Positions 1 to 64,000 of a stretch of DNA of 64,000 nucleotides are shown here, piece after piece. Each line of letters starts with the position of its first letter. Within the stretch, counting starts at the first letter, position 1. Origin of the DNA: Mollicutes bacterium (lineage in GTDB: Bacteria; Bacillota_I; Bacilli_A; RFN20; CAG-826); assembly GCA_022780025.1 (NCBI GenBank), contig JALEXS010000022.1:1256-65255 (forward strand). Direction: 5' to 3'. The notes under the pieces were generated by a model. That model had not been told where the DNA came from, ran no database searches, and saw nothing but the letters and a program-made list of their open reading frames with translations. The position numbers and the translations under genes are program-made.

Positions 1-1111
1 TCTTTAATATTTGAGCTTCATCCCAATCGAATTCATGATTACCAATACTCATCGCATCGCAACCAATTAAATTCAAGGCATCAGTCATAATTAAACCTTT
101 AGTATTATTAGATTCAATTCCGCCTTGCCACATATCTCCAGCTGATAAAAATAATGAATCAACTGATTTTTTATTTTGATAATAATCACCAATATAACTC
201 ATACCAGCTTGTTTTAAAGTAAGATCTTCTCTTCTAGTAAAAGCACCATGAGTATCGTTAACTGTATAAATATCAATTGTCCTAACGCTACCCTCATTAT
301 AAGGCTCAACAACTTCTATTTCTAAATTAGTATCAATATAACTATCTTTACTAATTTTAATATCTATTTTACCTAATTTATTTAATATATCATTATTATT
401 AATTGAGACTTTATAATCAGTAATTTCTTGATTAGTATTTAAATCAATTACCTTTAATCCAGTTAAATCTAATTTATCATTTAATTCATAATAAACTTTA
501 TTAGGTTTTCTTAATACCTTTAAATAATTAGTTTTAGAATCAATAACTTCGATATTATATGTTAATTCTTTATAATCTTTATAATTAATAACAACTTCAA
601 AGTTACCTAAATTTGTCAATTGATAACCATCACTTATGTTAACTGTAAAATTATTAATTTTATTATTTGATTCATCATATAAACTAATATCACTATAATA
701 AAATTTATCATTTAAATTATATTTAGTTTTAGTATTAGAATAATCTAAATGTAATAGTTTCTCATTATTAGAAATAACATTAATTTTATTATTAAATATA
801 TAAGGATTATAGTTTTCTTTTTGAATTGATAGTGTATAACTTCCTACATCTAAAAATGTATATGATTTATTATTAGTTACTATATCATTTAAATAAATAT
901 TATAGTTTTCTATTTCTTTTCTAGTTAATTTATCATAAACTTTTAAATCATCAAAATTAATAGATTCACCTACTAAATATTCATATTTAGAAATTTCACC
1001 TTGAACTAATAAATTACTTAAATTCTTTTCTTCTTTACAAGAAACTAAACTTAATAAAGCACTCGAAAAAAACATTGTTTTTACAATGTTTTTATTTAAA
1101 TTATAAATCAT
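1..1111 (-). CDS. Lipoprotein with 5'-nucleotidase/calcineurin-like metallophosphoesterase domain. The N-terminus starts at 1111 and the C-terminus runs off the window start (3' partial).
   Basis: Not in the ORF track because there is no in-window stop. Reading the minus strand from the ATG at 1111..1109 gives MIYNLNKNIVKTMFFSSALLSLVSC (signal peptide plus lipobox LVSC). Further downstream it gives ...DTHGAF...GNHEFDW, the metallophosphatase/5'-NT motif. The start overlaps the upstream stop as TAATG. Confidence 0.55.
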   Translation of the reverse strand, partial: MIYNLNKNIVKTMFFSSALLSLVSCKEEKNLSNLLVQGEISKYEYLVGESINFDDLKVYDKLTRKEIENYNIYLNDIVTNNKSYTFLDVGSYTLSIQKENYNPYIFNNKINVISNNEKLLHLDYSNTKTKYNLNDKFYYSDISLYDESNNKINNFTVNISDGYQLTNLGNFEVVINYKDYKELTYNIEVIDSKTNYLKVLRKPNKVYYELNDKLDLTGLKVIDLNTNQEITDYKVSINNNDILNKLGKIDIKISKDSYIDTNLEIEVVEPYNEGSVRTIDIYTVNDTHGAFTRREDLTLKQAGMSYIGDYYQNKKSVDSLFLSAGDMWQGGIESNNTKGLIMTDALNLIGCDAMSIGNHEFDWDEAQILK

Positions 1112-2616
1112 TAATAAATACTCCTAACAATTCCTGGATAATCAATAAATGGATTTCTATTACCTTGACATAAATATATTTTATCGTTTCTTAATTTTTC
1201 AAAATGATCTACAGGATCAAGTTCATTCCATTTCTTTAAATAACTTAATGCACCCATTGATAAATTACTACTTACTTCATCTAAAGACAATTCATTATAT
1301 CTAACATCCATATAAAATAATATTCTAGCTATATCTCCTCTAAAATCACCAATTTGATTAGCTTTATCGATATTTGGATAAAAATATTTATCTCCTTCAC
1401 CAAAAATACCATTACCTCTACTACTATTTAAAGATGAATTAATTGCTCTTAAATTATGTAAATCACTTAAATGATTCTTAGTAGAATTATTAACTTTACT
1501 TGTTGTTATTTGCATTTTTGATTGAGGCCAAACGTGTTCTCTATTCCATGAAGTACCTGAATCCCAAGTATTTACAATATTCATACCATTATAAATTCCA
1601 AATAAATAACCGACTTTTGCAGGGTTTTCATCTATAAATTGAAGATAATAACGAGCATTACCATAATTTTGGAAAGTCATATTAGCTATTAAATCATGTA
1701 AATTTTCTTTTAATTTAGTACTAGAAAAATCTATATCTTTATAATAAGTAGATACATCACTTAAAGGAGAATAAGGTACACTTAATCCATTAGGAATATT
1801 ATTTTCTTTAATAGATTTACGATCACTACTATAAAATTCATAATTCATTTCTTCTTTAATTAATAAATCTAAACTAATAGATTTTAAATTAATATTAGAT
1901 TCACTACTATTAGATATAAAACTCATTTTAAATTCATTAGATAATGAATTTAAACTAGAATCATAATATGTAATTAAATCATCTTCAATTACTTTAAAAG
2001 TCTTTTTATATTTATCAGAATTAATCTTTAAATCTAAATTAGTATTACCTTTAAAAGTTTTAATTTGATAATTATATACAAATAAATTCTCATCTAATTT
2101 AACATCTATATTTAATTGATTATCAAATATTAAATTAACACCTTTATTAGTGTTTGATGATGATTTAGTTAAACCATTATAATTAAATTTAACTTTATCT
2201 AAATACTCAGTTTCAGTTTTACTAGCATTTAATTCTTCATAAGTAAAATAATGAGTATAATTAATTATTTTATATCCAGTTATATCAATCTTTTCTATTT
2301 CTTTAAATTTACAATTTAAAGAAATATCCCTATTTAAATCAAAGACATAATTAACTTCATCACATACTAAATTATTCTCTTCATAGAATCCTAAAAATTC
2401 ATAACCATCAAAAGGAGAAGCTTCTAAAATAATAGTACTTCCCTTACTATACTCACCACTTTTAGTTCCAAATACTTCTCCACCTTCATTATTAGTAATA
2501 TTAAATTTAAATGTATTAGAAATATCATTTCTATCACAACTACTAACAATAAATAAAGAAGGAACTACACATAATATCCATCTTTTCATATCTTTAATTA
2601 TACCAAATATAGTCAT
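1111..2616 (-). CDS. Lipoprotein with a C-terminal endonuclease-I-like (EndA/Vvn family) extracellular nuclease domain.
   Basis: N-terminal signal plus lipobox (LFIVSSC). C-terminal motifs are REHVWPQS, NLRAINSSLNSSRGN, GDIARILFYM and GNRNPFIDYP, which resemble Pfam Endonuclease_1. It is tightly packed with the flanking nuclease genes. Confidence 0.55.
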   Translation of the reverse strand: MTIFGIIKDMKRWILCVVPSLFIVSSCDRNDISNTFKFNITNNEGGEVFGTKSGEYSKGSTIILEASPFDGYEFLGFYEENNLVCDEVNYVFDLNRDISLNCKFKEIEKIDITGYKIINYTHYFTYEELNASKTETEYLDKVKFNYNGLTKSSSNTNKGVNLIFDNQLNIDVKLDENLFVYNYQIKTFKGNTNLDLKINSDKYKKTFKVIEDDLITYYDSSLNSLSNEFKMSFISNSSESNINLKSISLDLLIKEEMNYEFYSSDRKSIKENNIPNGLSVPYSPLSDVSTYYKDIDFSSTKLKENLHDLIANMTFQNYGNARYYLQFIDENPAKVGYLFGIYNGMNIVNTWDSGTSWNREHVWPQSKMQITTSKVNNSTKNHLSDLHNLRAINSSLNSSRGNGIFGEGDKYFYPNIDKANQIGDFRGDIARILFYMDVRYNELSLDEVSSNLSMGALSYLKKWNELDPVDHFEKLRNDKIYLCQGNRNPFIDYPGIVRSIY

Positions 2617-2680
2617 GCATATAAAGAAAAGAATAGGTCTATAAAGACCTATTCTTATTATCTTATTTAAAATTTAAATT

Positions 2681-5524
2681 TTATTTTACGATATAACTAA
2701 CTTTCATAGAGACAAGTCTAGCTTGAGCGTTATTACTGAAAGTAATAGTTTTATATCCACTTAATCCTTCAACAATATAGCTAAGTCCAGCCTTATCAAA
2801 TGTAGAAGCAAGTGTAGTTTCACCACTCTTAGCAACTAAATCTACAACATACTTCTTTGAACTATAATCATCATAAGTGAATGATATAGATTGTAACTCA
2901 ACATTTTCTTTAGCAGTAACAATTAAATTATGGCCTTTATACATTCTAAGACTTTCACTTGTTGTTGCAGCAGGTGCATTTGATGTATTTGTTCCAGTTG
3001 AATGTTCAAAACCAATAACTCCATCACCGTCAAAGAAGGTAACAACTTTTCCATCAGCACTAGCCGTACCAGTTATTTTAGCAAATGAGTAAGTCTTTTC
3101 TAATAAACCAGCAGGAGTGTCGACTTTATTAACAGTTACTTTAACTGTAGCTGTTTTTGTTGGATCTTCTTTACTAGCAACAGTAATTGTAGTTTCGCCA
3201 GCTTTAACACCAGTAACAGTACCATCATCACTAACAGTAGCGATTTCAGTATTATTTGAGGTATAAGTTAATCCTTTTACAGTAGCATTATCTGGGGTAA
3301 CACTAGCATTAATTTTAACAGTCTTTTTTTCATCAACTGTAATTGAAGCATCAGCTGTAACACCAGTTACATGAACTTTTTCGCTTTCTGCTAATTTAGT
3401 AAGGAAATGAGAAACATAATTTGTATCACTAGTAGCATAAGATGTTTTACTAACACTGAAAGTTGTAAAAGTATTATATGTTCCAATGTAAACATCAACA
3501 GTATCAATAGTAGTTACTAAAGTTTTTAATGAAGAATCATATTTCCAAGTAAGTGTTGGTGTAGTAACAAGAGTAGCTTTATATGATGTGCCACCAGATT
3601 TATTTGTATAAGAAGCAGCTTCAATATAAGTTTTTGCTTCACCTTTAGTAAAAGAAACTTTACATGCATCTAATGTGCCTTCTAATGTAACATCAATAGC
3701 TTCAGCATCATTCTCTGTTGAACTTAAGAAGTTGCCAGAAATCTCGCCATTAAAATAAAGTGTTTTATTTACACTGGAGTTCTTTTGATCTAAACCAAAT
3801 TTATAAGTTTTGCCAATTTCAGGATCTGCTACTTTATATAATCCATCCATAGTAGTTTCAGTAGGTGGGGTAGGAGTTTCTCCGCCTTCAGCTTTTTTAA
3901 CTAATCTATTAAATGCAAAGTAGAATTGGACTCCTGATTTTTCATCATAGATATAAGGAACTACAAAGAATTCAACTGTATCACCATTAGCAAATAATTT
4001 ATTAATAATGTCTGTATTGAAATTCTTTGGATTTGTGAATTTAAGTGTTCCATTATCTTGTTTACTAAATGCAGTGAAATCGCTTGAAACACCATAAGAA
4101 TCAATAGTGTCAGTTCCATCTTCAGCTTTAATTGTTATATTACCATATTTATCATTAGTTTCAGCTCCTGAAACAACACCAGTAACTTTATATGCAACTT
4201 TTTGATCAGCTGTAGTTAAAGCTTTCATGTCACTAACTGTCTTAGTTTGAGCAGTAGCAAATTCATTATCACCAGCAGTAATAGTAACTTTTTTAGCTTC
4301 ACTAACTAAGTTATCAACTTTAGCAGTAACAGTAACTTCGCCAACTTCTAAACCATATAATTTATTGCCAACAATCTTAGCTTTTGTTTTATCACCATCA
4401 GCTAATGAATAAGTAACATTACCACCAGCTCCTTCAGGAGTTAATGTAGCACTTAATTCAATTGCTTCATATGTTTTAACAGTGCCAGTTCCTACATTTA
4501 ATGTAATACCTTCAGCTTTAATAGCAGCTTTAGTAACATCAACAGTAGTAGGTACTAAATTAAAGTAACCATTACCACTATTGAATCCTAAAATAGAACC
4601 AGTAACAGTAACTTCACTACCATTAACAATTTTACCAATTTGTTCTCTTAAAGTTTTTTCTGCTTTATAGCAGCTAATTAATTTAAATTCTTCTTTAGAA
4701 ACACCTTCGATTTCAAATTTATGTCCACCAACATATTTTAATTTCTTAGCAGTAACATATTCATTTCTAGTTGCAATACCTGTTGTAATTTCTGAATTAT
4801 TTTTATTTGCAGTAGTTCCAAATTTTACGAAATCTTCAGCACTATATTCTTTTGCTTTAGGTAATTCAATTTTAGCATTTATTTTTTCAACTTTTGGATC
4901 ACTAAATTGTAAAACACCATAATAATTAGTTAATTGTCCTTTAACACTAACTACATCACCAACATTAAAAGAAGAAATATCAGTATTTGCTTTTTTATAG
5001 ACATAACCATAACTTTCTCCATCATAAATCACCATGTTTTGATCTTTATCTGTAGAAACGACAACACCTTTAACAGCGTATTCATTAGTTGTTGTGCCTT
5101 TACTATTTTTACATTCACCATCACTAGCTTCTTGAATAGCAGCAGTTAATGAAACATAAGCACTATCATCTTCTTCAACAGTAATTGTTAATTCTTGAGA
5201 TTTAACACTTTTAAAAGTAGCAGTAAGTTTTGCACTACCTGCTTTTAAGCCTTTAACTTTCGAGCCAAGAACAACAGCAACAGTAGGATCACTACTTTCG
5301 ATAGTAAAACCTGTTGTGACATTAGCGTCATCAGCTTTTACTGTAATTTGTGTTTCTTCTCCAACTTTAATTGTTTCTTTACCAGCACTAATAGTAACCT
5401 TTTTGATAGATGGTGTAGGGTCTACTGGATTATTAACATCTCCACAAGAAACAAGAGTTCCACTAAGTGCACCTAAACTTAATAAAGCACTAATAGTGAG
5501 AATTGGTATAAATTTTCTTTTCAT
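2681..5524 (-). CDS. Large surface lipoprotein (~947 aa) with bacterial Ig-like (Big_2) repeats and an OB-fold-like segment.
   Basis: Start refined to the ATG at 5524 (MKRKFIPILTISALLSLGALSGTLVSCG). A strong RBS AGGAGGAAG lies just upstream, so the track's N-terminal extension is spurious. There are repeated Big_2-like blocks (e.g. KVTISAGKETIKVGEETQITV...LKAGSAKLTATF). A GVVVSTDKDQNMVIYDGESYGYVYKK...GDVVSVKGQLTNYYGVLQF segment resembles the OB folds of ExeM/NucH/YhcR-type nucleases. Confidence 0.6.
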   Translation of the reverse strand: MKRKFIPILTISALLSLGALSGTLVSCGDVNNPVDPTPSIKKVTISAGKETIKVGEETQITVKADDANVTTGFTIESSDPTVAVVLGSKVKGLKAGSAKLTATFKSVKSQELTITVEEDDSAYVSLTAAIQEASDGECKNSKGTTTNEYAVKGVVVSTDKDQNMVIYDGESYGYVYKKANTDISSFNVGDVVSVKGQLTNYYGVLQFSDPKVEKINAKIELPKAKEYSAEDFVKFGTTANKNNSEITTGIATRNEYVTAKKLKYVGGHKFEIEGVSKEEFKLISCYKAEKTLREQIGKIVNGSEVTVTGSILGFNSGNGYFNLVPTTVDVTKAAIKAEGITLNVGTGTVKTYEAIELSATLTPEGAGGNVTYSLADGDKTKAKIVGNKLYGLEVGEVTVTAKVDNLVSEAKKVTITAGDNEFATAQTKTVSDMKALTTADQKVAYKVTGVVSGAETNDKYGNITIKAEDGTDTIDSYGVSSDFTAFSKQDNGTLKFTNPKNFNTDIINKLFANGDTVEFFVVPYIYDEKSGVQFYFAFNRLVKKAEGGETPTPPTETTMDGLYKVADPEIGKTYKFGLDQKNSSVNKTLYFNGEISGNFLSSTENDAEAIDVTLEGTLDACKVSFTKGEAKTYIEAASYTNKSGGTSYKATLVTTPTLTWKYDSSLKTLVTTIDTVDVYIGTYNTFTTFSVSKTSYATSDTNYVSHFLTKLAESEKVHVTGVTADASITVDEKKTVKINASVTPDNATVKGLTYTSNNTEIATVSDDGTVTGVKAGETTITVASKEDPTKTATVKVTVNKVDTPAGLLEKTYSFAKITGTASADGKVVTFFDGDGVIGFEHSTGTNTSNAPAATTSESLRMYKGHNLIVTAKENVELQSISFTYDDYSSKKYVVDLVAKSGETTLASTFDKAGLSYIVEGLSGYKTITFSNNAQARLVSMKVSYIVK

Positions 5525-5572
5525 TTTCTTCCTCCTAAAAAACAATAATTTATCCATATTTATATTAACATA

Positions 5573-6046
5573 TTAAGAATTAGCTTTAATATGTAATTTG
5601 TAAGTGACAGTTTTAGTTTTATCTTCTAAATATGCTGTACCTTTTAAATTTACCATTTTATCTTCTTTTATTTCATCATATTTTGGAGCATATAAAACTG
5701 AGTTTGGACGACTTGATAATGTTGAAGTTTTAAATAAAGTTGGTTCTGAAACTTCCCATTCAAGTCCAATAAATTTACTAACACGTTCATCATTTTCTAA
5801 ACCAGAAACTTCAGTAAGATTCATAATGTAGAAATTCTTTTGTGATGCTCTGTCACTCCTTAATAAATATTCAATGGTTTCATCGCTAAAATTAATACCA
5901 CCATCAAAACTAGCGACTGTTCCTTTGAATACTTTTTCCAAATATTCTTCTGTAGTAGTAGTTTTTGGACCATTATTTTCAGTTTCTCCACATCCTGCTA
6001 ATAAGAATGATGAACAGAATAAAGCTAATACTAAACCTTTTTTCAT
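5573..6046 (-). CDS. Small lipoprotein of unknown function.
   Basis: MKKGLVLALFCSSFLLAGCGE has a signal peptide and lipobox. A GGAGG RBS overlaps the stop of the upstream nuclease gene. Confidence 0.55.
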   Translation of the reverse strand: MKKGLVLALFCSSFLLAGCGETENNGPKTTTTEEYLEKVFKGTVASFDGGINFSDETIEYLLRSDRASQKNFYIMNLTEVSGLENDERVSKFIGLEWEVSEPTLFKTSTLSSRPNSVLYAPKYDEIKEDKMVNLKGTAYLEDKTKTVTYKLHIKANS

Positions 6047-6048
6047 AA

Positions 6049-7563
6049 TTATTTAACCTCCGTAATGTAATTGTATTCTAAGTTGTTATTAAATAAACAA
6101 ACTTGATATTTTTCATAATATGGTTTTAAGTAACCTTTAACGATATAAGTTTTACCAACTTCAAATAAAGTTTCACCTGGATAAGGATAACAATTACCAT
6201 CAACTCTCATATTAATGTATAATCTACTACTTTCATCATTTAAATAAGAGTAAATAGTCATATTCTTATTTGCATCTTTTTTGTAATAGTAATCGCCACT
6301 TGATGTTCCTTCATTTTGATCATCATCACTACTTGCATTAACTGTTCTAATAGTAAGTCTAGCAGTAACTAATCGATCACTAAATTGAGCGACATCACTT
6401 AAAGTTTTGCAATCATCTAAAGAATTAAAATCAGATTCAACAAAAGGAGTAAATGTAGCAATCATTTCCTTTGCTTCATTAATTTCTTTAATATCAGCTT
6501 CTGTTAAAGATGGATCAGTAACATCTTGTGCAGCAATTCTTGAATAATTTGTGAATGCATATTTACCATAAGAATCAAATTTTAAATCACTTAATTGAAT
6601 ATTTTCTAAGAATTTAGTAGCTTTACAATAGAAACTGATGAAATCACTAGGTTTAACAACACTAGCTACACTTTTACCATATCCTGAGAATAAATAAGTA
6701 TAACCTAATTCACCGTTTTCATTAGGTACTACATCTCTAACATATAAACTATCTCCAGCGATACCAATAACACAGGCATCAATTTTGACCATTTTACCAC
6801 TACTATTTTCAGTAACACCGAGTTCTTCATAATTATCTATTAAATATTTAATAGTTGTTTTAATAACTGTATTACTATAATCATATCCAGGGTCTTTAGT
6901 ACCTTGAACTCTTAATTTCATTCTAGCAGCATAAGTATCAGCTTTTTGAAAATAATCTAAATAATCACAAACTTTTGATTTATCAAATAATAAATTTTTA
7001 GAATAGCCTTGTTCAACAATTTCTAAATTCAATAAACGGAAATCACTAGTTTTATCAAGTCTATACCAAACAAAACCTAAGAAACGACCATTAGTTTCAT
7101 TTCTTCCGAAAACGTCATAATCATTAATTAATAAAATATCTCCATTTGTTTCAGCTTCAGTTAAAATTTTAGCAACAAAAACAGAAGCTTTTTTACCCCA
7201 TGGTTCAATATTTGCAGTTGATTCAGGGGTATCAATACCTAAAAATCTTAATGGGAATCTAGTTTCACTAGCTGAACTATAATCATAAAATTTAGCAGTA
7301 TCACCATCAGTATTACTAGCTAAATGAACAAGTCCTATACCATCAGCAGTAAATACTTTTCCTTCATAATCTGCATTTAATTTACATGCATCTGTATAAG
7401 GAGTTTCAGGTAATAAATCATTTGGATCATTTAATTTTATTAATTCTCTAGTATTAGGATCTAAAGGATCAACTTTATTATTATTGTTATTATTACAAGA
7501 TGTTAATCCAATTGTAGTACCTAATAAGAATATACTTAATAATAATTTAAATTTATTTTTCAT
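6049..7563 (-). CDS. Membrane nuclease lipoprotein with a staphylococcal-nuclease-like (SNase/thermonuclease) domain and a C-terminal extension.
   Basis: Lipobox GLTSC. SNase motifs are TDGDTAKFY and RFLGIDTPES...PWGKKAS. This resembles mycoplasma MnuA / MG_186-type membrane nucleases. Confidence 0.7.
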   Translation of the reverse strand: MKNKFKLLLSIFLLGTTIGLTSCNNNNNNKVDPLDPNTRELIKLNDPNDLLPETPYTDACKLNADYEGKVFTADGIGLVHLASNTDGDTAKFYDYSSASETRFPLRFLGIDTPESTANIEPWGKKASVFVAKILTEAETNGDILLINDYDVFGRNETNGRFLGFVWYRLDKTSDFRLLNLEIVEQGYSKNLLFDKSKVCDYLDYFQKADTYAARMKLRVQGTKDPGYDYSNTVIKTTIKYLIDNYEELGVTENSSGKMVKIDACVIGIAGDSLYVRDVVPNENGELGYTYLFSGYGKSVASVVKPSDFISFYCKATKFLENIQLSDLKFDSYGKYAFTNYSRIAAQDVTDPSLTEADIKEINEAKEMIATFTPFVESDFNSLDDCKTLSDVAQFSDRLVTARLTIRTVNASSDDDQNEGTSSGDYYYKKDANKNMTIYSYLNDESSRLYINMRVDGNCYPYPGETLFEVGKTYIVKGYLKPYYEKYQVCLFNNNLEYNYITEVK

Positions 7564-7578
7564 AAATATATCGCCCTC

Positions 7579-9132
7579 CTAATTAGCAAAATCATTTAAA
7601 GTTGCATAAACTTTATTAATAACATCGGTAGGACTCATATTACCTTTAAATAATTGAGGAATGATAGTAGAAACTTCTTCTCTACATCTAGCACTACCAA
7701 CAAAAGGAGTGTCAACAAATTTTGTCCAATTTGTACCTTCTTTCATATATTCATTTGTATTAATTTTTGCTATTTGTTGCATTTGAACAGCATCTGGTAA
7801 TAATTTATTAGGATTTTTATTAATAAAATCTTGATAAACAGGACTATTTTGAGCATATTCACAACTTGGGAAATATCCAGTTGATAAAGAGAAATCAGCA
7901 TTAACATTCTTAGATAAATATTTAATTAATTGCCAAGAAGCTAAACGTTCTTTATCTGTACCTTTATCAAGCATAACTAAATTAGTACCTTGAGAAATAA
8001 CAAATTTCTTATCTACATCTTTATATAAAGTAGGTGCACATGCTGAAGTAAATTTATCTCCAGCAGGTAAAGCATTATCAGCTCCAGCAGTTGAACCTAT
8101 GTTCATAACTGTTTGAATCTTTTTAAATGGATTAGAATTATACTTAGCTTCACCATAAACTGATGGAATACCAATAATTCCTTCTTTATATAATCTTTGA
8201 ATATAAGTTAAAGCTTCTTTAACTTTATCACTATCAAAGACAATATGTCCTTTTCTATCTTGAGAAACAGTAGTATATTCACCACCCCATTGTCTACATA
8301 ATGTTATAAAGAAGTTAGCTTGAGAATCATATGAGAATGGTACAAAACGATATTCATTTAATGTATCATCATTAATATTAGTATTCTTTTTAAGATCTTT
8401 GAAATTTAAAATACATTTTTTATCTGGTGTATCTTCTTCTTTTTCATAAATCTTATTATCTTTACCAATTACTTTTCCATAAGCATTTTCCATGACTACT
8501 AATATCTTTTTACCAACAGTTTCAAGTTCATCCCAAGTAGAAGGAACTTTGATATCACTATCAATACTACTAGCCCAATCAAAGAAAGTTTTATTATAAA
8601 CCATGACTTCAGTAGATTTATTAAATGGAACACCTAAAGTATAACCAGTTCCATCTTCTTTAAATTCTACTAATTGATTTTCAGTCATATAGTCTTTATA
8701 AAAATCATTAATTGATAAACTGACATTTTCTTTTAAAGAATTTGTAGTTTCACTATCATGTTCAAAGAAACTATCAAGTCTTAAAATAATATCACTATTA
8801 ACATATTCTGCCATATGATCTGGATAAGCTAAAGCAACATTAGGATATTTTTTACTAGTAGCAGCACCAACAATAGCTTTTCTTAAATTATCATAACTGC
8901 CTTTTGATTCCATATTGACAGTTATTCCATATTCTTGTTCAAATTGATCAACCAATTCTGCTAAAGATGCTTCAATTGCAGCTCCAAAAGGATTCCAAAA
9001 AGTAATTGTTGCTCCTTTTGTATCAATTGTATAATCGCTTGGATAAGCATTATTTGTAGTTCCACCACAGCTCATAATAGTGGAAGATAATAAAACCGTA
9101 CCAAATAATACCAATAAATCTTTTTTCTTCAT
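7579..9132 (-). CDS. ABC transporter substrate-binding lipoprotein (extracellular solute-binding family 1, CUT1-like), paralog 1.
   Basis: Lipobox IMSCGG. It is a paralog of the next gene (shared blocks TFWNPFGA / EFWTSFGA, LGVPFNKSTEVMVYNKTF, FRVFSYDSQANFFI, ISQGTNL). The start is set to the ATG at 9132, because the track start at 9150 is a TTG. Confidence 0.6.
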   Translation of the reverse strand: MKKKDLLVLFGTVLLSSTIMSCGGTTNNAYPSDYTIDTKGATITFWNPFGAAIEASLAELVDQFEQEYGITVNMESKGSYDNLRKAIVGAATSKKYPNVALAYPDHMAEYVNSDIILRLDSFFEHDSETTNSLKENVSLSINDFYKDYMTENQLVEFKEDGTGYTLGVPFNKSTEVMVYNKTFFDWASSIDSDIKVPSTWDELETVGKKILVVMENAYGKVIGKDNKIYEKEEDTPDKKCILNFKDLKKNTNINDDTLNEYRFVPFSYDSQANFFITLCRQWGGEYTTVSQDRKGHIVFDSDKVKEALTYIQRLYKEGIIGIPSVYGEAKYNSNPFKKIQTVMNIGSTAGADNALPAGDKFTSACAPTLYKDVDKKFVISQGTNLVMLDKGTDKERLASWQLIKYLSKNVNADFSLSTGYFPSCEYAQNSPVYQDFINKNPNKLLPDAVQMQQIAKINTNEYMKEGTNWTKFVDTPFVGSARCREEVSTIIPQLFKGNMSPTDVINKVYATLNDFAN

Positions 9133-9136
9133 AAAT

Positions 9137-10765
9137 TTACTTCTTTTCAACGTAAGATGCTAAATTTGAATAAGCATTATTTAAAATTTCATCAATACTT
9201 AATTTGCCATCAATAACTTGAGGAATAATTGTTTCAGCTTCGGTTCTAACTAATGATGAGCCAACAAAAGCAGCATCAACGAATTTATTCCAATTTTCAG
9301 TTTCACTTAAATAAACATCAGCATTAAGATTAGCAGCAGCTCTTTTTGCTTTATCACTAGCACTTCCACCAGATTTATCTTTTAAGAATTTTTGATAAAT
9401 ACTACTATTCATACCAATTGTTGAACATGGGAAATAACCAGCACCATAAGCAAAAGCACCATTACCTTTTTGAGTTAAATATTTAATTAATTTCCAGCTA
9501 GCAACAATTTCTTTATCACTACCTTTATCTAAGATAGCTAAGTTAGTACCTTGAGAAATAACGTTTTTATTATCTAAATCTTTAACTGGAACTGTTGCAA
9601 CACCCATTTCATATCTAATATCATTTACATTTTTATGTGCACCAGCACTACTAGAAATTGAGAACAAAGTTTCTTCTTTCTTAAATGCATTTGTTGCATA
9701 ATTTTGAAGATTCCAAGTAGCAGGAACACCTAAAATTTTCTTATCTGATAATCTTTTTACCATTTTTAAAGCTTCTTTAGTAATATCGTTATTAAAATCG
9801 ATATAACCTTTTCTTGTAGTTTTATCTAAATGAGTATATTGACCACCATAATTTCTAATTAAAGAAATAAAGAAGTTAGCTTGAGAGTCATAAGAGAAAA
9901 CTCTAAATGGTTCAGCAGAACTAACTGATGATAAATCTAATACTGGATCTTTTTTAGTTGCTTCTTTACATTTAGTATCATCTTGATAAGCCTTACCATC
10001 ATTTCCTAAAACGTAACCTTTAGTAGGATTTTTATTACTATCATAATCTAATAAACCTTTTTTAGTTGTATCAAAAGTTCTAGTTACATTATCAATTAAT
10101 TTATAAATAGCTTCACCACAAGATTCGATTTCTTCATATGTTTGTGGAACTTTAATTTTACTATCTTTTGAATTTCCCCAATCAATAAATGTCTTATTAT
10201 AAACCATAACTTCAGTTGATTTATTAAATGGTAAACCTAATGTATATCCTGTTCCATCTGGTTTAAATTCAAGATTTAAGTTTTCATTCATATAATCTTT
10301 ATAAAAACTATCCATATCAATTGGATCAACTTCAGTAAAGTTTGGATAATTTTCATCTTCATCACGAGTTGAAGGTATTTCTTTATCGTGTTCAATTAAG
10401 AAATCAAGTCTTAATTGAATGTCAGAATTAATATATCCAGCGAAGTGATCAGGATAACCAATGCAAACATTTGGATATTTTTGACCAGAAGCACCTAAAG
10501 AAACAGCTTCTCTTAATCCTTCATAACCACCTTTACCAGTATGAGTTACTTTAATACCAGTTTCTTCTCTAAATTCATCTAAAACTGTTTCTAAAGCTGC
10601 AGTAACATCAGCTCCAAATGATGTCCAAAATTCAATTTCAACACCACGAGTATCAACTGTCATATCAACAGTATAATCAGTACCTACTCCGCTTTTACCA
10701 CCACAACTAGTTAATAATCCAGTTGTAGCAAATAAAGATAAAGCAATCAATTGTAATTTTTTCAT
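9137..10765 (-). CDS. ABC transporter substrate-binding lipoprotein (CUT1-like), paralog 2.
   Basis: MKKLQLIALSLFATTGLLTSCGG with an AGGAGA RBS. At 542 aa it is unusually long for this family. Confidence 0.6.
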   Translation of the reverse strand: MKKLQLIALSLFATTGLLTSCGGKSGVGTDYTVDMTVDTRGVEIEFWTSFGADVTAALETVLDEFREETGIKVTHTGKGGYEGLREAVSLGASGQKYPNVCIGYPDHFAGYINSDIQLRLDFLIEHDKEIPSTRDEDENYPNFTEVDPIDMDSFYKDYMNENLNLEFKPDGTGYTLGLPFNKSTEVMVYNKTFIDWGNSKDSKIKVPQTYEEIESCGEAIYKLIDNVTRTFDTTKKGLLDYDSNKNPTKGYVLGNDGKAYQDDTKCKEATKKDPVLDLSSVSSAEPFRVFSYDSQANFFISLIRNYGGQYTHLDKTTRKGYIDFNNDITKEALKMVKRLSDKKILGVPATWNLQNYATNAFKKEETLFSISSSAGAHKNVNDIRYEMGVATVPVKDLDNKNVISQGTNLAILDKGSDKEIVASWKLIKYLTQKGNGAFAYGAGYFPCSTIGMNSSIYQKFLKDKSGGSASDKAKRAAANLNADVYLSETENWNKFVDAAFVGSSLVRTEAETIIPQVIDGKLSIDEILNNAYSNLASYVEKK

Positions 10766-10784
10766 AAAATCTCCTATTTAATAA

Positions 10785-11741
10785 TTATCCTTTAATGCCG
10801 CTACGAGAAACTCCACTCATAATCTTCTTTCTGAAAATTAAGAAGAAAATAAATAATGGTACGGTAACAAGTAATGCAGCAGCCATCTTAGCTGTATCAT
10901 TACTTTCTCCAGTTAATGAGTTAGTAAACATATCCATAAGACCGTTACTAACAAGTTTCATAGAATTTCCAAAATATGGGTTAGTTCCACTAGCAATTAA
11001 GTTAGGCCAAACATAACTATTCCATGCACCCATCAAAGATAAGATAGCAATTGAAATAATTGTTGGTAAAGCAATTGGAATCATAACTTTCCATAAATAT
11101 GAGAAGGTTCCATAACCATCAACTTTACTAGCTAAATAAAGTTCATTAGGTATTTGTTGGAATGTTTGTCTTAAATAGAAAATATAGAAAACACTTACAC
11201 CATGAACAAATATTAATGCACTATATGTGTTTGCCATGTTCCAAGTTAATGCTGTTTGATAGTTTGTAATAATCATCATTTCACCAGGAATCATCATGGT
11301 AGCTAATAAAATTGAGAATAAGAAATCTTTTCCTTTAAAGTTAATTCTAGCAAAAGCAAATGATGCTAAAACTGTAGTGATTAAAGTAAAGATTGTAGAA
11401 AGAAGAGATACTACTAAAGTATTAAAGAAAAACCATCCAATATTTACCGGTTTTCCTCCTAATTTAAGGTTAAAAATAGCTTTAAAGTTATTCATTGATA
11501 AACCCATTGATTTAAAATCAAATAAGTTTAATTTGTTATAAAGTAATTCATTTTGATAAATATTTGCATCTTTAAATGAGTTAATGATCATAAAATAGAA
11601 AGGTATGATCATAAATAAGCCAAGAATTGTTAAAAAGCCATACACTAATACATAACTAATAATTTTCTTAGCTAAATAAATACGACGTTGTTTATCACTA
11701 GTAAAGTAAACTTCGTTTCTACTTGAAGCATTGCCTGCCAT
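10785..11741 (-). CDS. ABC transporter permease (MalG/UgpE-like, binding-protein-dependent inner membrane component).
   Basis: Multi-TM protein with an EAA-like loop region. It has an AGGAGG RBS and sits in operon position after the MalF-like permease. Confidence 0.7.
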   Translation of the reverse strand: MAGNASSRNEVYFTSDKQRRIYLAKKIISYVLVYGFLTILGLFMIIPFYFMIINSFKDANIYQNELLYNKLNLFDFKSMGLSMNNFKAIFNLKLGGKPVNIGWFFFNTLVVSLLSTIFTLITTVLASFAFARINFKGKDFLFSILLATMMIPGEMMIITNYQTALTWNMANTYSALIFVHGVSVFYIFYLRQTFQQIPNELYLASKVDGYGTFSYLWKVMIPIALPTIISIAILSLMGAWNSYVWPNLIASGTNPYFGNSMKLVSNGLMDMFTNSLTGESNDTAKMAAALLVTVPLFIFFLIFRKKIMSGVSRSGIKG

Positions 11742-11753
11742 TTAATTTACCTC

Positions 11754-12752
11754 CTAATAATGAACTCTTTTCTTGCTTACTAACATTTGAACACCAGTAA
11801 TAAGTAAGATGATTAATAATAATATAACTGCAGCAGCTGAAGCTTGCCCAATTTTATCGTTTTGATAGTAATAAATGTATCCGACAACGGTAATCCACAT
11901 TTTATGGTCACTTCCACCAAAGTTAGTAGCACCACCACCAACTAAAGAAATAATTTGTGAGTATGCTTTAAACGCACCAATAAATGAAGTAACAGTAATA
12001 TATAAAATTTGAGGTGATAATAACGGGACTGTTATTCTTCTAAAGATTGTAAATTTAGAAGATCCATCAATTCTAGCAGCATCATAATATTGTTTATCAA
12101 TGGTAGCTAAACCACTTGAGAAAACTAAGATTTTAAATGCTAAACCATTCCAAATTGAATAAACAGTTAAAACAAAGAACATTGTCCATTTATTATTCAT
12201 CCAACTAACTGGATTCCCGCCAAACCATCCAGCGATTGTATTAATTAATCCACCTGCACCAGATGAGAACATCATTGAGAATACAACACCTAAAGCGATA
12301 GTATTTGTAACATAAGGTAAGAAAAATACTGTTTGGAAGAATGCTTTTAAAGGCTTTATAGAATTTAAAGCAACAGCGATAAGTAAACCAATTAAAATAG
12401 TTAAAGGTACTTGAACTATAACTAACATAATTGTATTAAATAACGCATCTTTAAATCCGGTATCCTTTAAAACGTTTATATAGTTATTGAAATTAAAATA
12501 CATCGTATTGATACGTGGATTATTCATTGCAGCAAAAAAATTACTTAATGCAAAACTACTTCCACTTTTACCAACCCATGTAAAATTTTCAATAAATGAT
12601 ATACAAATTGTATTTAAGATTGGATAGATCATGAAAATTATAAGGAAGAATAAAGCAGGTATAAGCGCAATCCAAGCTTTACACCATTCAGGCATATACC
12701 ATTTTCTTTTTCTAACGTATAATGTTTGATCTAATATATTTGAATTTTCCAT
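11754..12752 (-). CDS. ABC transporter permease (MalF/UgpA-like).
   Basis: Multi-TM protein with a conserved YDAARIDG..RRITVPLL EAA motif. Confidence 0.75.
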   Translation of the reverse strand: MENSNILDQTLYVRKRKWYMPEWCKAWIALIPALFFLIIFMIYPILNTICISFIENFTWVGKSGSSFALSNFFAAMNNPRINTMYFNFNNYINVLKDTGFKDALFNTIMLVIVQVPLTILIGLLIAVALNSIKPLKAFFQTVFFLPYVTNTIALGVVFSMMFSSGAGGLINTIAGWFGGNPVSWMNNKWTMFFVLTVYSIWNGLAFKILVFSSGLATIDKQYYDAARIDGSSKFTIFRRITVPLLSPQILYITVTSFIGAFKAYSQIISLVGGGATNFGGSDHKMWITVVGYIYYYQNDKIGQASAAAVILLLIILLITGVQMLVSKKRVHY

Positions 12753-12770
12753 AAAATAACCAATTATATA

Positions 12771-14267
12771 TTATTTAACTCTAGTGCCATCTTCATTAAA
12801 GACATAATATTTCTTTAAAGAGAATTCAACACTTTCTTTTCCTACGATATTTGCTCTTTCTTCACTTGGAATAATAATCTTAAGATGGGATTTATCTTGT
12901 CCATCAACTTTACCGATAAGAGAAATATCTCTACCAATATGTTCAACCATATCAATATCAACTTTAATATCACCTTTTTTAGCTAATTTAAAGCTTTCTG
13001 GTCTAACACCAATAAATACATTTCTATCAATCTTAGATACTGGTCTTTGTTTTGTTACATCGTGATAAACTAATTTATTTGTTTCATCAACTAATTTTTC
13101 TCTTAATTTAACGATTTCTGATTTAACTTTTTCTAATTCATCGCCTTCAAGATTATTAAGAGTTTCTTCTTTTTCTTTAATTAAAGTTTCAAGATGTTCA
13201 ACTTTTGAATTATCAACTGGTTCATTAACAACATAATCTTCAAGTCCATTATAAACTTCTTTATATATTGGATCTTCATCGATTGCTCTACCACTTACAT
13301 AAAGTTTTCCATCTTTAATTTCGCCATCAAAAATATTAATAGCTGGGGAACCTAAGAATTTAGCGACAAACATATTAGTTGGTTCATCATAAACGTTTTG
13401 TGGTTCGCCAATTTGTTGAATAACGCCTTCTTTCATAACAACGATGAAGTCGCTGATAGACATTGCTTCTTCTTGATCGTGAGTAACGAAAATTGTAGTA
13501 ATTCCAGTTTCTTTTTGAATACGTTTAATTTCTTCACGTGTTTGAAGTCTAAGTCTAGCGTCTAAGTTACTTAAAGGTTCATCAAGTAATAAAACTTGAG
13601 GTTTTTTAGCTAAAGCTCTAGCAATAGCAACACGTTGTTGTTGACCACCAGATAATTCTTTTGGTTTTCTTTCTAAATATTTTTCGATATCAACTAATTT
13701 AGCCATTTTTAAAACGATTTCGTTTTTCTCAGCCTTAGTTAATTTTCTTGCTTTTATAATAGGTACTTCGGTTGTCTTAAAATATTCTAAATCTTCTTTC
13801 TTTTGTTTTAATTCTTCTAATAAAGAAGTGACATCAGTTCCCTTAGATTCTAAAGAAGAGATTTTCTTTTCAAGTTTTGCAACTTCTTTTGTAATAATTT
13901 TGATTTTTTCTTCATCAATACCAATTCTATCTTGATATCTGATTTTTGCATTATCTAATGGGAATTGAATGTTTTGTCTTACAGATAAATGTGGGTAAAG
14001 AGCATAGTTTTGGAAAACTAAACCAATACCTCTATTTTCTGGTGGAACATTAGTAACATCTTCTTCACCAAAATAGATTTTTCCATCTGTTGGTTTATGT
14101 AAACCAGCAATCATATAAAGAGTTGTTGATTTACCACATCCAGAAGGACCAAGTAATCCAGCAAGTTTTCCATCAGGTATAGTAAATGTCATATCATTTA
14201 CGGCTATTGTTTCCTGTTTTTTCTTGCTATAGAATTTTTTTGTTAGATTTTGAATTTTGACTTCCAT
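12771..14267 (-). CDS. ABC transporter ATP-binding protein (MalK/UgpC family) with a large internal coiled-coil insertion.
   Basis: Walker A GPSGCGKST, Q-loop, signature LSGGQQQRVAIARA, Walker B LLLDEP and H-loop VTHDQ are present. About 90 aa of insert (KIRYQDRIGIDEEKIKIITKEVAKLEKK...) sits between the Q-loop and the signature motif. Confidence 0.85.
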   Translation of the reverse strand: MEVKIQNLTKKFYSKKKQETIAVNDMTFTIPDGKLAGLLGPSGCGKSTTLYMIAGLHKPTDGKIYFGEEDVTNVPPENRGIGLVFQNYALYPHLSVRQNIQFPLDNAKIRYQDRIGIDEEKIKIITKEVAKLEKKISSLESKGTDVTSLLEELKQKKEDLEYFKTTEVPIIKARKLTKAEKNEIVLKMAKLVDIEKYLERKPKELSGGQQQRVAIARALAKKPQVLLLDEPLSNLDARLRLQTREEIKRIQKETGITTIFVTHDQEEAMSISDFIVVMKEGVIQQIGEPQNVYDEPTNMFVAKFLGSPAINIFDGEIKDGKLYVSGRAIDEDPIYKEVYNGLEDYVVNEPVDNSKVEHLETLIKEKEETLNNLEGDELEKVKSEIVKLREKLVDETNKLVYHDVTKQRPVSKIDRNVFIGVRPESFKLAKKGDIKVDIDMVEHIGRDISLIGKVDGQDKSHLKIIIPSEERANIVGKESVEFSLKKYYVFNEDGTRVK

Positions 14268-14332
14268 AGTATTATTTTCTCCTAGTATAATATAATAACA
14301 TTTTTGTCTAACCGGTTGTTAGCACAAAAATT

Positions 14333-15478
14333 TCATTGACAATTGTTTTCACTTTCTCCATGAATGCTTTGCATATCTTTTTCATAATTAATTTGATCTT
14401 CTTTGGTTTCAAACCATATTGATTCTTTATTATCAATACAAAGAGTGAGACCACAAAAATCAAATAATGATCGATGCATATTCGTAAAAATCATCATTAA
14501 GAAAGAGACAAATATTAATAGTATTAATAAAATTAATGCTATTAACGGATAGAATATAAATATTATAAACAAAAATATGACAGGAATAAACATCCTAAAT
14601 ATATTTTTGAATTTAGATGACCTATATCCATATTCATTAACTAAACAAAGAGATAACATTTTTTTACCAAAAGTTTCTCCATTTCTAAATATTAAAATAG
14701 GTAATATATAAATTATAAAATAAGTTACTGGTAGTCCTATATATATAGGATAAATAGCATAAAACTTACTATATTCATTACGTAAAGATTGATATTTATT
14801 AGTAGCATATAAATCATTACAAGCTACAGCATAAACACAATTAGATTCCATACTACAGAAGTAATTTAAAATGTCATTATAAGTCTTTTCGGGTAGTAAA
14901 CCATCTATATATAATTCCTTTTTTATAATAGCAAATTTATCATATTCTTTTTCACCTAATTCATTAATATTATATTCAAAAAACTTAGTACCATTTTCTT
15001 TTACAAATTTATATCTATTTATATTTTCATCATCAAATAAATTACGTTCATCATCTTGTCCTAATAAATATACATTGAACCAATAAATATCTTTTTCCTT
15101 GCTATTCTCATCTATTTTTTTCAAATTTTGATTATAAAAAGTATAAATAGCATCTCGATAATCAATATAATTTTTACTATCAATTAAAGTAAATTCATTA
15201 TTTTCATATGTAAATAACGCTGATTCTTTCATGATGATACTGAACTCATTATTAATATTATTAACATAACTTGTTCTGACAAATATTTCTCGAGTTCCGA
15301 AGAATATAGATAAGAAAACAAATACACCTAATAAAAAGTCAATCAAACCAGCTAAAGCTCTTTTCCAAACAGGTGCTAAAGCAATGTATCCTTTTTTAAA
15401 ATTTTTATCTATCATTGAATAATTAAATGATAAATCATTATTCACTTTTTTCATTTTGCCAAATAACCTCTCTATCAT
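14333..15478 (-). CDS. RDD-family membrane protein with a large insert between TM1 and the C-terminal TM bundle (paralog B).
   Basis: N-terminal RDD-like KRALAGLIDFLLGVF, a C-terminal ETFGKKMLSLCLVNEYG motif and several TM helices. It is a paralog of the upstream gene, and the 5' end overlaps it. Confidence 0.45.
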   Translation of the reverse strand: MIERLFGKMKKVNNDLSFNYSMIDKNFKKGYIALAPVWKRALAGLIDFLLGVFVFLSIFFGTREIFVRTSYVNNINNEFSIIMKESALFTYENNEFTLIDSKNYIDYRDAIYTFYNQNLKKIDENSKEKDIYWFNVYLLGQDDERNLFDDENINRYKFVKENGTKFFEYNINELGEKEYDKFAIIKKELYIDGLLPEKTYNDILNYFCSMESNCVYAVACNDLYATNKYQSLRNEYSKFYAIYPIYIGLPVTYFIIYILPILIFRNGETFGKKMLSLCLVNEYGYRSSKFKNIFRMFIPVIFLFIIFIFYPLIALILLILLIFVSFLMMIFTNMHRSLFDFCGLTLCIDNKESIWFETKEDQINYEKDMQSIHGESENNCQ

Positions 15479-16511
15479 CTATATAACAAGAATTAGATAT
15501 AAATTCAAATACACCTCTTTTATTTATAGAAAATAAAACCATGCTTAAATTAATAATAAATAATAAGCCAGCTATAATACCAAATAGATATAAAGAATTT
15601 AAAAAGTAATTAAATAATATAATTACAGTTAATGGAACAAAGCGTAATAAATAGGATAATCTAGATAATTCTTTACCACTTTTATTAACTAATCCAATTT
15701 TAAATATTAATCTTCCAAAAGTTTTTCTTTCAGTAAAAATTAGACCTGGAATAATATAAATTAATAATACTGGAACTATAGTAAAAACTAATGATTCAAT
15801 TTTTTCGGCTGACATATTTTTTTTAACAATTTCATGATAAAAAGACTCATTTGAGAGATCTATGGTCGCTTTTGAATATAAATTTTCAACAAAATTTTTA
15901 ATTTTTTCTTTATGAATGTCAATAATTGTTCCATCATCTTTAAAATATTTAGGATTTTTATTAGCAATTTTATTCAAATTAGTTTCATCATAAATAAAAT
16001 AATCATTTCTTTCAGTTTTAACATTATATAAATTGTATTTATCATCCAAATTTAAAACATTAACATTAAACCAATAATATCGATAATCTTTCATTTCATC
16101 ACCAATTTTTATTTCATAATTAATAGGTGAAGGATTCTCTACTTTTTTATAATCAGTATCATTTATAAAGTCATTATATTCTCCTACTTTCCAATTTAGA
16201 TAATAATATTCTAAATGTTTTAAAGTATTATCAATTGAATTTTCTGTATCTTCTATTCTAACAAATTTATTATCTTTAAAAGTTCCTAAAGCAGAACTAT
16301 ATACATATTGATTTAGTGATTGTAAATTTTGATTATATGGGGTAATCATATTAACAAATCCATTACCACCAAATACTAATAAAATAATTAAAATCATAAT
16401 AAAAAATATAAAATCAACTGTAGCAGATGCAAATCTTATACCATTTTTAGGTTGTATTACATCTATTACTTTTTCATTCTTACTACGTCCGAATAACTTC
16501 TTATTAATCAT
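15438..16511 (-). CDS. RDD-family membrane protein (paralog A).
   Basis: ATVDFIFFIMILIILLV and KTFGRLIFKIGLVNKSG are RDD-like motifs. It has the same architecture as 14333..15478. Confidence 0.45.
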   Translation of the reverse strand: MINKKLFGRSKNEKVIDVIQPKNGIRFASATVDFIFFIMILIILLVFGGNGFVNMITPYNQNLQSLNQYVYSSALGTFKDNKFVRIEDTENSIDNTLKHLEYYYLNWKVGEYNDFINDTDYKKVENPSPINYEIKIGDEMKDYRYYWFNVNVLNLDDKYNLYNVKTERNDYFIYDETNLNKIANKNPKYFKDDGTIIDIHKEKIKNFVENLYSKATIDLSNESFYHEIVKKNMSAEKIESLVFTIVPVLLIYIIPGLIFTERKTFGRLIFKIGLVNKSGKELSRLSYLLRFVPLTVIILFNYFLNSLYLFGIIAGLLFIINLSMVLFSINKRGVFEFISNSCYIDDREVIWQNEKSE

Positions 16512-16751
16512 AATTCAATTTAATGTCTAGACTGATATTATACTATATATAAATGCTAATTAAAAATATAAAAATACATTGTACAAATGTTTTATTCTAC
16601 ACAAACATTTTTAATAAGAATTTCCAATTTTTAATAATATTAATTTTATTATTTTAAATTTAAATTTATTAAATATAAAATATAAAAAATTAACAAAATA
16701 TTTGAGTTTTGCATTGTTTTTACTAAATTTAAGCCGTTTTTCGAAATTAAA

Positions 16752-16780
16752 AAGAGAACTCATAAAGAGTTCTCTTTTAA
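16752..16780 (-). terminator. Rho-independent terminator downstream of the alcohol dehydrogenase gene.
   Basis: Inverted repeat AAGAGAACTC-ataaa-GAGTTCTCTT flanked by A and T runs. Confidence 0.5.
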
Positions 16781-16811
16781 AAAAATTGATATTTTTAGAA
16801 GGCAAACTTAA

Positions 16812-17957
16812 TTACATTAATTTTTCAAAAAGTTTAATAACTTCTTCTTTAGTTGCTTCTTTTGGATTGCCTGGATAGCAAGCATCTTTAAGAGCATCGC
16901 TAGCAAGTGATTCTAAATCTTCTTTTAAGATTTTTTCACATTTTGTAGGAATACCAACATCTACAGATAATTTCTTAACAGCATCGATTGCAGCTTGGCG
17001 ATATTCTTCTTGAGTCATATTTGTAGTATCAACGCCTAAAGCTTTAGCTATATCATTATATTTAGTACCTGTACATTCCTTATTAAATTCCATAGAAATT
17101 GGAAGAAGCATAGCACAAGCAACACCGTGTGGAATATCATAATATGCAGATAATGTATGAGCCATAGCATGATCAATACCTAAACCGACATTAGAGAATC
17201 CCATACCAGCAATATATTGTCCAAGAGCCATTCCTTCACGACCATCAGGATCATTTTGAACTGCTTTTCTTAAATTTTTACCGATCAATTCAATAGCTTT
17301 AATGTGGAACATATCTGACATTTCCCAAGCACCACGAGTAATATAACCTTCAATAGCATGAGTTAAAGCGTCCATACCAGTTGAAGCAGTTAATCCTTTT
17401 GGCATTGAAGACATCATATCTGGGTCAACAATAGCAACTATTGGCATGTCGTGAGCATCAACACAAACGAATTTTCTCTTCTTTTCTACATCTGTAATAA
17501 CATAGTTGATAGTAACTTCAGCAGCAGTACCAGCTGTAGTAGCAACAGCAATAATTGGTAAACATGGTTTTTTAGTAGGAGCAACGCCTTCTAAAGAACG
17601 AACATCTGCAAATTCAGGATTTGTAATAATAATACCAATTGCTTTAGCAGTATCCATTGAAGAACCACCACCAATAGCAATAATGCAATCAGCTTTTGCT
17701 TCTTTACAAGCTTTTACACCACTAGTTACATTTTCAATAGTTGGGTTAGGTTTAATGTTTGTATATAATTCATAACTAACGCCACCTTTATCTAATAAAT
17801 CAGTAACTTTCTTAGTAACTCCAAATTTAACTAAATCAGGATCACTACAAACTAAAGCTTTCTTAAAACCATGAGCTTTTATTTCAGGGACTATGTTTTC
17901 GATAGCACCATGTCCGTGATAAGAAGTCTCATTTAACATAAATCTTTTTGATGACAT
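16812..17957 (-). CDS. Iron-containing (group III) alcohol dehydrogenase.
   Basis: GGGSSMDTAKAI motif, metal-binding His residues (HAMAHTL...H) and ~380 aa give full-length Fe-ADH architecture (FucO/BdhA-like). Confidence 0.85.
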   Translation of the reverse strand: MSSKRFMLNETSYHGHGAIENIVPEIKAHGFKKALVCSDPDLVKFGVTKKVTDLLDKGGVSYELYTNIKPNPTIENVTSGVKACKEAKADCIIAIGGGSSMDTAKAIGIIITNPEFADVRSLEGVAPTKKPCLPIIAVATTAGTAAEVTINYVITDVEKKRKFVCVDAHDMPIVAIVDPDMMSSMPKGLTASTGMDALTHAIEGYITRGAWEMSDMFHIKAIELIGKNLRKAVQNDPDGREGMALGQYIAGMGFSNVGLGIDHAMAHTLSAYYDIPHGVACAMLLPISMEFNKECTGTKYNDIAKALGVDTTNMTQEEYRQAAIDAVKKLSVDVGIPTKCEKILKEDLESLASDALKDACYPGNPKEATKEEVIKLFEKLM

Positions 17958-18237
17958 ATTTAAATCCTCTCTTCTTAAATATTATAAAATAGTAGAAATG
18001 AGAATTAAATAATTTTATATAAATAAAATCGCATTTTGAAAAAGAGAATGGAATTTTTTCAACCTCGTTTTCATTAAGTAAAAAGGTAGCAATATAAACT
18101 TATTATAAGTGTTATTTAAGCATTAAACACTATTAATAAATTTAAGTTTTTTTGTATTTTAAAAAGTTTATATTTGATAATTCTATATTGAAAAAACTCA
18201 TTATTTTTATTAAAAACTACGTAAAACTCAACTATTT

Positions 18238-19005
18238 TTATAAATTTTCAATTTTAATGTTAAAATAATCAATAAGAAATCTTGCAACACCATCATGATC
18301 ATTATCGTATTTTGTAATATATTTTACCTTTTCTTTTAAGTCTTCTTTAGCATTACTTAATAATACACCAACGCCTGCTTCTAATATCATGTTTAGATCA
18401 CCAATATCATCTCCAAAGCATATTACATCATTTATATTTCCATTAATTAATTCCATTAATTTCTTGTTACCATTTTCTTTACTTGTTGTCTTTAAATTAA
18501 ATCTTCCGAATCTACCATCTAAATAAGGTATAAATAATAAATTAAAATCATCAGCAATTTTATAAGCTTTATTATTATCTATAAAAGAAGCAACAATTTT
18601 ATAACTTTCTTTATTCAAATCATCATTAAAATCAAAATATTTAGCATTTTGAGATATATAATTCTTATCACTACTAAATAATTCAGTTAATGTATAAATC
18701 GAAAACGTTTTACTTTCTTTTAATAAAATCTTAGATATTTTATTAATCGTATCTTTTGATATAACTTCCTTATAAAGAATATTTTCATCTTTATCCATAA
18801 TTAAAGATCCGCCAAATAAAATAGAATAATCTGGTTTAATAATATCAAAATAAGGTTTATTAAAATCTTTACTTCTAGCAGTATTTACTACAATTTTATA
18901 ACCATAATTATTTCTTAAATAATTTAAAACCTTTAAAGTAAAAGGAGTTACTTCTTTATTAGAATTTAAAATAGTATCATCAACATCAAATATTATATAT
19001 TTCAT
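18238..19005 (-). CDS. HAD-superfamily Cof-type phosphatase (HAD-IIB).
   Basis: N-terminal DxD motif MKYIIFDVDDTIL and a C-terminal GDDIGD motif. Confidence 0.7.
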   Translation of the reverse strand: MKYIIFDVDDTILNSNKEVTPFTLKVLNYLRNNYGYKIVVNTARSKDFNKPYFDIIKPDYSILFGGSLIMDKDENILYKEVISKDTINKISKILLKESKTFSIYTLTELFSSDKNYISQNAKYFDFNDDLNKESYKIVASFIDNNKAYKIADDFNLLFIPYLDGRFGRFNLKTTSKENGNKKLMELINGNINDVICFGDDIGDLNMILEAGVGVLLSNAKEDLKEKVKYITKYDNDHDGVARFLIDYFNIKIENL

Positions 19006-19007
19006 CT

Positions 19008-20042
19008 TTAAATTACACTTTTATTAAATTTTATATTATTTAATTTAATAATATCGCTCGCTTTATCTTCATTAATAAAATCTCTCATAATAATATTTAT
19101 TAAATGAAAATAATCACTATCTTTTAATATATTAATATATTCATTCATATTATCATTATGACTTCTTTCTTTATTATAAGGACCAAATATTAATTTAGTA
19201 TCAGTTAACTGACCTTGTAAAACAAATAAGCCCTTGAAAGATGTCTTATCTATTTTATTTTTAATTAAATCTATATATGTTGGTAATCCTTTATTAATAA
19301 ATTCCTTACTATTCATTCCATGATAATCCTTATAATAATAAGAATCTAAAGAAGCATCTAAATGCGTACCTAAATCATCATTCCTTTTAAATATATGTGG
19401 ATTATCAATAGTATATTTAGAATTATCACCAAATAAAAATATACATTTACCTCGACAATCTTTTATTTTTAAGTTTGATATAAATTCTAAATCTTTAATA
19501 TTTTTATCATTAGTAATAGCATAATCAGAAAATAAATCATTTATTCTTTTTAAAACATATTCTTGTGAATTATTTTTAAAATGTTGAAAATCTAAAATTA
19601 ATGTCTCGGTTGTATTAGTTTTTATAAAATCTAATAAATCAAAAAGAATAGGTTCAAACTCAACTCCATTAAAAATTGAGTGATATATTTTATATTTATC
19701 CTTAACTTTATTAACTCTTAAATCAAAATATCTTACACCTCTTTCTAATTGTTCTTTTATTGTTAAATACTGTGTTTCGCCTAAATAAGACATTCCATAT
19801 GTCCCAGAATCATGACTTCCTGGAATAATAACTTCATTTAATAAAGTTTCATCATCGATATTTTTCATCCATGAATTTAAATTAGTATTTTTAATAGGTT
19901 CAGTCTTTAAAAAACAATTTCCTTGTATACAAAATCCACCTATAATTACACCAAATGTAATTAAAATAGAACTTATAGTAATTAAAGTTATTTTTAAACG
20001 TCTCATTATTAATATGGTATAGGTTAATCCTTTTAAAAACAA
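19008..20042 (-). CDS. PI-PLC X-domain-containing protein (phosphatidylinositol-specific phospholipase C-like) with an N-terminal membrane anchor.
   Basis: IIPGSHDSGTYGM and RYFDLRV match the PI-PLC X-box catalytic region. The track start at 20042 is a TTG; an internal ATG (MRRLKI..., 20007) is the alternative start. Confidence 0.55.
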   Translation of the reverse strand: MFLKGLTYTILIMRRLKITLITISSILITFGVIIGGFCIQGNCFLKTEPIKNTNLNSWMKNIDDETLLNEVIIPGSHDSGTYGMSYLGETQYLTIKEQLERGVRYFDLRVNKVKDKYKIYHSIFNGVEFEPILFDLLDFIKTNTTETLILDFQHFKNNSQEYVLKRINDLFSDYAITNDKNIKDLEFISNLKIKDCRGKCIFLFGDNSKYTIDNPHIFKRNDDLGTHLDASLDSYYYKDYHGMNSKEFINKGLPTYIDLIKNKIDKTSFKGLFVLQGQLTDTKLIFGPYNKERSHNDNMNEYINILKDSDYFHLINIIMRDFINEDKASDIIKLNNIKFNKSVI

Positions 20043-20142
20043 CTTTATTTTAATTACTTTTATATATAATGATTAAATATTGTAATATTTATCTTATAGA
20101 ATAAAAAAAGACCTGAATTAATCAGATCAATATCTCACAAAT

Positions 20143-20217
20143 GGTGGGCAGTATAGGGCTCGAACCTATGACCTTCTGTACGTCAAACAGATGCTCTCCC
20201 AGCTGAGCTAACTGCCC
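20143..20217 (-). tRNA. tRNA-Val (anticodon GAC).
   Basis: A cloverleaf folds by hand: acceptor GGGCAGT/ACTGCCC, anticodon loop TTGACGT, T-loop GGTTCGAGCC, encoded CCA. Confidence 0.85.
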
Positions 20218-20443
20218 AAGTGCTTATTAATAATACCAATAATAGATGCATTAATCAAGCATTTTTTAAAAATCTTGTTTGAAGTTTTTTGTTATGTTTT
20301 ATATACATAAAAGCGATTACTTAAAATTAACTAAAAGATATATTAAATTTTATTTATATAAGATTATTTATTTTAATTATATAAACAAAATTAAAAGGCT
20401 TAATTAATGACATAAAATATGCTTCTTTTAATCAAAAAAGCTT

Positions 20444-21415
20444 CTAATCTCCATTATTTTTAATATTATTTAAAACTTCTTCTTTCTTTTTATTAGGAAT
20501 ATAAGCATCAAAAGTTGATCCACCAAACGCAGAAGTTGTTTCTATTTCGCTAACAAAAGCTTCTTTATCGATTTCAGAAATTAGTGCCTTTAAAAGTTTT
20601 GCTTCTTTATAAATTAATACACAATGAACAACATTTTTTTCTTCTTTTGAATATCCACCTTTAACAGTATAAATAGTACTGGTTTCATGAAATTCTTCTG
20701 ATATAATTCTTTGTATTTCATCTACTTTACTAGTTAAGATATCAAGAACAAATAATGTATTAAATCTACCATAGAAATTCTTTATAGTTAAAGAAGTAAT
20801 TAAAGCAGATGAAATACCAACCAATAATTTTCCCCAACTTTTATACAAAATAAACCCTAATATAATAGTAATAACATCTATTGTTAAAGTAGCAACATCT
20901 TGTTTTATATTAAAATATTTTACACATGCAACTGAAATTACATCACTTCCACCGGTAGATCCTTTTCCCATAAAACATAATGAAGCACCAAATCCTCCAA
21001 TTACACCACCAGCTAAGCCAAATAATATTAACTTAGCAGTAATATCTCCTTCATTGTAATAAGATAATAATCCCCATCTATCAACTAAATTTAATCTTAA
21101 AAATAAAGTTAAAAAAGTTGAATAAGCTATTGTTCCAACTAAAGTCGACATAGCAAATTTTTTACCAATTAAAAATAAAGCAACAAACCATAAAATAATA
21201 TTAATTACCCATAAAACTATATCAGTAGTATTTATTCCAGTAAAAGGCATTAATAAATTAGAAATCATCATCGCAATTGATGTCATACCACCTTTTACAA
21301 TATCAAAAGGAACAATAAAAATTGTATTAGATAAAGCTAATAAACAGCTACCAATCATGATTAAAATTATTTCTTTAACTTTTTCTGGTACATTCAAATT
21401 CTTTATTTTATTCAT
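20444..21415 (-). CDS. YitT-family membrane protein (DUF161 plus C-terminal DUF2179).
   Basis: Polytopic membrane N-terminus and a C-terminal soluble domain (YTVKGGYSKEEKNVVHCVL...). Confidence 0.55.
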   Translation of the reverse strand: MNKIKNLNVPEKVKEIILIMIGSCLLALSNTIFIVPFDIVKGGMTSIAMMISNLLMPFTGINTTDIVLWVINIILWFVALFLIGKKFAMSTLVGTIAYSTFLTLFLRLNLVDRWGLLSYYNEGDITAKLILFGLAGGVIGGFGASLCFMGKGSTGGSDVISVACVKYFNIKQDVATLTIDVITIILGFILYKSWGKLLVGISSALITSLTIKNFYGRFNTLFVLDILTSKVDEIQRIISEEFHETSTIYTVKGGYSKEEKNVVHCVLIYKEAKLLKALISEIDKEAFVSEIETTSAFGGSTFDAYIPNKKKEEVLNNIKNNGD

Positions 21416-21533
21416 ATAACATCCTCTTATTTTTTTATTAAATTCATTATCTTATATTTTATATATTATCATTAGAATTAATAGAACTTAATCAAATAAA
21501 TAGTCTTTTTTTATATAAAAGTTAAATAAATAT

Positions 21534-22037
21534 CTATTCTTTTTTATTAATATTTATTTTTAAAATATAGTTTGCAATTAATCCGATAAAAATCCCCGTT
21601 ACAATCGAAGTAAAACTTAATATTGGAAGATAATAAAAAAACGCACTAGTTCCCATATAAATACATCCAACAATTATTTGTGCTAATGAATGAACAATAG
21701 ATCCAATTACGCTTATTCCAATAATGTGTAATTTTTTAAGAAATTTCTTCAATATAGCCATTATAAATAAAGAAAATAATGCTCCCATTAAACTCATCAT
21801 AAATCCCATTGATAAGAAAGTTCCTCTTAAAAAACTAGCAAGTATTACTCTAATAATATTTACAAATAAAGTTGGTAAAAATCCATAAGTATATAAAGAA
21901 ACTAAAATAATAATATTAGCTATCCCAAGTTTCATACCAACAATAAAATTAGGTATATAACTATCAATAACACTCAATACTATACATAATGCAGTCATTA
22001 AACTTAATGTTGTAATATCTCTAACCGTTAATTTCAT
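21534..22037 (-). CDS. Gx transporter family membrane protein (heptaprenyl-diphosphate-synthase-component-I-like, PF07456).
   Basis: Small 5-6 TM protein immediately downstream of NusG_II and ApbE genes, which is the conserved flavin-trafficking neighbourhood. Confidence 0.45.
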   Translation of the reverse strand: MKLTVRDITTLSLMTALCIVLSVIDSYIPNFIVGMKLGIANIIILVSLYTYGFLPTLFVNIIRVILASFLRGTFLSMGFMMSLMGALFSLFIMAILKKFLKKLHIIGISVIGSIVHSLAQIIVGCIYMGTSAFFYYLPILSFTSIVTGIFIGLIANYILKININKKE

Positions 22038-22039
22038 AA

Positions 22040-22423
22040 TTATCCTAACTCTATATCAGCATCTTTATACCCATTAAGTTCAATATAAACTTCATTATAA
22101 GCACAAATTATTGGATTTAAAGAAGTAACTTTTCCATGTTTTATACAATCTTTTTTTGGACAACTACTTTCAATAACTTTTATTTCATTTTTCTTTATTG
22201 AAAGAGTCATAATTCCATTTTTACCATCTATATTTAAAAATCTTTCTTCCTCTTCTTTATTTAAATCTATCTTATACACTAATTTGTTTTCACAATAAAT
22301 ATAAGCAAAATTATCATTTGTTTTTTTATAAAATTTTATAAAAAAAGTGCCGAATAGAGAGGTTATTAATAAAATAACGACAATTATAATATCGAACTTA
22401 TATTTTTTAATAAAATCTTTCAT
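22040..22423 (-). CDS. NusG_II-domain membrane-anchored protein.
   Basis: N-terminal TM plus a beta-rich domain (KNGIMTLSIKKNEIKVIESSCPKKDCIKHGKV). It sits in the ApbE/Gx context. Confidence 0.45.
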   Translation of the reverse strand: MKDFIKKYKFDIIIVVILLITSLFGTFFIKFYKKTNDNFAYIYCENKLVYKIDLNKEEEERFLNIDGKNGIMTLSIKKNEIKVIESSCPKKDCIKHGKVTSLNPIICAYNEVYIELNGYKDADIELG

Positions 22424-22424
22424 A

Positions 22425-23426
22425 CTAATAATCTACTAAAATTATATCATTAGATGAATGAATTATTTTTTTATCTTTAAATAAACTATATTTAAAATTA
22501 TATTCATCTTTAATTTTATTTATTATATTTTCATCTTTAATAAGCATTAAGGATGTAGAAAGAATATCACTTAAAATAGGATCTTCATGCATTACAACAC
22601 TAAAGTCATAATTACATTCACTTAATCCAGTTAAAGGATTTATTATGTGAGAATATTTATTACCATCTACTTCAATAAGTTGCTCAAAAATACTTGATAT
22701 TCCTATGCTATTATTTTTTGTCTCTATTCCTTTTCTATTTAAATATCTAAGACCAACTAAGAAATTATTATCTGTTCTACTTGGATTAGTAGTTAAATAA
22801 ACACTACTACTTCCGCCATTAAGTAAATAATATTCAATACTTTCTTCCTTCATAAAATTCTTTAATTCATTTAATACATACCCTTTAGCAAAAGCTCCTA
22901 AATCAATTAAAGAATCTCCATCTCTTTTTATAGTCTTATCTAAATCATTAAATATTATTTTAAAATTATTTAAATTATTTAAAGATTTTTCAATATATTC
23001 TTTATCTAAATACGTTATTTTATTATCTTTATTATTAGTATATTCTTCATATATTTTTTTATATTCAAAAGTAAATTCACCTAAATATGGATTAAAATAA
23101 TTCTTTAAAGATGAATTATAATATTTATCAGCTAATTTTATAGCATTATATAAGTTATCATCTACTTTAATTTCTTCTTTAGAATGATTAATAGTATATA
23201 TGTTATTAATACCTTTATATTCATTAAAAGGATCGAATAATTTATTGTATTTATCTAATGTAGATTCAATTTTTCTAAATATAGAATCATCAACATCTTG
23301 ATATACATTTATATTAAATATAGTAGAAAAACTAAAATAATTCTTCGAAATGAATATTTGTTTAGAATTACACCCAAATAAAAATAGTGAAATAAAAAAG
23401 AGAATAAAAGATTTTCTTTTATTCAT
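22425..23426 (-). CDS. apbE: FAD:protein FMN transferase ApbE (lipoprotein).
   Basis: Lipobox LFLFGCN. ApbE signature DLGAFAKGY. It is downstream of the rnf operon, consistent with flavinylation of RnfG/RnfD. Confidence 0.75.
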   Translation of the reverse strand: MNKRKSFILFFISLFLFGCNSKQIFISKNYFSFSTIFNINVYQDVDDSIFRKIESTLDKYNKLFDPFNEYKGINNIYTINHSKEEIKVDDNLYNAIKLADKYYNSSLKNYFNPYLGEFTFEYKKIYEEYTNNKDNKITYLDKEYIEKSLNNLNNFKIIFNDLDKTIKRDGDSLIDLGAFAKGYVLNELKNFMKEESIEYYLLNGGSSSVYLTTNPSRTDNNFLVGLRYLNRKGIETKNNSIGISSIFEQLIEVDGNKYSHIINPLTGLSECNYDFSVVMHEDPILSDILSTSLMLIKDENIINKIKDEYNFKYSLFKDKKIIHSSNDIILVDY

Positions 23427-23429
23427 CTA

Positions 23430-23723
23430 TTATTTATCTCCTTGAGAATTTTCTTTTAGATAATTTATTATCTTTTCTTTATTTTCTTTTTTACTAGGTT
23501 TACATTTATCAGGAGTTGCTTCTTTTTTATTAACTAAAGCTTCAGCCATACCATTACATCCAGGATATCCACATGCTCCACAATTATATCCTGGTAACAT
23601 CTTAGTAACTTCTTCTATTCTAGTATCTTCTTTTACATACAAAATCTTGCTAAATATTGTAACCAATATTCCTAAAAGTAATGATAATCCTGCTAATATA
23701 AGTAAAGCATACAATATATACAT
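23430..23723 (-). CDS. rnfB: Minimal RnfB-like subunit: TM helix plus an N-terminal Fe-S domain only.
   Basis: LPGYNCGACGYPGC matches the RnfB N-terminal Fe-S (PF04060) motif. No ferredoxin-type CxxCxxCxxxCP clusters follow. Confidence 0.55.
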   Translation of the reverse strand: MYILYALLILAGLSLLLGILVTIFSKILYVKEDTRIEEVTKMLPGYNCGACGYPGCNGMAEALVNKKEATPDKCKPSKKENKEKIINYLKENSQGDK

Positions 23724-23929
23724 TATTTATCCTCCTTTTCTTCTTTATTTTTAATACCATTTAAATCACATTCATAATTTTTACAAGATGAACAATTTTC
23801 TTTATTAATTAATTTATCTTCACATCCTTTAGGAATTGGAGTTTTCTTATTTAAATAATATGTAATAAAGAAAATTGCAACTAATACTATAATTAATACA
23901 ATCGCTATCGTTAAATAAACCCATTTCAT
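23723..23929 (-). CDS. Small single-TM Cys-rich protein (FeoB-associated Cys-rich-like), inserted in the rnf operon.
   Basis: TM helix followed by C-x9-CSSC-x4-C. It is translationally coupled (stop/start overlap at 23723 and 23929/23932). Confidence 0.4.
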   Translation of the reverse strand: MKWVYLTIAIVLIIVLVAIFFITYYLNKKTPIPKGCEDKLINKENCSSCKNYECDLNGIKNKEEKEDK

Positions 23930-23931
23930 AA

Positions 23932-24516
23932 TTAATTTACAAAATTAAAGACTAATCCAACAAACGCTAAAGCCATAATTGCTGCTGTAATTAAAGCAAT
24001 TGGTAATCCTTTAAAAGCTTTAGGAACATTAGAATTATCAAGTCTAACTCGAATGCAACTAAAAACAAATATAACAAGCATAAATCCAAATGATGTACCT
24101 AATGCATTACCAACAGAATTTAAAAATGTTAAAGAATTATTTAATTGAACAGTACCTAAAACAGCGCAATTAGTAGTAATTAAAGGTAAATAAATACCTA
24201 ATGATTTATATAAAGATGGTGAAAATTTCTTAATAAATAAACCACATATTTGAACTAATGAAGCAATAACCAAAATAAAGACAATTGTATCCATAAACGG
24301 AATACCAGCAGGTACTAATACATATTGATAAATTGGCCAGCAAATAACTGTTGATAAAGTTATAACAAATAATACAGCAAAACCCATTCCAACTGAAGAT
24401 TCTGGTTTTTTACTAACGCCTAAAAAAGGACAAATACCTAAAAACTTAGATAAAATAGTATTTTGAACGAGCATTGCATTAATAATGCCTAAAAGAAATG
24501 CAACAAGATATTCCAT
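23932..24516 (-). CDS. rnfA: Rnf electron transport complex subunit A.
   Basis: NqrE/RnfA family. 6 TM, ~190 aa, positioned between rnfE and rnfB. Confidence 0.85.
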   Translation of the reverse strand: MEYLVAFLLGIINAMLVQNTILSKFLGICPFLGVSKKPESSVGMGFAVLFVITLSTVICWPIYQYVLVPAGIPFMDTIVFILVIASLVQICGLFIKKFSPSLYKSLGIYLPLITTNCAVLGTVQLNNSLTFLNSVGNALGTSFGFMLVIFVFSCIRVRLDNSNVPKAFKGLPIALITAAIMALAFVGLVFNFVN

Positions 24517-25265
24517 TATTTATTAGCTCCTTCCATTTCTTTAAGTTTAGCTTCTTCCTCTTTTTTCTTTTTCTTTAATAAAAGTTGAGTAGCTTTTTCA
24601 TTTTCTTCTTTACGATTCTTTTTAAATGCTAAAATCGCTAAAATTATTGCAAATACAATAAATGCTCCAGCTGGTTGAGTAAATAATCCAATTGAATAGT
24701 CATAAACTGGAATCCCAGCACTATTAACATAAGCTAATAAAGGAATAGAGAAACGAGGAATAAAAGTGAAAATATCACCAAAAGTAATCATACCAGTTCC
24801 TAATATTTCTCTAACTAAACCCATTAACATAATTGATAAAGAATAACCAACACCCATTCCTAAAGCATCAATGAGCGAATCTAAAGGTTTATTTTTACTA
24901 GCATAAGCTTCAGCTCTACCTAAAACGATACAATTAACAACAATTAAAGAGATATAAACGCCTAAAGTATCATAAAGTTCAGGAAGATAAGCGTTTGTAA
25001 GCATTCCAACAATTGTAACAAAAGTTGCAATAACTACAATATAAGCAGGAGTTTTAACTTCTTCAGGGATAATTTTTCTTAATAAAGATATTAATAAATT
25101 AGAACTAATTAAAACTATGGTAAATAAAATACCCATTCCTATAGCTGATTCTAAACTTCTTGTAGTAGCTAAAGCAGGACAAGTTCCTAAAATAGAAACA
25201 AATAAAGGATTTTCAGAGATAATTCCTTTTAAGAAATTCTCTTTATGTGAAGTTTTATTTTCCAT
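24516..25265 (-). CDS. rnfE: Rnf electron transport complex subunit E.
   Basis: NqrD/RnfE family with the motif GTCPALATT. Confidence 0.85.
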   Translation of the reverse strand: MENKTSHKENFLKGIISENPLFVSILGTCPALATTRSLESAIGMGILFTIVLISSNLLISLLRKIIPEEVKTPAYIVVIATFVTIVGMLTNAYLPELYDTLGVYISLIVVNCIVLGRAEAYASKNKPLDSLIDALGMGVGYSLSIMLMGLVREILGTGMITFGDIFTFIPRFSIPLLAYVNSAGIPVYDYSIGLFTQPAGAFIVFAIILAILAFKKNRKEENEKATQLLLKKKKKEEEAKLKEMEGANK

Positions 25266-25839
25266 TATTTAAAACCTCCTTAACATAACTAGAAGCACTT
25301 TCTGCCATCTCTTTTATAACAGTAGCTCCATAGGTTGCACCACAAGTAACATCAGTTAATAATCTATTTCCAGCATTATATTGATCAACATAATCTTTTT
25401 GAACTGTAGTTGCATATGATTCACTATTTTTAATAATTGAAATTCTTCCAAATGAATAATCATTATTAATAACTACGAGCATTGTAATTGTTCCATAATT
25501 ATTTTTATCAGAACCTTCAGTTTTAAATACATAACCATATTTATTATCGATATTTTCACCTTCATCACTAGATTTAGGATTCCAATAGCATAATAATTTT
25601 TGGTATTTTTTATCTAAATTCTTTAACTCAGTTTTATCACCAATAACTAAATCATTAGGAACGACTCCATTATTATCAATAAAAACTTCTTTAAGAGCTT
25701 TTTCTTCTTTTTCTTTTTCATGTTTAGTAATTGCATTACTAGTAAGCATATTAGTAGCAGCAATCAATAAAGCACTTATTGAACCAATAGCACATAAAAT
25801 TCCACCTACTTTTAAGCAATGTAATATATCTTTTTTCAT
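25255..25839 (-). CDS. rnfG: Rnf complex subunit G (FMN-binding).
   Basis: N-terminal TM, an FMN_bind-like domain, and a candidate flavinylation motif TCGATYGAT. Confidence 0.75.
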   Translation of the reverse strand: MKKDILHCLKVGGILCAIGSISALLIAATNMLTSNAITKHEKEKEEKALKEVFIDNNGVVPNDLVIGDKTELKNLDKKYQKLLCYWNPKSSDEGENIDNKYGYVFKTEGSDKNNYGTITMLVVINNDYSFGRISIIKNSESYATTVQKDYVDQYNAGNRLLTDVTCGATYGATVIKEMAESASSYVKEVLNNGK

Positions 25840-26963
25840 TATTTAACTACACCTCCAAAAAGTAAACTTATTATCATAATAATAGTTGGTATTACAAAAA
25901 TTAAAGCCATTGCAATTATATTTTTATAAGTATATTTAGTGTTGCTCCATTTTGGGAAATCAAGTACAGGAGTAAACATATTTGCTATAAGTAAAGAGAT
26001 AGCAACGCCTTCAGGAAGAGCTCCAAATAATCTAATAAGTACTGTTAAGCAACCACCAATCATTCCATACATTATTCTACTAGGTCTAGTTAAAGGTGAA
26101 GTTACTGGATCAGTAAACATAAATACACCGCCAAAAATTACACCTCCACTAAGTAATTCAAAAAGTGTAAAATGCATAACTTTGACTTGTGGAAGAATAG
26201 AATTTATACATAATCCAGCAATAATCATCATTATCAAAAACGTGCCAAAATATGAAAAAAGTATTCTAAAGTCCACTGTTTTTCTAAAAATCAAATAAAT
26301 TAAACCTAATAAAATAGTTACAGTATAAACTTCACCTAAAGTACCAGGCATCTTTCCTAAAAACATATCTAAGAAATTAACATTATTAATTGATTCATAT
26401 CCAAGACTCGAAATATTACCAAGTAAAGTTCCACCCATAGATGTATTTGGTACACTATTAAACCAAGAAGGTAAAGCTAAATATTTTCCATAGTTCGATC
26501 CAAATGATAATTTAGCAGCAACCATTCCAACAGCAGCCGGATTAAATATATTATTACCTAATCCTCCAAAAACTAATTTACCTAAAATTATTCCAATTAA
26601 TGCTCCAACAATTACGCTATAAATAGGTGCTCCACTTGGAGTAATTAATGTGTAAATCATAGCAGTAACAATAGGAGAAATTAAATTAACTAATTGATAA
26701 CGTCCTTTATAGGCATATTCAAATTTTTCCTTAAATGTATGTTTTTCCATATCTTTAGGTTTCATATGTGTTAACCCTATAAAAATAAATTCAGCTAAAC
26801 ACATTATTACTGCGCTAATAAAAAAATTAAGAAGAGTATTTAATGGAAAAATTACAGTACTAAAAATAAAAGTAGGTAATAATGCAATTATTACATCAAG
26901 CATCATTTGCCATGCACTATCTTTTCTTCTAATATGAGGAGATGATTCTTTTATAAATATCAT
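25839..26963 (-). CDS. rnfD: Rnf complex subunit D.
   Basis: NqrB/RnfD family polytopic membrane protein (NPAAVGM motif). Confidence 0.85.
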   Translation of the reverse strand: MIFIKESSPHIRRKDSAWQMMLDVIIALLPTFIFSTVIFPLNTLLNFFISAVIMCLAEFIFIGLTHMKPKDMEKHTFKEKFEYAYKGRYQLVNLISPIVTAMIYTLITPSGAPIYSVIVGALIGIILGKLVFGGLGNNIFNPAAVGMVAAKLSFGSNYGKYLALPSWFNSVPNTSMGGTLLGNISSLGYESINNVNFLDMFLGKMPGTLGEVYTVTILLGLIYLIFRKTVDFRILFSYFGTFLIMMIIAGLCINSILPQVKVMHFTLFELLSGGVIFGGVFMFTDPVTSPLTRPSRIMYGMIGGCLTVLIRLFGALPEGVAISLLIANMFTPVLDFPKWSNTKYTYKNIIAMALIFVIPTIIMIISLLFGGVVK

Positions 26964-28255
26964 AATTTTGCTATCACCTTTCCTTTTCTAACCCAATCTG
27001 TAACATTAATACGAGATGTACAAGAATATGTACATAATCCACATTCAATACACTTTAAAGGATTTAAAGTTTTTACTAATTGTCTATCTTTTGCTTTCAT
27101 TGCGTTCATAATTTCAACAGGTTTTAATCCAACAGGACAACTTAAAACACAGCTTCCACAACGAACACATGGTTCTTCAATATAATCTTTTTTATTTAAA
27201 ACAATAATTGAAGTAACAGTTTTTGTAATTATTACATCATCACTAGGAACACTAGCTCCCATCATAGGTCCACCCATAATAAAGACCTTATCGAAATTTT
27301 CATCCTTATATCCACCACATAATGGAATCAAATCGCTTAATGGAGTACCAACAACTACTCTAAAATTTTTAGGATATTTTATACCATCACCTGTTATAGT
27401 AATATTTCTTTTAACAACTGGCATATTATGTCTTAATGCTTTATAAATACCAACAATAGTTGATACATTAAAATTCATTATTCCGTATTCGCTAGGAAGA
27501 TGACCACTAGGTATTTCAATTCCTAAAGCTTCTTTAATCATTGCGATTTCCCAGCCTTGTGGATAATAATTTTTAACACATTTAACTTCGATATTTTCAT
27601 ATCCTTTTAATAATTCATGATAAACAAGTTTGATATCTTTATATTTAGATTTAATACAAATATAAGCCTTTTTAATATCAAAAATTTCCATTAAATATCT
27701 AATTCCGTTGATAACTCTATTTGGAAATTCGAGCATTAAACGGTGATCAGCAGTAATATAAGGCTCGCATTCAATACCATTAACTAATAATGTATCAATT
27801 TTCTTATCGATTGGTAATTTTATATAACTTGGGAATGAAGAACCACCTAATCCAACATTAGCAGTATCTTTAATAATTTTTATTGCTTCTTTTCTACTAA
27901 GGCTTGCAATTTGAGCTTCTGTTCTTTCAAAAACAGAATCATCACTAGTGTTTTTTAAATCATTCTTTATCTTAATAAATTCAACTTCTTTTCCACTACG
28001 ATGATAATGCTTTTCTAATCCTACAAATGTGCCAGAGACTGTACTATGAATAGGTTGATCAAAAAAAGGTCCATGACGCATACCAATTTTTTGAAAGCAC
28101 TTAACATAATCTCCTTCCTTAATAAAGAGTTCATATTTAGAACAACGTGTGTTTACAGTTGCAATAAAAACGTACTCAGGATGAGTATATCTAACTGTTG
28201 GTATAGAACCCATAAGTTCTTTGCTTTTACCAACTTTGGTAACTTTTTTAATCAT
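26960..28255 (-). CDS. rnfC: Rnf complex subunit C (NADH-binding, 2x[4Fe-4S]).
   Basis: CVRCGSCVLSCP and CIECGLCTYSC ferredoxin motifs plus the RnfC N-terminal barrel. It is the first gene of the operon. Confidence 0.85.
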   Translation of the reverse strand: MIKKVTKVGKSKELMGSIPTVRYTHPEYVFIATVNTRCSKYELFIKEGDYVKCFQKIGMRHGPFFDQPIHSTVSGTFVGLEKHYHRSGKEVEFIKIKNDLKNTSDDSVFERTEAQIASLSRKEAIKIIKDTANVGLGGSSFPSYIKLPIDKKIDTLLVNGIECEPYITADHRLMLEFPNRVINGIRYLMEIFDIKKAYICIKSKYKDIKLVYHELLKGYENIEVKCVKNYYPQGWEIAMIKEALGIEIPSGHLPSEYGIMNFNVSTIVGIYKALRHNMPVVKRNITITGDGIKYPKNFRVVVGTPLSDLIPLCGGYKDENFDKVFIMGGPMMGASVPSDDVIITKTVTSIIVLNKKDYIEEPCVRCGSCVLSCPVGLKPVEIMNAMKAKDRQLVKTLNPLKCIECGLCTYSCTSRINVTDWVRKGKVIAKL

Positions 28256-28516
28256 GTTAATATTATCTAATTTTAATGCATAACTTTCAAGGTAATAAAT
28301 ACAGAAAAAGTACCATTTTATGGGCTATTTTTGATTTATTTATTTTATAAAAATTATTTAAAATATTTATAAAATTTATTATCTAATTTCTTTATTAATA
28401 CAATATTTTTAGTCTATTTTTATTTCAAAATAGTACTCTTATTCAAAAAAAACCTGCAAAACTCGATTATTTTATATGAATTTGAAAAATTCATATTTAT
28501 TAAAGTTGACAAGCAA

Positions 28517-28547
28517 AATAAAAAGGATGATTTTATTCATCCTTTTT
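28517..28547 (-). terminator. Intrinsic terminator after the hypA-like gene (hairpin GGATGA-ttttat-TCATCC, flanked by A and T runs, so possibly bidirectional).
   Basis: aaaataaaaaGGATGAttttatTCATCCttttt. Confidence 0.5.
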
Positions 28548-28551
28548 CGCT

Positions 28552-28932
28552 TTATTTTTTTGTTTCTTCAGTTGTCTCTTCTACAACTTCAGGTACCAAA
28601 ATTTCTTTTATTAGAAACTCTCTTCCGGATAAGATATCTTTTTCAAATGAATTACATTTTGGACAATATCCTTCATTATCAATGATATTAAAAACCTCAC
28701 CGCAATTTTTACATTTTCCAAGACCAGGAATAACCTCAATTTTAAGTTTTGTATCTTTGAAGAATGTATGCTTATCAGTAGCAGCAGGCCAACATTCATC
28801 TAAATAAATTGGAATGACTCCAGATAACTGTCCAACTTGAAGAACTACAGTATCAACAGCTGGAAGATTTTCTTCTTCTACTACTTTTTCTAATGTATTA
28901 ACTATTTGAAATACAATTCCTAATTCATGCAT
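28552..28932 (-). CDS. hypA: HypA/HybF-like zinc-finger metallochaperone (hydrogenase nickel-incorporation-protein family).
   Basis: Starts MHELGIV. Overall pattern V.LQVGQLSGV.P..L, C-terminal CKNCG-x13-CPKC zinc site, 126 aa. Confidence 0.6.
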   Translation of the reverse strand: MHELGIVFQIVNTLEKVVEEENLPAVDTVVLQVGQLSGVIPIYLDECWPAATDKHTFFKDTKLKIEVIPGLGKCKNCGEVFNIIDNEGYCPKCNSFEKDILSGREFLIKEILVPEVVEETTEETKK

Positions 28933-28935
28933 ATG

Positions 28936-31593
28936 TTATTTTTTAGGTGTAATAGGTTTTATGATTATTTTACCAGCACGTTGAATAGCATGTTTTGCCA
29001 TTTCGATTGGTAATTTCTCATAAACTTTACCTTCAACTGTTTTCTCGTTTCTTACTAATTTAATAGCGTCAAATTTACATTTAGTAGTACATTGTCCACA
29101 GCCAATACACATATATGTATCAACTTTTGCAGCACCACAACCTAAACAACGAGATGTTTCAAGTTTCATTTGTTCTTCTGTGAATGTAGCTCTAGTGTCT
29201 TTGAATGTACCATGATTTTCTTTAATTGATAATGGACGTTGACGTTTTACATTATCATAGCCAGATATTTCGAGGTTATCTTTATCAAGAGAGATATATT
29301 TTCTTCTATCTCTACCATATTTTTGAGTTTGTCCTGGCCAAACAGCTCTATGAATAGAAATAGCACCTTCTTTACCACTAGCAATTGCATCAATTGCAAA
29401 TTTTGGACCAGTTACACAATCGCCACCAGCAATAATATTACTTTCACCAGTAACATAGAATTCATCAACAGATACAGTATTATTTTTATTTAACTTAACA
29501 TTTGTACCTTCAAGTAATTTACCCCATTCAATTCTTTGTCCAATTGAAACAAGAATATAATCAGCTTCGACAGTTATTACGTCATTTTCATCATATTTTG
29601 GAGCAAATTTACCTTCTTCGTTAAATACGGAGACACATTTTTTAAATTCTATACCAGTGACTTTACCATCTTTAACAATAATACGTTTTGGTCCGTATCC
29701 ATTATTAATAATGACATTTTCACTTTCTGCTTCTTCGATTTCTTCTTCAAGTGCAGGCATTTCTTCTCTTTTCTCTAAAGAGTACATGTTAACACTTTCA
29801 GCACCAACTCTAGTAGCAGTTCTAGCAACGTCAATTGCAACATTTCCACCACCAATAACAACTACTTTACCATGTAAAGGTTTTTGTTTATTAAGGGCTA
29901 CATTTTTAAGGAAATCGACACCGAGGATAACACCTTCGCCATCTTCACCTTCAATATTAAGTTTTCTTCCTTGGCTAGCACCAATAGCAAGATAGAATCC
30001 ATCAAATCCTTCTTTTTTAAGTTGATCGATTGTTTTATCTTTACCAACTTCTATACCTGTTATAAATTTAACGCCTAATTCACGTAAAATATCAATTTCA
30101 GCTTCGACTACTTCTTTTTCAAGTCTGAAAGAAGGAATTCCAAGTGTCATCATACCACCTAATTTTTCTTCTTTTTCAAAGACAGTAACATCATAACCAT
30201 CAACAGCTAAATAATATGCCGCACTTAATCCTGCAGGACCAGAACCTATAACTGCGATATGTTTGGATGTATAATCATGTTTTTTGGTAGGAATAAAACG
30301 ATCGCTACTATTTTTATCTTTATCTGCAATAAATTTTTTAATTTCATCAATTGCAACGCCTTTATCAATTTGACCACGTGTACAAGCATCTTCACATTTG
30401 TGAGGACAAATTCTACCACAAATTGCAGGGAATGGATTTTCTTTCTTAATTAATTCTAAAGCATCTTTATATCTACCTTGAGAAGCTAAACGAATATAAC
30501 CTTGAACTGCTATATGAGCAGGACATGCTGTTTTACATGGAGCAGTTCCAGTTTCTAAAGTATCTTCTCTATTTTCACGATAATTTACATTCCATTTGTC
30601 TTTACCCCAAATTGTATTTCTGACTTTATCATAATACTCTGTTTTTAATGGAGTTTTTGTACATAATTTTTGTCCGAGTTTAATAGCATTAACAGGGCAA
30701 TTTTCAACACATTGACCACATGCAACGCAATTATCTTGGTTAATTTCAGCATGATAATTACTTCTTTCAGCATCTGGACAATTAAACATATTTGATATAC
30801 GAATTGCAAAGCATGAACAACCACAGCAATTACAAATTGCAGCAGATTCTCCAGCGCCTTCTAAGTTAGGCATTTGATGCATTAATCCGTTTTCTTCTGC
30901 TTTTCTAAAAATTTCTTCAGCTTCTTGTCTAGTGATTTGTCTAGCTTTACCTGTTTTAATAAAATATTCAGCACCACTTCCAAGTTGTACACACATTTCA
31001 TCTTCTAAATGTCCGCAACCTTCGCCAAGTAATCTTCTTGAACGGCGACATGAACAAGGAGAAACAGAATAAGTATCATATTTATCTAAATAATAAGAGA
31101 TTTTGTCATAAGGAATAGCTTTAGTATCACTTGCAATTGCAGATTCAATTGGAATAACTCTCATCATACTTTGACCATAAGGAAGCATAGTTCCCATAGT
31201 TTCCATAAGACCACGAGTATAAGCTTCAAAAGCTTTAGCTATTTCAGGGTGTTCTTTAACGTTTTCAGTACAGCCAACCATCATTTCAAGAGTGCCTGGA
31301 GCAAAAATTTGCATGAAATATAATGTTTCATTATTTTCTGTATAAATTTTAATAACTCCTAGATATCCAAGACGATCAAGAATTTTCTTTGTTTCTTCCT
31401 CGGATTTACCACATTTTTTTGCTACATATTGAAGATTTCTTGGTTTTCTTAAACCTAAAGATGCTGCAACATCAGCTTCTTCATCAGTTAAACAATTTAA
31501 AGCGTAATATTCTGGTGATTCTTCAGTAATTTTTGTCATCATTCCTGCTAAACCACCCATTACTTTAACTAAACGTAAGATACTTTTCCTCAT
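28936..31593 (-). CDS. 885-aa multidomain Fe-S flavoprotein. N-terminal Cys-rich domain, a 4Fe-4S ferredoxin, a GltD/DPD-like FAD/NAD(P)H oxidoreductase module, and a C-terminal 2x[4Fe-4S] domain (YgfK/SudA-like).
   Basis: CAVCGQCVENCP; GltD N-terminal Fe-S region CKTACPAHIAVQGY...NPFPAICGRICPHKCEDACTRG; dinucleotide folds IAVIGSGPAGLSAAYYLA and VVVIGGGNVAIDVA; C-terminal CLGCGAAK...CIGCGQCTTKC. It is adjacent to and co-oriented with the hypA-like gene and a TetR gene. Confidence 0.6.
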   Translation of the reverse strand: MRKSILRLVKVMGGLAGMMTKITEESPEYYALNCLTDEEADVAASLGLRKPRNLQYVAKKCGKSEEETKKILDRLGYLGVIKIYTENNETLYFMQIFAPGTLEMMVGCTENVKEHPEIAKAFEAYTRGLMETMGTMLPYGQSMMRVIPIESAIASDTKAIPYDKISYYLDKYDTYSVSPCSCRRSRRLLGEGCGHLEDEMCVQLGSGAEYFIKTGKARQITRQEAEEIFRKAEENGLMHQMPNLEGAGESAAICNCCGCSCFAIRISNMFNCPDAERSNYHAEINQDNCVACGQCVENCPVNAIKLGQKLCTKTPLKTEYYDKVRNTIWGKDKWNVNYRENREDTLETGTAPCKTACPAHIAVQGYIRLASQGRYKDALELIKKENPFPAICGRICPHKCEDACTRGQIDKGVAIDEIKKFIADKDKNSSDRFIPTKKHDYTSKHIAVIGSGPAGLSAAYYLAVDGYDVTVFEKEEKLGGMMTLGIPSFRLEKEVVEAEIDILRELGVKFITGIEVGKDKTIDQLKKEGFDGFYLAIGASQGRKLNIEGEDGEGVILGVDFLKNVALNKQKPLHGKVVVIGGGNVAIDVARTATRVGAESVNMYSLEKREEMPALEEEIEEAESENVIINNGYGPKRIIVKDGKVTGIEFKKCVSVFNEEGKFAPKYDENDVITVEADYILVSIGQRIEWGKLLEGTNVKLNKNNTVSVDEFYVTGESNIIAGGDCVTGPKFAIDAIASGKEGAISIHRAVWPGQTQKYGRDRRKYISLDKDNLEISGYDNVKRQRPLSIKENHGTFKDTRATFTEEQMKLETSRCLGCGAAKVDTYMCIGCGQCTTKCKFDAIKLVRNEKTVEGKVYEKLPIEMAKHAIQRAGKIIIKPITPKK

Positions 31594-31647
31594 AATATTT
31601 CCCCCTATTACTTTTTATACTTAGTTTGATAATGAATAATTATCTAT

Positions 31648-32181
31648 TTAACACAAAATTTGATATTCTTCTGGTATTGTGCGATCAATTTGTTGAGCTA
31701 ATTCAACTTTTGAAATTGGTCTTCCATCAAATAACCAGTCTCTTACAGTATTTACACAACCATATATAACAATTTTGGCAGAGTAAATTTCATTTTTTCC
31801 TAAATAATGGCCGTGTTTTTCAAAAAATTTATCATTCATTCTATTAAAAGAATAATCGAAAACAAATTTTTCATATGAATTAATACCTTCTGATAAAAAG
31901 GCATTTTTAACTCTTTTAGAATCTTTCTCTACAAAAGTTAGAATGTTAATAAATAGTTCGCCCCAAGATTTAAATTTAGTTTTTTCAAAAATTTCATCGA
32001 GTACAAGCTTGTAATTATAATTCATGACATCATATTTATCTAAAAACAATCGATAAAAAGTTGACTTTGAAACACCAGCTTCAGCCACTATCATATTAAC
32101 GGTTATGTTATCGATTGAATACTTTCTAGATAAGGTATTAAAACAATCAATAATATGTTTTTTTGTAATTTCTTTTGCCAT
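31648..32181 (-). CDS. TetR/AcrR-family transcriptional regulator.
   Basis: N-terminal HTH TVNMIVAEAGVSKSTFYRLF. Confidence 0.75.
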   Translation of the reverse strand: MAKEITKKHIIDCFNTLSRKYSIDNITVNMIVAEAGVSKSTFYRLFLDKYDVMNYNYKLVLDEIFEKTKFKSWGELFINILTFVEKDSKRVKNAFLSEGINSYEKFVFDYSFNRMNDKFFEKHGHYLGKNEIYSAKIVIYGCVNTVRDWLFDGRPISKVELAQQIDRTIPEEYQILC

Positions 32182-32219
32182 AAATAAATTTATAATCGAT
32201 TTTTAATCATTTTACATTA

Positions 32220-32235
32220 ACATATTAATATATGT
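32220..32235. promoter_or_regulatory. Inverted repeat ACATAT-TAAT-ATATGT in the tetR / membrane-gene divergent region. Candidate TetR operator.
   Basis: Perfect 6-bp arms ~40 bp upstream of the tetR start. Confidence 0.3.
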
Positions 32236-32377
32236 CTTTTCAATTAAATGATACTAATTGATATAAATGTCTCATTATAATACTAATTTTAAATTAAGTT
32301 CTTCCTTATTGTCAATGTAATCCATTATAATAAATACTAAATAAAACGACTATTTGTCGGAAGGAAAGGAAGTCTAC

Positions 32378-33379
32378 ATGGACAACGAAAAAAAATTGCA
32401 AAGAGCCGAAAGACTCAAAAAAATGTTTGCTCCTGGTCCTGAAGCAATGGACTACAAAGTCACTCCAGGTCTCGACACATTTTTAAAGTGGTTAATGTTC
32501 ACTGTAACTATTTTAGGTATTTCTGTTTTAACATCTAAATACCAAGCTTACGGAAACATTCCATTTAACATCATTTGTGGTATCATTGTTTTATTTGCAA
32601 TGAAACCTGTTTTCTTTGAAGCACTCAAATTAAGTACTTTACTCGTAGGAAGAATTATTGTCTTATTTGCTTGTTTCTCATTATTGCCTGGCGAAATATT
32701 CGTCATGATAGTTTTAACCTTATATATTATTAATATATTAGAAGCTACAATGACTGATTTCTTCAAAAATAAGCAATATTTTAATGGTGTTTCAGGTTTA
32801 TTTATTGCTGCTGGAGCATCAGCATTCTTCTTAGGATCAACATGGGGAGTCACTCAAGTTGCTAATTCACCAATCTATTTTATCGATGGATATTCACAAC
32901 TTGGTTCTTTTGTTCCATTTACATCCGATTATTTCGTATCTCAAACAACTATATTAGGTAATGTCACTGGTACAACTACAGTTGGTATCGCAATCACAGT
33001 TGCTATGATGATTGCTTATACAATTTGGAACTGGTTATTCGTTACTGGTGAATTCTCTTCATCAGTTGCATTAATGCACATTGGTTTCTTACTTGCTCCT
33101 ATTTTTGGCGTATTTGTAGGACCACTTGTTGGTATGGGTAGATTTGGTTATCTTCCAGATCCAGGTCTTTGGTTATTATTTAGAGCTAGTACACTCACAT
33201 TCGGTGGTATTCTCCAAATTGGTGGCAAAAGATGGTTTGAAGAAAACTTCAACTATGAACCATTTGATAGAAAGGTTACATATATTAAACAAAGTAAGCC
33301 TATACAAATCACATGTATGTGTATTTGTTGTGCATTGATGATTTTTGCAATCGTTTTTGGTTTTCTTCCTAAAATGTAA
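32378..33379 (+). CDS. Polytopic membrane protein of unknown function.
   Basis: Start moved to the ATG at 32378 (MDNEKKL), preceded by GGAAAGGAAG. The track's first ATG lies inside the RBS. About 8 predicted TM segments. Confidence 0.45.
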   Translation: MDNEKKLQRAERLKKMFAPGPEAMDYKVTPGLDTFLKWLMFTVTILGISVLTSKYQAYGNIPFNIICGIIVLFAMKPVFFEALKLSTLLVGRIIVLFACFSLLPGEIFVMIVLTLYIINILEATMTDFFKNKQYFNGVSGLFIAAGASAFFLGSTWGVTQVANSPIYFIDGYSQLGSFVPFTSDYFVSQTTILGNVTGTTTVGIAITVAMMIAYTIWNWLFVTGEFSSSVALMHIGFLLAPIFGVFVGPLVGMGRFGYLPDPGLWLLFRASTLTFGGILQIGGKRWFEENFNYEPFDRKVTYIKQSKPIQITCMCICCALMIFAIVFGFLPKM

Positions 33380-33424
33380 ATAATTATTATTTTTGTCAAA
33401 AACACTGCAAAACTCAATTTATTT

Positions 33425-33462
33425 TTTAAAAAACCGAGTCATAATTTTATTGATTCGGTTTT
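33425..33462. terminator. Bidirectional intrinsic terminator between convergent genes.
   Basis: aaaaaaCCGAGTCAtaattttatTGATTCGGtttttt. Confidence 0.5.
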
Positions 33463-33548
33463 TTATTTATTAATTTTAATCATAGAATTAACATAAAAAA
33501 ATGCTCTAACTATTTCTAGTTAAAGCATTAATTGTATTATCAATTCCT

Positions 33549-34466
33549 TTAATCTTCGTAATTTTCTGGTAATACAAAGTTTAAGGCTAATGGCAAAATT
33601 TTAATATCTACTTTTGCTTCTCTAAATACTTCACCATCAATTGCATAAGCAACAGGATGAGGTGATTCAATTACTACGTGTTTACATTTTTTATAGATGA
33701 TTTTGTCTTTGAGTTTTTTATTTTCAAGATGTTCACCTTTTTTATAAACAGACATTAAACCTGACGCACTAAATCTAGATATTTTTTTAACTAAACAAAC
33801 ATCAATTAAACCATCATCTATTAAACTTAATGGAGCACATTTAAACCCTCCGCCATAAGTGTGTCCATTAGCTACAGCAATTAATAATCCTTTATCATCA
33901 AATATAACTTCATCGTCTAAAGTTACTTTCATTGGTGTCGACATATTAAATAATAAAGATGAAACAGCTGCTAAATTATAAGCTCCTTTTCCACTCATTA
34001 ATTGCCATCTTTTGATTTTGTGCATTTTAAACGTTACTTCACCATCAAAACCAAAATTGAATATATTAACGGAGACTTTATCATTTGCTTTTAATAAATC
34101 AACTTTTTTAGTCTTTCCATGAATTAATTTATCTAAATCTCTAAAACCTTGATGATCTTTAAAACTTTTTATAAAATCATTGCCACTTCCAGATGGAAAA
34201 CATGCTACTTCTACATTTTCATATTCATAAGCACCATTTATAACATCATGTAAAGAACCATCACCGCCAATAGCATAAAATCTATAAATTTCATCTTTAG
34301 GATGAGTTTCTAGATATTTTTTTACAAATTCACGACCATCACCTTTGCATGTTGTTTTATAAACTTCATAATCTATAACGCCATCATATTTTTTTAAATC
34401 ATTAGAAATATCACTAAATCGATCCTTTTTCCCGGCGTTTGGATTAATAACAAATATATGTTTCAT
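33549..34466 (-). CDS. Diacylglycerol-kinase-family lipid kinase (DgkB/YegS-like, DAGK_cat).
   Basis: MKHIFVINPNAGKK and IGGDGSLHDVINGA catalytic motifs. Confidence 0.75.
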   Translation of the reverse strand: MKHIFVINPNAGKKDRFSDISNDLKKYDGVIDYEVYKTTCKGDGREFVKKYLETHPKDEIYRFYAIGGDGSLHDVINGAYEYENVEVACFPSGSGNDFIKSFKDHQGFRDLDKLIHGKTKKVDLLKANDKVSVNIFNFGFDGEVTFKMHKIKRWQLMSGKGAYNLAAVSSLLFNMSTPMKVTLDDEVIFDDKGLLIAVANGHTYGGGFKCAPLSLIDDGLIDVCLVKKISRFSASGLMSVYKKGEHLENKKLKDKIIYKKCKHVVIESPHPVAYAIDGEVFREAKVDIKILPLALNFVLPENYED

Positions 34467-34485
34467 ACATTAAACCCTTTCAAAA

Positions 34486-36243
34486 TTATTTTTTATGTAA
34501 GAAGTCTATTTTTTTATCCTTTCCAATCTTTTCCTCTTCTTTTAAATCTAAGCCTAATGTTCCGCCTGGATTCATTAAATATTCTGGGTCAAAATGATTT
34601 TTTAATACTTTGAATAATTCAAATTCGTTCTTTCCTAAAGAGCCTTCAATCCATGGTGCAAATGCTTTACCAATACCATGGTGGTGAGACATAGATGCAC
34701 CAGATTTTTGTATAGCATCTAATATACCATCTTGATAATTCTTATATTCTTCCAAATCAGTCATATGAGCAATAAAAATAAAATATAAATTAGCACCTTG
34801 AGGATAAGCATGTGACATATGTGTCATACAAATTGTATTAGGTCTTGATTTACAGAATGCTCTAACATCACGGTGAACTTGTGACATATTAGACCAGTTT
34901 ACACTACATTCTAATGTATCAGTCATAATACCAAAATCTTGCATAGAATCTCTTAAATATGGATCATTGAATCTACCTTTTTCCCATGATTTAGTTACAA
35001 ATCCAGTTAAACTCATGCCCTTATATTGTTTTGCAATTCTACGAATACATTTAGCAACATTCTTAGCAAAGCCTTTTTCACCATCAGAGAATCCTAAAAA
35101 TAGACACATTTCATTTTCTTTAAATCCTTTGATTTTAAATAATTTCATTAAAGGAGTTTCATCAATTCCGTAAAGTCTTAACATAATTGATGTTTCTTCT
35201 GGATCACTTAATCTAAAAACTGAAGAGTATCCACCTTCGCATTGCATCATTTCTCTAGCTGCTTTTTGAGCAGTTTCCCAATCTTTAAACATATATGAAT
35301 AGCGTTTTCTATTTTCAGGCATATAACGGAATACACGAAGTGTAACTTCAGTTAAAATACCAAAAGTTCCTTCACTACCCATCATAATTTGATTAATACT
35401 TGGACCAGTAGCTTCTCTTGGAGCGTGTGTAGTAACAATTTTACCAACAGGGGTTACATATTCTTGTGATAAAACAATATCTTCGATTTTTCCATAATAA
35501 GTAGAGTTTTGGCCAGCACCACGAGTAACAACCCATCCACCTACAGAAGAATATTCAAAACTTTGAGGGAAATGACCACAAGTATAAGGTCTTTTAGCAT
35601 TAAATAATTTAACAGCATTATTTAAAGTTTCTTCAAGTTTAGGTCCAGACATACCAGTTTGAACAGTAATGGTTTGATCAATTTCGTTAAATTTAATAAC
35701 TTTATTGTAGCGAAGTCTCATATCAAAAGAGACACCGCCTTTCATACACTCGACACCACGAGTAACACTAGAACCGCCACCATAAACATACATTGGAATC
35801 TTGTGTTTTATACAGTAATTAACTATTTTTTCAATTTGTTCTTTATTATCAGGATAAATAACAACATCAGGTATATTTTCAATCTTCTTTTCACGAAGTC
35901 TTAATAAATCATACATTGTTTTTCCATAAGCTACACTTAATCTTGCATAGTCATCATCACGAACAAATTCATCACCGACAATTTCTTTAAAGAACTTAAT
36001 GTCTTCATCAATAACGATTTTTTTCTTTATATCAAATTTAACTTCATCAAGGCCTAAATCCTCATTATATTGTTTAAAATTATCATTAGTCATGTTAAAT
36101 TTTTCTTTTAACATACCATATAATGTTTCTTTAGGTGTTTTAATAAAGTTTGGGTCTCCCCATTTAAAAATTGAACGATAAGAATTATTAGGAATTTCAC
36201 CTTTAAACCATTTTGGTTCGAATCCTTTATAAGGTTTTGACAT
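34486..36243 (-). CDS. FAD-linked oxidase resembling alkyldihydroxyacetonephosphate synthase (AGPS-like).
   Basis: FAD_binding_4 motif VIYPDNKEQIEKIVNYCIKHKIPMYVYGGGSSV. C-terminal SHHHGIGK (an HHH loop typical of AGPS, not the HxGDGNxH of GlcD/D-LDH). 585 aa with an AGPS-like N-terminal extension (FKWGDP). Confidence 0.55.
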   Translation of the reverse strand: MSKPYKGFEPKWFKGEIPNNSYRSIFKWGDPNFIKTPKETLYGMLKEKFNMTNDNFKQYNEDLGLDEVKFDIKKKIVIDEDIKFFKEIVGDEFVRDDDYARLSVAYGKTMYDLLRLREKKIENIPDVVIYPDNKEQIEKIVNYCIKHKIPMYVYGGGSSVTRGVECMKGGVSFDMRLRYNKVIKFNEIDQTITVQTGMSGPKLEETLNNAVKLFNAKRPYTCGHFPQSFEYSSVGGWVVTRGAGQNSTYYGKIEDIVLSQEYVTPVGKIVTTHAPREATGPSINQIMMGSEGTFGILTEVTLRVFRYMPENRKRYSYMFKDWETAQKAAREMMQCEGGYSSVFRLSDPEETSIMLRLYGIDETPLMKLFKIKGFKENEMCLFLGFSDGEKGFAKNVAKCIRRIAKQYKGMSLTGFVTKSWEKGRFNDPYLRDSMQDFGIMTDTLECSVNWSNMSQVHRDVRAFCKSRPNTICMTHMSHAYPQGANLYFIFIAHMTDLEEYKNYQDGILDAIQKSGASMSHHHGIGKAFAPWIEGSLGKNEFELFKVLKNHFDPEYLMNPGGTLGLDLKEEEKIGKDKKIDFLHKK

Positions 36244-36261
36244 AATATTTTTCTCCTTTTT

Positions 36262-36606
36262 TTATATCATTGATGTTGTTGTTATAATATCAACACCAGT
36301 ATTTAAGACATTTTTAATTACTACTGAATTAATTTCTAATCTTTCGTTTATAATTACTTTTTTAAGAACTTCTAATAATTCAGGTATAAGATTTTTATCA
36401 ATTTCTCCATTTGTTCTTACACTTACTACAGGAAATTCTTCAATTGTTGTTTTTACTGAACTACACACACTTCTTTTTGGATGATGGAATTCATTAAAAG
36501 CATATTCTTTTCCTCTAGGACATTTATTGCCTTCACATGTATTATTAATTTCATCATATTTTAGATGACATCCGTTTGGACATACGATACAAATATATTC
36601 TTTCAT
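36262..36606 (-). CDS. DUF1667-domain protein.
   Basis: N-terminal Cys cluster CIVCPNGC...C-x4-C. It is always the third gene after two FAD oxidoreductases, and here its start overlaps the upstream gene's stop. Confidence 0.45.
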   Translation of the reverse strand: MKEYICIVCPNGCHLKYDEINNTCEGNKCPRGKEYAFNEFHHPKRSVCSSVKTTIEEFPVVSVRTNGEIDKNLIPELLEVLKKVIINERLEINSVVIKNVLNTGVDIITTTSMI

Positions 36607-37841
36607 TATTTAGTGTCCTCCAAAATAAATTCGATTTCATCATTATTTTTTACTGTAAGTAGAATTTTTTCCATTTCAGGTGGTCTTAAATGTGAATATC
36701 TTCTTTTTAATAAAACTTCACCTTTTTGTTTTATTAATAATGTTTTATCTTTATATTCATCTCTTGCTCTAAAATAGAAAGTCATCTTTTCAGTAGATTT
36801 ATGAAAATCAATAAAAGAAGGTACTACATAGCCGAAATGACTATCAAATTTAACTGGTTTTAAATCTCTTTTATTATTTAATAATTTAGATGCATCATTT
36901 GCAGCAATTTCTCCGCTTTCAGAAACATAATCTGCTAAATCATTAACATGCATTGCATTTCCACAAGAATAGACGTTGTTTACTAATGTTTCGAAAGTTT
37001 GATCAACATCAGGGCCTTTAGTAAATCTATTCAAAGGGACATTAATTTCTTTTGCTAATTCGTTTTCAGGAATTAATCCTACAGATAATATTAAACTATC
37101 ACATTTAATAATTTCTTCACTACCCTTAATCGGATTCATTTTATTATCAACTTTAGCAACTTCAATAGCTTCTAATCTATCTTTTCCAAAAACACGAGTA
37201 ACTGTATGTGATAAATATAAAGGTATATTAAAATCGGTTAAACATTGTGCAATATTTCTACTTAATCCGCTTGGAGTAGACTTTACTTCATATACTCCTT
37301 TAACATGAGCACCTTCTAAAGTTAATCTACGAGCCATTATTAAACCAATGTCTCCACTTCCTAAAATAACAACTTCTTTACAAGGCATTTTTCCTAAAAT
37401 ATTTATATAATATTGAGCTTGTCCAGCTGTCATAACACCTGTTGGATTTGTTCCATGTATAGAAATTTGTTTACTAGTTCTTTCTCTACATCCTGTTGCT
37501 AAAATTAATTTCTTTCCTTTAGCTTTGTTAACACCGTTTTCATTAGCAAAAGTAACAATTACTTCGTTATTTTCACTAGTAATATTAGTAACAAATGTAT
37601 TTTTTAATACAGTAACATTGGTCTTTTTTAATTTTTCAATTTCTCTATTTGCGTATTCTGGTCCTGATAATTTTTCTTTAAATTTTGTGACACCAAAGCC
37701 GTCATGAATACATTGTTTTAATATTCCTCCAAGTTTATTTTCTCTTTCAATTAATAAGACTTTAGTATTTTCGCTTGCTTTAATACTTGCAGCAAGTCCA
37801 CCAGGTCCACCACCTATAACAATAATATCAAAGTTTTCCAT
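36606..37841 (-). CDS. NAD(P)/FAD-dependent pyridine-nucleotide-disulfide-family oxidoreductase.
   Basis: IIVIGGGPGGLAA dinucleotide fold plus a second VVILGSGDIGL fold. Confidence 0.7.
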   Translation of the reverse strand: MENFDIIVIGGGPGGLAASIKASENTKVLLIERENKLGGILKQCIHDGFGVTKFKEKLSGPEYANREIEKLKKTNVTVLKNTFVTNITSENNEVIVTFANENGVNKAKGKKLILATGCRERTSKQISIHGTNPTGVMTAGQAQYYINILGKMPCKEVVILGSGDIGLIMARRLTLEGAHVKGVYEVKSTPSGLSRNIAQCLTDFNIPLYLSHTVTRVFGKDRLEAIEVAKVDNKMNPIKGSEEIIKCDSLILSVGLIPENELAKEINVPLNRFTKGPDVDQTFETLVNNVYSCGNAMHVNDLADYVSESGEIAANDASKLLNNKRDLKPVKFDSHFGYVVPSFIDFHKSTEKMTFYFRARDEYKDKTLLIKQKGEVLLKRRYSHLRPPEMEKILLTVKNNDEIEFILEDTK

Positions 37842-37844
37842 TAT

Positions 37845-39545
37845 CTACTCCTTGCTATCTCTATAAATTAAAGTATCTTCGCCTTTTTTATGTACGTCTT
37901 CTAATTTAATATTGTTTTCTTTTGCAAATAATGAAGCTACATTTGGTTGGCAAAAGCCTCCTTGACATCTACCCATTCCTGCACGTACTCTTCTTTTAAT
38001 TCCATCTAATGTAGAAGGTCTTATTACTGAATTTATTGCATCAATAATTTCACCTTCACTAATTTCTTCGCATCTACAAATAATATGACCATATTTTGGA
38101 TTTGATTTAATTAATTTATCTCTTTCTTCAATAGATAATTTTCTTGTTTGTACTATGCCTTTTCTAATAGGATTAAAATTAGCTTTTTTACCAACATTTA
38201 ATTTTGTATTGACAATTCTTGCGACTTCTTCTCCAATCGATGGGGCGGCTGTTAATCCTGGTGATTGTATTCCAGCTGCATGAACAATGTTTTTAGTCCA
38301 TTTGCCCGCATGAACAATAAAATCTTCTTCATAAGTTGGGGCTCTTACACCTGAGAAATAAGTAATCGTATCTGATTTTCTTAAATTTGGTACGGTTTTT
38401 GCATGCTTTTCAAATAATTGAGAGACTATTTCATTTGAAGTTGTATAGTCTTCTTTTTCAGGAATTTCAATAGCATTAGGTCCAACTAAGGTGTTATCAT
38501 CAACAGTTGGAATGATTCCTCCGCCTTTAGAATGAGATTTCTTTTTAGCTTTTTTAATTGAATAAATTTGAATACCAGACTTTGATAATTGACTTCTTAC
38601 ACTCTTATCCATTAAAACATCAGTCCCTTTACGAGGATGAATTGAGAAGAATTTATCACCAGCTAAATCAGCAATATCATCACTAAAAACGCCAGCAGCA
38701 TTAACTACTATTTTTGGATAAATTGTTCCTCTATTTGTAATTACTTTTTTAATAATATGATCTTCTACAACTATGTCACTAACATAAGTATTAAAACTTA
38801 CTTCAGCACCATTAATAACAGCAGATTCTGCTAATCCAATTGTAAAATTATAAGGACAAATACTACCAGCATGAGGGAAAAATACACCAAATTTAACTTC
38901 ATCAGATAAATTAGGTTCCATTTTAAGTAATTTCTTTCTACTTAATAAACGCCAATCTTTAATATGATTTTGTTTACATCTTATAGTAAAAAATAAACGA
39001 ATAATTGGTCTTAATAAATTAGATTTAAAACAAACAGTTTGTCCATCTTCGTGATACTCAACATCAATGTCTTTACATAAATCTTTAATAATCTCTTTAG
39101 ATCTAATTAAATGTTTTAATTTTTCACTTCCTTTGTGTAAATCTACGCCAACATGGATACATCCATCGTTTCTAGAAGATGCTTGTAATGCTAAGTCTTC
39201 ACCTTTTTCTACAAGTAATGCTGATAAATTATATTTAGATAATTCTCTTAATATAGAGGCACCAATTACTCCTCCACCTATAACTAAAACATCTACTTTT
39301 TTATTATCTAAACTCAAATCATTAATAGAAGGTATATAAATATTAGGTTTATGTCCTATTAATTTAATATTATTAACTACATGAGAATAAAGTTTAGTTT
39401 TACTTACCATCAAACCAATATCAACAATTTCATCCCAACTCGAGAGTTCTCCACTTAGAAAAATAATGTCTTCCTTTTCTTCTAAATTGATTGAAGAGTA
39501 TCCTTTTTTTAATAATAATTTATAAATTTTATCTATCTTCTTCAT
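37845..39545 (-). CDS. FAD-dependent oxidoreductase (GlpA/LhgO-like) with a C-terminal BFD-like [2Fe-2S] domain.
   Basis: VLVIGGGVIGASILREL DAO fold. C-terminal ICRCEEISEGEI...GMGRCQGGFCQ (BFD-like). Confidence 0.7.
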   Translation of the reverse strand: MKKIDKIYKLLLKKGYSSINLEEKEDIIFLSGELSSWDEIVDIGLMVSKTKLYSHVVNNIKLIGHKPNIYIPSINDLSLDNKKVDVLVIGGGVIGASILRELSKYNLSALLVEKGEDLALQASSRNDGCIHVGVDLHKGSEKLKHLIRSKEIIKDLCKDIDVEYHEDGQTVCFKSNLLRPIIRLFFTIRCKQNHIKDWRLLSRKKLLKMEPNLSDEVKFGVFFPHAGSICPYNFTIGLAESAVINGAEVSFNTYVSDIVVEDHIIKKVITNRGTIYPKIVVNAAGVFSDDIADLAGDKFFSIHPRKGTDVLMDKSVRSQLSKSGIQIYSIKKAKKKSHSKGGGIIPTVDDNTLVGPNAIEIPEKEDYTTSNEIVSQLFEKHAKTVPNLRKSDTITYFSGVRAPTYEEDFIVHAGKWTKNIVHAAGIQSPGLTAAPSIGEEVARIVNTKLNVGKKANFNPIRKGIVQTRKLSIEERDKLIKSNPKYGHIICRCEEISEGEIIDAINSVIRPSTLDGIKRRVRAGMGRCQGGFCQPNVASLFAKENNIKLEDVHKKGEDTLIYRDSKE

Positions 39546-39546
39546 T

Positions 39547-40098
39547 TTATAACCTCGATAACATTTTCTTTATATCTTCAATTTCTTCTTGAGCTTTATT
39601 ACCTAATACTGTTTTAACTATTAAGCCTTCAATAATAACAAGGATAATATCGGCAATTTCTTCATGATTTTCACGATTTTTATAAACTTGTTTTACACCT
39701 TCAACAATTTTATTTTTCCAATCTTTCCATAAACTTAATAATTTATTTTTAATAGAATCATCTCTCATACATTCATTAATTAGATATATATGAATTTTTG
39801 AATGGTTATATAATTCTGTACTTTTATAAAATACAACATCTAAAAATCTCTCTATTGTAAGATTATCTTTATGTTTTATAAGCCAAGCATCATAATCTCT
39901 TTCTAAATCTTTAAAGTGCATGTCTATAATTGCTGAGATAATGTCGTCTTTAGCTTTAAAATGATAGTATAAACTACCTGTTGAAATATCTAAAAAATTT
40001 GCAATATCTCTAAGTGAAAAACTATTTACTCCTTTAGAAGTAATTAATTCTTCAGCAGCGAGAATTATTTTTTCTCTTGTATTATTATCTTCACTCAT
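39547..40098 (-). CDS. TetR-family transcriptional regulator.
   Basis: HTH FSLRDIANFLDISTGSLYYHF. Strong GGGAGG RBS. Confidence 0.75.
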   Translation of the reverse strand: MSEDNNTREKIILAAEELITSKGVNSFSLRDIANFLDISTGSLYYHFKAKDDIISAIIDMHFKDLERDYDAWLIKHKDNLTIERFLDVVFYKSTELYNHSKIHIYLINECMRDDSIKNKLLSLWKDWKNKIVEGVKQVYKNRENHEEIADIILVIIEGLIVKTVLGNKAQEEIEDIKKMLSRL

Positions 40099-40124
40099 CG
40101 TGTGCCTCCCAATCGGTCGTTCGA

Positions 40125-40142
40125 CAATGTAAGCGCTTACAT
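40125..40142. promoter_or_regulatory. Perfect 18-bp palindrome AATGTAAGCGCTTACATT upstream of the tetR gene. Candidate autoregulatory operator.
   Basis: GC-rich perfect palindrome ~25 bp upstream of the start codon. Confidence 0.45.
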
Positions 40143-40249
40143 TTTATAAAATTATCTTAATACAATCAAACCTAAAAGAGATAAAAACGTTGAAAATAGA
40201 ACTTTTTATCTATTTTGTCCGATTTTAATTGTCATTTATAATATTTATC

Positions 40250-40783
40250 TTATTTTAAAAATTCATAAGCATTTCTAGATGTTCCATCATCGCAATAAAT
40301 AATACCTCTTCTAGAAAAACCATATTTCAATAAACATTCATTCATTATTTTATTATTTTCATGTGTATCTATTCTTAAATGATTTATTTTAGTTAATGCG
40401 AAATTAATAGATAATAACAATATCTTTTTTATTGTATTATCACTAGCTATCCTATGAATAACCCCATATTCACCATCATTAATCCAATTACCCTCATATA
40501 TTTTTAAATAAGTTTGATCAACACCTATTTTGAAAGCAAAAACTCCACGGATTATGTCGTCCTTTTTAATTACATAAAGGGCTTTATCATTAATATCATC
40601 AAGAATTATTTCTTTTGAAGGATAAAATTCTCCCCACTGAGTTTTATTTCCGTTTTCTTTCATATAAATTCTTGCTTTAGCGTATATTTTAAGAATTATA
40701 TTAATTTCTTCATGTTTAGCTAATTCAATTCGTATTTCATTCATATTAAAAATATAAGAAAAAATCTTTAAATATTCAATCAT
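40250..40783 (-). CDS. Probable GNAT-family N-acetyltransferase.
   Basis: ~165 aa alpha/beta with a GNAT-like core (RGVFAF..., GVIHRIAS...). The start may be the internal Met (MNEIRIEL, at 40744). Weak. Confidence 0.4.
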   Translation of the reverse strand: MIEYLKIFSYIFNMNEIRIELAKHEEINIILKIYAKARIYMKENGNKTQWGEFYPSKEIILDDINDKALYVIKKDDIIRGVFAFKIGVDQTYLKIYEGNWINDGEYGVIHRIASDNTIKKILLLSINFALTKINHLRIDTHENNKIMNECLLKYGFSRRGIIYCDDGTSRNAYEFLK

Positions 40784-40967
40784 ATTTCTTTTATCAATAA
40801 TTGTAATTTTTAAAGCAATTAAAAGCAGTGATTTTATTTGGTTTTAATTAATATTAAAATCTAAAATCACAAAAAATAGTGACTTTTAGCAGGGTTTTTT
40901 AAAATAATCGATAGTTTTTTATAAAAAATCATATTGATAACAATTATATTTTTTATAACAAATAAAA

Positions 40968-40997
40968 AACATCTTGTATTATACAAGATGTCTTATT
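40968..40997 (-). terminator. Intrinsic terminator downstream of the tRNA-Glu-like gene.
   Basis: ACATCTTGTAttataCAAGATGT hairpin. On the minus strand it is followed by a T-run. Confidence 0.45.
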
Positions 40998-41004
40998 AAT
41001 AATT

Positions 41005-41082
41005 TTGGTAGCCTATGACGGATTCGAACCGACGAATGCTGCCTTGAGAGGGCAGTGAGTTAAGCCACTTCTCCAATAGGCC
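41005..41082 (-). tRNA. tRNA-Glu-like (anticodon CUC as folded) with non-canonical stems. It has its own promoter and terminator.
   Basis: Acceptor GGCCTAT/ATAGGCT, 3-bp D-stem GAG/CTC, T-loop GGTTCGAATCC and encoded CCA are clear. It has tRNA-Glu-type architecture. As read, the anticodon stem needs a 1-nt bulge (CTGCC / GGCCAG) and the T-stem has a U.U mismatch. A TATAAT lies 9 nt upstream of position 1. Confidence 0.5.
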
Positions 41083-41126
41083 AGTGCTTAATATTATAAT
41101 AATATTAAGACTAAATTAAAACAAAA

Positions 41127-42902
41127 TTATTTAGTTATTGTAATTTTTACGCCTTCACTAGTCATTTCACCAATTTTAACTTGATAATCAAAACTAGATC
41201 CATCATGTAGTTTACCATTATTAAAGAAATTCTTTTGATTAGTTTTATTAAATGTATCACCAGTAATAAATAAATCTCTATTATTAGCAGAGCGTTTATT
41301 AGCTAATTTTGTATTACCTCTAGTAATAAGTTCAACCAAAGGAGATTTTCCATCATAAGAACGACTTAAAGAATTATCTCCTAATAAATCATAATAATAA
41401 TTACCCTTTAATTCTTCTATAGTTGGTATTTTAGTTGCATCATTAGATAATATTTCCCCTGTAAACGAAGAATTCGAAGTATTAGTAAATTTTCCTAATC
41501 TAGCATCGATATGATAAATTCTTACTCCATTTTGAGAAAAATATAAATCTCTACCAGTATATGCATTTGTAGCATCAAATTCATTTAAGTATGTTGGGGT
41601 ATAATATTCAACGATTATATATTCGGAGAATGCACTGTTATTAAAACTATTTGCTAAAATTATAGATTCTCCTGAAGTAACGAATGGTTTTAATGTAATT
41701 TCACATTCTTTATTAACTATATAAGGTGAAGTCCATCCTAATGCAAATTTTGAAAAACTATTATGATCACCGATGTTAAAATCCATCATATCAAGACCAC
41801 CAGTAGCACCAAGTTGTGAACTGCTTGTACTATCATAATAATCATTTAATCCAAGCATGTGGCCAGTTTCATGAACAAATGTGTGATAATCTTGTCCAAT
41901 AGAGCTATCTTCATACATAAAATATGCACTGCAATTTCCGTATGCACTGATGTTTATATTATAATCTGCTTCTGTTTCTGGATAATACCAATAAACATAA
42001 GGCCAATAATTGTTTTTATCACTAGCTTTTCTATTATTATAAACAAACCAAACGCCATCTACATATTCATCCCCATTTGAATCGTAAATTTTATCATTAA
42101 AATTAATTTTTTTGCCATTAATTTTTCCATTATTATAAAATTCTTTAACTAAGAAAGCAGTTCCACCACCTTCATTAGTCTCATCATTTTCTAACGTAAC
42201 AAATGTTGAGCTACTAATACTTGGAGTATAAACATCTGTTATATCGAAATTAATATCTAATGCTCCATAACTTGATTTATAATAAAAACTTCTTACTGAT
42301 TCACGATAATCATTAGTATGGTCGCTTTTATTACCATTAAAAGTTGCATTAAGTGTTTGTAAATTAGTTGAGTTAAATTTATAACTTTCTTGATCACTAA
42401 ATTCAACAGGAACAACCAATACATGAGGGCTACCTTTACTAGGTACAACTCCTAAATATTGAGATTGAAAAACATCATCATAAGTAAATTTAACATTTTC
42501 TTTATTTAATTTTGTATAACCTTCGCCTGTATTCCCTGTTTGATTATTATCACCACCACCTTGGTTATTATCTCCTCCACTTTGATTATTATCGCCACTA
42601 TCTTTATCCTTATAATAAGCATAAATATTGGTGTCTTCACTAATAATAGTAGAGAAATCAAATTTTTCTTTTGCTAATAAATCTTTAGCCCAATATCGGA
42701 ATGTTTTATTCGCTATAGTAGGTGCATTTATTTCTTTAACAGTTGTATTTTTGTCAATTTCAACCATTCGATAAACATTTTCTTCCACTATAAAAGAGAC
42801 TTTAACTTTACTTCTTATCCCTAAATCTAAGTCACAACTGGTTATTAAGCCACCAGATAAAGTAACGATACTAATCACTATGATTTTTCTAAAATTTTTC
42901 AT
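41127..42902 (-). CDS. Surface lipoprotein zinc metalloprotease, M6 (immune-inhibitor-A)-like.
   Basis: Lipobox GLITSC. HETGHMLGLNDYYD matches the M6 HExGHxLGLxDxY pattern. It has a low-complexity GDNNQ-GG repeat near the N-terminus. Confidence 0.5.
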   Translation of the reverse strand: MKNFRKIIVISIVTLSGGLITSCDLDLGIRSKVKVSFIVEENVYRMVEIDKNTTVKEINAPTIANKTFRYWAKDLLAKEKFDFSTIISEDTNIYAYYKDKDSGDNNQSGGDNNQGGGDNNQTGNTGEGYTKLNKENVKFTYDDVFQSQYLGVVPSKGSPHVLVVPVEFSDQESYKFNSTNLQTLNATFNGNKSDHTNDYRESVRSFYYKSSYGALDINFDITDVYTPSISSSTFVTLENDETNEGGGTAFLVKEFYNNGKINGKKINFNDKIYDSNGDEYVDGVWFVYNNRKASDKNNYWPYVYWYYPETEADYNINISAYGNCSAYFMYEDSSIGQDYHTFVHETGHMLGLNDYYDSTSSSQLGATGGLDMMDFNIGDHNSFSKFALGWTSPYIVNKECEITLKPFVTSGESIILANSFNNSAFSEYIIVEYYTPTYLNEFDATNAYTGRDLYFSQNGVRIYHIDARLGKFTNTSNSSFTGEILSNDATKIPTIEELKGNYYYDLLGDNSLSRSYDGKSPLVELITRGNTKLANKRSANNRDLFITGDTFNKTNQKNFFNNGKLHDGSSFDYQVKIGEMTSEGVKITITK

Positions 42903-42923
42903 AAATCCTATTTCCTATTTCAA

Positions 42924-44594
42924 TTAAAGTACTTCGTTTAAAAAGTAATTTATTCTAAATATAATTTCGTCTTTTGTCAATATTTTCATTAAAGAATATA
43001 AATTTGGAGTAACATTTCTTCCTGTTAAACAGATTCTTAAAATTTCACAAGCATCATTTACATTACCAACATAATCTTCAGGATGTTCTTTATATAATTT
43101 ATTATCAATACAGAATCCAGCTTGTTCAGCTATATTTTTAACATTACTAAACCAATCATTTTCAATATCAAAATCAATAAAATTAGAATTTTTATATGAG
43201 TTTAGAAAGGTTTTTAAAACATTTAAAGGTATTTTATCATTTAAAGTAAATGTTTTTTCATTAATTATTTTGATAAATTCATCATGATCAAAAAATCTAA
43301 TTAAAGAATAAATATCACTATATTTAGCATAATCTTTACGAGGATTTTTCTTTTCTCTTTCAATATTCATGATATCAACAAAACGATTAAAATCTTTTTC
43401 TATAAAAGTTTTTAATTCATTTGAATAAATTTTAGCCCACTCATAAGCCTTGTTAGAAATAGTATTCTTATCCATTTTAGATAAAATTTCTTTACTATAA
43501 AAGTTTAATTTATCTATATCAAATAAAGCTCCATCTAAACTCATTTTTTTAAGATTAAACTTAAATGTAGATAAATCATAATTTTTACTAGTTACAATAT
43601 AATCTTCATAATTTGAGTTTGCGATAGTCATTAAATATACAAGCAATGCATTAGGTTCATATCCTTTGCTAATAAAGTAATCAACACTTGCTTCTGGATC
43701 TTTTCTTTTTGATAATTTTCTTCTATTACCATTATCTAATTTCATAATAACAGGTAAGTGTGCATATTTAGGTGTCTTAAAACCTAAAGCTTTAAAGATT
43801 TCAATATGAATAGGTAAAGATGAAAGCCATTCTTCACCTCTAGTAACTAAATTAGTTCTCATAAAATGATCATCACAAATATGAGCAAAGTGATAAGTTG
43901 GAAGTCCATCACTCTTCATAATAACTATATCTTGGTCGTTTTGAGAAAGTTCTAAATCTCCTCTAATTTCATCATGAACTTTAATTTTATTTAAATGATT
44001 CCCACTACTTCTAAATCTAATAACATAAGGTTTACCACTTTTAATCATTTCAATAGCTTTTGAAGTATCTAAATCTCTATAAATAGCATATTTGCCATAA
44101 TATCCAGTAATTTCTTTATTTTTAGTTTGTTCTTCTCTTAATTTATTTAAATCTTCTTCACTAGCAAAGCAAGGATATGCTAAATTTTTTCTAATCATAT
44201 CTTTGATGACAATTTCATAAATTTCTTTTCTTTGACTTTGCTTATAAGGTCCGTAAATTCCTTCTTCTTTAGTTCCTAAATATCCTTCATCAGGAATAAT
44301 ATTAAACATATGAAGTTGTTCAATTAAATGCTCACCACTACCTTCAATTTCTCTTTTTGTATCAGTATCTTCTAATCGACTATAAAATACACCGTTACTA
44401 TCTTTAGCAATTTTATATGCAACTAATGATGTAAATAAACTTCCAGTATGTAAAAAACCAGTTGGTGAAGGAGCAAATCTAGTAACTTTAGCACCTTCTT
44501 TTAAGTCTCTTTCTGGGTATTCTTTTTCTAAATCTTCAATAGTTTTATTAATGTGTGGGAAAATTAATTCTGCTAATTCATTTAATTGATTCAT
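42924..44594 (-). CDS. gltX: Glutamate--tRNA ligase.
   Basis: HIGH-region RFAPSPTGFLHTG. KMSKS-like KLSKRK. Class-I catalytic core with N- and C-terminal extensions. Confidence 0.8.
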   Translation of the reverse strand: MNQLNELAELIFPHINKTIEDLEKEYPERDLKEGAKVTRFAPSPTGFLHTGSLFTSLVAYKIAKDSNGVFYSRLEDTDTKREIEGSGEHLIEQLHMFNIIPDEGYLGTKEEGIYGPYKQSQRKEIYEIVIKDMIRKNLAYPCFASEEDLNKLREEQTKNKEITGYYGKYAIYRDLDTSKAIEMIKSGKPYVIRFRSSGNHLNKIKVHDEIRGDLELSQNDQDIVIMKSDGLPTYHFAHICDDHFMRTNLVTRGEEWLSSLPIHIEIFKALGFKTPKYAHLPVIMKLDNGNRRKLSKRKDPEASVDYFISKGYEPNALLVYLMTIANSNYEDYIVTSKNYDLSTFKFNLKKMSLDGALFDIDKLNFYSKEILSKMDKNTISNKAYEWAKIYSNELKTFIEKDFNRFVDIMNIEREKKNPRKDYAKYSDIYSLIRFFDHDEFIKIINEKTFTLNDKIPLNVLKTFLNSYKNSNFIDFDIENDWFSNVKNIAEQAGFCIDNKLYKEHPEDYVGNVNDACEILRICLTGRNVTPNLYSLMKILTKDEIIFRINYFLNEVL

Positions 44595-44611
44595 TTTTTT
44601 AAAATCTCCTA

Positions 44612-44640
44612 TTGCATTTAATAATGCTTTCTCATATAAT
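44612..44640 (+). promoter_or_regulatory. Sigma70-type promoter for tRNA-Gly (-35 TTGCAT, 17-bp spacer, -10 TATAAT).
   Basis: TTGCAT at 44612-17 and TATAAT at 44635-40. The tRNA 5' end is 10 nt downstream. Confidence 0.5.
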
Positions 44641-44650
44641 AATTAAGCAC

Positions 44651-44724
44651 GCAGGTGTAGTTCAGTGGTAGAACGTAACCTTGCCAAGGTTAATATGCGG
44701 GTTCGATTCCCGTCACTTGCTCCA
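44651..44724 (+). tRNA. tRNA-Gly (anticodon GCC).
   Basis: A cloverleaf folds by hand: acceptor GCAGGTG/CACTTGC, anticodon loop TTGCCAA, T-loop GGTTCGATTCC, encoded CCA. Confidence 0.85.
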
Positions 44725-44737
44725 GACGTGTTAATTG

Positions 44738-44762
44738 CATCGATGTAAATCGATGTTTTTTT
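44738..44762 (+). terminator. Intrinsic terminator after tRNA-Gly.
   Basis: CATCGATgtaaATCGATG followed by TTTTTTT. Confidence 0.55.
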
Positions 44763-44850
44763 ATGCTTTTATTTTATTTATTAAATAAATAAAAAGCCTT
44801 AAATAATATATCATATTTAAGGCTTAAAATCAGTGATTTTTATTTATAAA

Positions 44851-46032
44851 TTATTCATTTTTATTATGATTAGTTTTGTCTTTATCTTCAGGATTATTGT
44901 CTTTGTCTAGTTCTTCTTTAAGTTTATTTAAGTTCTCTTCAGCTTTTTTTAATTGAGCTTGTTGCTCATTATCTACAAAATTATAAGCTTCTTTCATATT
45001 TTTTAAATTATCTGTAGCAATATTTATAAAAACAGTTAAATAAATACTAGAATCTTTTTTCCACATATAGTCATAGTGATTAAATGATATTGGCATTAAT
45101 AATACTAAAATCGAAGCAGTAATCAATGTAGATGTAGCGCTTAAAATATATAATCCATTAATAGTTATATTTGGAATTAAATATAATAAGAAATAACTTA
45201 AACTAAATACAACAATATAGGTTAAAGTTAAAGGATATAAAGTAGAATAATAATTTTTATAGAAGTGTAAATCTTTATTTTTTCTAGCTTCTTTAAAAAT
45301 TATATTGACATATTTTGGAGTCATTCCTCCCATTGAAGTTGCTAAATAATATCTAAAAACATTTAAATTTATCTTATGAAAAAATACATATAACCCTGCT
45401 AAAAGCCCACCAAAATTAATAAATATCATTGGATAGGTAAATGGATACATGCTATCTTTATTATTTATAAATGACATTAAATCATTATATGCACTTAAAA
45501 AACCGCTTTGATTGTTTTGAGAATTTTGATAATAAAGATTATTAAACAATTTAATTAATTCTTCATATTTATTTGCGATGCCTAAAGCATTGAAATTAAT
45601 CATAATTGAATATGTAATGCCACCTACTACAAAGACGATAGCAAGATAAGTTAAAAATGTCCAAAGCAAAGTAGTAAATAATTTAAGTTGTCCTTTTGCT
45701 GGGAATTTATTTCCAATAGCGTATGTTCTAAAGAAATTTTTAACAGTTACACTTTCTTTCATTTTAGAATTTAAAACACTATTCGAAGCAAAATAACTAT
45801 AAATAAAAGGTGTTAAAACTCCCAAAATTAAACTACAAAGTAAAATTATAAAAATTAAACTAAAAATACCTCCAGATAATAAACTAGACACTAATAATTG
45901 TTGTAAATAATCACTTAAAAAATAAAATAAGATATATACCAATACAAAAAATAATACTAGGATAGTTCCTAATTGTAATGTAATAGGAGATTTTTTTATA
46001 AAATCTTTATATGCTTCTTTATTCATCTTCAT
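44851..46032 (-). CDS. Polytopic membrane protein of unknown function with a C-terminal coiled-coil/charged tail.
   Basis: ~8 TM helices and no recognisable motif. Its 5' end overlaps the upstream gene by 14 nt (operon). Confidence 0.4.
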   Translation of the reverse strand: MKMNKEAYKDFIKKSPITLQLGTILVLFFVLVYILFYFLSDYLQQLLVSSLLSGGIFSLIFIILLCSLILGVLTPFIYSYFASNSVLNSKMKESVTVKNFFRTYAIGNKFPAKGQLKLFTTLLWTFLTYLAIVFVVGGITYSIMINFNALGIANKYEELIKLFNNLYYQNSQNNQSGFLSAYNDLMSFINNKDSMYPFTYPMIFINFGGLLAGLYVFFHKINLNVFRYYLATSMGGMTPKYVNIIFKEARKNKDLHFYKNYYSTLYPLTLTYIVVFSLSYFLLYLIPNITINGLYILSATSTLITASILVLLMPISFNHYDYMWKKDSSIYLTVFINIATDNLKNMKEAYNFVDNEQQAQLKKAEENLNKLKEELDKDNNPEDKDKTNHNKNE

Positions 46033-46663
46033 AATCTATCCTCCCTATTTCTTTTGCGATAGATTTAACTTCTTTTTCTAAACTTGTTTCATTAAAATTA
46101 GATACATTTCGCTTTTCAATCTTCTTAATAAGTTTTTTTAAATCTTTTTCTTTTGCAAAATATGAATTAAAAGAGCTGAGTTCTGCAAGGTTTTTAATTT
46201 TTACATCGTTATTTACAACAACTATAGAAACTAGAAAAGAGCGATCAGAATTTCTTAATTCACAATACGTATCGCATCTTAATTTATTCAAAAGTAAAGG
46301 ATTTGTGATTTCTTCTTTATTTCCTTTATTATCATATTGCAACCAGATTTTATCATCCCTATGAGCTGCAATAACATCTTTATAATATTTAGATTTTATT
46401 AAATAAATATATTTATTTGAATATAATGCATGATCAATAGAAGCTATTACTTCTTCGTTTTTTAATAAAGGAAAATTATTAATCAAATAGAAATCATATC
46501 TATCTGCAATACTTCTAATTTTATTATAAACACTTTTTTTAAAGTGTTTTCTTTTATATGCTTTACTAATCAAAGGCCAAAACAAAAATATAGATATTAT
46601 TACAATAACAATGCAGAGCAATACAAAAATAATAATTCCATTAGCTTTTGACAATAAAAACAT
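46019..46663 (-). CDS. Membrane-anchored protein with a degenerate NERD (nuclease-related domain)-like core.
   Basis: N-terminal TM. SIDHALYSNKYIYLIKSKYY resembles the NERD D-H...(I/V)E.K block, but Glu is replaced by Lys. Confidence 0.3.
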   Translation of the reverse strand: MFLLSKANGIIIFVLLCIVIVIISIFLFWPLISKAYKRKHFKKSVYNKIRSIADRYDFYLINNFPLLKNEEVIASIDHALYSNKYIYLIKSKYYKDVIAAHRDDKIWLQYDNKGNKEEITNPLLLNKLRCDTYCELRNSDRSFLVSIVVVNNDVKIKNLAELSSFNSYFAKEKDLKKLIKKIEKRNVSNFNETSLEKEVKSIAKEIGRIDYEDE

Positions 46664-46664
46664 A

Positions 46665-47375
46665 TTATTCAGCTAAAGTTAACGCCAATCTGAACATTTT
46701 ATCAAGTCCTTCTTGGCGTTCTTGTTGTGTTAACTCTCTTTCATCTTTATTAACAAAAGTATCACTAACAGTTAATATACAAAGAGCTTTTTTATGTAAT
46801 CTCATAGCATTAATAAATAATCCAAAAGATTCCATTTCAACACCTAAAACTCCTAAATTCATCCATTTCTTGTAATATTCTTTATCACAATCATAGAAAA
46901 TATCGCTACTAAAAATAGGACCAACATGAACATTAAGACCTAACTTTTTACTATTTTCATAAGCTTTTAATAATAAATTAAAATCACTACATGGAGCTAG
47001 AGTGCCACCTTTTAAATCAAATTGTGAAGCATAATTAGAATTACTTGATGCACTTGTTGCTAAAATTACATCACCAACGTGAACTTCTTTTTGATATCCA
47101 CCACAAGTACCAATTCTAATAATGTTTTCTACATTATATTCATTAAATAATTCATAAGAATAAATTCCTATTGAAGGAATTCCCATTCCACTAGCCATAA
47201 CACTAATTTCTTTTCCTTCATCAGTTTTACCAGTATAAGCTAATATACCTCTAACATTACTAACTTCTTTATAATCGTGTAAAAAATGTTCAGCAATATA
47301 CTTGGCTCTTAAAGGATCTCCAGGCATTAATACTGTTTTTGCAAAATAAGCATCATTTTTAATATGTGTTGACAT
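46665..47375 (-). CDS. deoD: Purine nucleoside phosphorylase, DeoD type.
   Basis: PNP/UDP family 1 (ILMPGDPLRAKYIAE..., GIPSIGIY, EMES). Confidence 0.85.
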   Translation of the reverse strand: MSTHIKNDAYFAKTVLMPGDPLRAKYIAEHFLHDYKEVSNVRGILAYTGKTDEGKEISVMASGMGIPSIGIYSYELFNEYNVENIIRIGTCGGYQKEVHVGDVILATSASSNSNYASQFDLKGGTLAPCSDFNLLLKAYENSKKLGLNVHVGPIFSSDIFYDCDKEYYKKWMNLGVLGVEMESFGLFINAMRLHKKALCILTVSDTFVNKDERELTQQERQEGLDKMFRLALTLAE

Positions 47376-47386
47376 AAATCTCCTCC

Positions 47387-48031
47387 TTATTCAATAATCA
47401 TTTCGTTATTTATAGCACACTTAATCAATTTATTCCATTCTTCTAAACTTATTTTTGAAGACATTTTAGGTAATTCATTTACATCGAAGAACTTAACATC
47501 ATCAGTTTCATATTCATGTTCATTGAATTTTGAAGCTAAATCAGCTCTGACTAATAATAAATATTCAGGTACAGTTCTTCTTTCTTGAGCACCAATAATT
47601 TGCTTAAATGGTGTTCTATTAAATAAACCTAAAAATCTAATATTTTTAACAAGTACTCCAGCTTCTTGCATACATTCATTTTCAATTGCTTCCTTAGGTG
47701 AATCATATAAATCACACCACCCACCAGGTAAAGAATACCCATGATCTATAACTTCTCTAACGAGTAATATTTCACCTTTTTTATTAAAAATAGCAACTCT
47801 TATAGAAATATTTGGGGTTGGATAAATATTTCTTTGAAAATAATTTTGACGGTCAAACTTTAAATGTTCGAAATTTTCAAGCATTTTCATAGTTAACTCT
47901 TGAACTTGCTTATAATTACTCAATGCATATTCATCTTTAGAATATACTAAACCAATTTTAGCAATAGAAAGCATTTTAATAAGATAATTATAAAATTCTT
48001 GATATTTATCTAAAAATTCATCATTATTCAT
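47387..48031 (-). CDS. NUDIX hydrolase.
   Basis: Nudix box PGGWCDLYDSPKEAIENECMQEAGV. Confidence 0.75.
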   Translation of the reverse strand: MNNDEFLDKYQEFYNYLIKMLSIAKIGLVYSKDEYALSNYKQVQELTMKMLENFEHLKFDRQNYFQRNIYPTPNISIRVAIFNKKGEILLVREVIDHGYSLPGGWCDLYDSPKEAIENECMQEAGVLVKNIRFLGLFNRTPFKQIIGAQERRTVPEYLLLVRADLASKFNEHEYETDDVKFFDVNELPKMSSKISLEEWNKLIKCAINNEMIIE

Positions 48032-48033
48032 AC

Positions 48034-48831
48034 TTATTCGTTAGTATCAGTTTCCGCCATAATATTTTGGAATGCTTTATAGAAATTATCAGGAGCATAA
48101 CTTTCTAAATTGCCATTATAAGCTATCGAAATACGTCCAGTTTCTTCACTAACAACAACTGTAACAGCATCGCTAACTTCACTAATTCCAATAGCAGCAC
48201 GATGTCTTGAACCATATTTACCAGTTAAAGGCTTAGTTGTCGGAGTATAATAAACACTAGCAGCTATTATAGTATCTCCTTTAATAACTACAGCTCCATC
48301 ATGAAGTCTAGTTCCTGGATAAAAAATAGTAATTAGTAATTCATAAGTAACAGGTGCATATAAATATGAACCATTTTTCATAATAGATTTTAATTGATCT
48401 TTTCTTTCGAATGTAATTAAAGCACCTATTTTATTCTTACTTAAATATAAAACAGTCTCATTAATTGTTTTATATAAACTATCATGATCAAATATCTTTT
48501 CAACTCTTTGATTCTTTTTAGCAAAAATTGACGCCTTTTTTTGCTTTCCAATATTAACAAATATTGATCTTACTTCAGCCATATTAACAATAAGAATAAA
48601 TAAAGATAAAATGAGTAAAATTCCTAATGTAACATAACATGCAACATTCATTCCGAATAAGCTAAAAACAATAAATAAAGAACTTAAACCAGCAATAATT
48701 CCAATTGCAATTTTTCTTCTTACAAAATAAAAAATAAAAAGATTTAAAATAATAACTAAGATGGTTGAAAATAAAAAATCTATAAGTGTCAATGTAGAAT
48801 AGTTAGTTATCAAACTCTCAAATAATATCAT
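48034..48831 (-). CDS. cdaA: Diadenylate cyclase CdaA (c-di-AMP synthase), membrane-anchored.
   Basis: Three N-terminal TM helices. DAC-domain motifs LHDGAVVI, GSRHRAAIG and SEETGRIS. Confidence 0.8.
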   Translation of the reverse strand: MILFESLITNYSTLTLIDFLFSTILVIILNLFIFYFVRRKIAIGIIAGLSSLFIVFSLFGMNVACYVTLGILLILSLFILIVNMAEVRSIFVNIGKQKKASIFAKKNQRVEKIFDHDSLYKTINETVLYLSKNKIGALITFERKDQLKSIMKNGSYLYAPVTYELLITIFYPGTRLHDGAVVIKGDTIIAASVYYTPTTKPLTGKYGSRHRAAIGISEVSDAVTVVVSEETGRISIAYNGNLESYAPDNFYKAFQNIMAETDTNE

Positions 48832-49075
48832 TTCTTAAATCCTCTTTTATTATTATAAATTATTATAAATGAAAAACATAATAAATATTCATTTATTATC
48901 ATCAAATTTTAAAATTTTCATAATATTGTCATTACTAGATAAACTCATTTAGATAATGAAAATATCTAGTTATAGAAATATCATACAATATTTTTGTTTT
49001 TATACAAAAAATCAATTTCTAATAAAATAATTAATTTCTAAGGGTTTATTACAAAAAATAAGCCTTTTAAAACTA

Positions 49076-49780
49076 CTAGAAATCTACTTTTTCAAGTTCT
49101 TTATAAGAAATTTTATAGGTTAATAAATGTAAGAAAGCAGATATCAAAATTGCTACTAAAAGTATAATGAATTGAATTAATAAGTGTAAATTATTTATAA
49201 ATTCTAATCCTGGAATATAAGGCAAAGCAATCGTAAACACACCAATAAAAATTATAAAAGCAATGATTGTAAATAATGTCGACATAACAATGGATTTTCC
49301 CTTTCTATAATAGATTGGAAAAAATATTAAATCACATACTGCAAAACTAATAATTGCAATCGCTAAAATTAAAACAAAACTATTATAACCAAGCCCTGGA
49401 ATAGTTGAATCTTGAATAATCTCTCCTGAAGCTCTAGCTATCTCATTAGCTTCTAAAATCATTTTGTTAATATAAATAGCAAAAGGAAGTAACAAACTCA
49501 TCATTATCATACAAACAATTTGCATAAATAAAACAGTGAAAATCCTTGCTAAAACCACATCTTTTTTACGAATTGGTAGCAAAACAGAATATAATAAGTC
49601 ATTACTTTGTTGGCCTTTATTTGCGCCTAAAAATAAAATAGGATAACAAGTTATTACATATATAAATCCAACTGCTAAAGGATAAGAAGGAATTAATATT
49701 AAAAACGGAAATAAAAATATAAATACATAGCAAATAGGATGCATTGCTAATCTAAATTCTTTATAAATCAATGCTTTCAT
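49076..49780 (-). CDS. ABC-2-type transporter permease.
   Basis: 6-TM hydrophobic protein. Its start overlaps the ATPase stop. Confidence 0.5.
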   Translation of the reverse strand: MKALIYKEFRLAMHPICYVFIFLFPFLILIPSYPLAVGFIYVITCYPILFLGANKGQQSNDLLYSVLLPIRKKDVVLARIFTVLFMQIVCMIMMSLLLPFAIYINKMILEANEIARASGEIIQDSTIPGLGYNSFVLILAIAIISFAVCDLIFFPIYYRKGKSIVMSTLFTIIAFIIFIGVFTIALPYIPGLEFINNLHLLIQFIILLVAILISAFLHLLTYKISYKELEKVDF

Positions 49781-50633
49781 TATTAGTTTTACCCCTTTCT
49801 AAAAAAACCATAGCTTCCTCTAAATCAGGTTCTTTTAATTCAATATTGTTATCAATAAATTTATCTTTATTATTAGCAAAAATAAGGCCTTCAATATGAT
49901 CATTAAATTCTTTATACGATATATAATTGTTGATCAAATCTTTATTATTAGTTTTATCATTAACAAATAAATACGAATTAATAAAATCTTTTTTATTACC
50001 AGTATAAATGATAGAACCATTATGAATATAAGTAATAGAATTCGCACATTTATCTAAATCACTAGTAATATGAGTAGAAAATAAAATAGATCTATCCTTA
50101 TTTTTAACAATATTTCTAAAAATATCTAAAATTTCATCTCTAGATACAGGATCAAGACCTGAAGTTGGCTCATCTAATATCAATAAATCTGCATGATGAG
50201 ATAAAGCAATAGCTAAAGAATATTTAACCTTCATACCACTACTTAATTCTTCTAATTTCTTATTAATATCAAGGTTAAATAATTCACATAATTTATTAAA
50301 TTTATCTTGATCAAATTCTTTATAAAATCTTTTAGTAACATTCATCAATTGTTTAATAGTCTTATTTGGATAATAATTTAATTCACTTAAAGCAAAGCCA
50401 ATTCTTTGCTTACATTCAAGTTCATTAGTTTTCATATCTTTATCAAAAACATAAATACTACCGCTTTCGTAATGAACTAAATTCATAATACATTTTAAAG
50501 TAGTTGTCTTTCCTGCACCATTTCTACCAATAAAACCCATTATTTCACCAGGTAAAACCTCAAAAGATATATCTTTTAAAGAAAATTTAGGATATTTCTT
50601 ATTAATATTATTAATTTTAAGCATTGTTTCCAT
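49761..50633 (-). CDS. ABC transporter ATP-binding protein.
   Basis: Walker A GRNGAGKTT, signature LSSGMKVKYSLAIAL, Walker B LLILDEPTSGLD. Confidence 0.8.
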   Translation of the reverse strand: METMLKINNINKKYPKFSLKDISFEVLPGEIMGFIGRNGAGKTTTLKCIMNLVHYESGSIYVFDKDMKTNELECKQRIGFALSELNYYPNKTIKQLMNVTKRFYKEFDQDKFNKLCELFNLDINKKLEELSSGMKVKYSLAIALSHHADLLILDEPTSGLDPVSRDEILDIFRNIVKNKDRSILFSTHITSDLDKCANSITYIHNGSIIYTGNKKDFINSYLFVNDKTNNKDLINNYISYKEFNDHIEGLIFANNKDKFIDNNIELKEPDLEEAMVFLERGKTNNESIDL

Positions 50634-50634
50634 A

Positions 50635-50829
50635 TTATTTATTCCCCATCAATGAATAAAAAATATCTGCTTTAACTAAAGCTAATCCTTTTTCTTTATC
50701 ACCTAATACCATTAAAGTATCACCTTCTTTAATATCAAACATATTTCTAGCTTCTTTAGGAATAGTAATTTGACCTTTAGGACCTACTTTAACACTTACA
50801 ATAAAGCGATTCTCTTCTACTTTCTCCAT
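50635..50829 (-). CDS. AbrB/MazE-family (SpoVT-AbrB swapped-hairpin) DNA-binding protein, first gene of the ABC-2 operon.
   Basis: VSVKVGPKGQITIPKEARNMFDIKEGDTLMVL matches the AbrB-domain pattern. Confidence 0.5.
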   Translation of the reverse strand: MEKVEENRFIVSVKVGPKGQITIPKEARNMFDIKEGDTLMVLGDKEKGLALVKADIFYSLMGNK

Positions 50830-50946
50830 ATTCTTACTTTTCTAACCTTTCTTATTAATTATACCATTTTATAAGGCATAGTAAAGTAATTTACAATAAA
50901 ATTTTAAAGTAAAACTAGTAACTATTTTTATAATAATATATAAATT

Positions 50947-52162
50947 TTAATCAATTAATTTAATAGAAATATTATCATCTTTTATAAGCAATTTTTTATA
51001 AAAATTATCAATCAATATAGCACCTAATGGAGCAGTTATCAAAATAGATACTACAGCTGCAGTAAGTATCAATGTTCCACAAGCTAATCCTTCAGTTAAA
51101 GCAATCGCACCTATTGAAGCTTGAACTGTAGCTTTAGGTAAATACGAAATAATAGTAAATATTTTCTCTTTCCAAGTAAATTTAGTAGCAATTAAACAAA
51201 TAAAAACACCAATACTTCTAAATATTAAAGCAATTAATACTAATCCAATAATTATTAAACCCTCTTTAGAAAAAGCATAATAGACATTAGTTGCAATACC
51301 AACTAACGTAAAAAGAAGTATTTCAAAAACTTGCCATAATCCATTATAAGTTTTTTGAATTTCTCTAGATTCTTCTTTATTAAATATATTAATAATGAAA
51401 GCCATAACAATAATACCTAATAAAGAAGATACACTGAAATATGGTTTTAATATATTTTCTAACGCAATCATTCCAAAAGAAAGACCTAACATAAAAATTA
51501 CATTTATTATTTTATTAAAATTTAAATATTTTATAAAAATTATCATTAAAAATCCTGTAATTATCCCTAAAATAACACCAGTAATAATAGAAATTGGTAT
51601 TTGAGAAATACCCCACACATCAACTGTTGATGTAGAAACAAGATTTTTAAATGAATAAAATAAAACAATTACAAATATATCATCAAATGATGATCCAGCC
51701 ATAATTAATTCTGGAACACAATGTTCTTTTCCATATCCTTCATCCATTAATTTTATCATCCTTGGAACAACTATCGCTGGAGATACAGCAGCAAGAACTG
51801 ATCCTAATAATAATGCCTCAAAATATGAAATTGATAAAAAGATTGGTGCAAAAATTAAAATTCCTATTATTTCAAAGCAAGCTGGAAGAAAGCACATCAT
51901 AATTGCAGATCTTCCAATCTTTTTTAAATTATTTATATCAAGTGATAAACCTGATCTAGTAAGAATAATAACTAACGCTATTTGTCTTAAAAACGATGAA
52001 ATTGATAATAATGTATCATCAACTATATTTAATAAAGATGGCCCAATTAATATTCCTAGAATAATATACCAAACTAATTTAGGAAGTCTAATTTTCTCAA
52101 AAACAAAACCACCTAATATGCCACCTATTAAAATAATAAATAAGCTTAAAAATATATTCATG
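50947..52162 (-). CDS. Cation:proton antiporter (Na+/H+ exchanger family, CPA/NhaP-like).
   Basis: Start set to the ATG at 52162 (MNIFLSL..., RBS GGAGAT). The track start is a TTG. 11-12 TM segments. Confidence 0.7.
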
Positions 52163-52180
52163 TTATCTCCAATCTGTCGC

Positions 52181-52229
52181 AAAAAAAGCTGACTTTCTAC
52201 GACAAAAAATAATCGTAGACGTCATCAGC
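52181..52229 (-). promoter_or_regulatory. Terminator-like hairpin plus U-run inside the 5' leader of the antiporter gene. Candidate attenuator or second tandem terminator.
   Basis: Minus-strand sense: GCTGAtGACgTCTACGA-loop-TCGTAGAaaGTCAGC followed by TTTTTTT, ending 20 nt before the start codon. Confidence 0.35.
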
Positions 52230-52290
52230 TAAATTGCGGTTTTCTATTATTAGAAGGGAGACATCATTCCCATTAGTTATTCTAGTACTA

Positions 52291-52318
52291 AATAAAAAAA
52301 GTATCAATAATTGATACT
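52291..52318 (-). terminator. Intrinsic terminator at the end of the tRNA cluster.
   Basis: AGTATCAATaaTTGATACT perfect hairpin followed (minus sense) by a T-run. Confidence 0.55.
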
Positions 52319-52330
52319 AAAACTTCTTTT

Positions 52331-52407
52331 TGGTTGCAAGGGATGGATTTGAACCACCGACCTCCGGGTTATGGGCCCGACGAGCTACCAGGCTGCTCTA
52401 CCTTGCG
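52331..52407 (-). tRNA. Initiator tRNA-fMet (anticodon CAT).
   Basis: C1.A72 mismatch, A11:U24, three G:C pairs closing the anticodon stem, and near-identity to the canonical fMet sequence. As read, position 33 is C. Confidence 0.85.
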
Positions 52408-52418
52408 ATATAATTAAA

Positions 52419-52510
52419 TGGCGGAGAAAGAGGGATTCGAACCCTCGCTCGACTTGCATCGACTATCGGTTTTCAAGACCGACCCCTTCAGCCAGCTTGG
52501 GTATTTCTCC
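52419..52510 (-). tRNA. tRNA-Ser (anticodon TGA), type II with a long variable arm.
   Basis: Acceptor GGAGAAA/TTTCTCC, anticodon loop CTTGAAA, 92 nt. Confidence 0.85.
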
Positions 52511-52513
52511 TAA

Positions 52514-52590
52514 TGGTGGACCATCTAGGACTTGAACCCAGAACCTAACCGTTATGAGCGGTTTGCTCTAACCAATTGCGCTAATGGTCC
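52514..52590 (-). tRNA. tRNA with CAT anticodon, probably tRNA-Ile2 (lysidine).
   Basis: GGACCAT...ATGGTCCACCA ends, anticodon loop CTCATAA and T-loop TTCAAGTCC resemble Firmicute tRNA-Ile(CAT). It could alternatively be elongator Met. Confidence 0.65.
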
Positions 52591-52620
52591 GCAAATCGAT
52601 ATTGATTGACTTAATAATTT

Positions 52621-52697
52621 TGGTAGCAGCGGGGGGATTCGAACCCTCGACGCACCGGGTATGAGCCGATTGCTCTAACCAGCTGAGCTACGCTGCC
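52621..52697 (-). tRNA. tRNA with CAT anticodon, probably elongator tRNA-Met.
   Basis: GGCAGCGTAGCTCAGCTGGTTAGAGC...CTCATACCCGG...GCTACCA resembles Bacillus elongator Met. There is one A.C mismatch in the T-stem as folded. Confidence 0.65.
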
Positions 52698-52703
52698 ATT
52701 GAG

Positions 52704-52777
52704 TGGTGGATCCACGGAGAATCGAACTCCGAACTTAAGCTTGCAAAGCTAACGTTATCCCATTTAACTATGGACCC
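52704..52777 (-). tRNA. tRNA-Ala (anticodon TGC).
   Basis: G3.U70 identity pair, anticodon loop TTTGCAA, T-loop AGTTCGATTCT. Confidence 0.85.
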
Positions 52778-53017
52778 ATTAGTTTATCAGTCAATGCTTT
52801 GATATTATAATTTAAAGAAGACACATAATCAAGAATTATTTACTTTTTTTATAAAAAATTTTTTACTCAAGCTTTAGTCCATATTTTAATAAAACCAATA
52901 AAATAATTTTACTTAAAATTATTAGAATTATTTTTTTAATTTTATTTAAATTTTTAAACAATTTTAAACTTAAAAAACTATCTATTTTTTATAAAAACCC
53001 TTTAAAACTCAACTATT

Positions 53018-53057
53018 TAAAAAGAAAAGCAGTGATCAATCACTGCTTCTTTTTTTG
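53018..53057. terminator. Bidirectional intrinsic terminator (downstream of the feo operon).
   Basis: aaaaagaaAAGCAGTGAtcaaTCACTGCTTcttttttt. Confidence 0.55.
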
Positions 53058-53081
53058 GAGAAATATATAAAGTCTTATATA

Positions 53082-53154
53082 AAGTTAACTTTACAATTCA
53101 TAGTATACACTATTAAGTTAACCTAAGTTAACTATAAAGTTAACCAAAGTTAAT
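53082..53154. repeat. Array of five AAGTTAAC-core direct repeats. Four are tandem at 10-12 bp spacing, and they lie between the feo operon stop and its terminator.
   Basis: GTTAAC occurs at 53084, 53117, 53127, 53139 and GTTAAT at 53149 (ttAAGTTAACctAAGTTAACtataAAGTTAACcaAAGTTAATtt). Confidence 0.6.
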
Positions 53155-53341
53155 TTTTCTTACAATTACAATTTTTCTTATATTTTTTATTATAAGCTTT
53201 AACTAGATTTTTACCTTTGCTAGCGCATTCTCCACAATCTGATATAGGAAGTCTTTTTATTTTACGATAAATATAATATCCAATAATGCTACAAACAATA
53301 ATACAAGCTAGAACGATTATTAAAATTTCAATCCGATTCAT
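53150..53341 (-). CDS. FeoB-associated Cys-rich small membrane protein.
   Basis: Single TM plus C-terminal DCGEC...NCNC. It sits immediately downstream of feoB. Confidence 0.6.
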   Translation of the reverse strand: MNRIEILIIVLACIIVCSIIGYYIYRKIKRLPISDCGECASKGKNLVKAYNKKYKKNCNCKKN

Positions 53342-53346
53342 AATTA

Positions 53347-55692
53347 CTATTTAAGAGCTTTCATATCTCTATATTTATTATAACAAACAATACCAACAAC
53401 TGTTCCTGCAATTACTACTGCCCAAATAAAGACTGTCCACCAGTAATCACCAATTGTATAAATCATTGTAGATACTAAATAAGATACAACTACCCAGAAT
53501 AATAAGGTCCATTTTAATGTGCCCTTCTTTAATTCTGCTTTAGCAGTCGCAACAGCAGCAAAGCAAGGAATAGTTAACATATTAAATGCAATAAATGCAA
53601 CAGCACCAGCAACTGAAATGCCTGTATTTTGAATCATTAATGCAACAGCTGAAATTCCACCATCAGCTTCTACATCAATTGCTGCACCTTGGAAGAATGC
53701 TGCTAATACACCTAAAGTAGCAACAACATTTTCTTTAGCAATAAGTCCTGTAATAGCTGCAACAGCAAAGACCCATCCGCCTGCTTTTAATTGAGATCCA
53801 AATCCAAGAGGAGTAAATAAAGGTTGAATTAATTGACCTATATTAGCAAGAATTGAATTTTCAGTTTGTGTTAATCTTCCAGTAATTTCTCCACCTTCAT
53901 AAACATATTTAATAAGTGGTGTATATTGCCATGTAAAGCTTGATAAGAACCAAATAAATATTGTAGATAATAAGATGATTGTAAATGCTTTTTTAACGAA
54001 ATGTTTACATTTATCCCATAAATGAATCATTAATGCTCTAAATTGAGGTAAGTGATATGCAGGAAGTTCCATTATAAATGGAGGTACTTCTCCTCTCATT
54101 GTTGTATTTCTCATAAATAAAACACTACAAATTGCAACTATCATTCCTAATAAATACATTCCTAAAGTTATAAGTTCAGGATTACTAATTTTAAAAGCAC
54201 TAGCTGCTAATCCACCAGCAACTGCAGTTAAAATTGGAAGTTTAGCGCCACAACTAAAGAAAGGAATAACTCTTATAGTTGCAATTCTTTCTTGTTCACT
54301 AGCTAATGTTCTAGTGTTAATTGTAGCAGGAACACTACATCCAAAGCCCATTATCATAGGAATAAATGCTCTTCCTGATAAACCAAATTTTCTAAAAATT
54401 CTATCTAAGATAAAGGCAACACGAGCCATATATCCAGTATCTTCCATTATTGAGAAGAATAAGAATAACCATAAAATTTGAGGTAAGAATCCAAAGACTG
54501 CAAATAATCCGCCTAAAACACCATCACAAACAAAGCTTGTCAATGGAGCGCTAACACCACCTGCAACCATTGCATCATCTATCGAACTTTGAATCCATCC
54601 AGTAATAGAATTTAATAAGTTAGCACTAAATACACCAACAGAATTAATTCCTTTATCTGTCCAGAAAAGTCCTTCAAATGGTGTACCCTCAAAATTCATT
54701 GAGAACTTAACACCCATAGCACCTAAGTAAAATAAATCTTCTGAGAATACAAAATGGAAAATTACAAATAATATAAAGATAAAAATCGGAATTCCAGCCC
54801 ATTTATTAGTTAATACACGGTCAATTTTATCTGATAATGTTAATTTTTTCTTACCTTTATTAACTTTCTCAGCATGAATAACTACTGGTGCAAAATATTT
54901 TGTAATATATTTATAACGATCATCAGCTATAATAGCTTCAAAATCATCACCAAATGTATCATTTTTAAATTGTCCTTTATATTCATCAACCATTTTAACT
55001 AAATCTGGATGATTTTTAGTTTCAATTTCATCATTTTCTACTAATTTAATAGCATGGAATAATGGATTATCTACTCCTTTTCCTCTAAAAGCAATTTCAC
55101 AATCCTTAATCAAATGAATCAAATTACTATCATTTAATACAGTACTTCCTTTTCTAGGAGTATGGCTAGTTTCAATAGCTCTAGTCATCAATTCATCGAG
55201 ATTTTTCTCTTTTAAAGCACTAATACTAACGACAGGAACGCCTAATCCTTTTTCTAATTCATTGGCATTAATTTTATCACCATTCTTTTCAACGATATCC
55301 ATCATATTTAAAGCAACAATAACAGGAACATCCATTTCAAGAATTTGTGTAGTTAAATAAAGATTTCTTTCTAAGTTTGTTGCATCGACAATATTAATTA
55401 CACAATCTGGTTTTTCATCAAGAATAAAGTTTCTTGATACTACTTCTTCCGGTGTATAAGGGGATAATGAATAAATTCCAGGTAAATCAACTATATCAAC
55501 CTTTTCTTTTCCTTTTTTATAAGTACCTTCTCTTTTATCAACTGTAACACCAGGCCAGTTACCAACGTGTGCTGTTGATCCAGTTAAAGAGTTAAATAAA
55601 GTAGTCTTACCACAATTAGGATTACCAGCTAAAGCAAATCTTTTATTAAATTTCTCTTCCATACTAGTTTTCCTTTTCTTCATTAACTTCAA
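53347..55692 (-). CDS. feoB: Ferrous iron transporter FeoB.
   Basis: N-terminal G-domain GNPNCGKTTLFN, DLPG, NMMD, then polytopic permease domains. 781 aa. Confidence 0.9.
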   Translation of the reverse strand: MKLMKKRKTSMEEKFNKRFALAGNPNCGKTTLFNSLTGSTAHVGNWPGVTVDKREGTYKKGKEKVDIVDLPGIYSLSPYTPEEVVSRNFILDEKPDCVINIVDATNLERNLYLTTQILEMDVPVIVALNMMDIVEKNGDKINANELEKGLGVPVVSISALKEKNLDELMTRAIETSHTPRKGSTVLNDSNLIHLIKDCEIAFRGKGVDNPLFHAIKLVENDEIETKNHPDLVKMVDEYKGQFKNDTFGDDFEAIIADDRYKYITKYFAPVVIHAEKVNKGKKKLTLSDKIDRVLTNKWAGIPIFIFILFVIFHFVFSEDLFYLGAMGVKFSMNFEGTPFEGLFWTDKGINSVGVFSANLLNSITGWIQSSIDDAMVAGGVSAPLTSFVCDGVLGGLFAVFGFLPQILWLFLFFSIMEDTGYMARVAFILDRIFRKFGLSGRAFIPMIMGFGCSVPATINTRTLASEQERIATIRVIPFFSCGAKLPILTAVAGGLAASAFKISNPELITLGMYLLGMIVAICSVLFMRNTTMRGEVPPFIMELPAYHLPQFRALMIHLWDKCKHFVKKAFTIILLSTIFIWFLSSFTWQYTPLIKYVYEGGEITGRLTQTENSILANIGQLIQPLFTPLGFGSQLKAGGWVFAVAAITGLIAKENVVATLGVLAAFFQGAAIDVEADGGISAVALMIQNTGISVAGAVAFIAFNMLTIPCFAAVATAKAELKKGTLKWTLLFWVVVSYLVSTMIYTIGDYWWTVFIWAVVIAGTVVGIVCYNKYRDMKALK

Positions 55693-55909
55693 CTGTTACA
55701 TAAATTGCTTCATTTTTTCTTAAAGTTAATTCATATCCTCTTATAGTTATTTCGATTGGATCACCTAAAGGAGCCTTTTTCATAAGAATAACATCTGCTC
55801 CAGGAGTAACGCCCATATCAAATAATCTACGTCTAATTTTTCCTTCTCCTTCAACTTTAACAATATGGCCAGTCTCGCCAACGTTAAAGTCACTTAGCTT
55901 TTTTTGCAT
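55664..55909 (-). CDS. feoA: FeoA-family protein.
   Basis: SH3-like FeoA fold (LSDFNVGETGHIVKVEG...RRRLFDMGVTPGADV). Start set to the ATG at 55909, preceded by GGGAGGAAA. The track's earlier ATG lies inside the RBS. Confidence 0.7.
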   Translation of the reverse strand: MQKKLSDFNVGETGHIVKVEGEGKIRRRLFDMGVTPGADVILMKKAPLGDPIEITIRGYELTLRKNEAIYVTVEVNEEKEN

Positions 55910-55924
55910 CGTATTTCCTCCCAT

Positions 55925-56137
55925 CTAACGAACCAAAATTTTTGTCGCTATATTACTATCTAAAGCAAGTCTTCCATCTTTTACTGCAATTATTACACTA
56001 CCACCTGAACATTCTAAAATTTTAATTTCAGAATCGATGGTAATTCCTAAACTCTCTAAATGTTTTTTTGTTTTATCATCTAACAAGATTTTTATAACTT
56101 TTAGAACAACATTTAATGGTGCAATAATTAATGGCAT
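55925..56137 (-). CDS. feoA: FeoA-family protein (second copy).
   Basis: LKVIKILLDDKTKKHLESLGITIDSEIKIL... is FeoA-like. RBS AAAGGAAGGAAG. It is the first gene of the feo operon. Confidence 0.65.
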   Translation of the reverse strand: MPLIIAPLNVVLKVIKILLDDKTKKHLESLGITIDSEIKILECSGGSVIIAVKDGRLALDSNIATKILVR

Positions 56138-56160
56138 AATAACTTCCTTCCTTTAAATAC

Positions 56161-56230
56161 GTAGTAATTATAGCACTAAGTTAACTAAAGTAAACAAAAA
56201 ATTAATCAAGGTTAACTTTTTAGTAAATTT
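56161..56230. promoter_or_regulatory. feoA / dtxR divergent control region with GTTAACT-N(2-4)-AGTAAA motifs overlapping a putative feo promoter.
   Basis: AGTTAACTaaAGTAAAC (56179-56195) and GGTTAACTttttAGTAAAT (56210-56228). On the minus strand there is a -10 TATAAT (56172-56167) and a -35 TTTACT (56194-56189), with the first GTTAAC inside the spacer. Confidence 0.4.
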
Positions 56231-56271
56231 CTTTATTGATATAAATTAATAAATTAACTAAAATTAACAAT

Positions 56272-56652
56272 ATGGAAGATATTTTAACAAAATCAATCGA
56301 AGATTATTTAGAAGCTATTTACATTTTTGAACTTAAAAACGAATCTCCTGTTCAATCTTTAAAAATAGCGAATTTTTTAAACGTTTCTAAACCTGCAGTC
56401 AATAAAGCTATGAATAGATTAATTGATGATGGTTTTATTGAAAAGAAATTTTATGGATCAATCAGTTTAACTGATAAAGGTCGTGACATAGCTAAAAATG
56501 TTTATAATAAACATTGCACTTTAAAAACCTTTCTATTGAATTTAGGTGTAAGCGCAGAAACAGCTGAAAATGATTGTTGCTTATTAGAACACGTTATTTC
56601 ATTAGAAACTTTTGAAAAAATTAAATTATTTAACGAAAATAAAGGAAAATAG
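56272..56652 (+). CDS. DtxR/MntR-family metal-dependent transcriptional regulator.
   Basis: N-terminal wHTH IEDYLEAIYIFELKNESPVQSLKIANFLNVSKPAVNKAMNRL plus a dimerisation domain. Divergent from the feo operon. Confidence 0.8.
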   Translation: MEDILTKSIEDYLEAIYIFELKNESPVQSLKIANFLNVSKPAVNKAMNRLIDDGFIEKKFYGSISLTDKGRDIAKNVYNKHCTLKTFLLNLGVSAETAENDCCLLEHVISLETFEKIKLFNENKGK

Positions 56653-56653
56653 T

Positions 56654-57199
56654 ATGAAAAATGTTTTATGTATATTAACTAATGGCTTCGAAGAAATTGA
56701 AGCTATTGGTACTTTTGCAATTTTAAGAAGAGGTCATGTAAATGTTGATTTAACTTCTTTAAAAAATACTCCTTTAGTTGGAAGATATGGTCTTAATATT
56801 ACAAATCTACAAAAAATGAATGAAATAGATTTTAGTAAATATGATTCTTTATTTATTGCAGGCGGACCACAATACGCTGAATTGGAAAATAATGAAGTTT
56901 TTTTAAAAATTATAAATGAATTTTATAACTCAAATAAAATAATTGCAGCTATCTGTGCTGGACCTACTATTTTAGGAAAACTTGGTTTATTAAAAAATAA
57001 AAATTATACATGTTTTAATTCAATGAATGAAGATTTTGGAGGAACTTTTATAGATAAGTATGTAGTTACAGATGGTAACATCATTACTGGTAAAAGTGCT
57101 GCAGCAACAATTGAGTTTGCGTTTGCTTATTTAGAAGCTCTAACTGGTAAGGAAAATGCAGAAAATACTAAACAACAAATCTATTATTATAATAAATAA
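56654..57199 (+). CDS. DJ-1/PfpI (ThiJ) family protein.
   Basis: Start set to the ATG at 56654 (MKNVLCILTNGFEE, RBS AAAGGAAAA). IAAICAGP nucleophile-elbow motif. Confidence 0.7.
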   Translation: MKNVLCILTNGFEEIEAIGTFAILRRGHVNVDLTSLKNTPLVGRYGLNITNLQKMNEIDFSKYDSLFIAGGPQYAELENNEVFLKIINEFYNSNKIIAAICAGPTILGKLGLLKNKNYTCFNSMNEDFGGTFIDKYVVTDGNIITGKSAAATIEFAFAYLEALTGKENAENTKQQIYYYNK

Positions 57200-57241
57200 C
57201 ACGATTTATCTAATAAATTTTCAAAAATTAAAAATATCTAT

Positions 57242-57270
57242 TTACAAGACACCCTGTTTATGAGTATAAT
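57242..57270 (+). promoter_or_regulatory. Sigma70-type promoter for the tRNA-Asp/tRNA-Phe pair (-35 TTACAA, 17 bp, -10 TATAAT).
   Basis: The tRNA-Asp 5' end lies 13 nt after the -10. The intervening sequence is ATTAAGCGC. Confidence 0.5.
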
Positions 57271-57283
57271 TATTAAGCGCGAC

Positions 57284-57358
57284 GGACCAGTGGTGTAGCG
57301 GCTAACATGTCACTCTGTCACAGTGAAGATCGCGGGTTCGATCCCCGTCTGGTCCGCC
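57284..57358 (+). tRNA. tRNA-Asp (anticodon GTC).
   Basis: Acceptor GGACCAG/CTGGTCC, anticodon loop CTGTCAC, T-loop GGTTCGATCCC, CCA encoded. Confidence 0.85.
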
Positions 57359-57374
57359 AAACTTTTAAAAAATT

Positions 57375-57450
<76 letters not shown>

Positions 57451-57468
57451 TCAAGTTAATTATTGTAT

Positions 57469-57493
57469 GAAGACTAATAAGTCTTCTTTTTTT
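57469..57493 (+). terminator. Intrinsic terminator after tRNA-Phe.
   Basis: GAAGACTaataAGTCTTC followed by TTTTTTT. Confidence 0.6.
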
Positions 57494-57520
57494 ATAAAAA
57501 GTCTTCCAAACTCAATTAAA

Positions 57521-57560
57521 AATTAAAAAATCACTTCTAGTTTATTCAACTGAAGTGATT
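57521..57560 (-). terminator. Intrinsic terminator after the aminopeptidase gene.
   Basis: AATCACTTC-loop-GAAGTGATT, with a T-run on the minus strand. Confidence 0.5.
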
Positions 57561-57585
57561 TTTATTATGCGCTTAATTATTGAAA

Positions 57586-58956
57586 CTATGCATTAAGTAA
57601 GAATGCTATATAAGCTTTATAAGCTTCATAAACATCTACTTTTGATACTACTTCCATAGGAGCATGCATATTTAATACAGATATACCTGCATCAATAACG
57701 TTCATATTAAGATTTGCTAAGATATAGGCAATAGTTCCTCCGCCACCTTGATCTACTTTACCAAGTTCAGCGGTTTGATAATTTATATCATTTTCATCCA
57801 TTATCTTTCTTAATTTTGCAACATACTCTGCACTTGCATCATTACAACCGGATTTTCCTCTAGCACCAGTATATTTATTAAATACAATACCTTTTCCTAA
57901 ATAAGCACTATTTTTTAATTCATTAACACCAACATAAAGTGGATCAACACCAGCACTTACATCACTACTCAACATATTGCTATTGCTTAAACATCTTCTT
58001 AATAATAAATCATTATAATTTTCTTGAAGATTAATAATTTCAGCAATTACATTTTCAAAGAAATTAGATTGGGCGCCTGTTGCACCAATAGAACCAACTT
58101 CTTCTTTATCAACTAATGCACAACAAACAGTTTTAGTTGGGGTTTCTTTTAAATCAAGGATAGCTCTTAAAGAAGTATAAGCACAAACTCTATCATCATG
58201 GCCATATCCAGCTACCATGCTTCTATCAAATCCTAAATCACGAGCATTACCAGCAGGAACTACTTCAATTTCAGCACTTACAAAGTCTTCTTCTTCAAAA
58301 TTATATTTTTCTTTTAATATTTTTAAAATATTAGCTTTAACTGATTCTTTTTCTTCTCCTTTTAAAGGCATTGAACCGATTGTGACATCTAAATTTTCAC
58401 CTTCAATTACTTTACTAGCAGTTTTTTGAAGTTGATCTGCACTTAAGTGGATTAATAAATCAGTTATACAAAATATTGGATCATTTTCATCTTCTCCAAC
58501 ATTAATATCGATAACAGTGCCATCTTTTTTAGCAACTACACCATGTAAAGCAAGTGGAATTGTAACCCATTGGTATTTTTTAACACCGCCATAATAATGT
58601 GTATCTAATAAAGCAAAGTCGAATGATTCATATAAAGGATTTTGTTTTAAATCTATACGAGGTGAGTCAATATGTGCACCTAATACATTAATTCCTTTTG
58701 ATGCTTTTTCTTTGCCAATTATAAAAGCAAAAACATTTTTATTTCTATTGATTGCATAGACTTTATCACCTTCTTTTAAGGTTTTAAATTCATCTATTGG
58801 CTTAAATCCTTTTTCTTCTAATAATTTAATAGATTCAGCAACAACCAATCTTTCAGTTTTTCCAAAAGTAATGAAATTCTTATATTCTTCATTAAATTTC
58901 ATTAATTCATCTAATTTTTCATTATCATATTTTTCCCATGCATTTTTACTATACAT
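57586..58956 (-). CDS. M18-family aminopeptidase.
   Basis: LGAHIDSPRIDLK motif and ~456 aa match aspartyl/M18 aminopeptidase architecture. Confidence 0.65.
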   Translation of the reverse strand: MYSKNAWEKYDNEKLDELMKFNEEYKNFITFGKTERLVVAESIKLLEEKGFKPIDEFKTLKEGDKVYAINRNKNVFAFIIGKEKASKGINVLGAHIDSPRIDLKQNPLYESFDFALLDTHYYGGVKKYQWVTIPLALHGVVAKKDGTVIDINVGEDENDPIFCITDLLIHLSADQLQKTASKVIEGENLDVTIGSMPLKGEEKESVKANILKILKEKYNFEEEDFVSAEIEVVPAGNARDLGFDRSMVAGYGHDDRVCAYTSLRAILDLKETPTKTVCCALVDKEEVGSIGATGAQSNFFENVIAEIINLQENYNDLLLRRCLSNSNMLSSDVSAGVDPLYVGVNELKNSAYLGKGIVFNKYTGARGKSGCNDASAEYVAKLRKIMDENDINYQTAELGKVDQGGGGTIAYILANLNMNVIDAGISVLNMHAPMEVVSKVDVYEAYKAYIAFLLNA

Positions 58957-59261
58957 AATAATACCTCCTGCGCCATTATATTATAAAATATAAAATAATC
59001 CACAAATATATTTTTTATTATTGCTTACTATAGTTTTAGTTGAATAAAAATATTAAGCTCAGATAACCTTTTTATAGAATGAAAGTCGTCAAATATATTA
59101 TTATTCTTACAATCAATTTAATATTCATTTTGTGTATCTGATTAGTAAATATTTAGTAGAAACAAAAACTACTAGAAAACAACTAAAAATAGCAATTATA
59201 TTCGTATAATTGCTATTTATTTATTACTATTTTTTAAAAAATAATCAAGTTCTGCAGGGTT

Positions 59262-60785
59262 TTAGTTATTTCTAAGCTCTTTTCTCTTCTTTACTTTATA
59301 TTTTTTAATTAATTGATAAGTGCCTAAATATCCTAAAGTTACCACAAAGAATCCTACCAATAATACAATTACAAAAGTTGGTAAAGGATTAACTTTTACA
59401 TCTTCCCACATTTGAACAATTTTATTGTTATCATTACCAAAGTCTTCCATAACATACAAATTATCTATTTCATCATATGTTGGGTATTGAGCTCTCATAG
59501 TTCTTCCTTCAAAAGTATCAGGATCAACATTAATAACAAATTCACCTTTATTTCCGCCAAAGAAATAACTTACATCATATTCAATTGTAGAACTGCTTAC
59601 ATCTTGGCTATAATTTTCGTCTAAATAATTATAAACTTCGTTATTTTCACCAGACATAAATGAAGTATAACCTGTATATGACATATTTCTTGTAACACTA
59701 TCACTTTCTGATAAGAAATCTAAAAATTTAATAGAATAATCATAATTTTTTGAGTTTTCTTTAACAGTAGTAGGCATACACCAGGCATCAAACCAAATAT
59801 TTGCTCCTGTTTTAGGTATAGCATAATATAATTTTGTTTTTGCACTTTCTGGTTTTTCAACTTCGTATGATTCATCTTCGCCAGGATAAAATTCACCTTT
59901 TAAAATAGAGAAGCATGCATCACCACTCCAAGCAAGATTCATACCAATTTTTTTAGTAACAATATCATTCTTACCACTATCAACTTCAAATCCAAAAATA
60001 TTAGATTTAAGTTTAATTAATTCATCTTTTACTTTTTCAATAGTATCAGCATCATGCAAATTAAATATTTTATTCTTTTCTTCTTGAGATAAACTACTAT
60101 CTAAGAATTTATCTTTATAAATTTCTAAAATACCTAATGCATAAGTATCACGCATACTATCTTTAATAGATTGAACGCCTTTAAAGTTTTTATCCCAAAA
60201 AGCTGACCATCCATCGTTACCATTGAGTGTGGTTTCTAAATAATCTTTAGTTAATCCACGTTCTTCGAATTTTGAATAATATGGATTATAAACTATTCCA
60301 AGAGTTCCCCACATATATCCAATAGCATATTCACTGAGTTTTCCTAAATAATCTTTACTTTTTTTATCATAAACAGATATTTTATCAATCTTTCCTGGAT
60401 TTGCTGAGTCAGAATTTACTAAATATTTAGAAACATTTTTATAATAAGTTTCCAAACCTTTAACTTTTTGAATTAAACCTTCACTAGCTAATCTTTGAAC
60501 CATATATTCACTACAATTTATTAGATCATAGTTAGCTTTACCAGTTTGAAGTTGATTATACATAGTTTCATTAGTATCAAAAGTTTCATAAATTACTTTA
60601 ACACCCGGATTTTTTTCTTCAAATTCGCTTATTAAAGACTCATCAATATAATCTTCAGCATTCAATACATGAAGATATGTTAAGTTGCCATCCTCATCAG
60701 TATTAGCATCTTTTGAAGTACAACTTGTAATAGTAAGTAAAGATAATAACCCTAAAGATAAAACATTAATAAATTTAATTTTCAT
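59262..60785 (-). CDS. potD: Spermidine/putrescine ABC transporter substrate-binding lipoprotein (PotD-like, extended).
   Basis: Lipobox LTITSC. Last gene of a potABCD-ordered operon. 507 aa. Confidence 0.7.
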   Translation of the reverse strand: MKIKFINVLSLGLLSLLTITSCTSKDANTDEDGNLTYLHVLNAEDYIDESLISEFEEKNPGVKVIYETFDTNETMYNQLQTGKANYDLINCSEYMVQRLASEGLIQKVKGLETYYKNVSKYLVNSDSANPGKIDKISVYDKKSKDYLGKLSEYAIGYMWGTLGIVYNPYYSKFEERGLTKDYLETTLNGNDGWSAFWDKNFKGVQSIKDSMRDTYALGILEIYKDKFLDSSLSQEEKNKIFNLHDADTIEKVKDELIKLKSNIFGFEVDSGKNDIVTKKIGMNLAWSGDACFSILKGEFYPGEDESYEVEKPESAKTKLYYAIPKTGANIWFDAWCMPTTVKENSKNYDYSIKFLDFLSESDSVTRNMSYTGYTSFMSGENNEVYNYLDENYSQDVSSSTIEYDVSYFFGGNKGEFVINVDPDTFEGRTMRAQYPTYDEIDNLYVMEDFGNDNNKIVQMWEDVKVNPLPTFVIVLLVGFFVVTLGYLGTYQLIKKYKVKKRKELRNN

Positions 60786-60786
60786 A

Positions 60787-61629
60787 TTAGTCTCTCCCCT
60801 TTCTTACTTTTGTTTTTCCTTTTGTACTATTTCTATAAATAGTAATTAAAATAGCAGCAACTAAAACAACTAAAAATATAATTGTAGTTAAAGGTCTCAT
60901 ATTCATTGGAATAGGTCCTTTTTTAATCTTAGCTTGAATTAAAGTAGATAAAGTTTCAATATTTCCTTCACCACTTAATAAACCAGGTCCACGAGTAAAG
61001 GCTGTAACAATAAAATCATCTAAAGACAATGTAATTGCTAATAAGAATCCAGAAATAATACCAGGATAAATTTGTGGTATCATAACTTTTCTTAATGCTT
61101 GACGAGGTGAACATCCTAAATCAAGAGCAGCTTCATATAAACTTGGATCCATTTGTGCTAATTTAGGTTTAACATTTAAATAAACAAATGGTGCACTAAT
61201 AACAATATGTCCAATTAATAAAGTCCAAAAGGAAAATATATTATTTTTAAATATCATATTACCAAGGAAAACAAACATAACAGTTAAACTTAATGCAATA
61301 ACTATTTCAGCATTAACAACTGGAATTTGATTTAAATTTTCCATTACTTCACGACTTCTTTTTCTACTATAGAAAGCACCAATTGCACCAAATGATCCTA
61401 ATAAAGTAGAAACTAAACTTGAAATGACTGCAATTATAATAGTATTACCTAATGCAAGCATAATTTCTTTATCTTTAAATAATGCAGCATATAAATCAAA
61501 AGAAAAACCATTCCATTCACCAATATATGTTGAATTAGTAAAACTAAAAGCAATTAATACTAAAATTGGAACATACATTAAGAATAAAATTAAATAAATA
61601 TAGGAGTAAGCAAAAATTTTCTTTACCAT
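60787..61629 (-). CDS. potC: Spermidine/putrescine ABC transporter permease PotC.
   Basis: 6 TM with an EAA loop (YEAALDLGCSPRQALRKVMIPQI). Confidence 0.8.
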   Translation of the reverse strand: MVKKIFAYSYIYLILFLMYVPILVLIAFSFTNSTYIGEWNGFSFDLYAALFKDKEIMLALGNTIIIAVISSLVSTLLGSFGAIGAFYSRKRSREVMENLNQIPVVNAEIVIALSLTVMFVFLGNMIFKNNIFSFWTLLIGHIVISAPFVYLNVKPKLAQMDPSLYEAALDLGCSPRQALRKVMIPQIYPGIISGFLLAITLSLDDFIVTAFTRGPGLLSGEGNIETLSTLIQAKIKKGPIPMNMRPLTTIIFLVVLVAAILITIYRNSTKGKTKVRKGRD

Positions 61630-62417
61630 GTCGAAGCCCTCCCGTTATCATTTTCTGAGAAATTTCTAGTAGCGAGCATTGTAATACCGATAATTATTAA
61701 CATAATTAAAGCCATAAATGAACCATCGCCCCATTGATAATTACTATAATTTAAGTAAATAGAATTACCAAATAATACAATCTTTCCTTCACTTAAAACT
61801 TCAGGAATAACATAGCTTGACATTGTTGGCATAAAAACCATCATTGCAGCACTTACTACCCCTGGAATTGATTGAGGAAAAATACTTTTTGTAAATACTT
61901 GAATACGATTACATCCTAAATCAATTGCTGCTTCAATTTGTGATTTATCTAATTTAAGCATTGTAGAATATAAAGGTAATATAACAAATGGTAAATAATT
62001 ATAAATCATACCCACCATTGTAGCTACATATGGATGTTCTCCACCACTTAATCCGATCCAATTTAAGACGTCTCTAGTAGCACCTGTTCTTAAAACGAAA
62101 TTAATCCACATTGGCATAACAAATAACATAACTATGACATAATTGGTATTATATTTTTTATTAGCTAATAAATAAGCAATTGGATAACCAATTATTAAAC
62201 AGAATATAGTATTCAAAACACCAAAAAGTAACGATACTAACAAAACATTTAATTTCTTAGTACTACTAAAAAATCCAACTAAAGCATCCCAAGTAAAATT
62301 GCCATTTCCATCAGTAAAAGCATAAAATACTATAAGAAGAATTGGTATTACTACAAATAAAATTAAGAAAAGAAAATATGGGATACAAAGATATTTTCTT
62401 TTAAACCTAAATTTCAT
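61623..62417 (-). CDS. potB: Spermidine/putrescine ABC transporter permease PotB.
   Basis: 6 TM with an EAA loop (IEAAIDLGCNRIQVFTKSIFPQS). Confidence 0.8.
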   Translation of the reverse strand: MKFRFKRKYLCIPYFLFLILFVVIPILLIVFYAFTDGNGNFTWDALVGFFSSTKKLNVLLVSLLFGVLNTIFCLIIGYPIAYLLANKKYNTNYVIVMLFVMPMWINFVLRTGATRDVLNWIGLSGGEHPYVATMVGMIYNYLPFVILPLYSTMLKLDKSQIEAAIDLGCNRIQVFTKSIFPQSIPGVVSAAMMVFMPTMSSYVIPEVLSEGKIVLFGNSIYLNYSNYQWGDGSFMALIMLIIIGITMLATRNFSENDNGRASTW

Positions 62418-64000
62418 ATTCGCCCATTTCCTTTTTCAATCTAAGTCTAATATTTTTCTTATCAATACGAATACCAATCTTATCATTTAAGTTGTATGTA
62501 TATGGAGTAATACAAACAAAATCTTCTTCATCATCTGTACGGACAATAAGTTGATAGTGATCACCTTTATAAACAATATCAACAATTTCACCAACAGCTT
62601 GAGCTTCATCACTATTAATATCATCGACTAATTCGACATTATTAATATCAACTTCAGCAACAACAGTTGCATCTTTAACATCATAATGTTTATTAGTTTC
62701 TTTTACGAAAAGTAATCCATCTTCATCAAGAACACTATTAGGAATAAGTTGAGTTAAATCGCAATCAAATGGTTTATCATCGATAACAACGTGTAAATCT
62801 TTATCAATATAAGCATCAGTATAAATATTAGTTACGAAATCCTTTTTCATAATATGGATACTATCTGGTTCAATATTTAAACCAACTTCCATATTAAGAG
62901 GATATTCTTTAGTATCTTTAACTAATAATTCATTTTTATTAATCATAATAGTATATTCGTAATTCATACCTTTAAAGATACGGCTATAAATCACACCATT
63001 GAGATTACCTTTATTAGCTTCAACGATTTTAATATCTTCTGGTCTAATAACAACATCAACTTTTTCATTAAGTGGGAAATCATCTAAGCAATCAAAAACT
63101 GTATTTAATAATCTTACTTTTAATTTTCCAACCATAGTAGCATTATAAATGTTACTTTCACCAATAAAATCAGCAACAAAAGCGTTCTTTGGTTCGTCAT
63201 AAATCATTTTTGGAGTACCAATTTGTTGAATTTCTCCATCTTTCATGACAACGATTGTATCACTCATAGTTAAAGCTTCTTCTTGATCATGAGTAACATA
63301 AATAAAAGTAATACCTAATTTATTATGCATTTCTTTTAATTCGATTTGCATATCTTTTCTCATTTTTAAATCAAGAGCGCCTAAAGGTTCATCTAAAAGT
63401 AAAATTTCAGGTTCATTAACAATAGCTCTAGCAATAGCAACACGTTGTTGTTGACCACCACTTAAAGTTGTAATGTCACGATCTTCAAGAGAATCTAAAT
63501 CGACAATTTTTAAAGCTCTAGCAACCTTTGAATCAATTTCTTTTGCAGTAAGTTTTTTATACTTATAAGCAATTTCAGGAGTATTTAATAAACCCTCTAA
63601 TTTTTCTTTTAACTTTGCTAATTTGGCTTCTTTTTCTTCGTTTGTTAAATTTTTATTCTTTTTTGTGACCCTAATATCTTCTTTAACTAAATTGACTTTT
63701 TCTTTATTTACTTTATAAACTGTTTTGCCTTCTTTATCTTTAAGTTCAACAGGAATCTTTTTAAGACGTAATCCGAAAGCAACGTTTTCATAAACATCTA
63801 AATGAGGAAATAAGGCATATCGTTGAAATACCATATTAATTGGTCGCTTATTAGGTGGAAGATTAGTAATATCTTTACCTTTAAGCATAATTTCGCCTTT
63901 GCTAGGAAATTCAAATCCAGCAATCATACGTAACGTTGTAGATTTGCCACAACCAGATGGACCTAAGAATGTAATAAATTCTCCTTTTTTGACATAAAGA
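62407..64000 (-). CDS. potA: Spermidine/putrescine ABC transporter ATPase PotA. The N-terminus runs off the window end (5' partial).
   Basis: The in-frame translation continues upstream of the track's first Met through Walker A LGPSGCGKSTTLRMIAG to the window edge. Signature LSGGQQQRVAIARA. ~90 aa coiled-coil insertion like the other importer ATPase. Confidence 0.8.
   Translation of the reverse strand, partial: LYVKKGEFITFLGPSGCGKSTTLRMIAGFEFPSKGEIMLKGKDITNLPPNKRPINMVFQRYALFPHLDVYENVAFGLRLKKIPVELKDKEGKTVYKVNKEKVNLVKEDIRVTKKNKNLTNEEKEAKLAKLKEKLEGLLNTPEIAYKYKKLTAKEIDSKVARALKIVDLDSLEDRDITTLSGGQQQRVAIARAIVNEPEILLLDEPLGALDLKMRKDMQIELKEMHNKLGITFIYVTHDQEEALTMSDTIVVMKDGEIQQIGTPKMIYDEPKNAFVADFIGESNIYNATMVGKLKVRLLNTVFDCLDDFPLNEKVDVVIRPEDIKIVEANKGNLNGVIYSRIFKGMNYEYTIMINKNELLVKDTKEYPLNMEVGLNIEPDSIHIMKKDFVTNIYTDAYIDKDLHVVIDDKPFDCDLTQLIPNSVLDEDGLLFVKETNKHYDVKDATVVAEVDINNVELVDDINSDEAQAVGEIVDIVYKGDHYQLIVRTDDEEDFVCITPYTYNLNDKIGIRIDKKNIRLRLKKEMGEYEI

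Follow-up and report, generated by a model that had tools for sequence, protein, structure and literature searches.

Genes and predicted transcription units

The window, i.e. the whole 64-kb stretch of DNA that was analysed, begins with ten co-oriented genes on the minus strand, and ORF analysis indicated that they are transcribed from position 14267 to position 1 (Table 1). The preliminary description listed them in the reverse of this order. TGA is used as a stop codon, and translation tables 4 and 11 gave identical ORFs, indicating the standard genetic code. All ten ORFs claimed earlier were present and tightly packed, with gaps of 2-19 nt between the importer and the neighbouring genes of the locus. 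A lipobox was found in all seven non-transporter proteins, i.e. the two solute-binding lipoproteins (SBP1 and SBP2), the SNase, the small and giant lipoproteins, the Endonuclease I, and the 5'-nucleotidase.

Table 1. Features of the locus in order of transcription. All NCBIfam Ugp scores of the transporter parts fall far under the equivalog cut-offs.
Feature	Positions	Strand	Evidence and remarks
RDD-family membrane protein, paralog 2, 357 aa	15438..16511	-	Pfam RDD 7.5e-8; outside the array as first described
RDD-family membrane protein, paralog 1, 381 aa	14333..15478	-	Pfam RDD 3.1e-11; outside the array as first described
ABC ATPase, UgpC/MalK type, 498 aa	12771..14267	-	ABC_tran 3e-36; NCBIfam UgpC 5.6e-103
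Permease 1, UgpA/MalF-like, 332 aa	11754..12752	-	BPD_transp_1 3.2e-18; UgpA 3.2e-19
Permease 2, UgpE/MalG-like, 318 aa	10785..11741	-	BPD_transp_1 9.4e-16; UgpE 1.1e-21
Solute-binding lipoprotein SBP1, 542 aa	9137..10765	-	SBP_bac_8 4.1e-20
Solute-binding lipoprotein SBP2, 517 aa	7579..9132	-	SBP_bac_8 2.8e-33; start corrected to ATG 9132
SNase lipoprotein, 504 aa	6049..7563	-	SNase 2.6e-8; NCBIfam thermonuclease 6e-10
Small lipoprotein, 157 aa	5573..6046	-	Lipobox; homology to conserved post-SNase lipoprotein
Giant lipoprotein, 947 aa	2681..5524	-	Big_2 1.1e-15; start corrected to 5524
Intrinsic-terminator-like hairpin	2629..2656	-	12-bp stem and T-run, between giant lipoprotein and Endonuclease I genes
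Promoter-like site, extended -10 (TGGTATAAT)	2597..2625	-	Predicted; ends 7 nt upstream of ATG 2589
Endonuclease-I lipoprotein, 492 aa from ATG 2589	1111..2589	-	Endonuclease_1 1.5e-27
5'-nucleotidase lipoprotein, N-terminal 370 of 729 aa	1..1111	-	Gene cut by window edge

The preliminary description had proposed profile searches as a check, and these supported the nuclease, nucleotidase, SBP, permease, and ATPase domains. The SNase-type nuclease carries the claimed DGDT and LGIDTPE motifs, and its SNase domain (~aa 60-215) is followed by two C-terminal OB folds (~aa 250-335 and 400-490). The identification of an endonuclease-I-like lipoprotein was also correct. This protein contains the EHVWP motif, aligns with the Vvn nuclease 1OUO (9e-6) with the DLHNL...N..R.N region kept, and has an N-terminal InlB B-repeat-like domain (Flg_new_2, 3.4e-7); its ORF is open to 2616, and its start is probably at 2589. 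The start of the 5'-nucleotidase gene overlaps the Endonuclease I stop by 1 nt. The 5'-nucleotidase has the GNHEFD motif on which its assignment was based, and the full-length protein, taken from the matching contig L001, gave Metallophos (2.5e-8) and 5_nucleotid_C (1e-6) matches; NCBIfam matches were of the Nt5e/UshA type. The two permeases and the ATPase were confirmed as well. The ATPase gene has an AGGAG ribosome-binding site, and its product has one ABC domain, with ~70-aa insertions interrupting both the helical subdomain and the C-terminal regulatory region; the UgpC match spans three stretches, and the OB_MalK match is weak.

The ten genes had been described as an operon-like array, and they probably do not form a single operon. 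The terminator-like hairpin and the promoter-like site set the Endonuclease I and 5'-nucleotidase genes apart. The same hairpin sequence occurs in the related locus L002, and in L003 (60-70% identical) a hairpin of different sequence occupies the equal position. Because a positionally conserved hairpin is followed by a promoter-like site with an extended -10, the array probably comprises two predicted transcription units split at the hairpin, and the promoter-like site is a possible leaderless start for the second unit.

Conservation of the core and its partner proteins

The order ATPase-permease-permease-SBP(1-2)-SNase was collinear in all 66 evaluable related loci, including the published Ca. 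Izemoplasma 'DNA-degradation locus', and was kept down to 26-40% SNase identity. Since the core order recurs in every evaluable locus, in wall-less as well as reduced Bacilli, the core arrangement is conserved and not due to chance. Endonuclease I and the 5'-nucleotidase were each found near the core in only 7-8 of 80 loci, so that the full nucleoside cascade is not the conserved logic of the locus; we favour the view that they form a lineage-specific second unit added to an ancient core. In the closest relatives, the conserved unit continues downstream, past the window edge, to another OB lipoprotein.

Upstream, the conserved unit reaches to two RDD genes (14333-16511), partners that were overlooked in the preliminary description. 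The gene for paralog 1 stops 65 nt short of the ATPase start, and no terminator was found in the junction sequence between them. In 45 of the 65 evaluable loci, an RDD homolog on the same strand ends less than 600-700 nt upstream of the ATPase; two copies are present in 24 loci, and RDD is missing from the distant clade L059-L081. By guilt by association, the RDD proteins might serve as an accessory subunit in the membrane.

The giant and small lipoproteins were present as described, but a role can now be proposed for these proteins, to which none had been assigned. An OB lipoprotein (cluster 0) comes after the SNase in 63 loci, and both proteins are homologous to it. The N-terminal third of the giant lipoprotein corresponds to the entire cluster-0 lipoprotein (hhalign P 98.5%, E 3e-15). 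The small lipoprotein had no match in Pfam and NCBIfam searches, and it aligned with cluster-0 residues 1-127 (hhalign P 97.2%, E 3.5e-11). Standalone lipoproteins of 140-160 aa follow the SNase in seven other loci, Izemoplasma (L080) has an aBig_2 protein of 157 aa, and the small lipoprotein is probably Ig-like. Significant Big_2 matches cover at least two Ig-like stretches of the giant lipoprotein. The protein also has at least one OB module (aa ~130-228) and beta-rich regions without an assignment, and no catalytic domain was detected in it. The Ig-like part of the earlier Ig/OB assignment was therefore directly supported by the Big_2 match, but the OB part only transitively: the direct Pfam match is sub-threshold (tRNA_anti-codon, weak, E=0.0012), and PF01336 OB was found in 28 of 45 distant relatives. 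DUF4131, a ComEC N-terminal domain, was matched in 6 of the 45 OB-module relatives. In addition, a single OB profile joins the SNase, cluster 0, the giant lipoprotein, and the Izemoplasma 1049-aa protein. Taken together, the giant and small lipoproteins are probable OB/Ig scaffolds for binding DNA, derived from the conserved partner lipoprotein.

Solute-binding lipoproteins and the imported substrate

SBP1 and SBP2 are 42% identical, in agreement with their earlier description as paralogous solute-binding lipoproteins. The top PDB sequence match of both was the U3G dinucleotide-binding protein (PDB 7C0x; 1.7e-16; SBP1 3.2e-13; family profile 1.4e-25). UgpB was second-best (6e-16), and structure comparison gave the same ranking. 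No oligosaccharide binder exceeded the thresholds in the family-profile and SBP1 searches of PDB sequences, and the SBP2 search gave a sole weak one (6rjy, E=7e-5). Neither SBP matched the Bmp/PnrA nucleoside-receptor family. Compared with the dinucleotide-binding SBP of a Thermus ABC transporter (PDB 7C0F series; Chandravanshi et al., FEBS J 2021, PMID 33599038), the identity is ~20%, and the PFNKS and QGTNL motifs are kept. Seven of the eight mutagenised ligand-site positions of 7C0F are retained, and six are invariant across 66 family members, four being identical (Y, S, Q, Y) and two conservative (F>Y, T>S). One further position is aromatic in all but one member. The change of N81 to D (D105) is likewise invariant, and Y246 is replaced by N or K. 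Unlike the Thermus protein, the SBPs of the window are lipoproteins, and they are ~110 aa longer owing to an insert at ~residues 217-265 and a C-terminal extension. The dinucleotide in the Thermus SBP was an adventitious ligand that had co-purified with it, and the protein reportedly also binds glycerophosphocholine, so that its physiological substrate is uncertain. The closest resemblance of the window SBPs is thus to a dinucleotide-binding protein and not to receptors for sugars or nucleosides, and this likeness to the dinucleotide-binding SBP and UgpB would favour phosphorylated nuclease products over nucleosides as the putative substrate.

We consider it fairly likely that the locus of this 'Mollicutes bacterium' MAG encodes a two-part surface apparatus feeding on extracellular nucleic acid, whose importer takes up phosphorylated nuclease products. 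The core would consist of the RDD protein(s), the ATPase, two permeases, one or two SBPs, the SNase, and the OB/Ig lipoproteins. The giant and small OB lipoproteins and the two OB folds of the SNase may hold DNA/RNA at the membrane, where the SNase would cut it to small phosphorylated products, assumed from the enzyme family to be 3'-phosphomono- and dinucleotides. SBP1 and SBP2, with a predicted phosphodiester-binding pocket of the dinucleotide-binding/UgpB type, would deliver these to the CUT1-type importer, and such a pocket implies that nucleotides, dinucleotides, or short oligonucleotides might enter the cell still phosphorylated. The second part would be a separately transcribed, lineage-specific add-on, in which Endonuclease I would yield 5'-phosphate fragments and the ecto-5'-nucleotidase would free phosphate and nucleosides, the latter presumably entering via other transporters.

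A rival reading, based on the first interpretation of the array, is a linear cascade within one operon, in which Endonuclease I and the SNase generate nucleotides, the 5'-nucleotidase converts them to nucleosides, and the ABC importer takes up nucleosides (or deoxyribose/ribose). The surface nuclease/nucleotidase set coupled to a CUT1-type ABC importer holds, but the nucleoside-import cascade is unlikely. Every enzyme needed is present and co-oriented, and the rest of the 64-kb window showed no nucleoside transporter. Wasmund et al. (2021) read the homologous Izemoplasma SBP and its transporter as a probable nucleoside/nucleobase importer (PMC8289736), which counts against import of phosphorylated products. 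However, most core loci lack a nearby 5'-nucleotidase and Endonuclease I, which here sit behind the conserved terminator-like hairpin. Both SBPs resemble SBP_bac_8/UgpB rather than Bmp/PnrA, and the ATPase contains only one ABC domain. Moreover, the closest solved SBP relatives bind phosphodiester ligands, and a different lipoprotein, P48, serves the mycoplasma nucleoside importer for which there is experimental support (PMC12892991).

It is rather improbable that the transporter is an ordinary Ugp-type importer of glycerol-3-phosphate/glycerophosphodiesters (or oligosaccharides), linked to the nucleases by a shared phosphate/carbon-scavenging regulon and with no substrate hand-off. The M. pneumoniae counterpart is annotated ugpACE. 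UgpA, UgpE, UgpC, and UgpB were the NCBIfam top matches for all transporter parts, albeit at the sub-cut-off scores noted in Table 1; UgpB structures were the second-best SBP matches, and D105 stands where the dinucleotide binder has N81. However, import of lipid headgroups is hard to square with the invariable SNase linkage and the OB lipoproteins, and MslA/P80 of Mycoplasma binds DNA (PMC4045577). That the nucleases act mainly in defence or niche modification (for example against extracellular DNA traps of hosts or competitors, or biofilm matrix), or process DNA for natural transformation, the adjacent importer being incidental in each case, is very improbable. In its favour, SNase homologs of Mycoplasma are cytotoxic and break down NETs (PMC9740415, PMC12115388), OB-module relatives match DUF4131, and 18 related loci contain MBL-fold lipoproteins. 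However, the hosts of related loci are mostly free-living, gut/rumen commensals, or sediment bacteria, no competence machinery was seen within the window, and the close packing with the importer in an unvarying order favours metabolic coupling.

Comparison with known nucleic-acid scavenging systems

Bacillus subtilis YhcR combines OB folds, an SNase, and a 5'-nucleotidase in one wall-anchored (LPXTG) protein. All three domain types are also encoded in the window, likewise for the breakdown of nucleic acid outside the cell. They had been described as spread over separate lipoproteins, which is true of the 5'-nucleotidase, located in the other predicted transcription unit, but the SNase itself bears two OB folds, so that OB and SNase are fused in both systems. 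In the window, the OB folds lie C-terminal to the SNase, anchoring is by lipid rather than LPXTG, and an importer is encoded alongside.

The view of the locus as an expanded version of the Mollicutes SNase-ABC arrangement is upheld (PMC3585158, PMC4045577). In M. agalactiae, the SNase is co-transcribed with ABC genes and P80 (PMC3585158), and MslA, a P80/P81 homolog, binds ss and dsDNA, its operon being viewed as a nucleotide transporter (PMC4045577). Import of nucleic-acid precursors has been proposed for the Mycoplasma operons (PMC3585158, PMC4045577, PMC9740415). Those compared here by their descriptions (M. agalactiae MAG_5030-5070, M. bovis MBOVPG45_0307-0311, M. gallisepticum mslA/MGA_0676, and the M. 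genitalium MG_186 region) share with the window an SNase surface lipoprotein and an SBP-like lipoprotein adjacent to a sugar/Ugp-type ABC transporter. Their order, SBP-SNase-ATPase-permeases, is a circular permutation of ATPase-permeases-SBP-SBP-SNase in the window. Mycoplasma SNases have 250-390 aa with no OB folds reported, and the operons lack the RDD genes, OB/Ig scaffold lipoproteins, Endonuclease I, and 5'-nucleotidase that the window has.

Ca. Izemoplasma acidinucleici (L080) shares the collinear core of ATPase, two permeases, SBP, and SNase. After the core come the Ig-type protein of 157 aa and the published nucleic-acid-binding/lamin-tail protein of 1,049 aa (PMC8289736). The latter has the OB module in common with the window proteins, whereas the non-catalytic Big_2/OB giant lipoprotein lacks a lamin-tail domain. 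As in the window, several extracellular nucleases and phosphohydrolases lie beside the transporter in Izemoplasmatales loci; unlike Izemoplasma, the window has two SBPs, upstream RDD genes, and the Endonuclease I/5'-nucleotidase unit, and its locus contains no phosphate (Pst) transporter. The lineage of the window is related to gut MAGs (L002 is from a Hadza gut metagenome), whereas Izemoplasma is from marine sediment.

Nucleic-acid scavenging systems are thus already known from mycoplasmas and marine Izemoplasma, and the window locus is an expanded member; new are the core collinearity, the RDD partners, the SNase OB folds, the origin of the giant and small lipoproteins, the second unit, and the SBP match. 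Its host is a gut-type member of the wall-less or reduced Bacilli.

Gene organization and predicted transcription units

The window had a G+C content of 27%, and its GC skew was negative throughout. Genetic codes 4 and 11 yielded identical long ORFs, so TGA was taken as a stop codon; the Mycoplasma code 4 was ruled out, as the ORFs were intact under table 11 and TGA ends genes. Gene calls and profile searches bore out the array of nucleases, nucleotidase and ABC importer recognized in the preliminary description: ten co-oriented genes lie within 1-14267 on the minus strand, transcribed from 14267 towards 1. The full 5'-nucleotidase (5'-NT), read from the matching 14.8-kb contig, has 729 aa. 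The intergenic gaps, in order from the ATPase to the Endonuclease-I (EndoI) gene, are 18, 12, 19, 4, 15, 2, 48, and 91 nt; EndoI and 5'-NT overlap by 1 nt, and the genes from the ATPase through the small lipoprotein are only 2-19 nt apart. An Rfam scan of 1-17000 detected neither riboswitches nor RNA elements of other kinds. Elsewhere in the window, a fluoride riboswitch (52209-52280, minus strand, Rfam 44.7 bits) lies directly upstream of a Na_H_Exchanger-family gene (50947-52182, minus strand), which is not of the crcB/eriC type.

Features of the nuclease-importer locus and its upstream neighbors
Feature	Coordinates	Strand	Remarks
RDD-family membrane protein paralogs	14333-15478 and 15438-16511	-	outside the array first described
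ABC ATPase, UgpC/MalK-type	12771-14267	-	498 aa
Permease 1	11754-12752	-	
Permease 2	10785-11741	-	
Solute-binding lipoprotein SBP1	9137-10765	-	
Solute-binding lipoprotein SBP2	7579-9132	-	517 aa counted from ATG
SNase lipoprotein	6049-7563	-	
Small lipoprotein	5573-6046	-	157 aa
Giant lipoprotein	2681-5524	-	947 aa
Terminator-like hairpin	2629-2656	-	12-bp with T-run; between giant and EndoI genes
Endonuclease-I lipoprotein	1111-2589	-	ORF open to 2616
5'-Nucleotidase lipoprotein	1-1111	-	N-terminal 370 residues

The ten genes had been regarded as a single operon. Our results argue against this, because the terminator-like hairpin would split off the EndoI and 5'-NT genes. After the hairpin comes TGGTATAAT, the end of which is 7 nt ahead of the ATG at 2589. 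In DNA as AT-rich as this, the promoter scan itself was uninformative (113 sites vs. 123 expected), and the promoter-like site at 2597-2625 was singled out because of its position. Of the two related loci nearest to the window, L002 has an identical hairpin, and L003 has an unrelated, equally strong one in the same place. The hairpin, TGGTATAAT, and this positional conservation suggest that EndoI and 5'-NT probably form a separate transcription unit, which is possibly leaderless. No terminator-like sites were seen between 5573 and 14267, and because the gaps there are also short, the SNase is predicted to be co-transcribed with the transporter.

Conservation of the core and the upstream RDD genes

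We searched one genome per GTDB species with an alignment of SNase-lipoprotein homologs, confirmed 260 relatives, and compared the best 80 of the 260 loci by tblastn with all ten window proteins as queries. The hosts of these 80 were uncultured Bacilli, 'Mollicutes', Erysipelotrichales, Acholeplasmatales, Anaeroplasmataceae, and Izemoplasmatales from gut, rumen, and sediment, and none was a Mycoplasma. The order ATPase-permease-permease-SBP (one or two)-SNase was found in all 66 loci with sufficient upstream sequence. Among the best 80 of 260, two SBP genes were present in 34 loci and one in 44, and the full ten-gene form occurred in L002 only, in a Hadza gut MAG (81-98% identity); L003 has the ten-gene form without EndoI. 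Homologs of EndoI or 5'-NT were located within 10 kb of the core in 7-8 of the best 80 of 260 loci. These results show that the pairing of nuclease and importer is ancient and invariant.

The two RDD paralogs lie just upstream of the array, with 65 nt and no visible terminator between the RDD gene end and the ATPase gene. Of the 65 evaluable loci, 45 had an RDD homolog in this place, 24 loci had two copies, and an iterated RDD profile left the count unchanged; the 20 loci without one were L046 and the most distant clade, L059-L081. By association, the RDD proteins could be an accessory membrane component of the system. Both paralogs have an insert of ~190 aa between the first and the later transmembrane segments. 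In L059-L081, conserved ORFs of ~198 and ~104 aa are found ~0.5-1.2 kb upstream of the ATPase gene, often preceded by an ORF of 600-1050 aa. Farther upstream in the window, genes for RnfC, RnfD, an Rnf-Nqr subunit, ApbE, and a NusG_II-domain protein (23932-28255, minus strand) are odd for the 'Mollicutes' label and fit a lineage of Bacilli that is anaerobic and less reduced.

Surface nucleases and OB/Ig lipoproteins

All domains named in the preliminary description were recovered by profile search, except that the OB fold of the giant lipoprotein was sub-threshold when searched directly (E=0.0012). The SNase lipoprotein carries a lipobox (LTSC) and an SNase domain match of 2.6e-8. A PDB phmmer search with this domain alone gave no match, but the family profile did match staphylococcal nuclease (E=5e-8), with DGDT (D21), R35, D40-T41-P-E43, and R87 in register. 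At the position of D40, a Ca2+ ligand, most family members have Asn (consensus GINTPE), whereas the window protein has GIDTPE (alignment A1). This difference may relate to metal preference; the MAG_5040 nuclease of M. agalactiae is Mg2+-dependent. EndoI matched PF04231 (1.5e-27), kept EHVWP and DLHNL...N..R.N, and aligned to the Vvn nuclease 1OUO; the predicted catalytic His and metal-binding Asn region are those of Endonuclease I (EndA/Vvn). The 5'-NT showed the motifs DxH, GD, and GNHE. The domains of YhcR had been thought to be dispersed over separate lipoproteins, and this holds for the 5'-NT, but OB and SNase are fused in one lipoprotein. The locus also differs from a YhcR-type nuclease in anchoring, since all seven non-transporter proteins, the SNase and the separate 5'-NT among them, carry lipoboxes in place of an LPXTG anchor.

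In almost every locus, the next gene follows SNase within 10-35 nt. Clustering of the best 80 of 260 loci placed lipoproteins of ~370 aa with no Pfam match (cluster 0) in 63 loci. Residues ~12-336 of the giant lipoprotein aligned across the entire cluster-0 protein (hhalign 98.5%, E=3e-15), and the small lipoprotein corresponded to its N-terminal ~127 residues (97.2%, E=3.5e-11). A cluster-0 member of 641-653 aa is encoded after the 5'-NT gene in L002 and L003, so the system appears to continue just past the left edge of the window. With giant residues 118-345, a word-indexed search returned a single near-identical fragment, and exhaustive HMMER recovered no more than 90 relatives from 1.84 billion representatives. 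Of 45 relatives of this module that were scanned, 28 gave a significant match to the PF01336 OB domain (best E=2.6e-22), and nuclease domains were absent from all 45. The iterated module profile found both OB folds of the SNase lipoprotein (1.2e-8 and 8.6e-6) and 60 of 60 SNase-family members tested. It also matched cluster-0 proteins with E-values down to 1e-14, the 653-aa protein of L002 at two places, large lipoproteins encoded at other loci, and a 1049-aa protein of L080 (Ca. Izemoplasma acidinucleici) in three modules. Piecewise Pfam scanning gave sub-threshold matches only, whether for the unassigned giant segments, the C-terminal part of the SNase, the RDD loops, or the small lipoprotein. 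The giant lipoprotein is best read from these profile matches as a non-catalytic Ig/OB nucleic-acid-binding scaffold, and the small one is probably an Ig-like companion; the 157-aa equivalent of the latter in L080 is an aBig_2 domain.

Other genes also recur after SNase. A ~370-aa MBL-fold lipoprotein, absent from the window, is encoded downstream of it in 18 loci (e.g., L011, 12752-13867; Lactamase_B 3.5e-11, HxHxDH) and could serve as a further nuclease or phosphodiesterase at the surface. In 30 loci, a ~145-aa protein with no signal peptide or Pfam match is encoded a few genes 3' of SNase (L004, 3726-4163), usually before a pyruvate:ferredoxin oxidoreductase gene.

Importer ligand, proposed mechanism and related systems

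The transporter genes matched UgpC (5.6e-103), MalK (2.6e-82, OB_MalK weak), UgpA/E and MalF/G, and SBP_bac_8/1. The ATPase with a C-terminal regulatory domain, the permeases, and the cluster-D SBPs are those of a predicted CUT1 importer (TC 3.A.1.1). Compared with UgpC, the ATPase has two charged, coiled-coil-like inserts of ~70 aa. One follows residue ~100, the other lies within the C-terminal regulatory region, and both are variable, as the tblastn matches of relatives break at the same places. A tandem-ABC/Bmp nucleoside importer, considered because of the 498-aa ATPase, was rejected, as there is a single ABC_tran domain with inserts and the SBPs matched SBP_bac_8/1 only. A second ABC importer is encoded at 59262-63927 (minus strand). 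Its PotA-like ATPase (506 aa, with TOBE_2) and its SBP_bac_8 protein (507 aa) are enlarged, as in the nuclease-linked importer, and it has two permeases.

SBP1 and SBP2 share 42% identity. The best PDB sequence match of both was the 7C0F-7C1B series of the Thermus dinucleotide-binding SBP (3.2e-13 for SBP1 and 1.7e-16 for SBP2), and the family profile gave 1.4e-25 to this series vs. 6e-16 to E. coli UgpB; the closest relative in sequence and fold is of the 7C0F type. Its identity was taken from PDB entry titles and eight ligand-site residues from mutant-entry names, and these were mapped by HMMER alignment onto 66 family members. Y56, F79, N81, S127, T240, and Q274 of 7C0F correspond to Y80, Y103, D105, S173 (identical PFNKS), S347, and Q381 (QGTNL) in SBP2 family numbering, each invariant in the 66; Y224 corresponds to W/F/Y326 (aromatic in 65 of 66), and Y246 to N353 (mostly N). 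The matches and mapped residues suggest that the predicted pocket is of the dinucleotide/UgpB (phosphodiester-binding) kind. Because such a pocket is not that of a Bmp-type nucleoside receptor, import of nucleosides, as first proposed, is the less likely reading, and we infer that the importer would take up phosphorylated fragments.

The mechanism that we favor, with moderate confidence, combines surface tethering, SNase cleavage, and SBP capture. Nucleic acid would be kept at the membrane by the OB/Ig lipoproteins and by the OB folds of the SNase itself, and SNase would cut it to small phosphorylated products. Enzymes of the SNase family release 3'-phosphomono- and dinucleotides. Such products would be captured by the two SBPs and passed to the CUT1 importer. 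EndoI, whose family leaves a 5'-phosphate, and the ecto-5'-nucleotidase would form an optional, separately transcribed branch that frees phosphate and nucleosides for other carriers; no nucleoside or phosphate carriers for this branch were found within the 64-kb window. The original interpretation thus stands in outline, and its operon structure, likely substrate, and boundaries need to be changed: a single-operon cascade ending in nucleoside import agrees with the gene content, and given the internal hairpin and the receptor type we consider it unlikely. An ordinary Ugp or sugar importer is less probable still. A PI-PLC X-domain protein (19008-20042, minus strand) and a HAD phosphatase (18238-19005, minus strand) are encoded just upstream of the RDD/Fe-ADH region, and there is a GlpA-like FAD dehydrogenase cluster at 34486-39545; these genes hint at phospholipid-headgroup or glycerol-phosphate metabolism nearby, which bears on the Ugp reading. 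As for sugars, no oligosaccharide binder exceeded the thresholds in the PDB searches with SBP1 or the family profile, and the SBP2 search gave one weak arabino-oligosaccharide binder (6rjy, E=7e-5). That nucleases invariably encoded beside an importer serve mainly in defence or competence seems very improbable.

Recognition of a nuclease-linked ABC transporter in mycoplasmas dates back to about 2007-2013; to our knowledge, its substrate was never determined. The SNase MAG_5040 of M. agalactiae shares a transcript with the SBP-like P80 and a sugar-type ABC transporter, for which import of nucleotide precursors was proposed (PMC3585158). The homologous MBOVPG45_0307-0311 of M. bovis was named a putative nucleotide transporter operon, and MslA, a P81/P80 homolog, binds ss and dsDNA and was suggested to hand oligonucleotides on to the nuclease (PMC4045577). 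Reviews present the same Mycoplasma model, with the substrate not demonstrated there (PMC9740415; PMC12115388). Similarly, the window has a surface SNase lipoprotein with an intact catalytic set and an adjacent, co-oriented sugar/Ugp-type ATPase, two permeases, and SBP-like lipoprotein. However, its order ATPase-permease-permease-SBP-SBP-SNase is a circular permutation of the Mycoplasma order SBP-SNase-ATPase-permease-permease (PMC3585158). Bmp/PnrA nucleoside importers such as mycoplasma P48 (PMC12892991) are different, since the window SBPs are not of the Bmp family and the ATPase is not tandem-ABC; P48, from another SBP family, was therefore rejected as their counterpart. In the 'DNA-degradation loci' of Izemoplasmatales, a 1,049-aa nucleic-acid-binding/lamin-tail protein accompanies nucleases, phosphohydrolases, and ABC transporters (PMC8289736). 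The L080 core is collinear with that of the window (identity 49% for the ATPase, 42-46% for the permeases, 31% for the SBP, and 42% for SNase), and the OB module is common to the giant lipoprotein and the 1049-aa S1/aBig_2/LTD protein. Unlike the latter, the giant lipoprotein has no lamin-tail domain, and unlike the Izemoplasmatales locus, no Pst-type genes were found at 1-24516 or among the other window ORFs scanned. By these comparisons, the window locus belongs to a kind of system already described, of which it is another, expanded example. Its novelty is therefore modest; the main gain is the set of conserved RDD and OB partners, together with a concrete substrate hypothesis, amenable to testing, for a transporter family that has been without an assigned ligand for more than a decade.

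Wall-less and genome-reduced Bacilli generally have no nucleotide synthesis of their own and obtain nucleotides from their surroundings, and some mycoplasmas have long been observed to take up nucleoside monophosphates. We tentatively propose, as a possibility short of an expectation, that the core, here counting the RDD proteins, the CUT1 transporter, the 500-aa SBPs, and the OB-tethered SNase, is a dedicated importer of phosphorylated di-/oligonucleotides or 3'-nucleotides in the 260 relatives and, by extension, in mycoplasmas, with RDD as a membrane subunit and the SBP paralogs dividing the substrates. If true, bacteria would have in it their first defined ABC route for taking up phosphate-retaining nucleic-acid fragments, the RDD proteins would be a previously unrecognized membrane subunit, and the uptake of monophosphates by mycoplasmas would be accounted for. 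In the locus and the best 80 of 260 relatives, putative DNA-binding OB lipoproteins come along with the core, RDD proteins often do, and the receptors are nearest to a dinucleotide-binding protein, which turns a vague idea of nucleotide precursor import into a specific binding question. It also suggests how these Bacilli in gut, rumen, and sediment may recycle extracellular DNA and RNA, including their phosphorus.

Follow-up and report, generated by a model that had tools for sequence, protein, structure and literature searches.

A probable IsrA-family Fe-S flavoprotein and a HypA-type metallochaperone share a conserved, TetR-linked gene module in a gut Mollicutes bacterium

The closest described relatives of the locus analysed here are the "clade 9" homologues of the putative isoprene reductase IsrA (VUZ27132.1) of Acetobacterium wieringae ISORED-2, an enzyme whose activity was itself inferred from proteomics and whose clade has already been recorded in Tenericutes (Kronen et al. 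2023; PMC10134865). In the neighbourhood network of that study, which covers 988 homologues and counts hypA and hypB within five genes, the frequencies are 0.73 for HypA, 0.56 for HypB, 0.40 for DUF5692 and 0.21 for TetR. A. wieringae ISORED-2 carries these hyp genes but neither hypCDEF nor a [NiFe] hydrogenase, and the other nickel enzymes of this organism are served by maturases of their own (PMC10134865). IsrA, HypA and HypB are induced by isoprene in this organism. In Pelotomaculum schinkii, hypA is up 373-fold and hypB 585-fold on isoprene; this species has group 4 [NiFe] hydrogenases, and the authors of that work consider a hydrogenase-centred model.

The stretch of DNA that we analysed (64 kb, hereafter the window) comes from a gut bacterium, classified as a Mollicutes bacterium. 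ORF calling placed three genes of one orientation on its minus strand, just where the preliminary description had put them: in 5' to 3' order, a TetR-family regulator gene (32181..31648, 177 aa), an oxidoreductase gene (31593..28936, 885 aa) and hypA (28932..28552, 126 aa). The 3-nt spacing that had been claimed for the unit applies to the oxidoreductase and hypA, whereas 54 nt separate the TetR gene from the oxidoreductase gene. A fourth conserved component, which the preliminary description had overlooked, is the gene of a 341-aa polytopic membrane protein (32354..33379, plus strand) that diverges from the TetR gene. A Pfam scan of every ORF with 100 aa or more in the 64 kb returned no hydrogenase, urease, CODH, Lar or known nickel-transporter gene and no hyp gene other than hypA, which bears out the earlier remark that hydrogenase and urease genes are absent nearby.

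The explanation that we favour, and hold to be probable, is that these four genes form a module in which a clade 9 Fe-S flavoprotein reductase is accompanied by its own dedicated HypA, a TetR regulator and a DUF5692-like membrane protein. The assignment of the 885-aa protein to clade 9, likewise probable, was judged by setting its architecture, residue numbers and motifs against the published description of IsrA (PMC10134865). Both proteins are about 900 aa long and have an unannotated N-terminal domain of about 270 aa with six conserved cysteines (Cys6), including CxC motifs at C180/C182 and C254/C256, followed by four canonical [4Fe-4S] sites and an FAD/NAD(P)H module. In both cases hypA lies directly downstream, the TetR and "hypothetical protein" flanks resemble those of Acetobacterium cluster II (PMC10134865), and the family is found in Mollicutes-like lineages. 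Compared with the five-gene isr operon, the window lacks hypB, a second hypA and an N-domain-plus-ferredoxin protein of the VUZ27135.1 type. Full-length identity to 81 homologues of about 890 to 950 aa ranges from 44 to 77%; Acetobacterium and Pelotomaculum are not among the matches listed for the homologue loci (n = 80). Since other Acetobacterium species with homologues 47 to 49% identical do not reduce isoprene (PMC10134865), the substrate of IsrA is not transferable to the window enzyme.

Pfam locates Fer4 at residues 283-305, Fer4_20 at 348-428, Pyr_redox_2 at 445-740 and a C-terminal Fer4-type motif at 828-857. The protein thus consists of an N-domain, made of a winged helix and the Cys6 subdomain, of a ferredoxin fold whose two parts lie apart at residues ~289-299 and ~816-839, and of a GltD/NfnB-type module that carries two [4Fe-4S] clusters as well as FAD and NAD(P)H sites, whose dinucleotide motifs are GSGPAG at 450 and GGGNVA at 581. 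The 16 cysteines expected to hold the four [4Fe-4S] clusters (289/292/295/299; 353/357/392/396/400/404/816/819; 829/832/835/839) are at least 99% conserved in 82 full-length homologues. The earlier outline of a Cys-rich N-domain joined to a GltD-type FAD-NAD(P)H module was therefore broadly correct. Its finer points fared less well: the C-terminus holds one CxxCxxCxxxC motif and one CxxC, which makes the proposed dicluster ferredoxin incomplete, and the suggested HdrB-type CCG domain (PF02754) gave no match at E ≤ 0.01 with the whole protein or at E ≤ 1 with the N-domain alone.

The Cys6 site comprises C180, C182, C201, C254, C256 and C261 (codons of residues 180-261 at 30811..31056, minus strand), with C193, H195, C257 and C259 as accessory residues, and its residue numbers coincide with the CxC motifs of IsrA (PMC10134865). 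None of the six cysteines varies among 76 diverse N-domain homologues or among the 82 full-length ones, and this invariance across 30 to 60% sequence identity argues for an essential site. In the model, the Cys6 subdomain has a pLDDT of 83.5. A comparison of the N-domain with PDB chains including HdrB gave no structural match for its Cys-rich part. The A-cluster of acetyl-CoA synthase, the P-cluster of nitrogenase and the double-cubane proteins have been put forward as geometric analogues (PMC10134865), and they share with Cys6 a Cys-rich pocket that ends an Fe-S wire beside a predicted substrate tunnel; the analogues act on small apolar molecules. Foldseek found no PDB relative of the Cys6 subdomain (best E = 0.97), and any resemblance would be one of local geometry at most. 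Cys6 may be the acceptor of the metal delivered by HypA and is likely to be the catalytic centre; Kronen et al. likewise proposed it as a nickel acceptor, as a hypothesis (PMC10134865).

The small protein belongs to the HypA family as had been suspected, scoring 101.8 bits against PF01155 (cut-off 28.9) and matching profile positions 1-110 of 112, that is, end to end. Its N-terminus, M1-H2-E3, is the nickel motif, and its zinc site reads C74-x2-C77-x12-C90-x2-C93; the MHE start and both CxxC pairs of the preliminary description are thus present, but the spacer between the pairs is x12 and not x13. Residues 1-108 can be aligned to H. pylori HypA (6g81/2kdx; E = 5e-4), where the motifs of the two proteins coincide, and residues 115-126 form a lineage-specific acidic C-terminal tail, which also sets the protein apart from the IsrA system. 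MHE and the four zinc cysteines are invariant in 82 IsrA-linked HypAs. With the HypA and HypB proteins of [NiFe] hydrogenase and of H. pylori urease the window protein shares the PF01155 fold family, the Met-His-Glu start, the two CxxC motifs and, in most relatives, a HypB-type GTPase partner. It differs from them in that its proposed client is neither a hydrogenase large subunit nor urease, that no hypCDEF or structural genes lie alongside, that HypB is missing from the window, and that it stays under the NCBIfam equivalog cut-offs, with 69.3 bits where TIGR00100 (hydrogenase maturation HypA) demands 88.1 and scores far below the cut-offs of five further HypA models. Its relatives, 51 to 74% identical where identity is listed, were sampled in seven distinct contexts (L001, L004, L007, L010, L172-L174), all beside an IsrA-like gene and none with a hydrogenase or urease gene, which marks a HypA subfamily dedicated to IsrA-like enzymes. 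In databases, the protein goes by the name of hydrogenase maturation factor.

HypB-type GTPases accompany these enzymes in most relatives, with an SSPGSGKTT P-loop and a length of about 222 aa; they are reported to carry CH-Xn-C nickel ligands (PMC10134865). Three HypB proteins used as tblastn queries gave no hit in the 64-kb window; in L012, the nearest complete genome, hypB comes right behind hypA. If HypB were truly missing genome-wide, canonical GTP-driven nickel transfer would not work as described.

Which metal this machinery handles is the point on which the best of the competing explanations turns. HypA, with HypB where present, could instead mature the oxidoreductase with another metal, such as zinc, cobalt or iron, or could scaffold or help to assemble an all-iron "cluster V" at Cys6, in which case the protein would be an unusual Fe-S enzyme and not a nickel enzyme. 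We consider this unlikely, even if several observations are compatible with it: nickel in family members is a hypothesis, an all-cysteine pocket would also suit P-cluster-like or double-cubane-like Fe-S clusters (PMC10134865), the HypA subfamily is divergent by both the TIGR00100 score and the modest H. pylori match, and HypB is not nearby in some lineages, the window included. They are opposed by the nature of the chaperones, since Met-His-Glu, the nickel site of characterised HypAs, is retained in all 82 IsrA-linked proteins and the partner GTPase is of the HypB type, with nickel ligands reported for it. Moreover, the usual assembly machinery for Fe-S clusters is Isc, Suf or Nif, not the Hyp proteins.

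Less probable still is that the oxidoreductase is an NAD(P)H:ferredoxin or NAD(P)H:acceptor protein of the NfnB/GltD/SudA type, possibly bifurcating, whose N-domain is a regulatory winged-helix or Fe-S appendage. The strongest similarities do lie with this group: PDB sequence matches are confined to residues 292-822 and reach NfnB, GltD and 9bov_A (1.9e-99), and the N-terminal module of dihydropyrimidine dehydrogenase and the flavin module of 8oh5_C match as well, with E values of 1e-50 to 1e-99 across the set. The N-domain also opens with a winged-helix fold of weak resemblance to MarR/ArsR proteins, and an rnf operon lies directly downstream in the window. All curated family cut-offs failed, however, with 474 bits against 516 for PRK12771, 295 against 472 for TIGR01316, 289 against 835 for the YgfK model TIGR03315, and scores far under the cut-offs of TIGR01317 and TIGR01318. 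Judged by these profiles, the flavin module is homologous to the NfnB/GltD/YgfK type, yet the protein is outside those families, and the YgfK/SudA affiliation first suggested for it has to be given up. In addition, the 280-aa N-domain with Cys6 and the split ferredoxin go beyond the make-up of those proteins, the window protein has no molybdopterin partner, and no NfnA or GltB partner is adjacent among the window ORFs or in the surveyed loci. An electron-transfer role would also leave unexplained the near-universal dedicated HypA/HypB and a Cys6 site that stays invariant while sequence identity falls to 30 to 60%. As for Rnf, locus comparison showed this adjacency to be peculiar to the window, and a terminator-like hairpin intervenes (28520..28547, minus strand; a perfect 11-bp stem, a 6-nt loop and a T-run). 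The hairpin begins 5 nt past the hypA stop, in a region with 8 terminator-like sites where 1.8 are expected, and rnfC has a promoter-like site of its own (28290..28262); the unit thus appears to be closed by a terminator-like element that sets the rnf operon apart.

The adjacency of the oxidoreductase and hypA recurs in more than 100 independent loci, far beyond chance. Among 75 non-redundant genome loci, 52 have HypA at +1 and 30 have HypB at -1. The question first raised, whether the pairing is conserved in relatives, is answered positively also by the class-B variant (homologues without three extra cysteines), where HypA is directly downstream in 45/59 loci and HypB directly upstream in 25/55, and inspection of individual gene contexts gave the same picture. 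About a quarter of the loci have no adjacent HypA, and neither HypA nor HypB is found in 5 of the 30 class-B loci whose flanks each extend for 3 kb or more, so the chaperone would be either not universally needed or encoded elsewhere. The window, with hypA and without hypB, agrees with a family in which hypB is common and not obligatory. The +1 position of hypA is kept across Bacillota, Spirochaetota, Bacteroidota and Thermotogota-labelled loci, and the pairwise divergences of HypA and the enzyme correlate closely (Pearson r = 0.93, Spearman 0.84, 82 pairs; values inflated by common phylogeny), which shows co-inheritance and not physical interaction. That the adjacency is incidental, with HypA serving a [NiFe] hydrogenase, urease or other nickel enzyme elsewhere and the flavoprotein a redox partner or unrelated neighbour, is therefore very improbable: a view of 64 kb leaves room for hydrogenase genes farther away, and both the database label and the hydrogenases of P. 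schinkii point in that direction, but the cross-phylum synteny, the co-divergence, the seven IsrA-linked HypA contexts and the hydrogenase-free A. wieringae (PMC10134865) all weigh against it. The earlier suggestion that the redox module feeds a distant hydrogenase is not supported either, given the cross-phylum synteny, the sampled HypA contexts and A. wieringae.

The window regulator scores above the cut-offs of both TetR_N (26.1 bits; cut-off 24) and TetR_C_8 (54.8; cut-off 26.1), in line with its first identification, and shares 62.5% identity with the TetR that locus L007 has in this place; in locus L174, a TetR with TetR_C_8 is likewise upstream of hypB and the oxidoreductase gene. Other lineages have a GntR regulator in its place (28/75 loci). 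The sequence TTGACA-18-TAAAAT (32286..32315, minus strand), the top promoter-like match of the region with 11 of 12 positions, is a weakly indicated candidate for the promoter of the TetR-oxidoreductase-hypA unit, promoter-like sites being no more frequent in the region than in shuffled sequence (31 against a mean of 32). An AT-rich palindrome (32282-32299) that overlaps its -10 element could be a TetR operator. The divergent membrane protein has no Pfam match of its own, and none to DUF5692 (PF18948) at E ≤ 0.1; its homologue in L001 reaches 14.9 bits against that profile (cut-off 27). Identity of the window's membrane protein is 79% with its counterpart in close relatives (L007) and 41% with the 281/286-aa product of the gene after hypA in L001 and L004, which are distant clusters. 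In some of the lineages, the unit thus has this protein as a conserved accessory. A family profile aligned to that of DUF5692 with an hhalign probability of 93.7% (E = 1.9e-7, 201 aligned columns), but the profiles are shallow (Neff ~1.8), so we regard it as a distant DUF5692 relative and not as a member.

For the favoured module, we infer from these features that the oxidoreductase is a client of HypA, that the metal is nickel, that Cys6 is both acceptor and catalytic site, and that the substrate is of the class outlined below. NAD(P)H would reduce FAD in the GltD/NfnB-type module, and electrons would pass through the four canonical [4Fe-4S] clusters, including that of the split ferredoxin fold, to a metallocentre at Cys6 in the N-domain, where a hydrophobic unsaturated substrate would be reduced. 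For IsrA this would be the conjugated C=C of isoprene; for the window enzyme the putative substrate is left general. During maturation, HypA would use its Met-His-Glu N-terminus to deliver the metal, most likely Ni(II), to Cys6, with HypB also taking part in most relatives though not from within the window. TetR would repress the unit in the absence of a small-molecule inducer, which is probably the substrate, and a role in the supply or handling of the metal or of the hydrophobic substrate may fall to the membrane protein.

Taken together, the pairing is real and conserved, and it is not new, as it falls within an enzyme family described before with a putative function. The preliminary proposal of a novel metallocentre client is well supported in its client part, by the synteny kept among relatives, by co-divergence and by the dedicated HypA subfamily, and loses its novelty, because the HypA link, the TetR link and the occurrence in Tenericutes are all in PMC10134865. 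What the present analysis adds to that study is a Cys6 fold without a PDB relative, the membrane protein as a distant DUF5692 relative and hypB in the nearest complete genome, together with the counts of hypA at +1 and in class-B loci, the co-divergence of chaperone and enzyme, and the contexts of their HypA subfamily.

On the minus strand of the low-GC window (about 27% GC), a TetR gene (177 aa, 32181..31648; Pfam TetR_N and TetR_C_8) is followed after 54 nt by the gene of an 885-aa oxidoreductase (31593..28936; Pfam Fer4, Fer4_20, Pyr_redox_2 and a C-terminal Fer4-type motif) and, 3 nt past its end, by hypA (126 aa, 28932..28552; Pfam HypA). These domains match the trio of TetR, Fe-S flavoprotein and HypA called in the preliminary description. 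Its statement that hydrogenase and urease genes are missing nearby also holds, since a Pfam scan of all window ORFs of at least 100 aa, covering the 64 kb, returned no hydrogenase, hyp, urease, CODH, Lar or recognisable nickel-transporter gene besides the unit's HypA. Both results confirm the original observation with small corrections: the 3-nt spacing, described for the whole trio, applies only between the oxidoreductase gene and hypA; the C-terminus of the large protein is not a complete dicluster ferredoxin; and neither the CCG domain nor the YgfK/SudA membership ascribed to this protein stood up to the Pfam and NCBIfam scores. A fourth component had been overlooked, namely a 341-aa membrane protein without Pfam match, encoded divergently from the TetR unit on the plus strand (32354..33379). 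Its family profile aligned with that of DUF5692 over 201 columns (hhalign probability 93.7%, E = 1.9e-7), which identifies it as a divergent DUF5692-like protein; it shares 79% identity with its counterpart in the related locus L007 and 41% with the 281/286-aa protein encoded after hypA in distant clusters.

A strong terminator-like hairpin with a perfect 11-bp stem and a T-run starts 5 nt past the end of hypA. Since rnfC also possesses a promoter-like site of its own, the rnfCDGEA operon downstream is a separate unit. We therefore rejected a functional tie to Rnf, which is further undercut by the genes found downstream in relatives (MFS in L007, hypB in L012, glutamine synthetase in L010); the Rnf adjacency was not seen in relatives. 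The Rnf region itself (23430..28255, minus) contains rnfC-D-G-E-A, then a 68-aa and a 97-aa ORF, with ApbE, NusG_II and Hpre_diP_synt_I genes after them. Judging by its RnfB-typical N-terminal membrane anchor and CxxCGxxGC Fe-S motif, the 97-aa ORF (23430..23723), which is devoid of any polyferredoxin domain, looks like a minimal RnfB. As for the translations, the 885-aa protein is 100% identical to an NCBI protein labelled "MAG: Candidatus Onthovivens sp.", and Onthovivens is among the genera with a predicted CGG reassignment from Arg to Trp (PMC13092985, 2026). The 52 ORFs of the window (18,832 codons) contain no CGG codon, with 92 CGT and 374 AGA codons and TGA used twice as stop; the lack of CGG would fit a codon that is unassigned or has been recaptured. 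Mistranslation by this route is thus excluded, and the translations used here are unaffected.

The oxidoreductase very probably belongs to the family of IsrA, the putative isoprene reductase of Acetobacterium wieringae ISORED-2 (Kronen et al. 2023, PMC10134865). In that strain, a five-gene operon induced by isoprene encodes the 901-aa IsrA, two HypAs, HypB and a ferredoxin. The N-terminal ~270 aa of IsrA are unannotated and carry six clustered cysteines, with CxC motifs at C180-C182 and C254-C256, in addition to four canonical [4Fe-4S] sites and an FAD/NAD(P)H module (PMC10134865). Its "clade 9" homologues, ~900 aa long, are spread over Firmicutes, Spirochaetes, Tenericutes and further phyla, and the neighbourhood network of 988 IsrA homologues gives 0.73 for HypA, 0.56 for HypB, 0.21 for TetR_N and 0.40 for DUF5692, with one Acetobacterium subclade flanked by "TetR and a hypothetical protein" (PMC10134865). 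The authors proposed that the Hyp proteins place nickel in IsrA at the six-cysteine (Cys6) site. The Cys6 cysteines of the window protein carry the same residue numbers as those of IsrA, which, along with the published proposal, makes the interpretation preferred in the preliminary description, a novel client for metallocentre insertion, a reasonable one, but one in print since 2023. Indeed, PMC10134865 already contains the HypA-client idea as well as the link to TetR and the occurrence in Mollicutes-like bacteria. Besides this paper, our literature search for biochemical follow-up on the IsrA family or DUF5692 gave only two 2026 preprints, in which hypA and hypB are strongly induced by isoprene in Pelotomaculum.

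The N-domain region of the window protein contains nine cysteines (C180, C182, C193, C201, C254, C256, C257, C259 and C261). With residues 1-285 as query, a search across 1.84 billion cluster representatives yielded 1843 relatives at E ≤ 1e-3, which come both fused (~880-945 aa) and stand-alone (~355-420 aa). Across 76 diverse N-domain sequences, the Cys6 residues C180, C182, C201, C254, C256 and C261 are invariant and R183 (96%), E103 (95%) and H239 (88%) nearly so, while C193, C257 and C259 are kept in only 70-86%. Residues 1-345 were modelled with AlphaFold, which gave a confident structure for 1-280 (mean pLDDT 79.9). Foldseek found no PDB fold relatives of the whole N-domain model at E ≤ 1e-3, and only its winged-helix part weakly resembles MarR/ArsR proteins. 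The Cys6 subdomain modelled by itself (135-285, pLDDT 83.5) likewise had no PDB relative (best Foldseek E = 0.97, probability 0.02), so the likeness to the ACS A-cluster or P-clusters that Kronen et al. suggest is not one of fold. In the remainder of the protein, the placing of the cysteines hints at a ferredoxin fold divided (289-299 / 816-839) by the inserted GltD-type module. The dinucleotide motifs GSGPAG (450) and GGGNVA (581) are present, and 82 full-length homologues retain the 16 [4Fe-4S] cysteines at ≥99% and the Cys6 set at 100%.

The HypA partner is well supported as a member of its family: it scores 101.8 bits against PF01155 (cut-off 28.9), aligned end to end, and its residues 1-108 align to the solved H. 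pylori HypA with the motifs in register. It has the M1-H2-E3 start and the two CxxC pairs of the zinc motif that had been described, with a spacer of 12 rather than 13 residues (C74-x2-C77-x12-C90-x2-C93). At the same time, it stays under the cut-off of all six NCBIfam HypA models matched (e.g., 69.3 vs 88.1 for TIGR00100). HypA relatives of ~50% identity labelled Caldicellulosiruptor, Clostridium sp. MSJ-4 and Thermotogae are all annotated "hydrogenase maturation", and each lies directly after an IsrA-like gene of ~895 aa. Among 82 IsrA-linked HypAs, the MHE start and the four zinc cysteines are invariant, and the pairwise divergences of enzyme and HypA correlate closely (82 pairs; Pearson 0.93, Spearman 0.84), although this correlation is partly phylogenetic and hence shows co-inheritance, not contact. 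As judged from these sequences and gene orders, we are dealing with a HypA subfamily dedicated to the IsrA-like enzyme. The window HypA ends in an acidic tail, PEVVEETTEETKK (residues 115-126; 28552..28596), which about 90-98% of the 82 IsrA-linked HypAs lack and which is longer in close relatives (proteins of 128-140 aa); conceivable roles are to make up for the missing HypB or to bind metal.

The pairing is conserved well beyond the window. Nearer relatives (HypA 74% identical) share its exact layout, including the divergent membrane protein, and homologues of 65-77% identity keep the oxidoreductase-hypA pair, often after a HypB-type GTPase of 222-224 aa (PF02492, P-loop SSPGSGKTT) and in some cases also flanked by TetR. 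Scanning GTDB species genomes from a 6-sequence alignment confirmed at least 491 stretches, from which 80 loci were retrieved, including those of Lacrimispora, Blautia, Hungatella, Treponema, Eubacterium barkeri, and Oscillospiraceae and Bacteroidaceae MAGs. HypA is at +1 in 52 of the 75 non-redundant genome loci, HypB at -1 in 30, a GntR regulator upstream in 28 and DUF5692 or the membrane family present in ~13; these counts are lower bounds, as the simple ORF caller misread some higher-GC loci (e.g., L001). We then considered class B, a variant taken from metagenomes (63 full-length genes) in which CNCxxxxC replaces CNCCGCSC and GEGSG/GEGYT replaces GEGCGH. HypA lies directly downstream of 45 of the 59 class B genes with room for it, and HypB directly upstream of 25 of 55. 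Because these homologues keep HypA and HypB without them, the accessory C193, H195, C257 and C259 were rejected as HypA-dependent nickel ligands, and what HypA-linked enzymes share is the invariant Cys6 core. The published hypothesis is thereby sharpened, not changed: it is narrowed to this core, with a HypA link independent of the accessory cysteines.

Neither hypB nor a hypB remnant was found in the window. In L012, a complete 1.53-Mb chromosome (CP091734.1, "Clostridiales bacterium nC29_bin.3"; 79% N-domain identity) and the closest complete genome among the matches listed, the order is membrane protein, oxidoreductase, hypA, hypB, suggesting that hypB was lost or moved recently, and specifically in the lineage of the window. 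The window thus holds a compact, HypB-less version of the unit.

In loci L001-L006, from 65%-identical relatives (e.g., L001:13915-16611 and L004:5853-8548), hypA and the membrane protein are followed by two more genes. One encodes a CrtI/CrtD-like flavoprotein of 509 aa, whose best PDB match is gamma-carotene desaturase (4rep, 3.6e-16), and the other an FNR-type reductase of 387 aa that carries a 2Fe-2S domain; in L001-L003 the block is surrounded by mobile-element genes (recombinase, ParB, DUF3801, DDE transposase). In two other loci, L043 and L052, hypA precedes the gene of a 256-aa CooC-like P-loop ATPase and two genes of ~396-421 and 512-515 aa, provisionally labelled 2-hydroxyacyl-CoA-dehydratase/benzoyl-CoA-reductase-like by eye. 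In the census, 4 loci have the ATPase cluster at +2, and 8 and 7 loci have the other two clusters no more than four genes away from the enzyme; a second metal-insertion ATPase beside an IsrA homologue may be informative. Within the window, a lipid/glycerol block upstream of the unit (33549..40098, minus) includes a DAGK/YegS-type lipid kinase, a second TetR gene, a 585-aa FAD_binding_4/FAD-oxidase_C protein and a DUF1667 / Pyr_redox_2 / DAO+BFD trio resembling an anaerobic glycerol-3-phosphate dehydrogenase-like system. Together with a PI-PLC-X gene at 19008..20042, this block is a possible thematic tie to substrates of a hydrophobic or lipid kind. Metal-homeostasis genes in the window are limited to those of FeoB (781 aa, fused form; 53347..55692) and a DtxR-type iron-dependent repressor (56272..56652), with no nickel- or cobalt-specific importer recognisable. 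A fluoride riboswitch (Rfam RF01734, 44.7 bits; 52209..52280, minus) lies just downstream of a five-tRNA cluster (52331-52777) and directly upstream of an Na_H_Exchanger-family gene (50947..52182), not of crcB or eriC-F.

We propose that electrons would pass from NAD(P)H via FAD and four [4Fe-4S] clusters to a Cys6 metallocentre, where an apolar unsaturated substrate would be reduced. HypA would load this centre, with nickel as the most probable metal and with HypB assisting in most lineages; TetR would provide substrate-responsive control, and the DUF5692-like membrane protein is a putative accessory. That the oxidoreductase is HypA's client appears likely to us, and that the metal is nickel specifically we hold with moderate confidence. 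A different metal or an all-iron cluster at the Cys6 site has a small chance of being the true centre. A plain NfnB-like electron-transfer protein is quite improbable. The "hydrogenase maturation" labels of related HypAs notwithstanding, a chaperone serving a distant hydrogenase is the least credible reading, and ISORED-2, according to its authors, has neither a [NiFe] hydrogenase nor hypCDEF (PMC10134865). Returning to the HypA-loaded reductase, hints at the substrate class come from relatives only, namely the isoprene induction in Acetobacterium and an oleate hydratase neighbour in A. woodii (PMC10134865), as well as the desaturase homologue and FNR-type reductase encoded in the clusters of L001 and L004. 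A substrate of the C=C hydrocarbon or lipid type is a tentative suggestion. It is tempting to speculate that the IsrA family represents a new class of nickel enzymes, with a Ni or Ni-Fe-S centre on six invariant cysteines, a fold without solved relative and a private HypA lineage, in which HypA alone, without HypB, loads the site in reduced-genome gut Bacilli like this one, diet- or host-derived unsaturated hydrophobics (isoprenoids, polyenes, conjugated lipids) serve as electron sinks and the DUF5692-like protein handles the substrate; in its entirety, this scenario is doubtful.

The window enzyme is a real and biologically meaningful case of an already described kind, and the question it touches was opened by Kronen et al. 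2023, not by the window. What is added here is the HypA link without accessory cysteines, the dedicated HypA subfamily, the DUF5692-like partner, a Cys6 fold with no solved relative and the HypB-less version, which, being compact, TetR-controlled and from a small genome, could be handy for heterologous expression. If the family's central hypothesis is true, the short list of nickel-dependent enzymes would gain a member and Hyp-type nickel trafficking would extend past hydrogenase and urease, in the service of a chemistry, the reduction of unactivated C=C bonds, that has few biological precedents. The family is plentiful among anaerobes of the gut and rumen, with over 490 stretches confirmed in genomes and over 590 in metagenomes, both lower bounds, so its substrates could matter for the fate of dietary isoprenoids and lipids and for anaerobic electron-sink ecology.

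Follow-up and report, generated by a model that had tools for sequence, protein, structure and literature searches.

GTTAAC-N4-GTTAAC boxes on both sides of a feo operon: predicted operators of a DtxR/MntR-like regulator and a candidate small RNA in the 3' untranslated region

The window analysed here is a stretch of 64,000 nucleotides from a Mollicutes bacterium (GCA_022780025.1 JALEXS010000022.1:1256-65255) in which a feo operon lies divergent from the gene of a DtxR/MntR-family regulator. A previous reading of the locus from sequence only had called the genes feoA-feoA-feoB and a DtxR-family regulator, and these calls were upheld by Pfam. The genes are:

52331-52832, minus strand: tRNA cluster Ala-Met-Met-Ser-Met (ARAGORN), with its own promoter at 52832-52804 (promoter scan)
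53150-53341, minus strand: Cys-rich small membrane ORF (63 aa) that closes the feo operon (ORF list)
53347-55662, minus strand: feoB (Pfam FeoB_N, Gate and FeoB_C)
55664-55924 and 55925-56137, minus strand: two feoA genes (Pfam FeoA for both)
56272-56652, plus strand: two-domain DtxR/MntR-family metalloregulator of 126 aa (Pfam PF01325 and PF02742)
56654-57199, plus strand: DJ-1/PfpI-family gene (Pfam), apparently co-transcribed with the regulator gene

The Cys-rich ORF gave no match in Pfam or NCBIfam and is conserved in the related loci L001, L002, L011 and L012 (tblastn). The pairing of the regulator with a DJ-1/PfpI gene recurs in L201, L202 and L212. The tRNA cluster lies directly downstream of the candidate small RNA described below, an order shared with L007 and L011, and is a synteny partner outside the regulon.

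The regulator comprises an N-terminal winged-helix domain (Fe_dep_repress, PF01325; E = 1.1e-11, score 45.2 bits, cut-off 26) followed by a domain for metal binding and dimerisation (Fe_dep_repr_C, PF02742; E = 2.9e-13, score 50.1 bits, cut-off 27), and it is without an SH3-like third domain. The closest solved structure is that of MntR from E. coli (2h09), and the sequence also aligns to SloR, B. subtilis MntR, IdeR and DtxR. By sequence it represents a distinct subfamily, apart from the NCBIfam MntR and DtxR equivalogs, whose cut-offs it misses by a wide margin (93.5 against 153 for E. coli-type MntR, 65.3 against 138 for B. subtilis-type MntR and 41.8 against 290 for DtxR). The best family matches are of the MntR type, and the presence of Feo-like transporters does not prove iron sensing. 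Residues E10, D11, H81, C102, C103, E106 and H107 are invariant across 25 homologues. We take the ligand set to be a hybrid, with an MntR-like Asp at the position of DtxR Met10 and the invariant Cys-Cys pair at that of DtxR Cys102. In the model proposed below, the metal sensed is most likely Fe2+.

GTTAAC-core elements had been reported at both ends of the feo operon and are present there. Exact matches to AAGTTAAC lie at 53082, 53115, 53125, 53137 and 56178, and on the minus strand at 56211-56218. The four tandem 3' repeats and the fifth of the sequence-only reading were all located, with two amendments: the fourth in tandem, at 53147, is AAGTTAAT, which has one mismatch to AAGTTAAC, and the last of the 3' copies does not lie wholly beyond the Cys-rich ORF but runs into its stop codon (53150-53152). 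A count of the short motifs had been proposed as a genome-wide check; in the window it gave no significant enrichment of either AAGTTAAC (8 against 4.9 expected) or the GTTAAC hexamer (16 against 14.8); seven of the eight AAGTTAAC copies and six of the 16 GTTAAC copies nevertheless fall within the ~260 bp that flank feo. The true repeat unit is not the 8-mer but a 16-bp box, GTTAAC-N4-GTTAAC, and it is as this box that the elements become significant: with at most one mismatch the window holds three against 0.21 expected (14-fold), a number reached in none of 100 shuffles. At up to two mismatches there are five against 3.6 expected, a count that is not significant alone; all five flank feo within 3.2 kb, and none of 300 simulated windows had five in such a span.

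Among uncultured Bacilli and Acholeplasma-like MAGs, every one of the 58 intergenic regions examined between regulator and feoA has the box, with at most one mismatch in 57 and perfectly in 34. Across 763 kb of related loci there are 38 perfect boxes, 36 of them inside the 10.9 kb of regulator-feoA intergenic sequence; the remaining boxes are mostly upstream of the regulator, feo, a ZIP transporter or the small RNA. The N4 spacer varies among strain variants, the hexamers are kept, and the flanked consensus is AAAWGTTAACYWWRGTTAACWTTT. Because it is present in 58 of 58 intergenic regions, the box is very probably the operator of the adjacent two-domain DtxR/MntR-like regulator, which bears out the earlier suggestion that the 5' sites are operators of this protein. 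The view that they differ from the canonical DtxR/IdeR palindrome was equally sound: the 19-bp sequence TWAGGTTAGSCTAACCTWA has no match in the window at up to three mismatches (for known DtxR/IdeR sites, see PMC524172). By eye, the boxes and this palindrome show a half-site resemblance only (TTAGGTTA).

The control region between feoA and the regulator contains the following features:

56167-56194, minus strand: predicted feo promoter P_feo, TTTACT-16-TATAAT, TG-extended (10 of 12 matches in the promoter scan)
56180-56195: 5' operator box O1, GTTAACTAAAGTAAAC, one mismatch, over the P_feo -35 hexamer and spacer
56201-56216: 5' operator box O2, ATTAATCAAGGTTAAC, two mismatches, conserved in L001 and L002
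56236-56264, plus strand: predicted regulator promoter, TTGATA-17-TAAAAT (promoter scan and the sequence itself)
56253-56268: O5, possible weak box ATTAACTAAAATTAAC, two mismatches, over the -10 hexamer of the regulator promoter

O1 and O2 are 21 bp apart and together cover the P_feo -35 hexamer and spacer and the stretch just upstream, with 5 bp between O1 and O2 and 6 nt between O2 and the downstream -35 hexamer. The order is a box, a 5-bp gap, a second box that spans the -35 hexamer and spacer, and TATAAT; in 28 of the 58 feo promoters an operator precedes TTGAC by 6-8 nt. The first 5' element had rightly been placed within a putative feo promoter. The parsing of the second needed correction: it is ATTAATCAAGGTTAAC and not GGTTAACTttttAGTAAAT, whose AGTAAAT part is not conserved. 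On the regulator side, only 7 nt separate the end of the predicted promoter from the ATG, which makes a leaderless mRNA probable. O5 would possibly confer autoregulation; it is uncertain, since its sequence is identical in L001 but not conserved in L002.

At the other end of the operon, the so-called 3' UTR array is two tandem boxes, O3 and O4, 22 bp apart:

53102-53131, minus strand: predicted sigma-70-type small-RNA promoter, TTAACT-18-TATACT (promoter scan, 9 of 12 matches)
53117-53132: proximal 3' box O3, GTTAACCTAAGTTAAC, without mismatch, spanning the -35 hexamer and early spacer of the small-RNA promoter
53139-53154: distal 3' box O4, GTTAACCAAAGTTAAT on the plus strand, one mismatch, conserved in L001

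Read on the minus strand, O4 is ATTAAC-TTTG-GTTAAC; it takes in part of the Cys-rich ORF's stop codon, and the gap from its end to the downstream -35 hexamer is 7 nt, exactly the distance between box and -35 hexamer in the window, L001, L007 and L011 alike. The module runs from a box through a 6-bp gap to a second box, which spans the -35 hexamer and spacer, and on to TATACT, the same layout as that of P_feo. At the orthologous positions the sequence is TTGACA-18-TATACT in L001, TTGACT-17-TATAAT in L002 (with GTTGACTATGGTTAAC, the counterpart of O3, inside it), TTGACA-17-TATCAT in L007 and TTGACA-16-TAAAAT in L011. The -35 hexamer in the window, TTAACT with an 18-nt spacer, is weak. Promoter-like hexamers as such are not above chance in the window, which has 27% GC (20 against 20.1 expected). 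The array had been proposed as a second binding platform, and two boxes of the same kind are indeed what it consists of; the looping, roadblock, sink or mRNA-element roles offered with that proposal miss the predicted promoter and the conserved small-RNA-like element behind it, which had been read as no more than 3' UTR and terminator.

Absence of the array from close relatives had been named as an argument against it, and it applies only in part. The array occurs in L001, with a regulator identity of 97%, and in L002 (78%); from L202 (65%) it is absent, as is the RNA element, although feo, a terminator and the tRNA cluster are all in place there. The array, kept in the first two and missing together with the RNA element in the third, therefore behaves as a discrete module. 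Three parts make up the RNA element itself, namely a hairpin at its 5' end, a conserved stretch that is unpaired, and an intrinsic terminator:

53016-53097, minus strand: candidate small RNA of ~80 nt, ends inferred (nhmmer profile match 53098-53023, E = 2.8e-15)
53053-53070, minus strand: invariant single-stranded stretch UUAUAUAUUUCUCCAAAA, the putative seed, unpaired in five of five folds
53015-53050, minus strand: intrinsic terminator with an 11-bp stem and U-tract (terminator scan), common to the feo operon and the small RNA

Homologues were found in L001, in L002/L149, in L007/L213-L222 and in L011/L206/L207, a sample of only four lineages in which two pairs are near-identical. In each lineage the element is accompanied by a box and a TTGAC-type promoter at the orthologous position. 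Each of the five folds has a hairpin, the block left unpaired, and a terminator (z between -2.7 and -6.6; -4.4 for the window), and the 5' hairpin in the window contains the fifth GTTAAC (53084-53089). The 18-nt block UUAUAUAUUUCUCCAAAA is invariant in the window, L001, L002 and L011, whereas the flanking hairpin sequences are wholly different; L007 has CUUAUAUUUCUCCA, one AT shorter. The stem sequence of the terminator likewise differs in each lineage, with stem and U-tract retained. RNAalifold, applied to a MAFFT alignment of the element, found no consensus from which to compute covariation, the stems being out of register. A search of Rfam 15 gave nothing credible at E <= 10 over 52700-56400, and only tRNAs in L002, L007, L011 and L206; no ORF of 40 aa or more in the window ORF list covers the element.

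We consider it improbable that the 3' module is a non-functional remnant, left by partial duplication of the feo promoter and operator or made up of chance AT-rich repeats, and followed by an ordinary bidirectional terminator. The two modules are alike (GTTAACTTAGTGCTATAAT and GTTAACTTAATAGTGTATACT), and the hexamer and two-mismatch box counts in the window are not above chance, as such an origin would have it; against this, boxes with at most one mismatch stand 14-fold over expectation, L001 and L002 have retained the module, and the RNA block does not change down to a regulator identity of 59%, in a different genomic context.

In L007 and L011 the RNA element is separated from feo and oriented divergently to the regulator gene, the two sharing one box, which marks the element as an independent unit. 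The sole box in these two loci is upstream of the -35 hexamer and could serve the divergent regulator promoter alone. The same arrangement bears on a rather unlikely alternative, in which the 3' boxes are genuine repressor sites acting on feo alone, through a 3-kb loop, as a roadblock or as an extra anchor by which repression is tightened, and the conserved block is ordinary 3' UTR and terminator. The presence of one box type at both operon ends is consistent with this, as is the 21-22 bp tandem spacing, which places the boxes on one face of the helix and would permit dimer-dimer contacts. Most feo loci with this regulator, however, have no 3' boxes, L007 and L011 carry the conserved block, box and promoter away from the feo 3' end, and a DNA loop does not explain an invariant 18-nt block between variable hairpins.

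A second alternative, to which we give about the same low probability, is that the array acts in RNA: the palindromic GUUAAC repeats of read-through feo mRNA would form a long hairpin that stabilises the 3' end or offers a double-strand RNase site from which the small RNA is released, with no internal promoter. In the fold of the 139-nt 3' UTR (-35.4 kcal/mol, z = -4.3) the repeats pair mutually, and it is RNase III that frees RsaC from mntABC (PMC6765141). The repeats nevertheless equal, by their sequence as well as their N4 spacing, the DNA operator of 58 other loci. With a single box left, L002 is unable to form the long hairpin, yet has a perfect TTGACT-17-TATAAT promoter, and in L007 and L011 the RNA has no same-strand feo mRNA upstream of it. 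A hairpin role at the RNA level could coexist with the promoter model.

The invariant block is complementary to GGAGA-type Shine-Dalgarno regions and is in this sense anti-Shine-Dalgarno-like. C/U-rich stretches that pair at ribosome-binding sites are typical of small RNAs in low-GC Gram-positive bacteria. The best such pairing in the window is with an Fe-S/FAD oxidoreductase (28936-31593; -16.6 kcal/mol), ~2.6 sd from the mean over ribosome-binding sites (-8.4, sd 3.1) and not significant. The putative seed is also complementary to the first 9 nt of tRNA-Ser(UGA), and for this reason the small RNA might be linked to the adjacent tRNA operon.

Taken together, the sequence evidence points most likely to the repeats on both sides of feo being sites of the neighbouring metal-sensing repressor, those on the 3' side switching an undescribed small RNA together with iron uptake. 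This reading builds on the motif, its statistics and conservation, the common operator and promoter layout, the RNA-like architecture and the relocation of the element between lineages, all of which are observed directly. From these we infer protein binding, the identity of the metal, the transcription start, expression and targets. The divergently encoded DtxR/MntR-like repressor would bind each box, presumably as one dimer per box, with the hexamers of a box 10 bp apart from centre to centre. A second promoter, on the minus strand and placed after the final feo stop codon but ahead of the terminator of the operon, would drive the ~80-nt small RNA. When the metal (most likely Fe2+) is plentiful, holo-repressor would occupy all boxes and keep both feo and the small RNA off; when it is scarce, both would be derepressed, and feo read-through transcripts would also bear the small RNA at their 3' end. 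Its anti-Shine-Dalgarno-like stretch would then pair with the ribosome-binding sites of target mRNAs, making the small RNA the metal-sparing arm alongside uptake. We lean towards a small RNA that lies within the feo 3' UTR, is repressed by metal and is gated, like feo, by repressor operators; AAGTTAAC repeats that are halves of a 16-bp operator form part of this same explanation, which, with the small RNA included, we hold to be somewhat better than an even chance. By analogy, the role of the RNA is possibly iron-sparing. A broader proposal is distinctly more speculative: that in uncultured small-genome gut Bacilli a dedicated DtxR/MntR-subfamily repressor runs iron homeostasis, its GTTAAC-N4-GTTAAC operator gating Feo and an undescribed ~80-nt small RNA with an anti-Shine-Dalgarno-like stretch in the feo 3' UTR; this RNA would be Bacillota's first iron-sparing riboregulator to answer to a DtxR-family regulator and not to Fur, with a dual origin from its own promoter and from read-through.

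The regulator and its predicted sites share with the DtxR/IdeR and MntR/SloR/ScaR systems the combination of a PF01325 winged-helix domain with a PF02742 metal-binding and dimerisation domain, AT-rich two-fold symmetric operators that overlap promoter elements of metal uptake, and a regulator gene that is often adjacent and possibly autoregulated. They differ from those systems in operator sequence and half-site geometry, in the lack of an SH3-like domain and in the hybrid ligand set.

For the small RNA, the proposed logic is that of RyhB, PrrF, FsrA (Bacillus subtilis) and IsrR (S. aureus), which the metal-loaded repressor keeps off and starvation induces together with uptake genes. Those RNAs are Fur-controlled, whereas the regulator here is of the DtxR/MntR family, and their Rfam families show no homology to the present RNA. 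Table 1 of a review (PMC9294342) has no small-RNA entry for Fe-sensing DtxR regulators. The mycobacterial small RNA MrsI, which is iron-sparing, has an IdeR site close to where its transcription begins (PMC6016810). It resembles the candidate in its control by a DtxR-family iron regulator (predicted here), in a conserved stretch before a Rho-independent terminator and in acting by a short seed on mRNA 5' regions, as the present RNA would. It belongs to another phylum, its 19-bp IdeR box contrasts with GTTAAC-N4-GTTAAC, its seed sits in a hairpin loop and not in a linear anti-Shine-Dalgarno-like stretch, and no sequence similarity was detected. RsaC of Staphylococcus aureus comes from the 3' UTR of the MntR-repressed mntABC operon and is released by RNase III (PMC6765141). 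There, as predicted here, a metal-uptake operon under a DtxR/MntR-family repressor has a regulatory RNA at its 3' end, and by virtue of this position the RNA rises when metal is scarce in the one case and is proposed to do so in the other. RsaC is long and without its own promoter, in contrast to the ~80 nt, predicted promoter and two operator boxes of the present RNA, which is also a free-standing gene in two lineages; the two have no sequence relationship (no Rfam match). Metal sparing by RsaC consists of sodA repression, and a comparable function here is suggested by analogy. The best reading is that the small RNA would be a functional analogue of RsaC, MrsI and FsrA.

The window has a GC content of 27%, and the locus under study is laid out as follows.

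56137 down to 53150, minus strand: feoA, feoA, feoB and a 63-aa Cys-rich membrane ORF
From 56272, plus strand: regulator, 126 aa, domains PF01325 and PF02742
56654-57199, plus strand: DJ-1/PfpI gene, beginning one base past the regulator stop

Both DtxR/MntR family domain tests (PF01325 and PF02742) recover the regulator, which on domain content is a member of this family; no SH3-like third domain was found in it. The nearest solved structure is E. coli MntR (2h09, E = 4.5e-13). Scores against the NCBIfam MntR and DtxR equivalogs fall far under the cut-offs, which places the protein in a distinct subfamily, as an equivalog of neither. The alignment of homologues shows an invariant Cys-Cys and, elsewhere, an MntR-like Asp, which we take to occupy the positions of DtxR Cys102 and Met10, respectively; these positions are tied to metal selectivity. 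A leaderless mRNA is probable for the regulator: its predicted -10 element (TAAAAT, 56259-56264) stops 7 nt ahead of the ATG, no Shine-Dalgarno sequence is present upstream of it (56236-56274) and the same type of start arrangement is seen in three related loci from other genomes (L001, L002 and L011). Another locus (L210, 711-1558) carries two back-to-back DtxR-like paralogues adjoining feoA-feoA.

Regulator homologues were collected and aligned, and the alignment was used to fetch 80 loci from species-representative genomes, nearly all of them uncultured Bacilli, "Ca. Onthovivens", Acholeplasmataceae or similar MAGs. The regulator and a feoA-feoB operon are transcribed divergently in 58 of the 80, and the recurrent element in these 58 intergenic regions is a 16-bp box, GTTAAC-N4-GTTAAC, often in two copies. 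Allowing two mismatches, the box is found in 58/58 regions; 57 retain it at one mismatch or fewer and 34 have a perfect copy. The matrix pooled from the boxes reads AAAWGTTAACYWWRGTTAACWTTT. Perfect boxes number 38 in 763 kb of loci, 36 of which fall within the 10.9 kb of regulator-feoA intergenic DNA; outside this DNA there are 14 boxes with at most one mismatch, 12 of them at the small-RNA element discussed below or ahead of either the regulator or a relocated feo. In three of the cases ahead of the regulator, the gene on the other side is a divergent ZIP-family transporter (Pfam), so that the putative regulon is wider than feo; in these loci (L034 at 5938, L049 at 5937 and L057 at 5937) the box between the regulator and the transporter (PF02535) is ATTAACTTNGGTTAAC.

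By phylogenetic footprinting rather than experiment, the boxes are very probably operators of this regulator, which bears out the proposal of the sequence-only reading for the sites 5' to feo. That reading had also judged these sites to be unlike the canonical DtxR/IdeR palindrome, and the 19-bp palindrome of known sites (PMC524172) indeed has no match in the window at three or fewer mismatches. The literature, searched for a GTTAAC-type DtxR operator and for a feo-linked DtxR-like regulator in Firmicutes, yielded nothing specific. Strain variants of one lineage (L213-L222) differ in the box upstream of the small RNA mostly within the N4 spacer (TTTC, TAAA, TTAA, TTTA), the hexamers being kept in nearly all variants (one has GTTAAG instead of GTTAAT), as one would expect were the protein contacts made to the hexamers. 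A subset of the loci with only one box (L038, L056, L059, L073, L076, L077 and L079) has a further conserved block, TAAAATCGTTTTCAAA, separating the feo promoter from the regulator promoter, and this block may be the site of another factor. A DJ-1/PfpI-family gene right after the regulator recurs in L201 (3836-4378), L202 (6431-6973) and L212 (2772-3314), and in L012 (~9500) a box separates feo from a similar, divergently oriented gene; this gene may be a conserved regulon member.

Within the window, significance attaches to the 16-bp box and its clustering. As bare words, neither GTTAAC (16 versus 14.8 expected) nor AAGTTAAC (8 versus 4.9 expected) is enriched, and plain enrichment of either was dropped as an argument. 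Exact copies of AAGTTAAC are at 53082, 53115, 53125, 53137 and 56178, with one on the minus strand at 56211, and the fourth tandem copy, at 53147, reads AAGTTAAT. Boxes with at most one mismatch number three against 0.21 expected, a count attained in 0/100 shuffles. At two mismatches the count itself is not significant (five versus 3.6 expected), but all five boxes lie inside 3.2 kb around feo, as happened in 0/300 simulated windows.

53117-53132: box, perfect
53139-53154: box, not a perfect match
56180-56195: box, not a perfect match
56201-56216: box, conserved unit ATTAATCAAGGTTAAC
56253-56268: box, weak, not conserved in L002

The repeats described at both ends of feo are thus present, and their earlier description needs two corrections. 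One concerns the second 5' element, which had been parsed as GGTTAAC...AGTAAAT and has ATTAATCAAGGTTAAC as its conserved unit. The "fifth" GTTAAC (53084), counted with the 3' array, sits within the 5' hairpin of the candidate small RNA and, since it is not kept as GTTAAC in L002, is assigned to that RNA rather than to the operators. The "four phased repeats" of the 3' UTR amount to two tandem boxes with a start-to-start distance of 22 bp.

A promoter scan placed one predicted promoter at each end of the operon.

56194..56167, minus strand: predicted feo promoter, TTTACT-16-TATAAT with TG
53131..53102, minus strand: predicted small-RNA promoter, TTAACT-18-TATACT

The feo promoter region reads GTTAAC-CTTG-ATTAAT / TTTTT / GTTTAC-TTTA-GTTAAC / TTAGTGC / TATAAT and the minus-strand 3' module ATTAAC-TTTG-GTTAAC / TTTATA / GTTAAC-TTAG-GTTAAC / TTAATAGTG / TATACT. 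In the layout common to both, the -35 hexamer and spacer lie under one box, with another placed one to two helical turns farther upstream. Promoter-like hexamers are not above chance in this AT-rich window (20 versus 20.1 expected), so the promoter argument rests on comparison across lineages. In 28/58 feo promoters the operator is followed, after a gap of 6-8 nt, by TTGAC, and in the 3' module exactly 7 nt separate the upstream box from the -35 in the window, L001, L007 and L011. At the position equivalent to the small-RNA promoter, L001 has TTGACA-18-TATACT, L007 TTGACA-17-TATCAT, L011 TTGACA-16-TAAAAT and L002 a textbook TTGACT-17-TATAAT with the box inside. The 3' boxes thus bear out in part the earlier idea of a second binding platform, and their role is reassigned to the small-RNA promoter; on balance, we favour the view that they gate this predicted promoter of a conserved small RNA. 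The likeness of the two modules (56167-56216 and 53102-53154) extends from layout to sequence, GTTAACTTAGTGCTATAAT against GTTAACTTAATAGTGTATACT. That they look related suggests that the small-RNA promoter module arose by duplication, and would also suit a dead duplication of the feo promoter; conservation argues against such a loss of function.

The candidate small RNA (~80 nt) follows the 3' promoter and would end in the feo terminator, with an invariant block lying between promoter and terminator.

53016..53097, minus strand: candidate small RNA, ends inferred
53070..53053, minus strand: 18-nt invariant block, TTATATATTTCTCCAAAA
52419-52510: tRNA-Ser (at ~4711 in L011, ~5371 in L007 and ~2379 in L213)

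The 18-nt block is identical in the window, L001, L002 and L011 despite regulator identities of 59-97% and wholly different flanks; in L007 it is shorter by one AT. Every version folds into a 5' hairpin and a strong terminator hairpin followed by a U-tract, leaving the block between them unpaired (z = -2.7 to -6.6). The 5' hairpin is UGUAAAGUU...GACUUUAUA in the window and L001, AUAAAGUU-GAAA-AACUUUAU in L002, GUAGAGU-AAA-ACUCUAC in L011 and AGAAUUAA-GAAA-UUAAUUCU in L007, and where the window and L001, or L011 and L206, differ at a few positions, pairing is preserved through G-U pairs. RNAalifold gave no consensus on eight sequences, in which MAFFT leaves the lineage-specific stems out of register. 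No ORF of at least 40 aa covers the element, and a peptide-coding reading was rejected, the 8-codon ATG ORF of the window not being conserved in L002, L007 or L011. A plus-strand reading of the block was likewise discarded: GGAG has no start codon after it, strong terminators with U-tracts are found consistently on the minus strand, and lineages differ in their plus-strand context. Rfam gave no match to the element in the window or its relatives, and judged by sequence the RNA is outside every described family.

An nhmmer profile search of all 80 genome loci and extra contigs found the element in four lineages only and, within these, in every contig recovered from several samples; a match in L028 (E = 0.19) was rejected as lying inside coding sequence. 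A metagenome-wide scan with the seed pattern ACTTN{0,3}ATATTTCTCCAMAA listed at least 120 matches, of which 119 were noise without an upstream box; the only real one among those listed, L149, is identical to the L002 type. The window, L001 and L002 carry the element in the feo 3' UTR, and L011/L206 and L007/L213-L222 have it divergent from the regulator, with a box common to both and feo elsewhere in the locus. By its placement, then, the element is mobile relative to feo and independent of it. The 3' boxes might instead serve DNA looping or a roadblock only, a role that is disfavoured because they are missing from most feo loci and because the RNA block and its box occur away from feo. Alternatively, the palindromic repeats could act in the transcript, forming a long hairpin that RNase III could cut to free the RNA, as happens with RsaC; the 139-nt 3' UTR does fold into such a hairpin (-35.4 kcal/mol, z = -4.3). 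This may coexist with gating of the promoter, but falls short as the whole story, since L002 has one box within a perfect promoter and L007 and L011 have no upstream feo transcript.

A tRNA cluster (Ala-Met-Met-Ser-Met) lies directly downstream of the element wherever the contig reaches far enough. Comparison of the feo loci of relatives gave a divided result: the module is kept in L001 and L002, whereas L202 has feo, the terminator and the same tRNA cluster but neither boxes nor block, so that boxes and RNA are gained or lost together as one module. In the L007 lineage (L213 1-2113, L216 and L218) a Wadjet-type (JetA/JetB/SMC-like) defence locus lies past the tRNA cluster, on the opposite side from the small RNA.

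In the mechanism that we propose, the holo-repressor would bind as one dimer per box; hexamers 10 bp apart are as expected for a dimer on one helix face, and the 21-22 bp between boxes would leave room for cooperation of neighbouring dimers. The sensed metal is probably Fe2+, given the linkage to feo and ZIP and the invariant Cys-Cys at DtxR Cys102, which is accompanied by the MntR-like Asp at Met10; it may instead be Mn2+. Metal scarcity would derepress feo and the small RNA together, and read-through feo mRNA would also carry the small RNA at its end. The unpaired stretch, which contains UUUCUCC, could then pair with GGAGA-type ribosome-binding sites. An RNAduplex search of the window and of ribosome-binding regions gave no outlier apart from self-complementarity. 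Sites at an 885-aa Fe-S/FAD oxidoreductase, an FAD oxidase and an Rnf subunit are suggestive only, the first of these being the top match at a ribosome-binding site (-16.6 kcal/mol; site mean -8.4, sd 3.1). The iron-sparing role is for this reason the weakest step, and it is doubtful that the small RNA mediates metal sparing.

An RnfD-family gene (25839-26963) lies within a run of same-strand ORFs (23932-28255) that may be an Rnf-type cluster, and a large Fe-S/FAD oxidoreductase (Fer4, Fer4_20, Pyr_redox_2) is nearby at 28936-31593; in L212 a homologous oxidoreductase is 2.5 kb from the regulator, beside hypA and a CobW/MeaB-like GTPase. The RNA stretch UAUUUCUCC (53053-53070) has perfect complementarity to nt 1-9 of the adjacent tRNA-Ser(UGA), GGAGAAAUA; the tRNA-Ser duplex is the best non-self one in L007 (-14.9 kcal/mol) and second best in L011 (-13.5) and L213 (-14.9). 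This brings to mind the E. coli RyhB sponges derived from tRNA spacers, and may be coincidence, as the site resembles an SD sequence and lies in a paired part of mature tRNA.

An operator is now defined, at the level of phylogenetic footprinting, for a feo-linked DtxR/MntR subfamily that is widespread yet uncharacterised, with members in hundreds of uncultured Bacilli, Acholeplasma-like and related gut MAGs. This operator is directly usable to predict metal regulons in unculturable genomes. Putative regulon members so far are feo, the ZIP transporter, the regulator (in several loci together with an apparently co-transcribed DJ-1/PfpI gene) and the small RNA, a concrete riboregulator candidate in a lineage with none known. 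The design repeats the two-box layout of the uptake operon in its 3' UTR for a small RNA. The candidate would work like the metalloregulator-controlled sparing RNAs. Table 1 of a 2022 review has no small RNA for Fe-sensing DtxR regulators among its entries (PMC9294342). If true, the present case would be a DtxR-family example beside mostly Fur-based iron-sparing RNAs, and a type of 3' UTR small RNA with an internal promoter under the host operon's own repressor. The candidate is nearest in genomic logic to RsaC, which derives from the 3' UTR of an uptake operon under DtxR-family repression (PMC6765141), and in regulator type to MrsI, whose start carries an IdeR site (PMC6016810).
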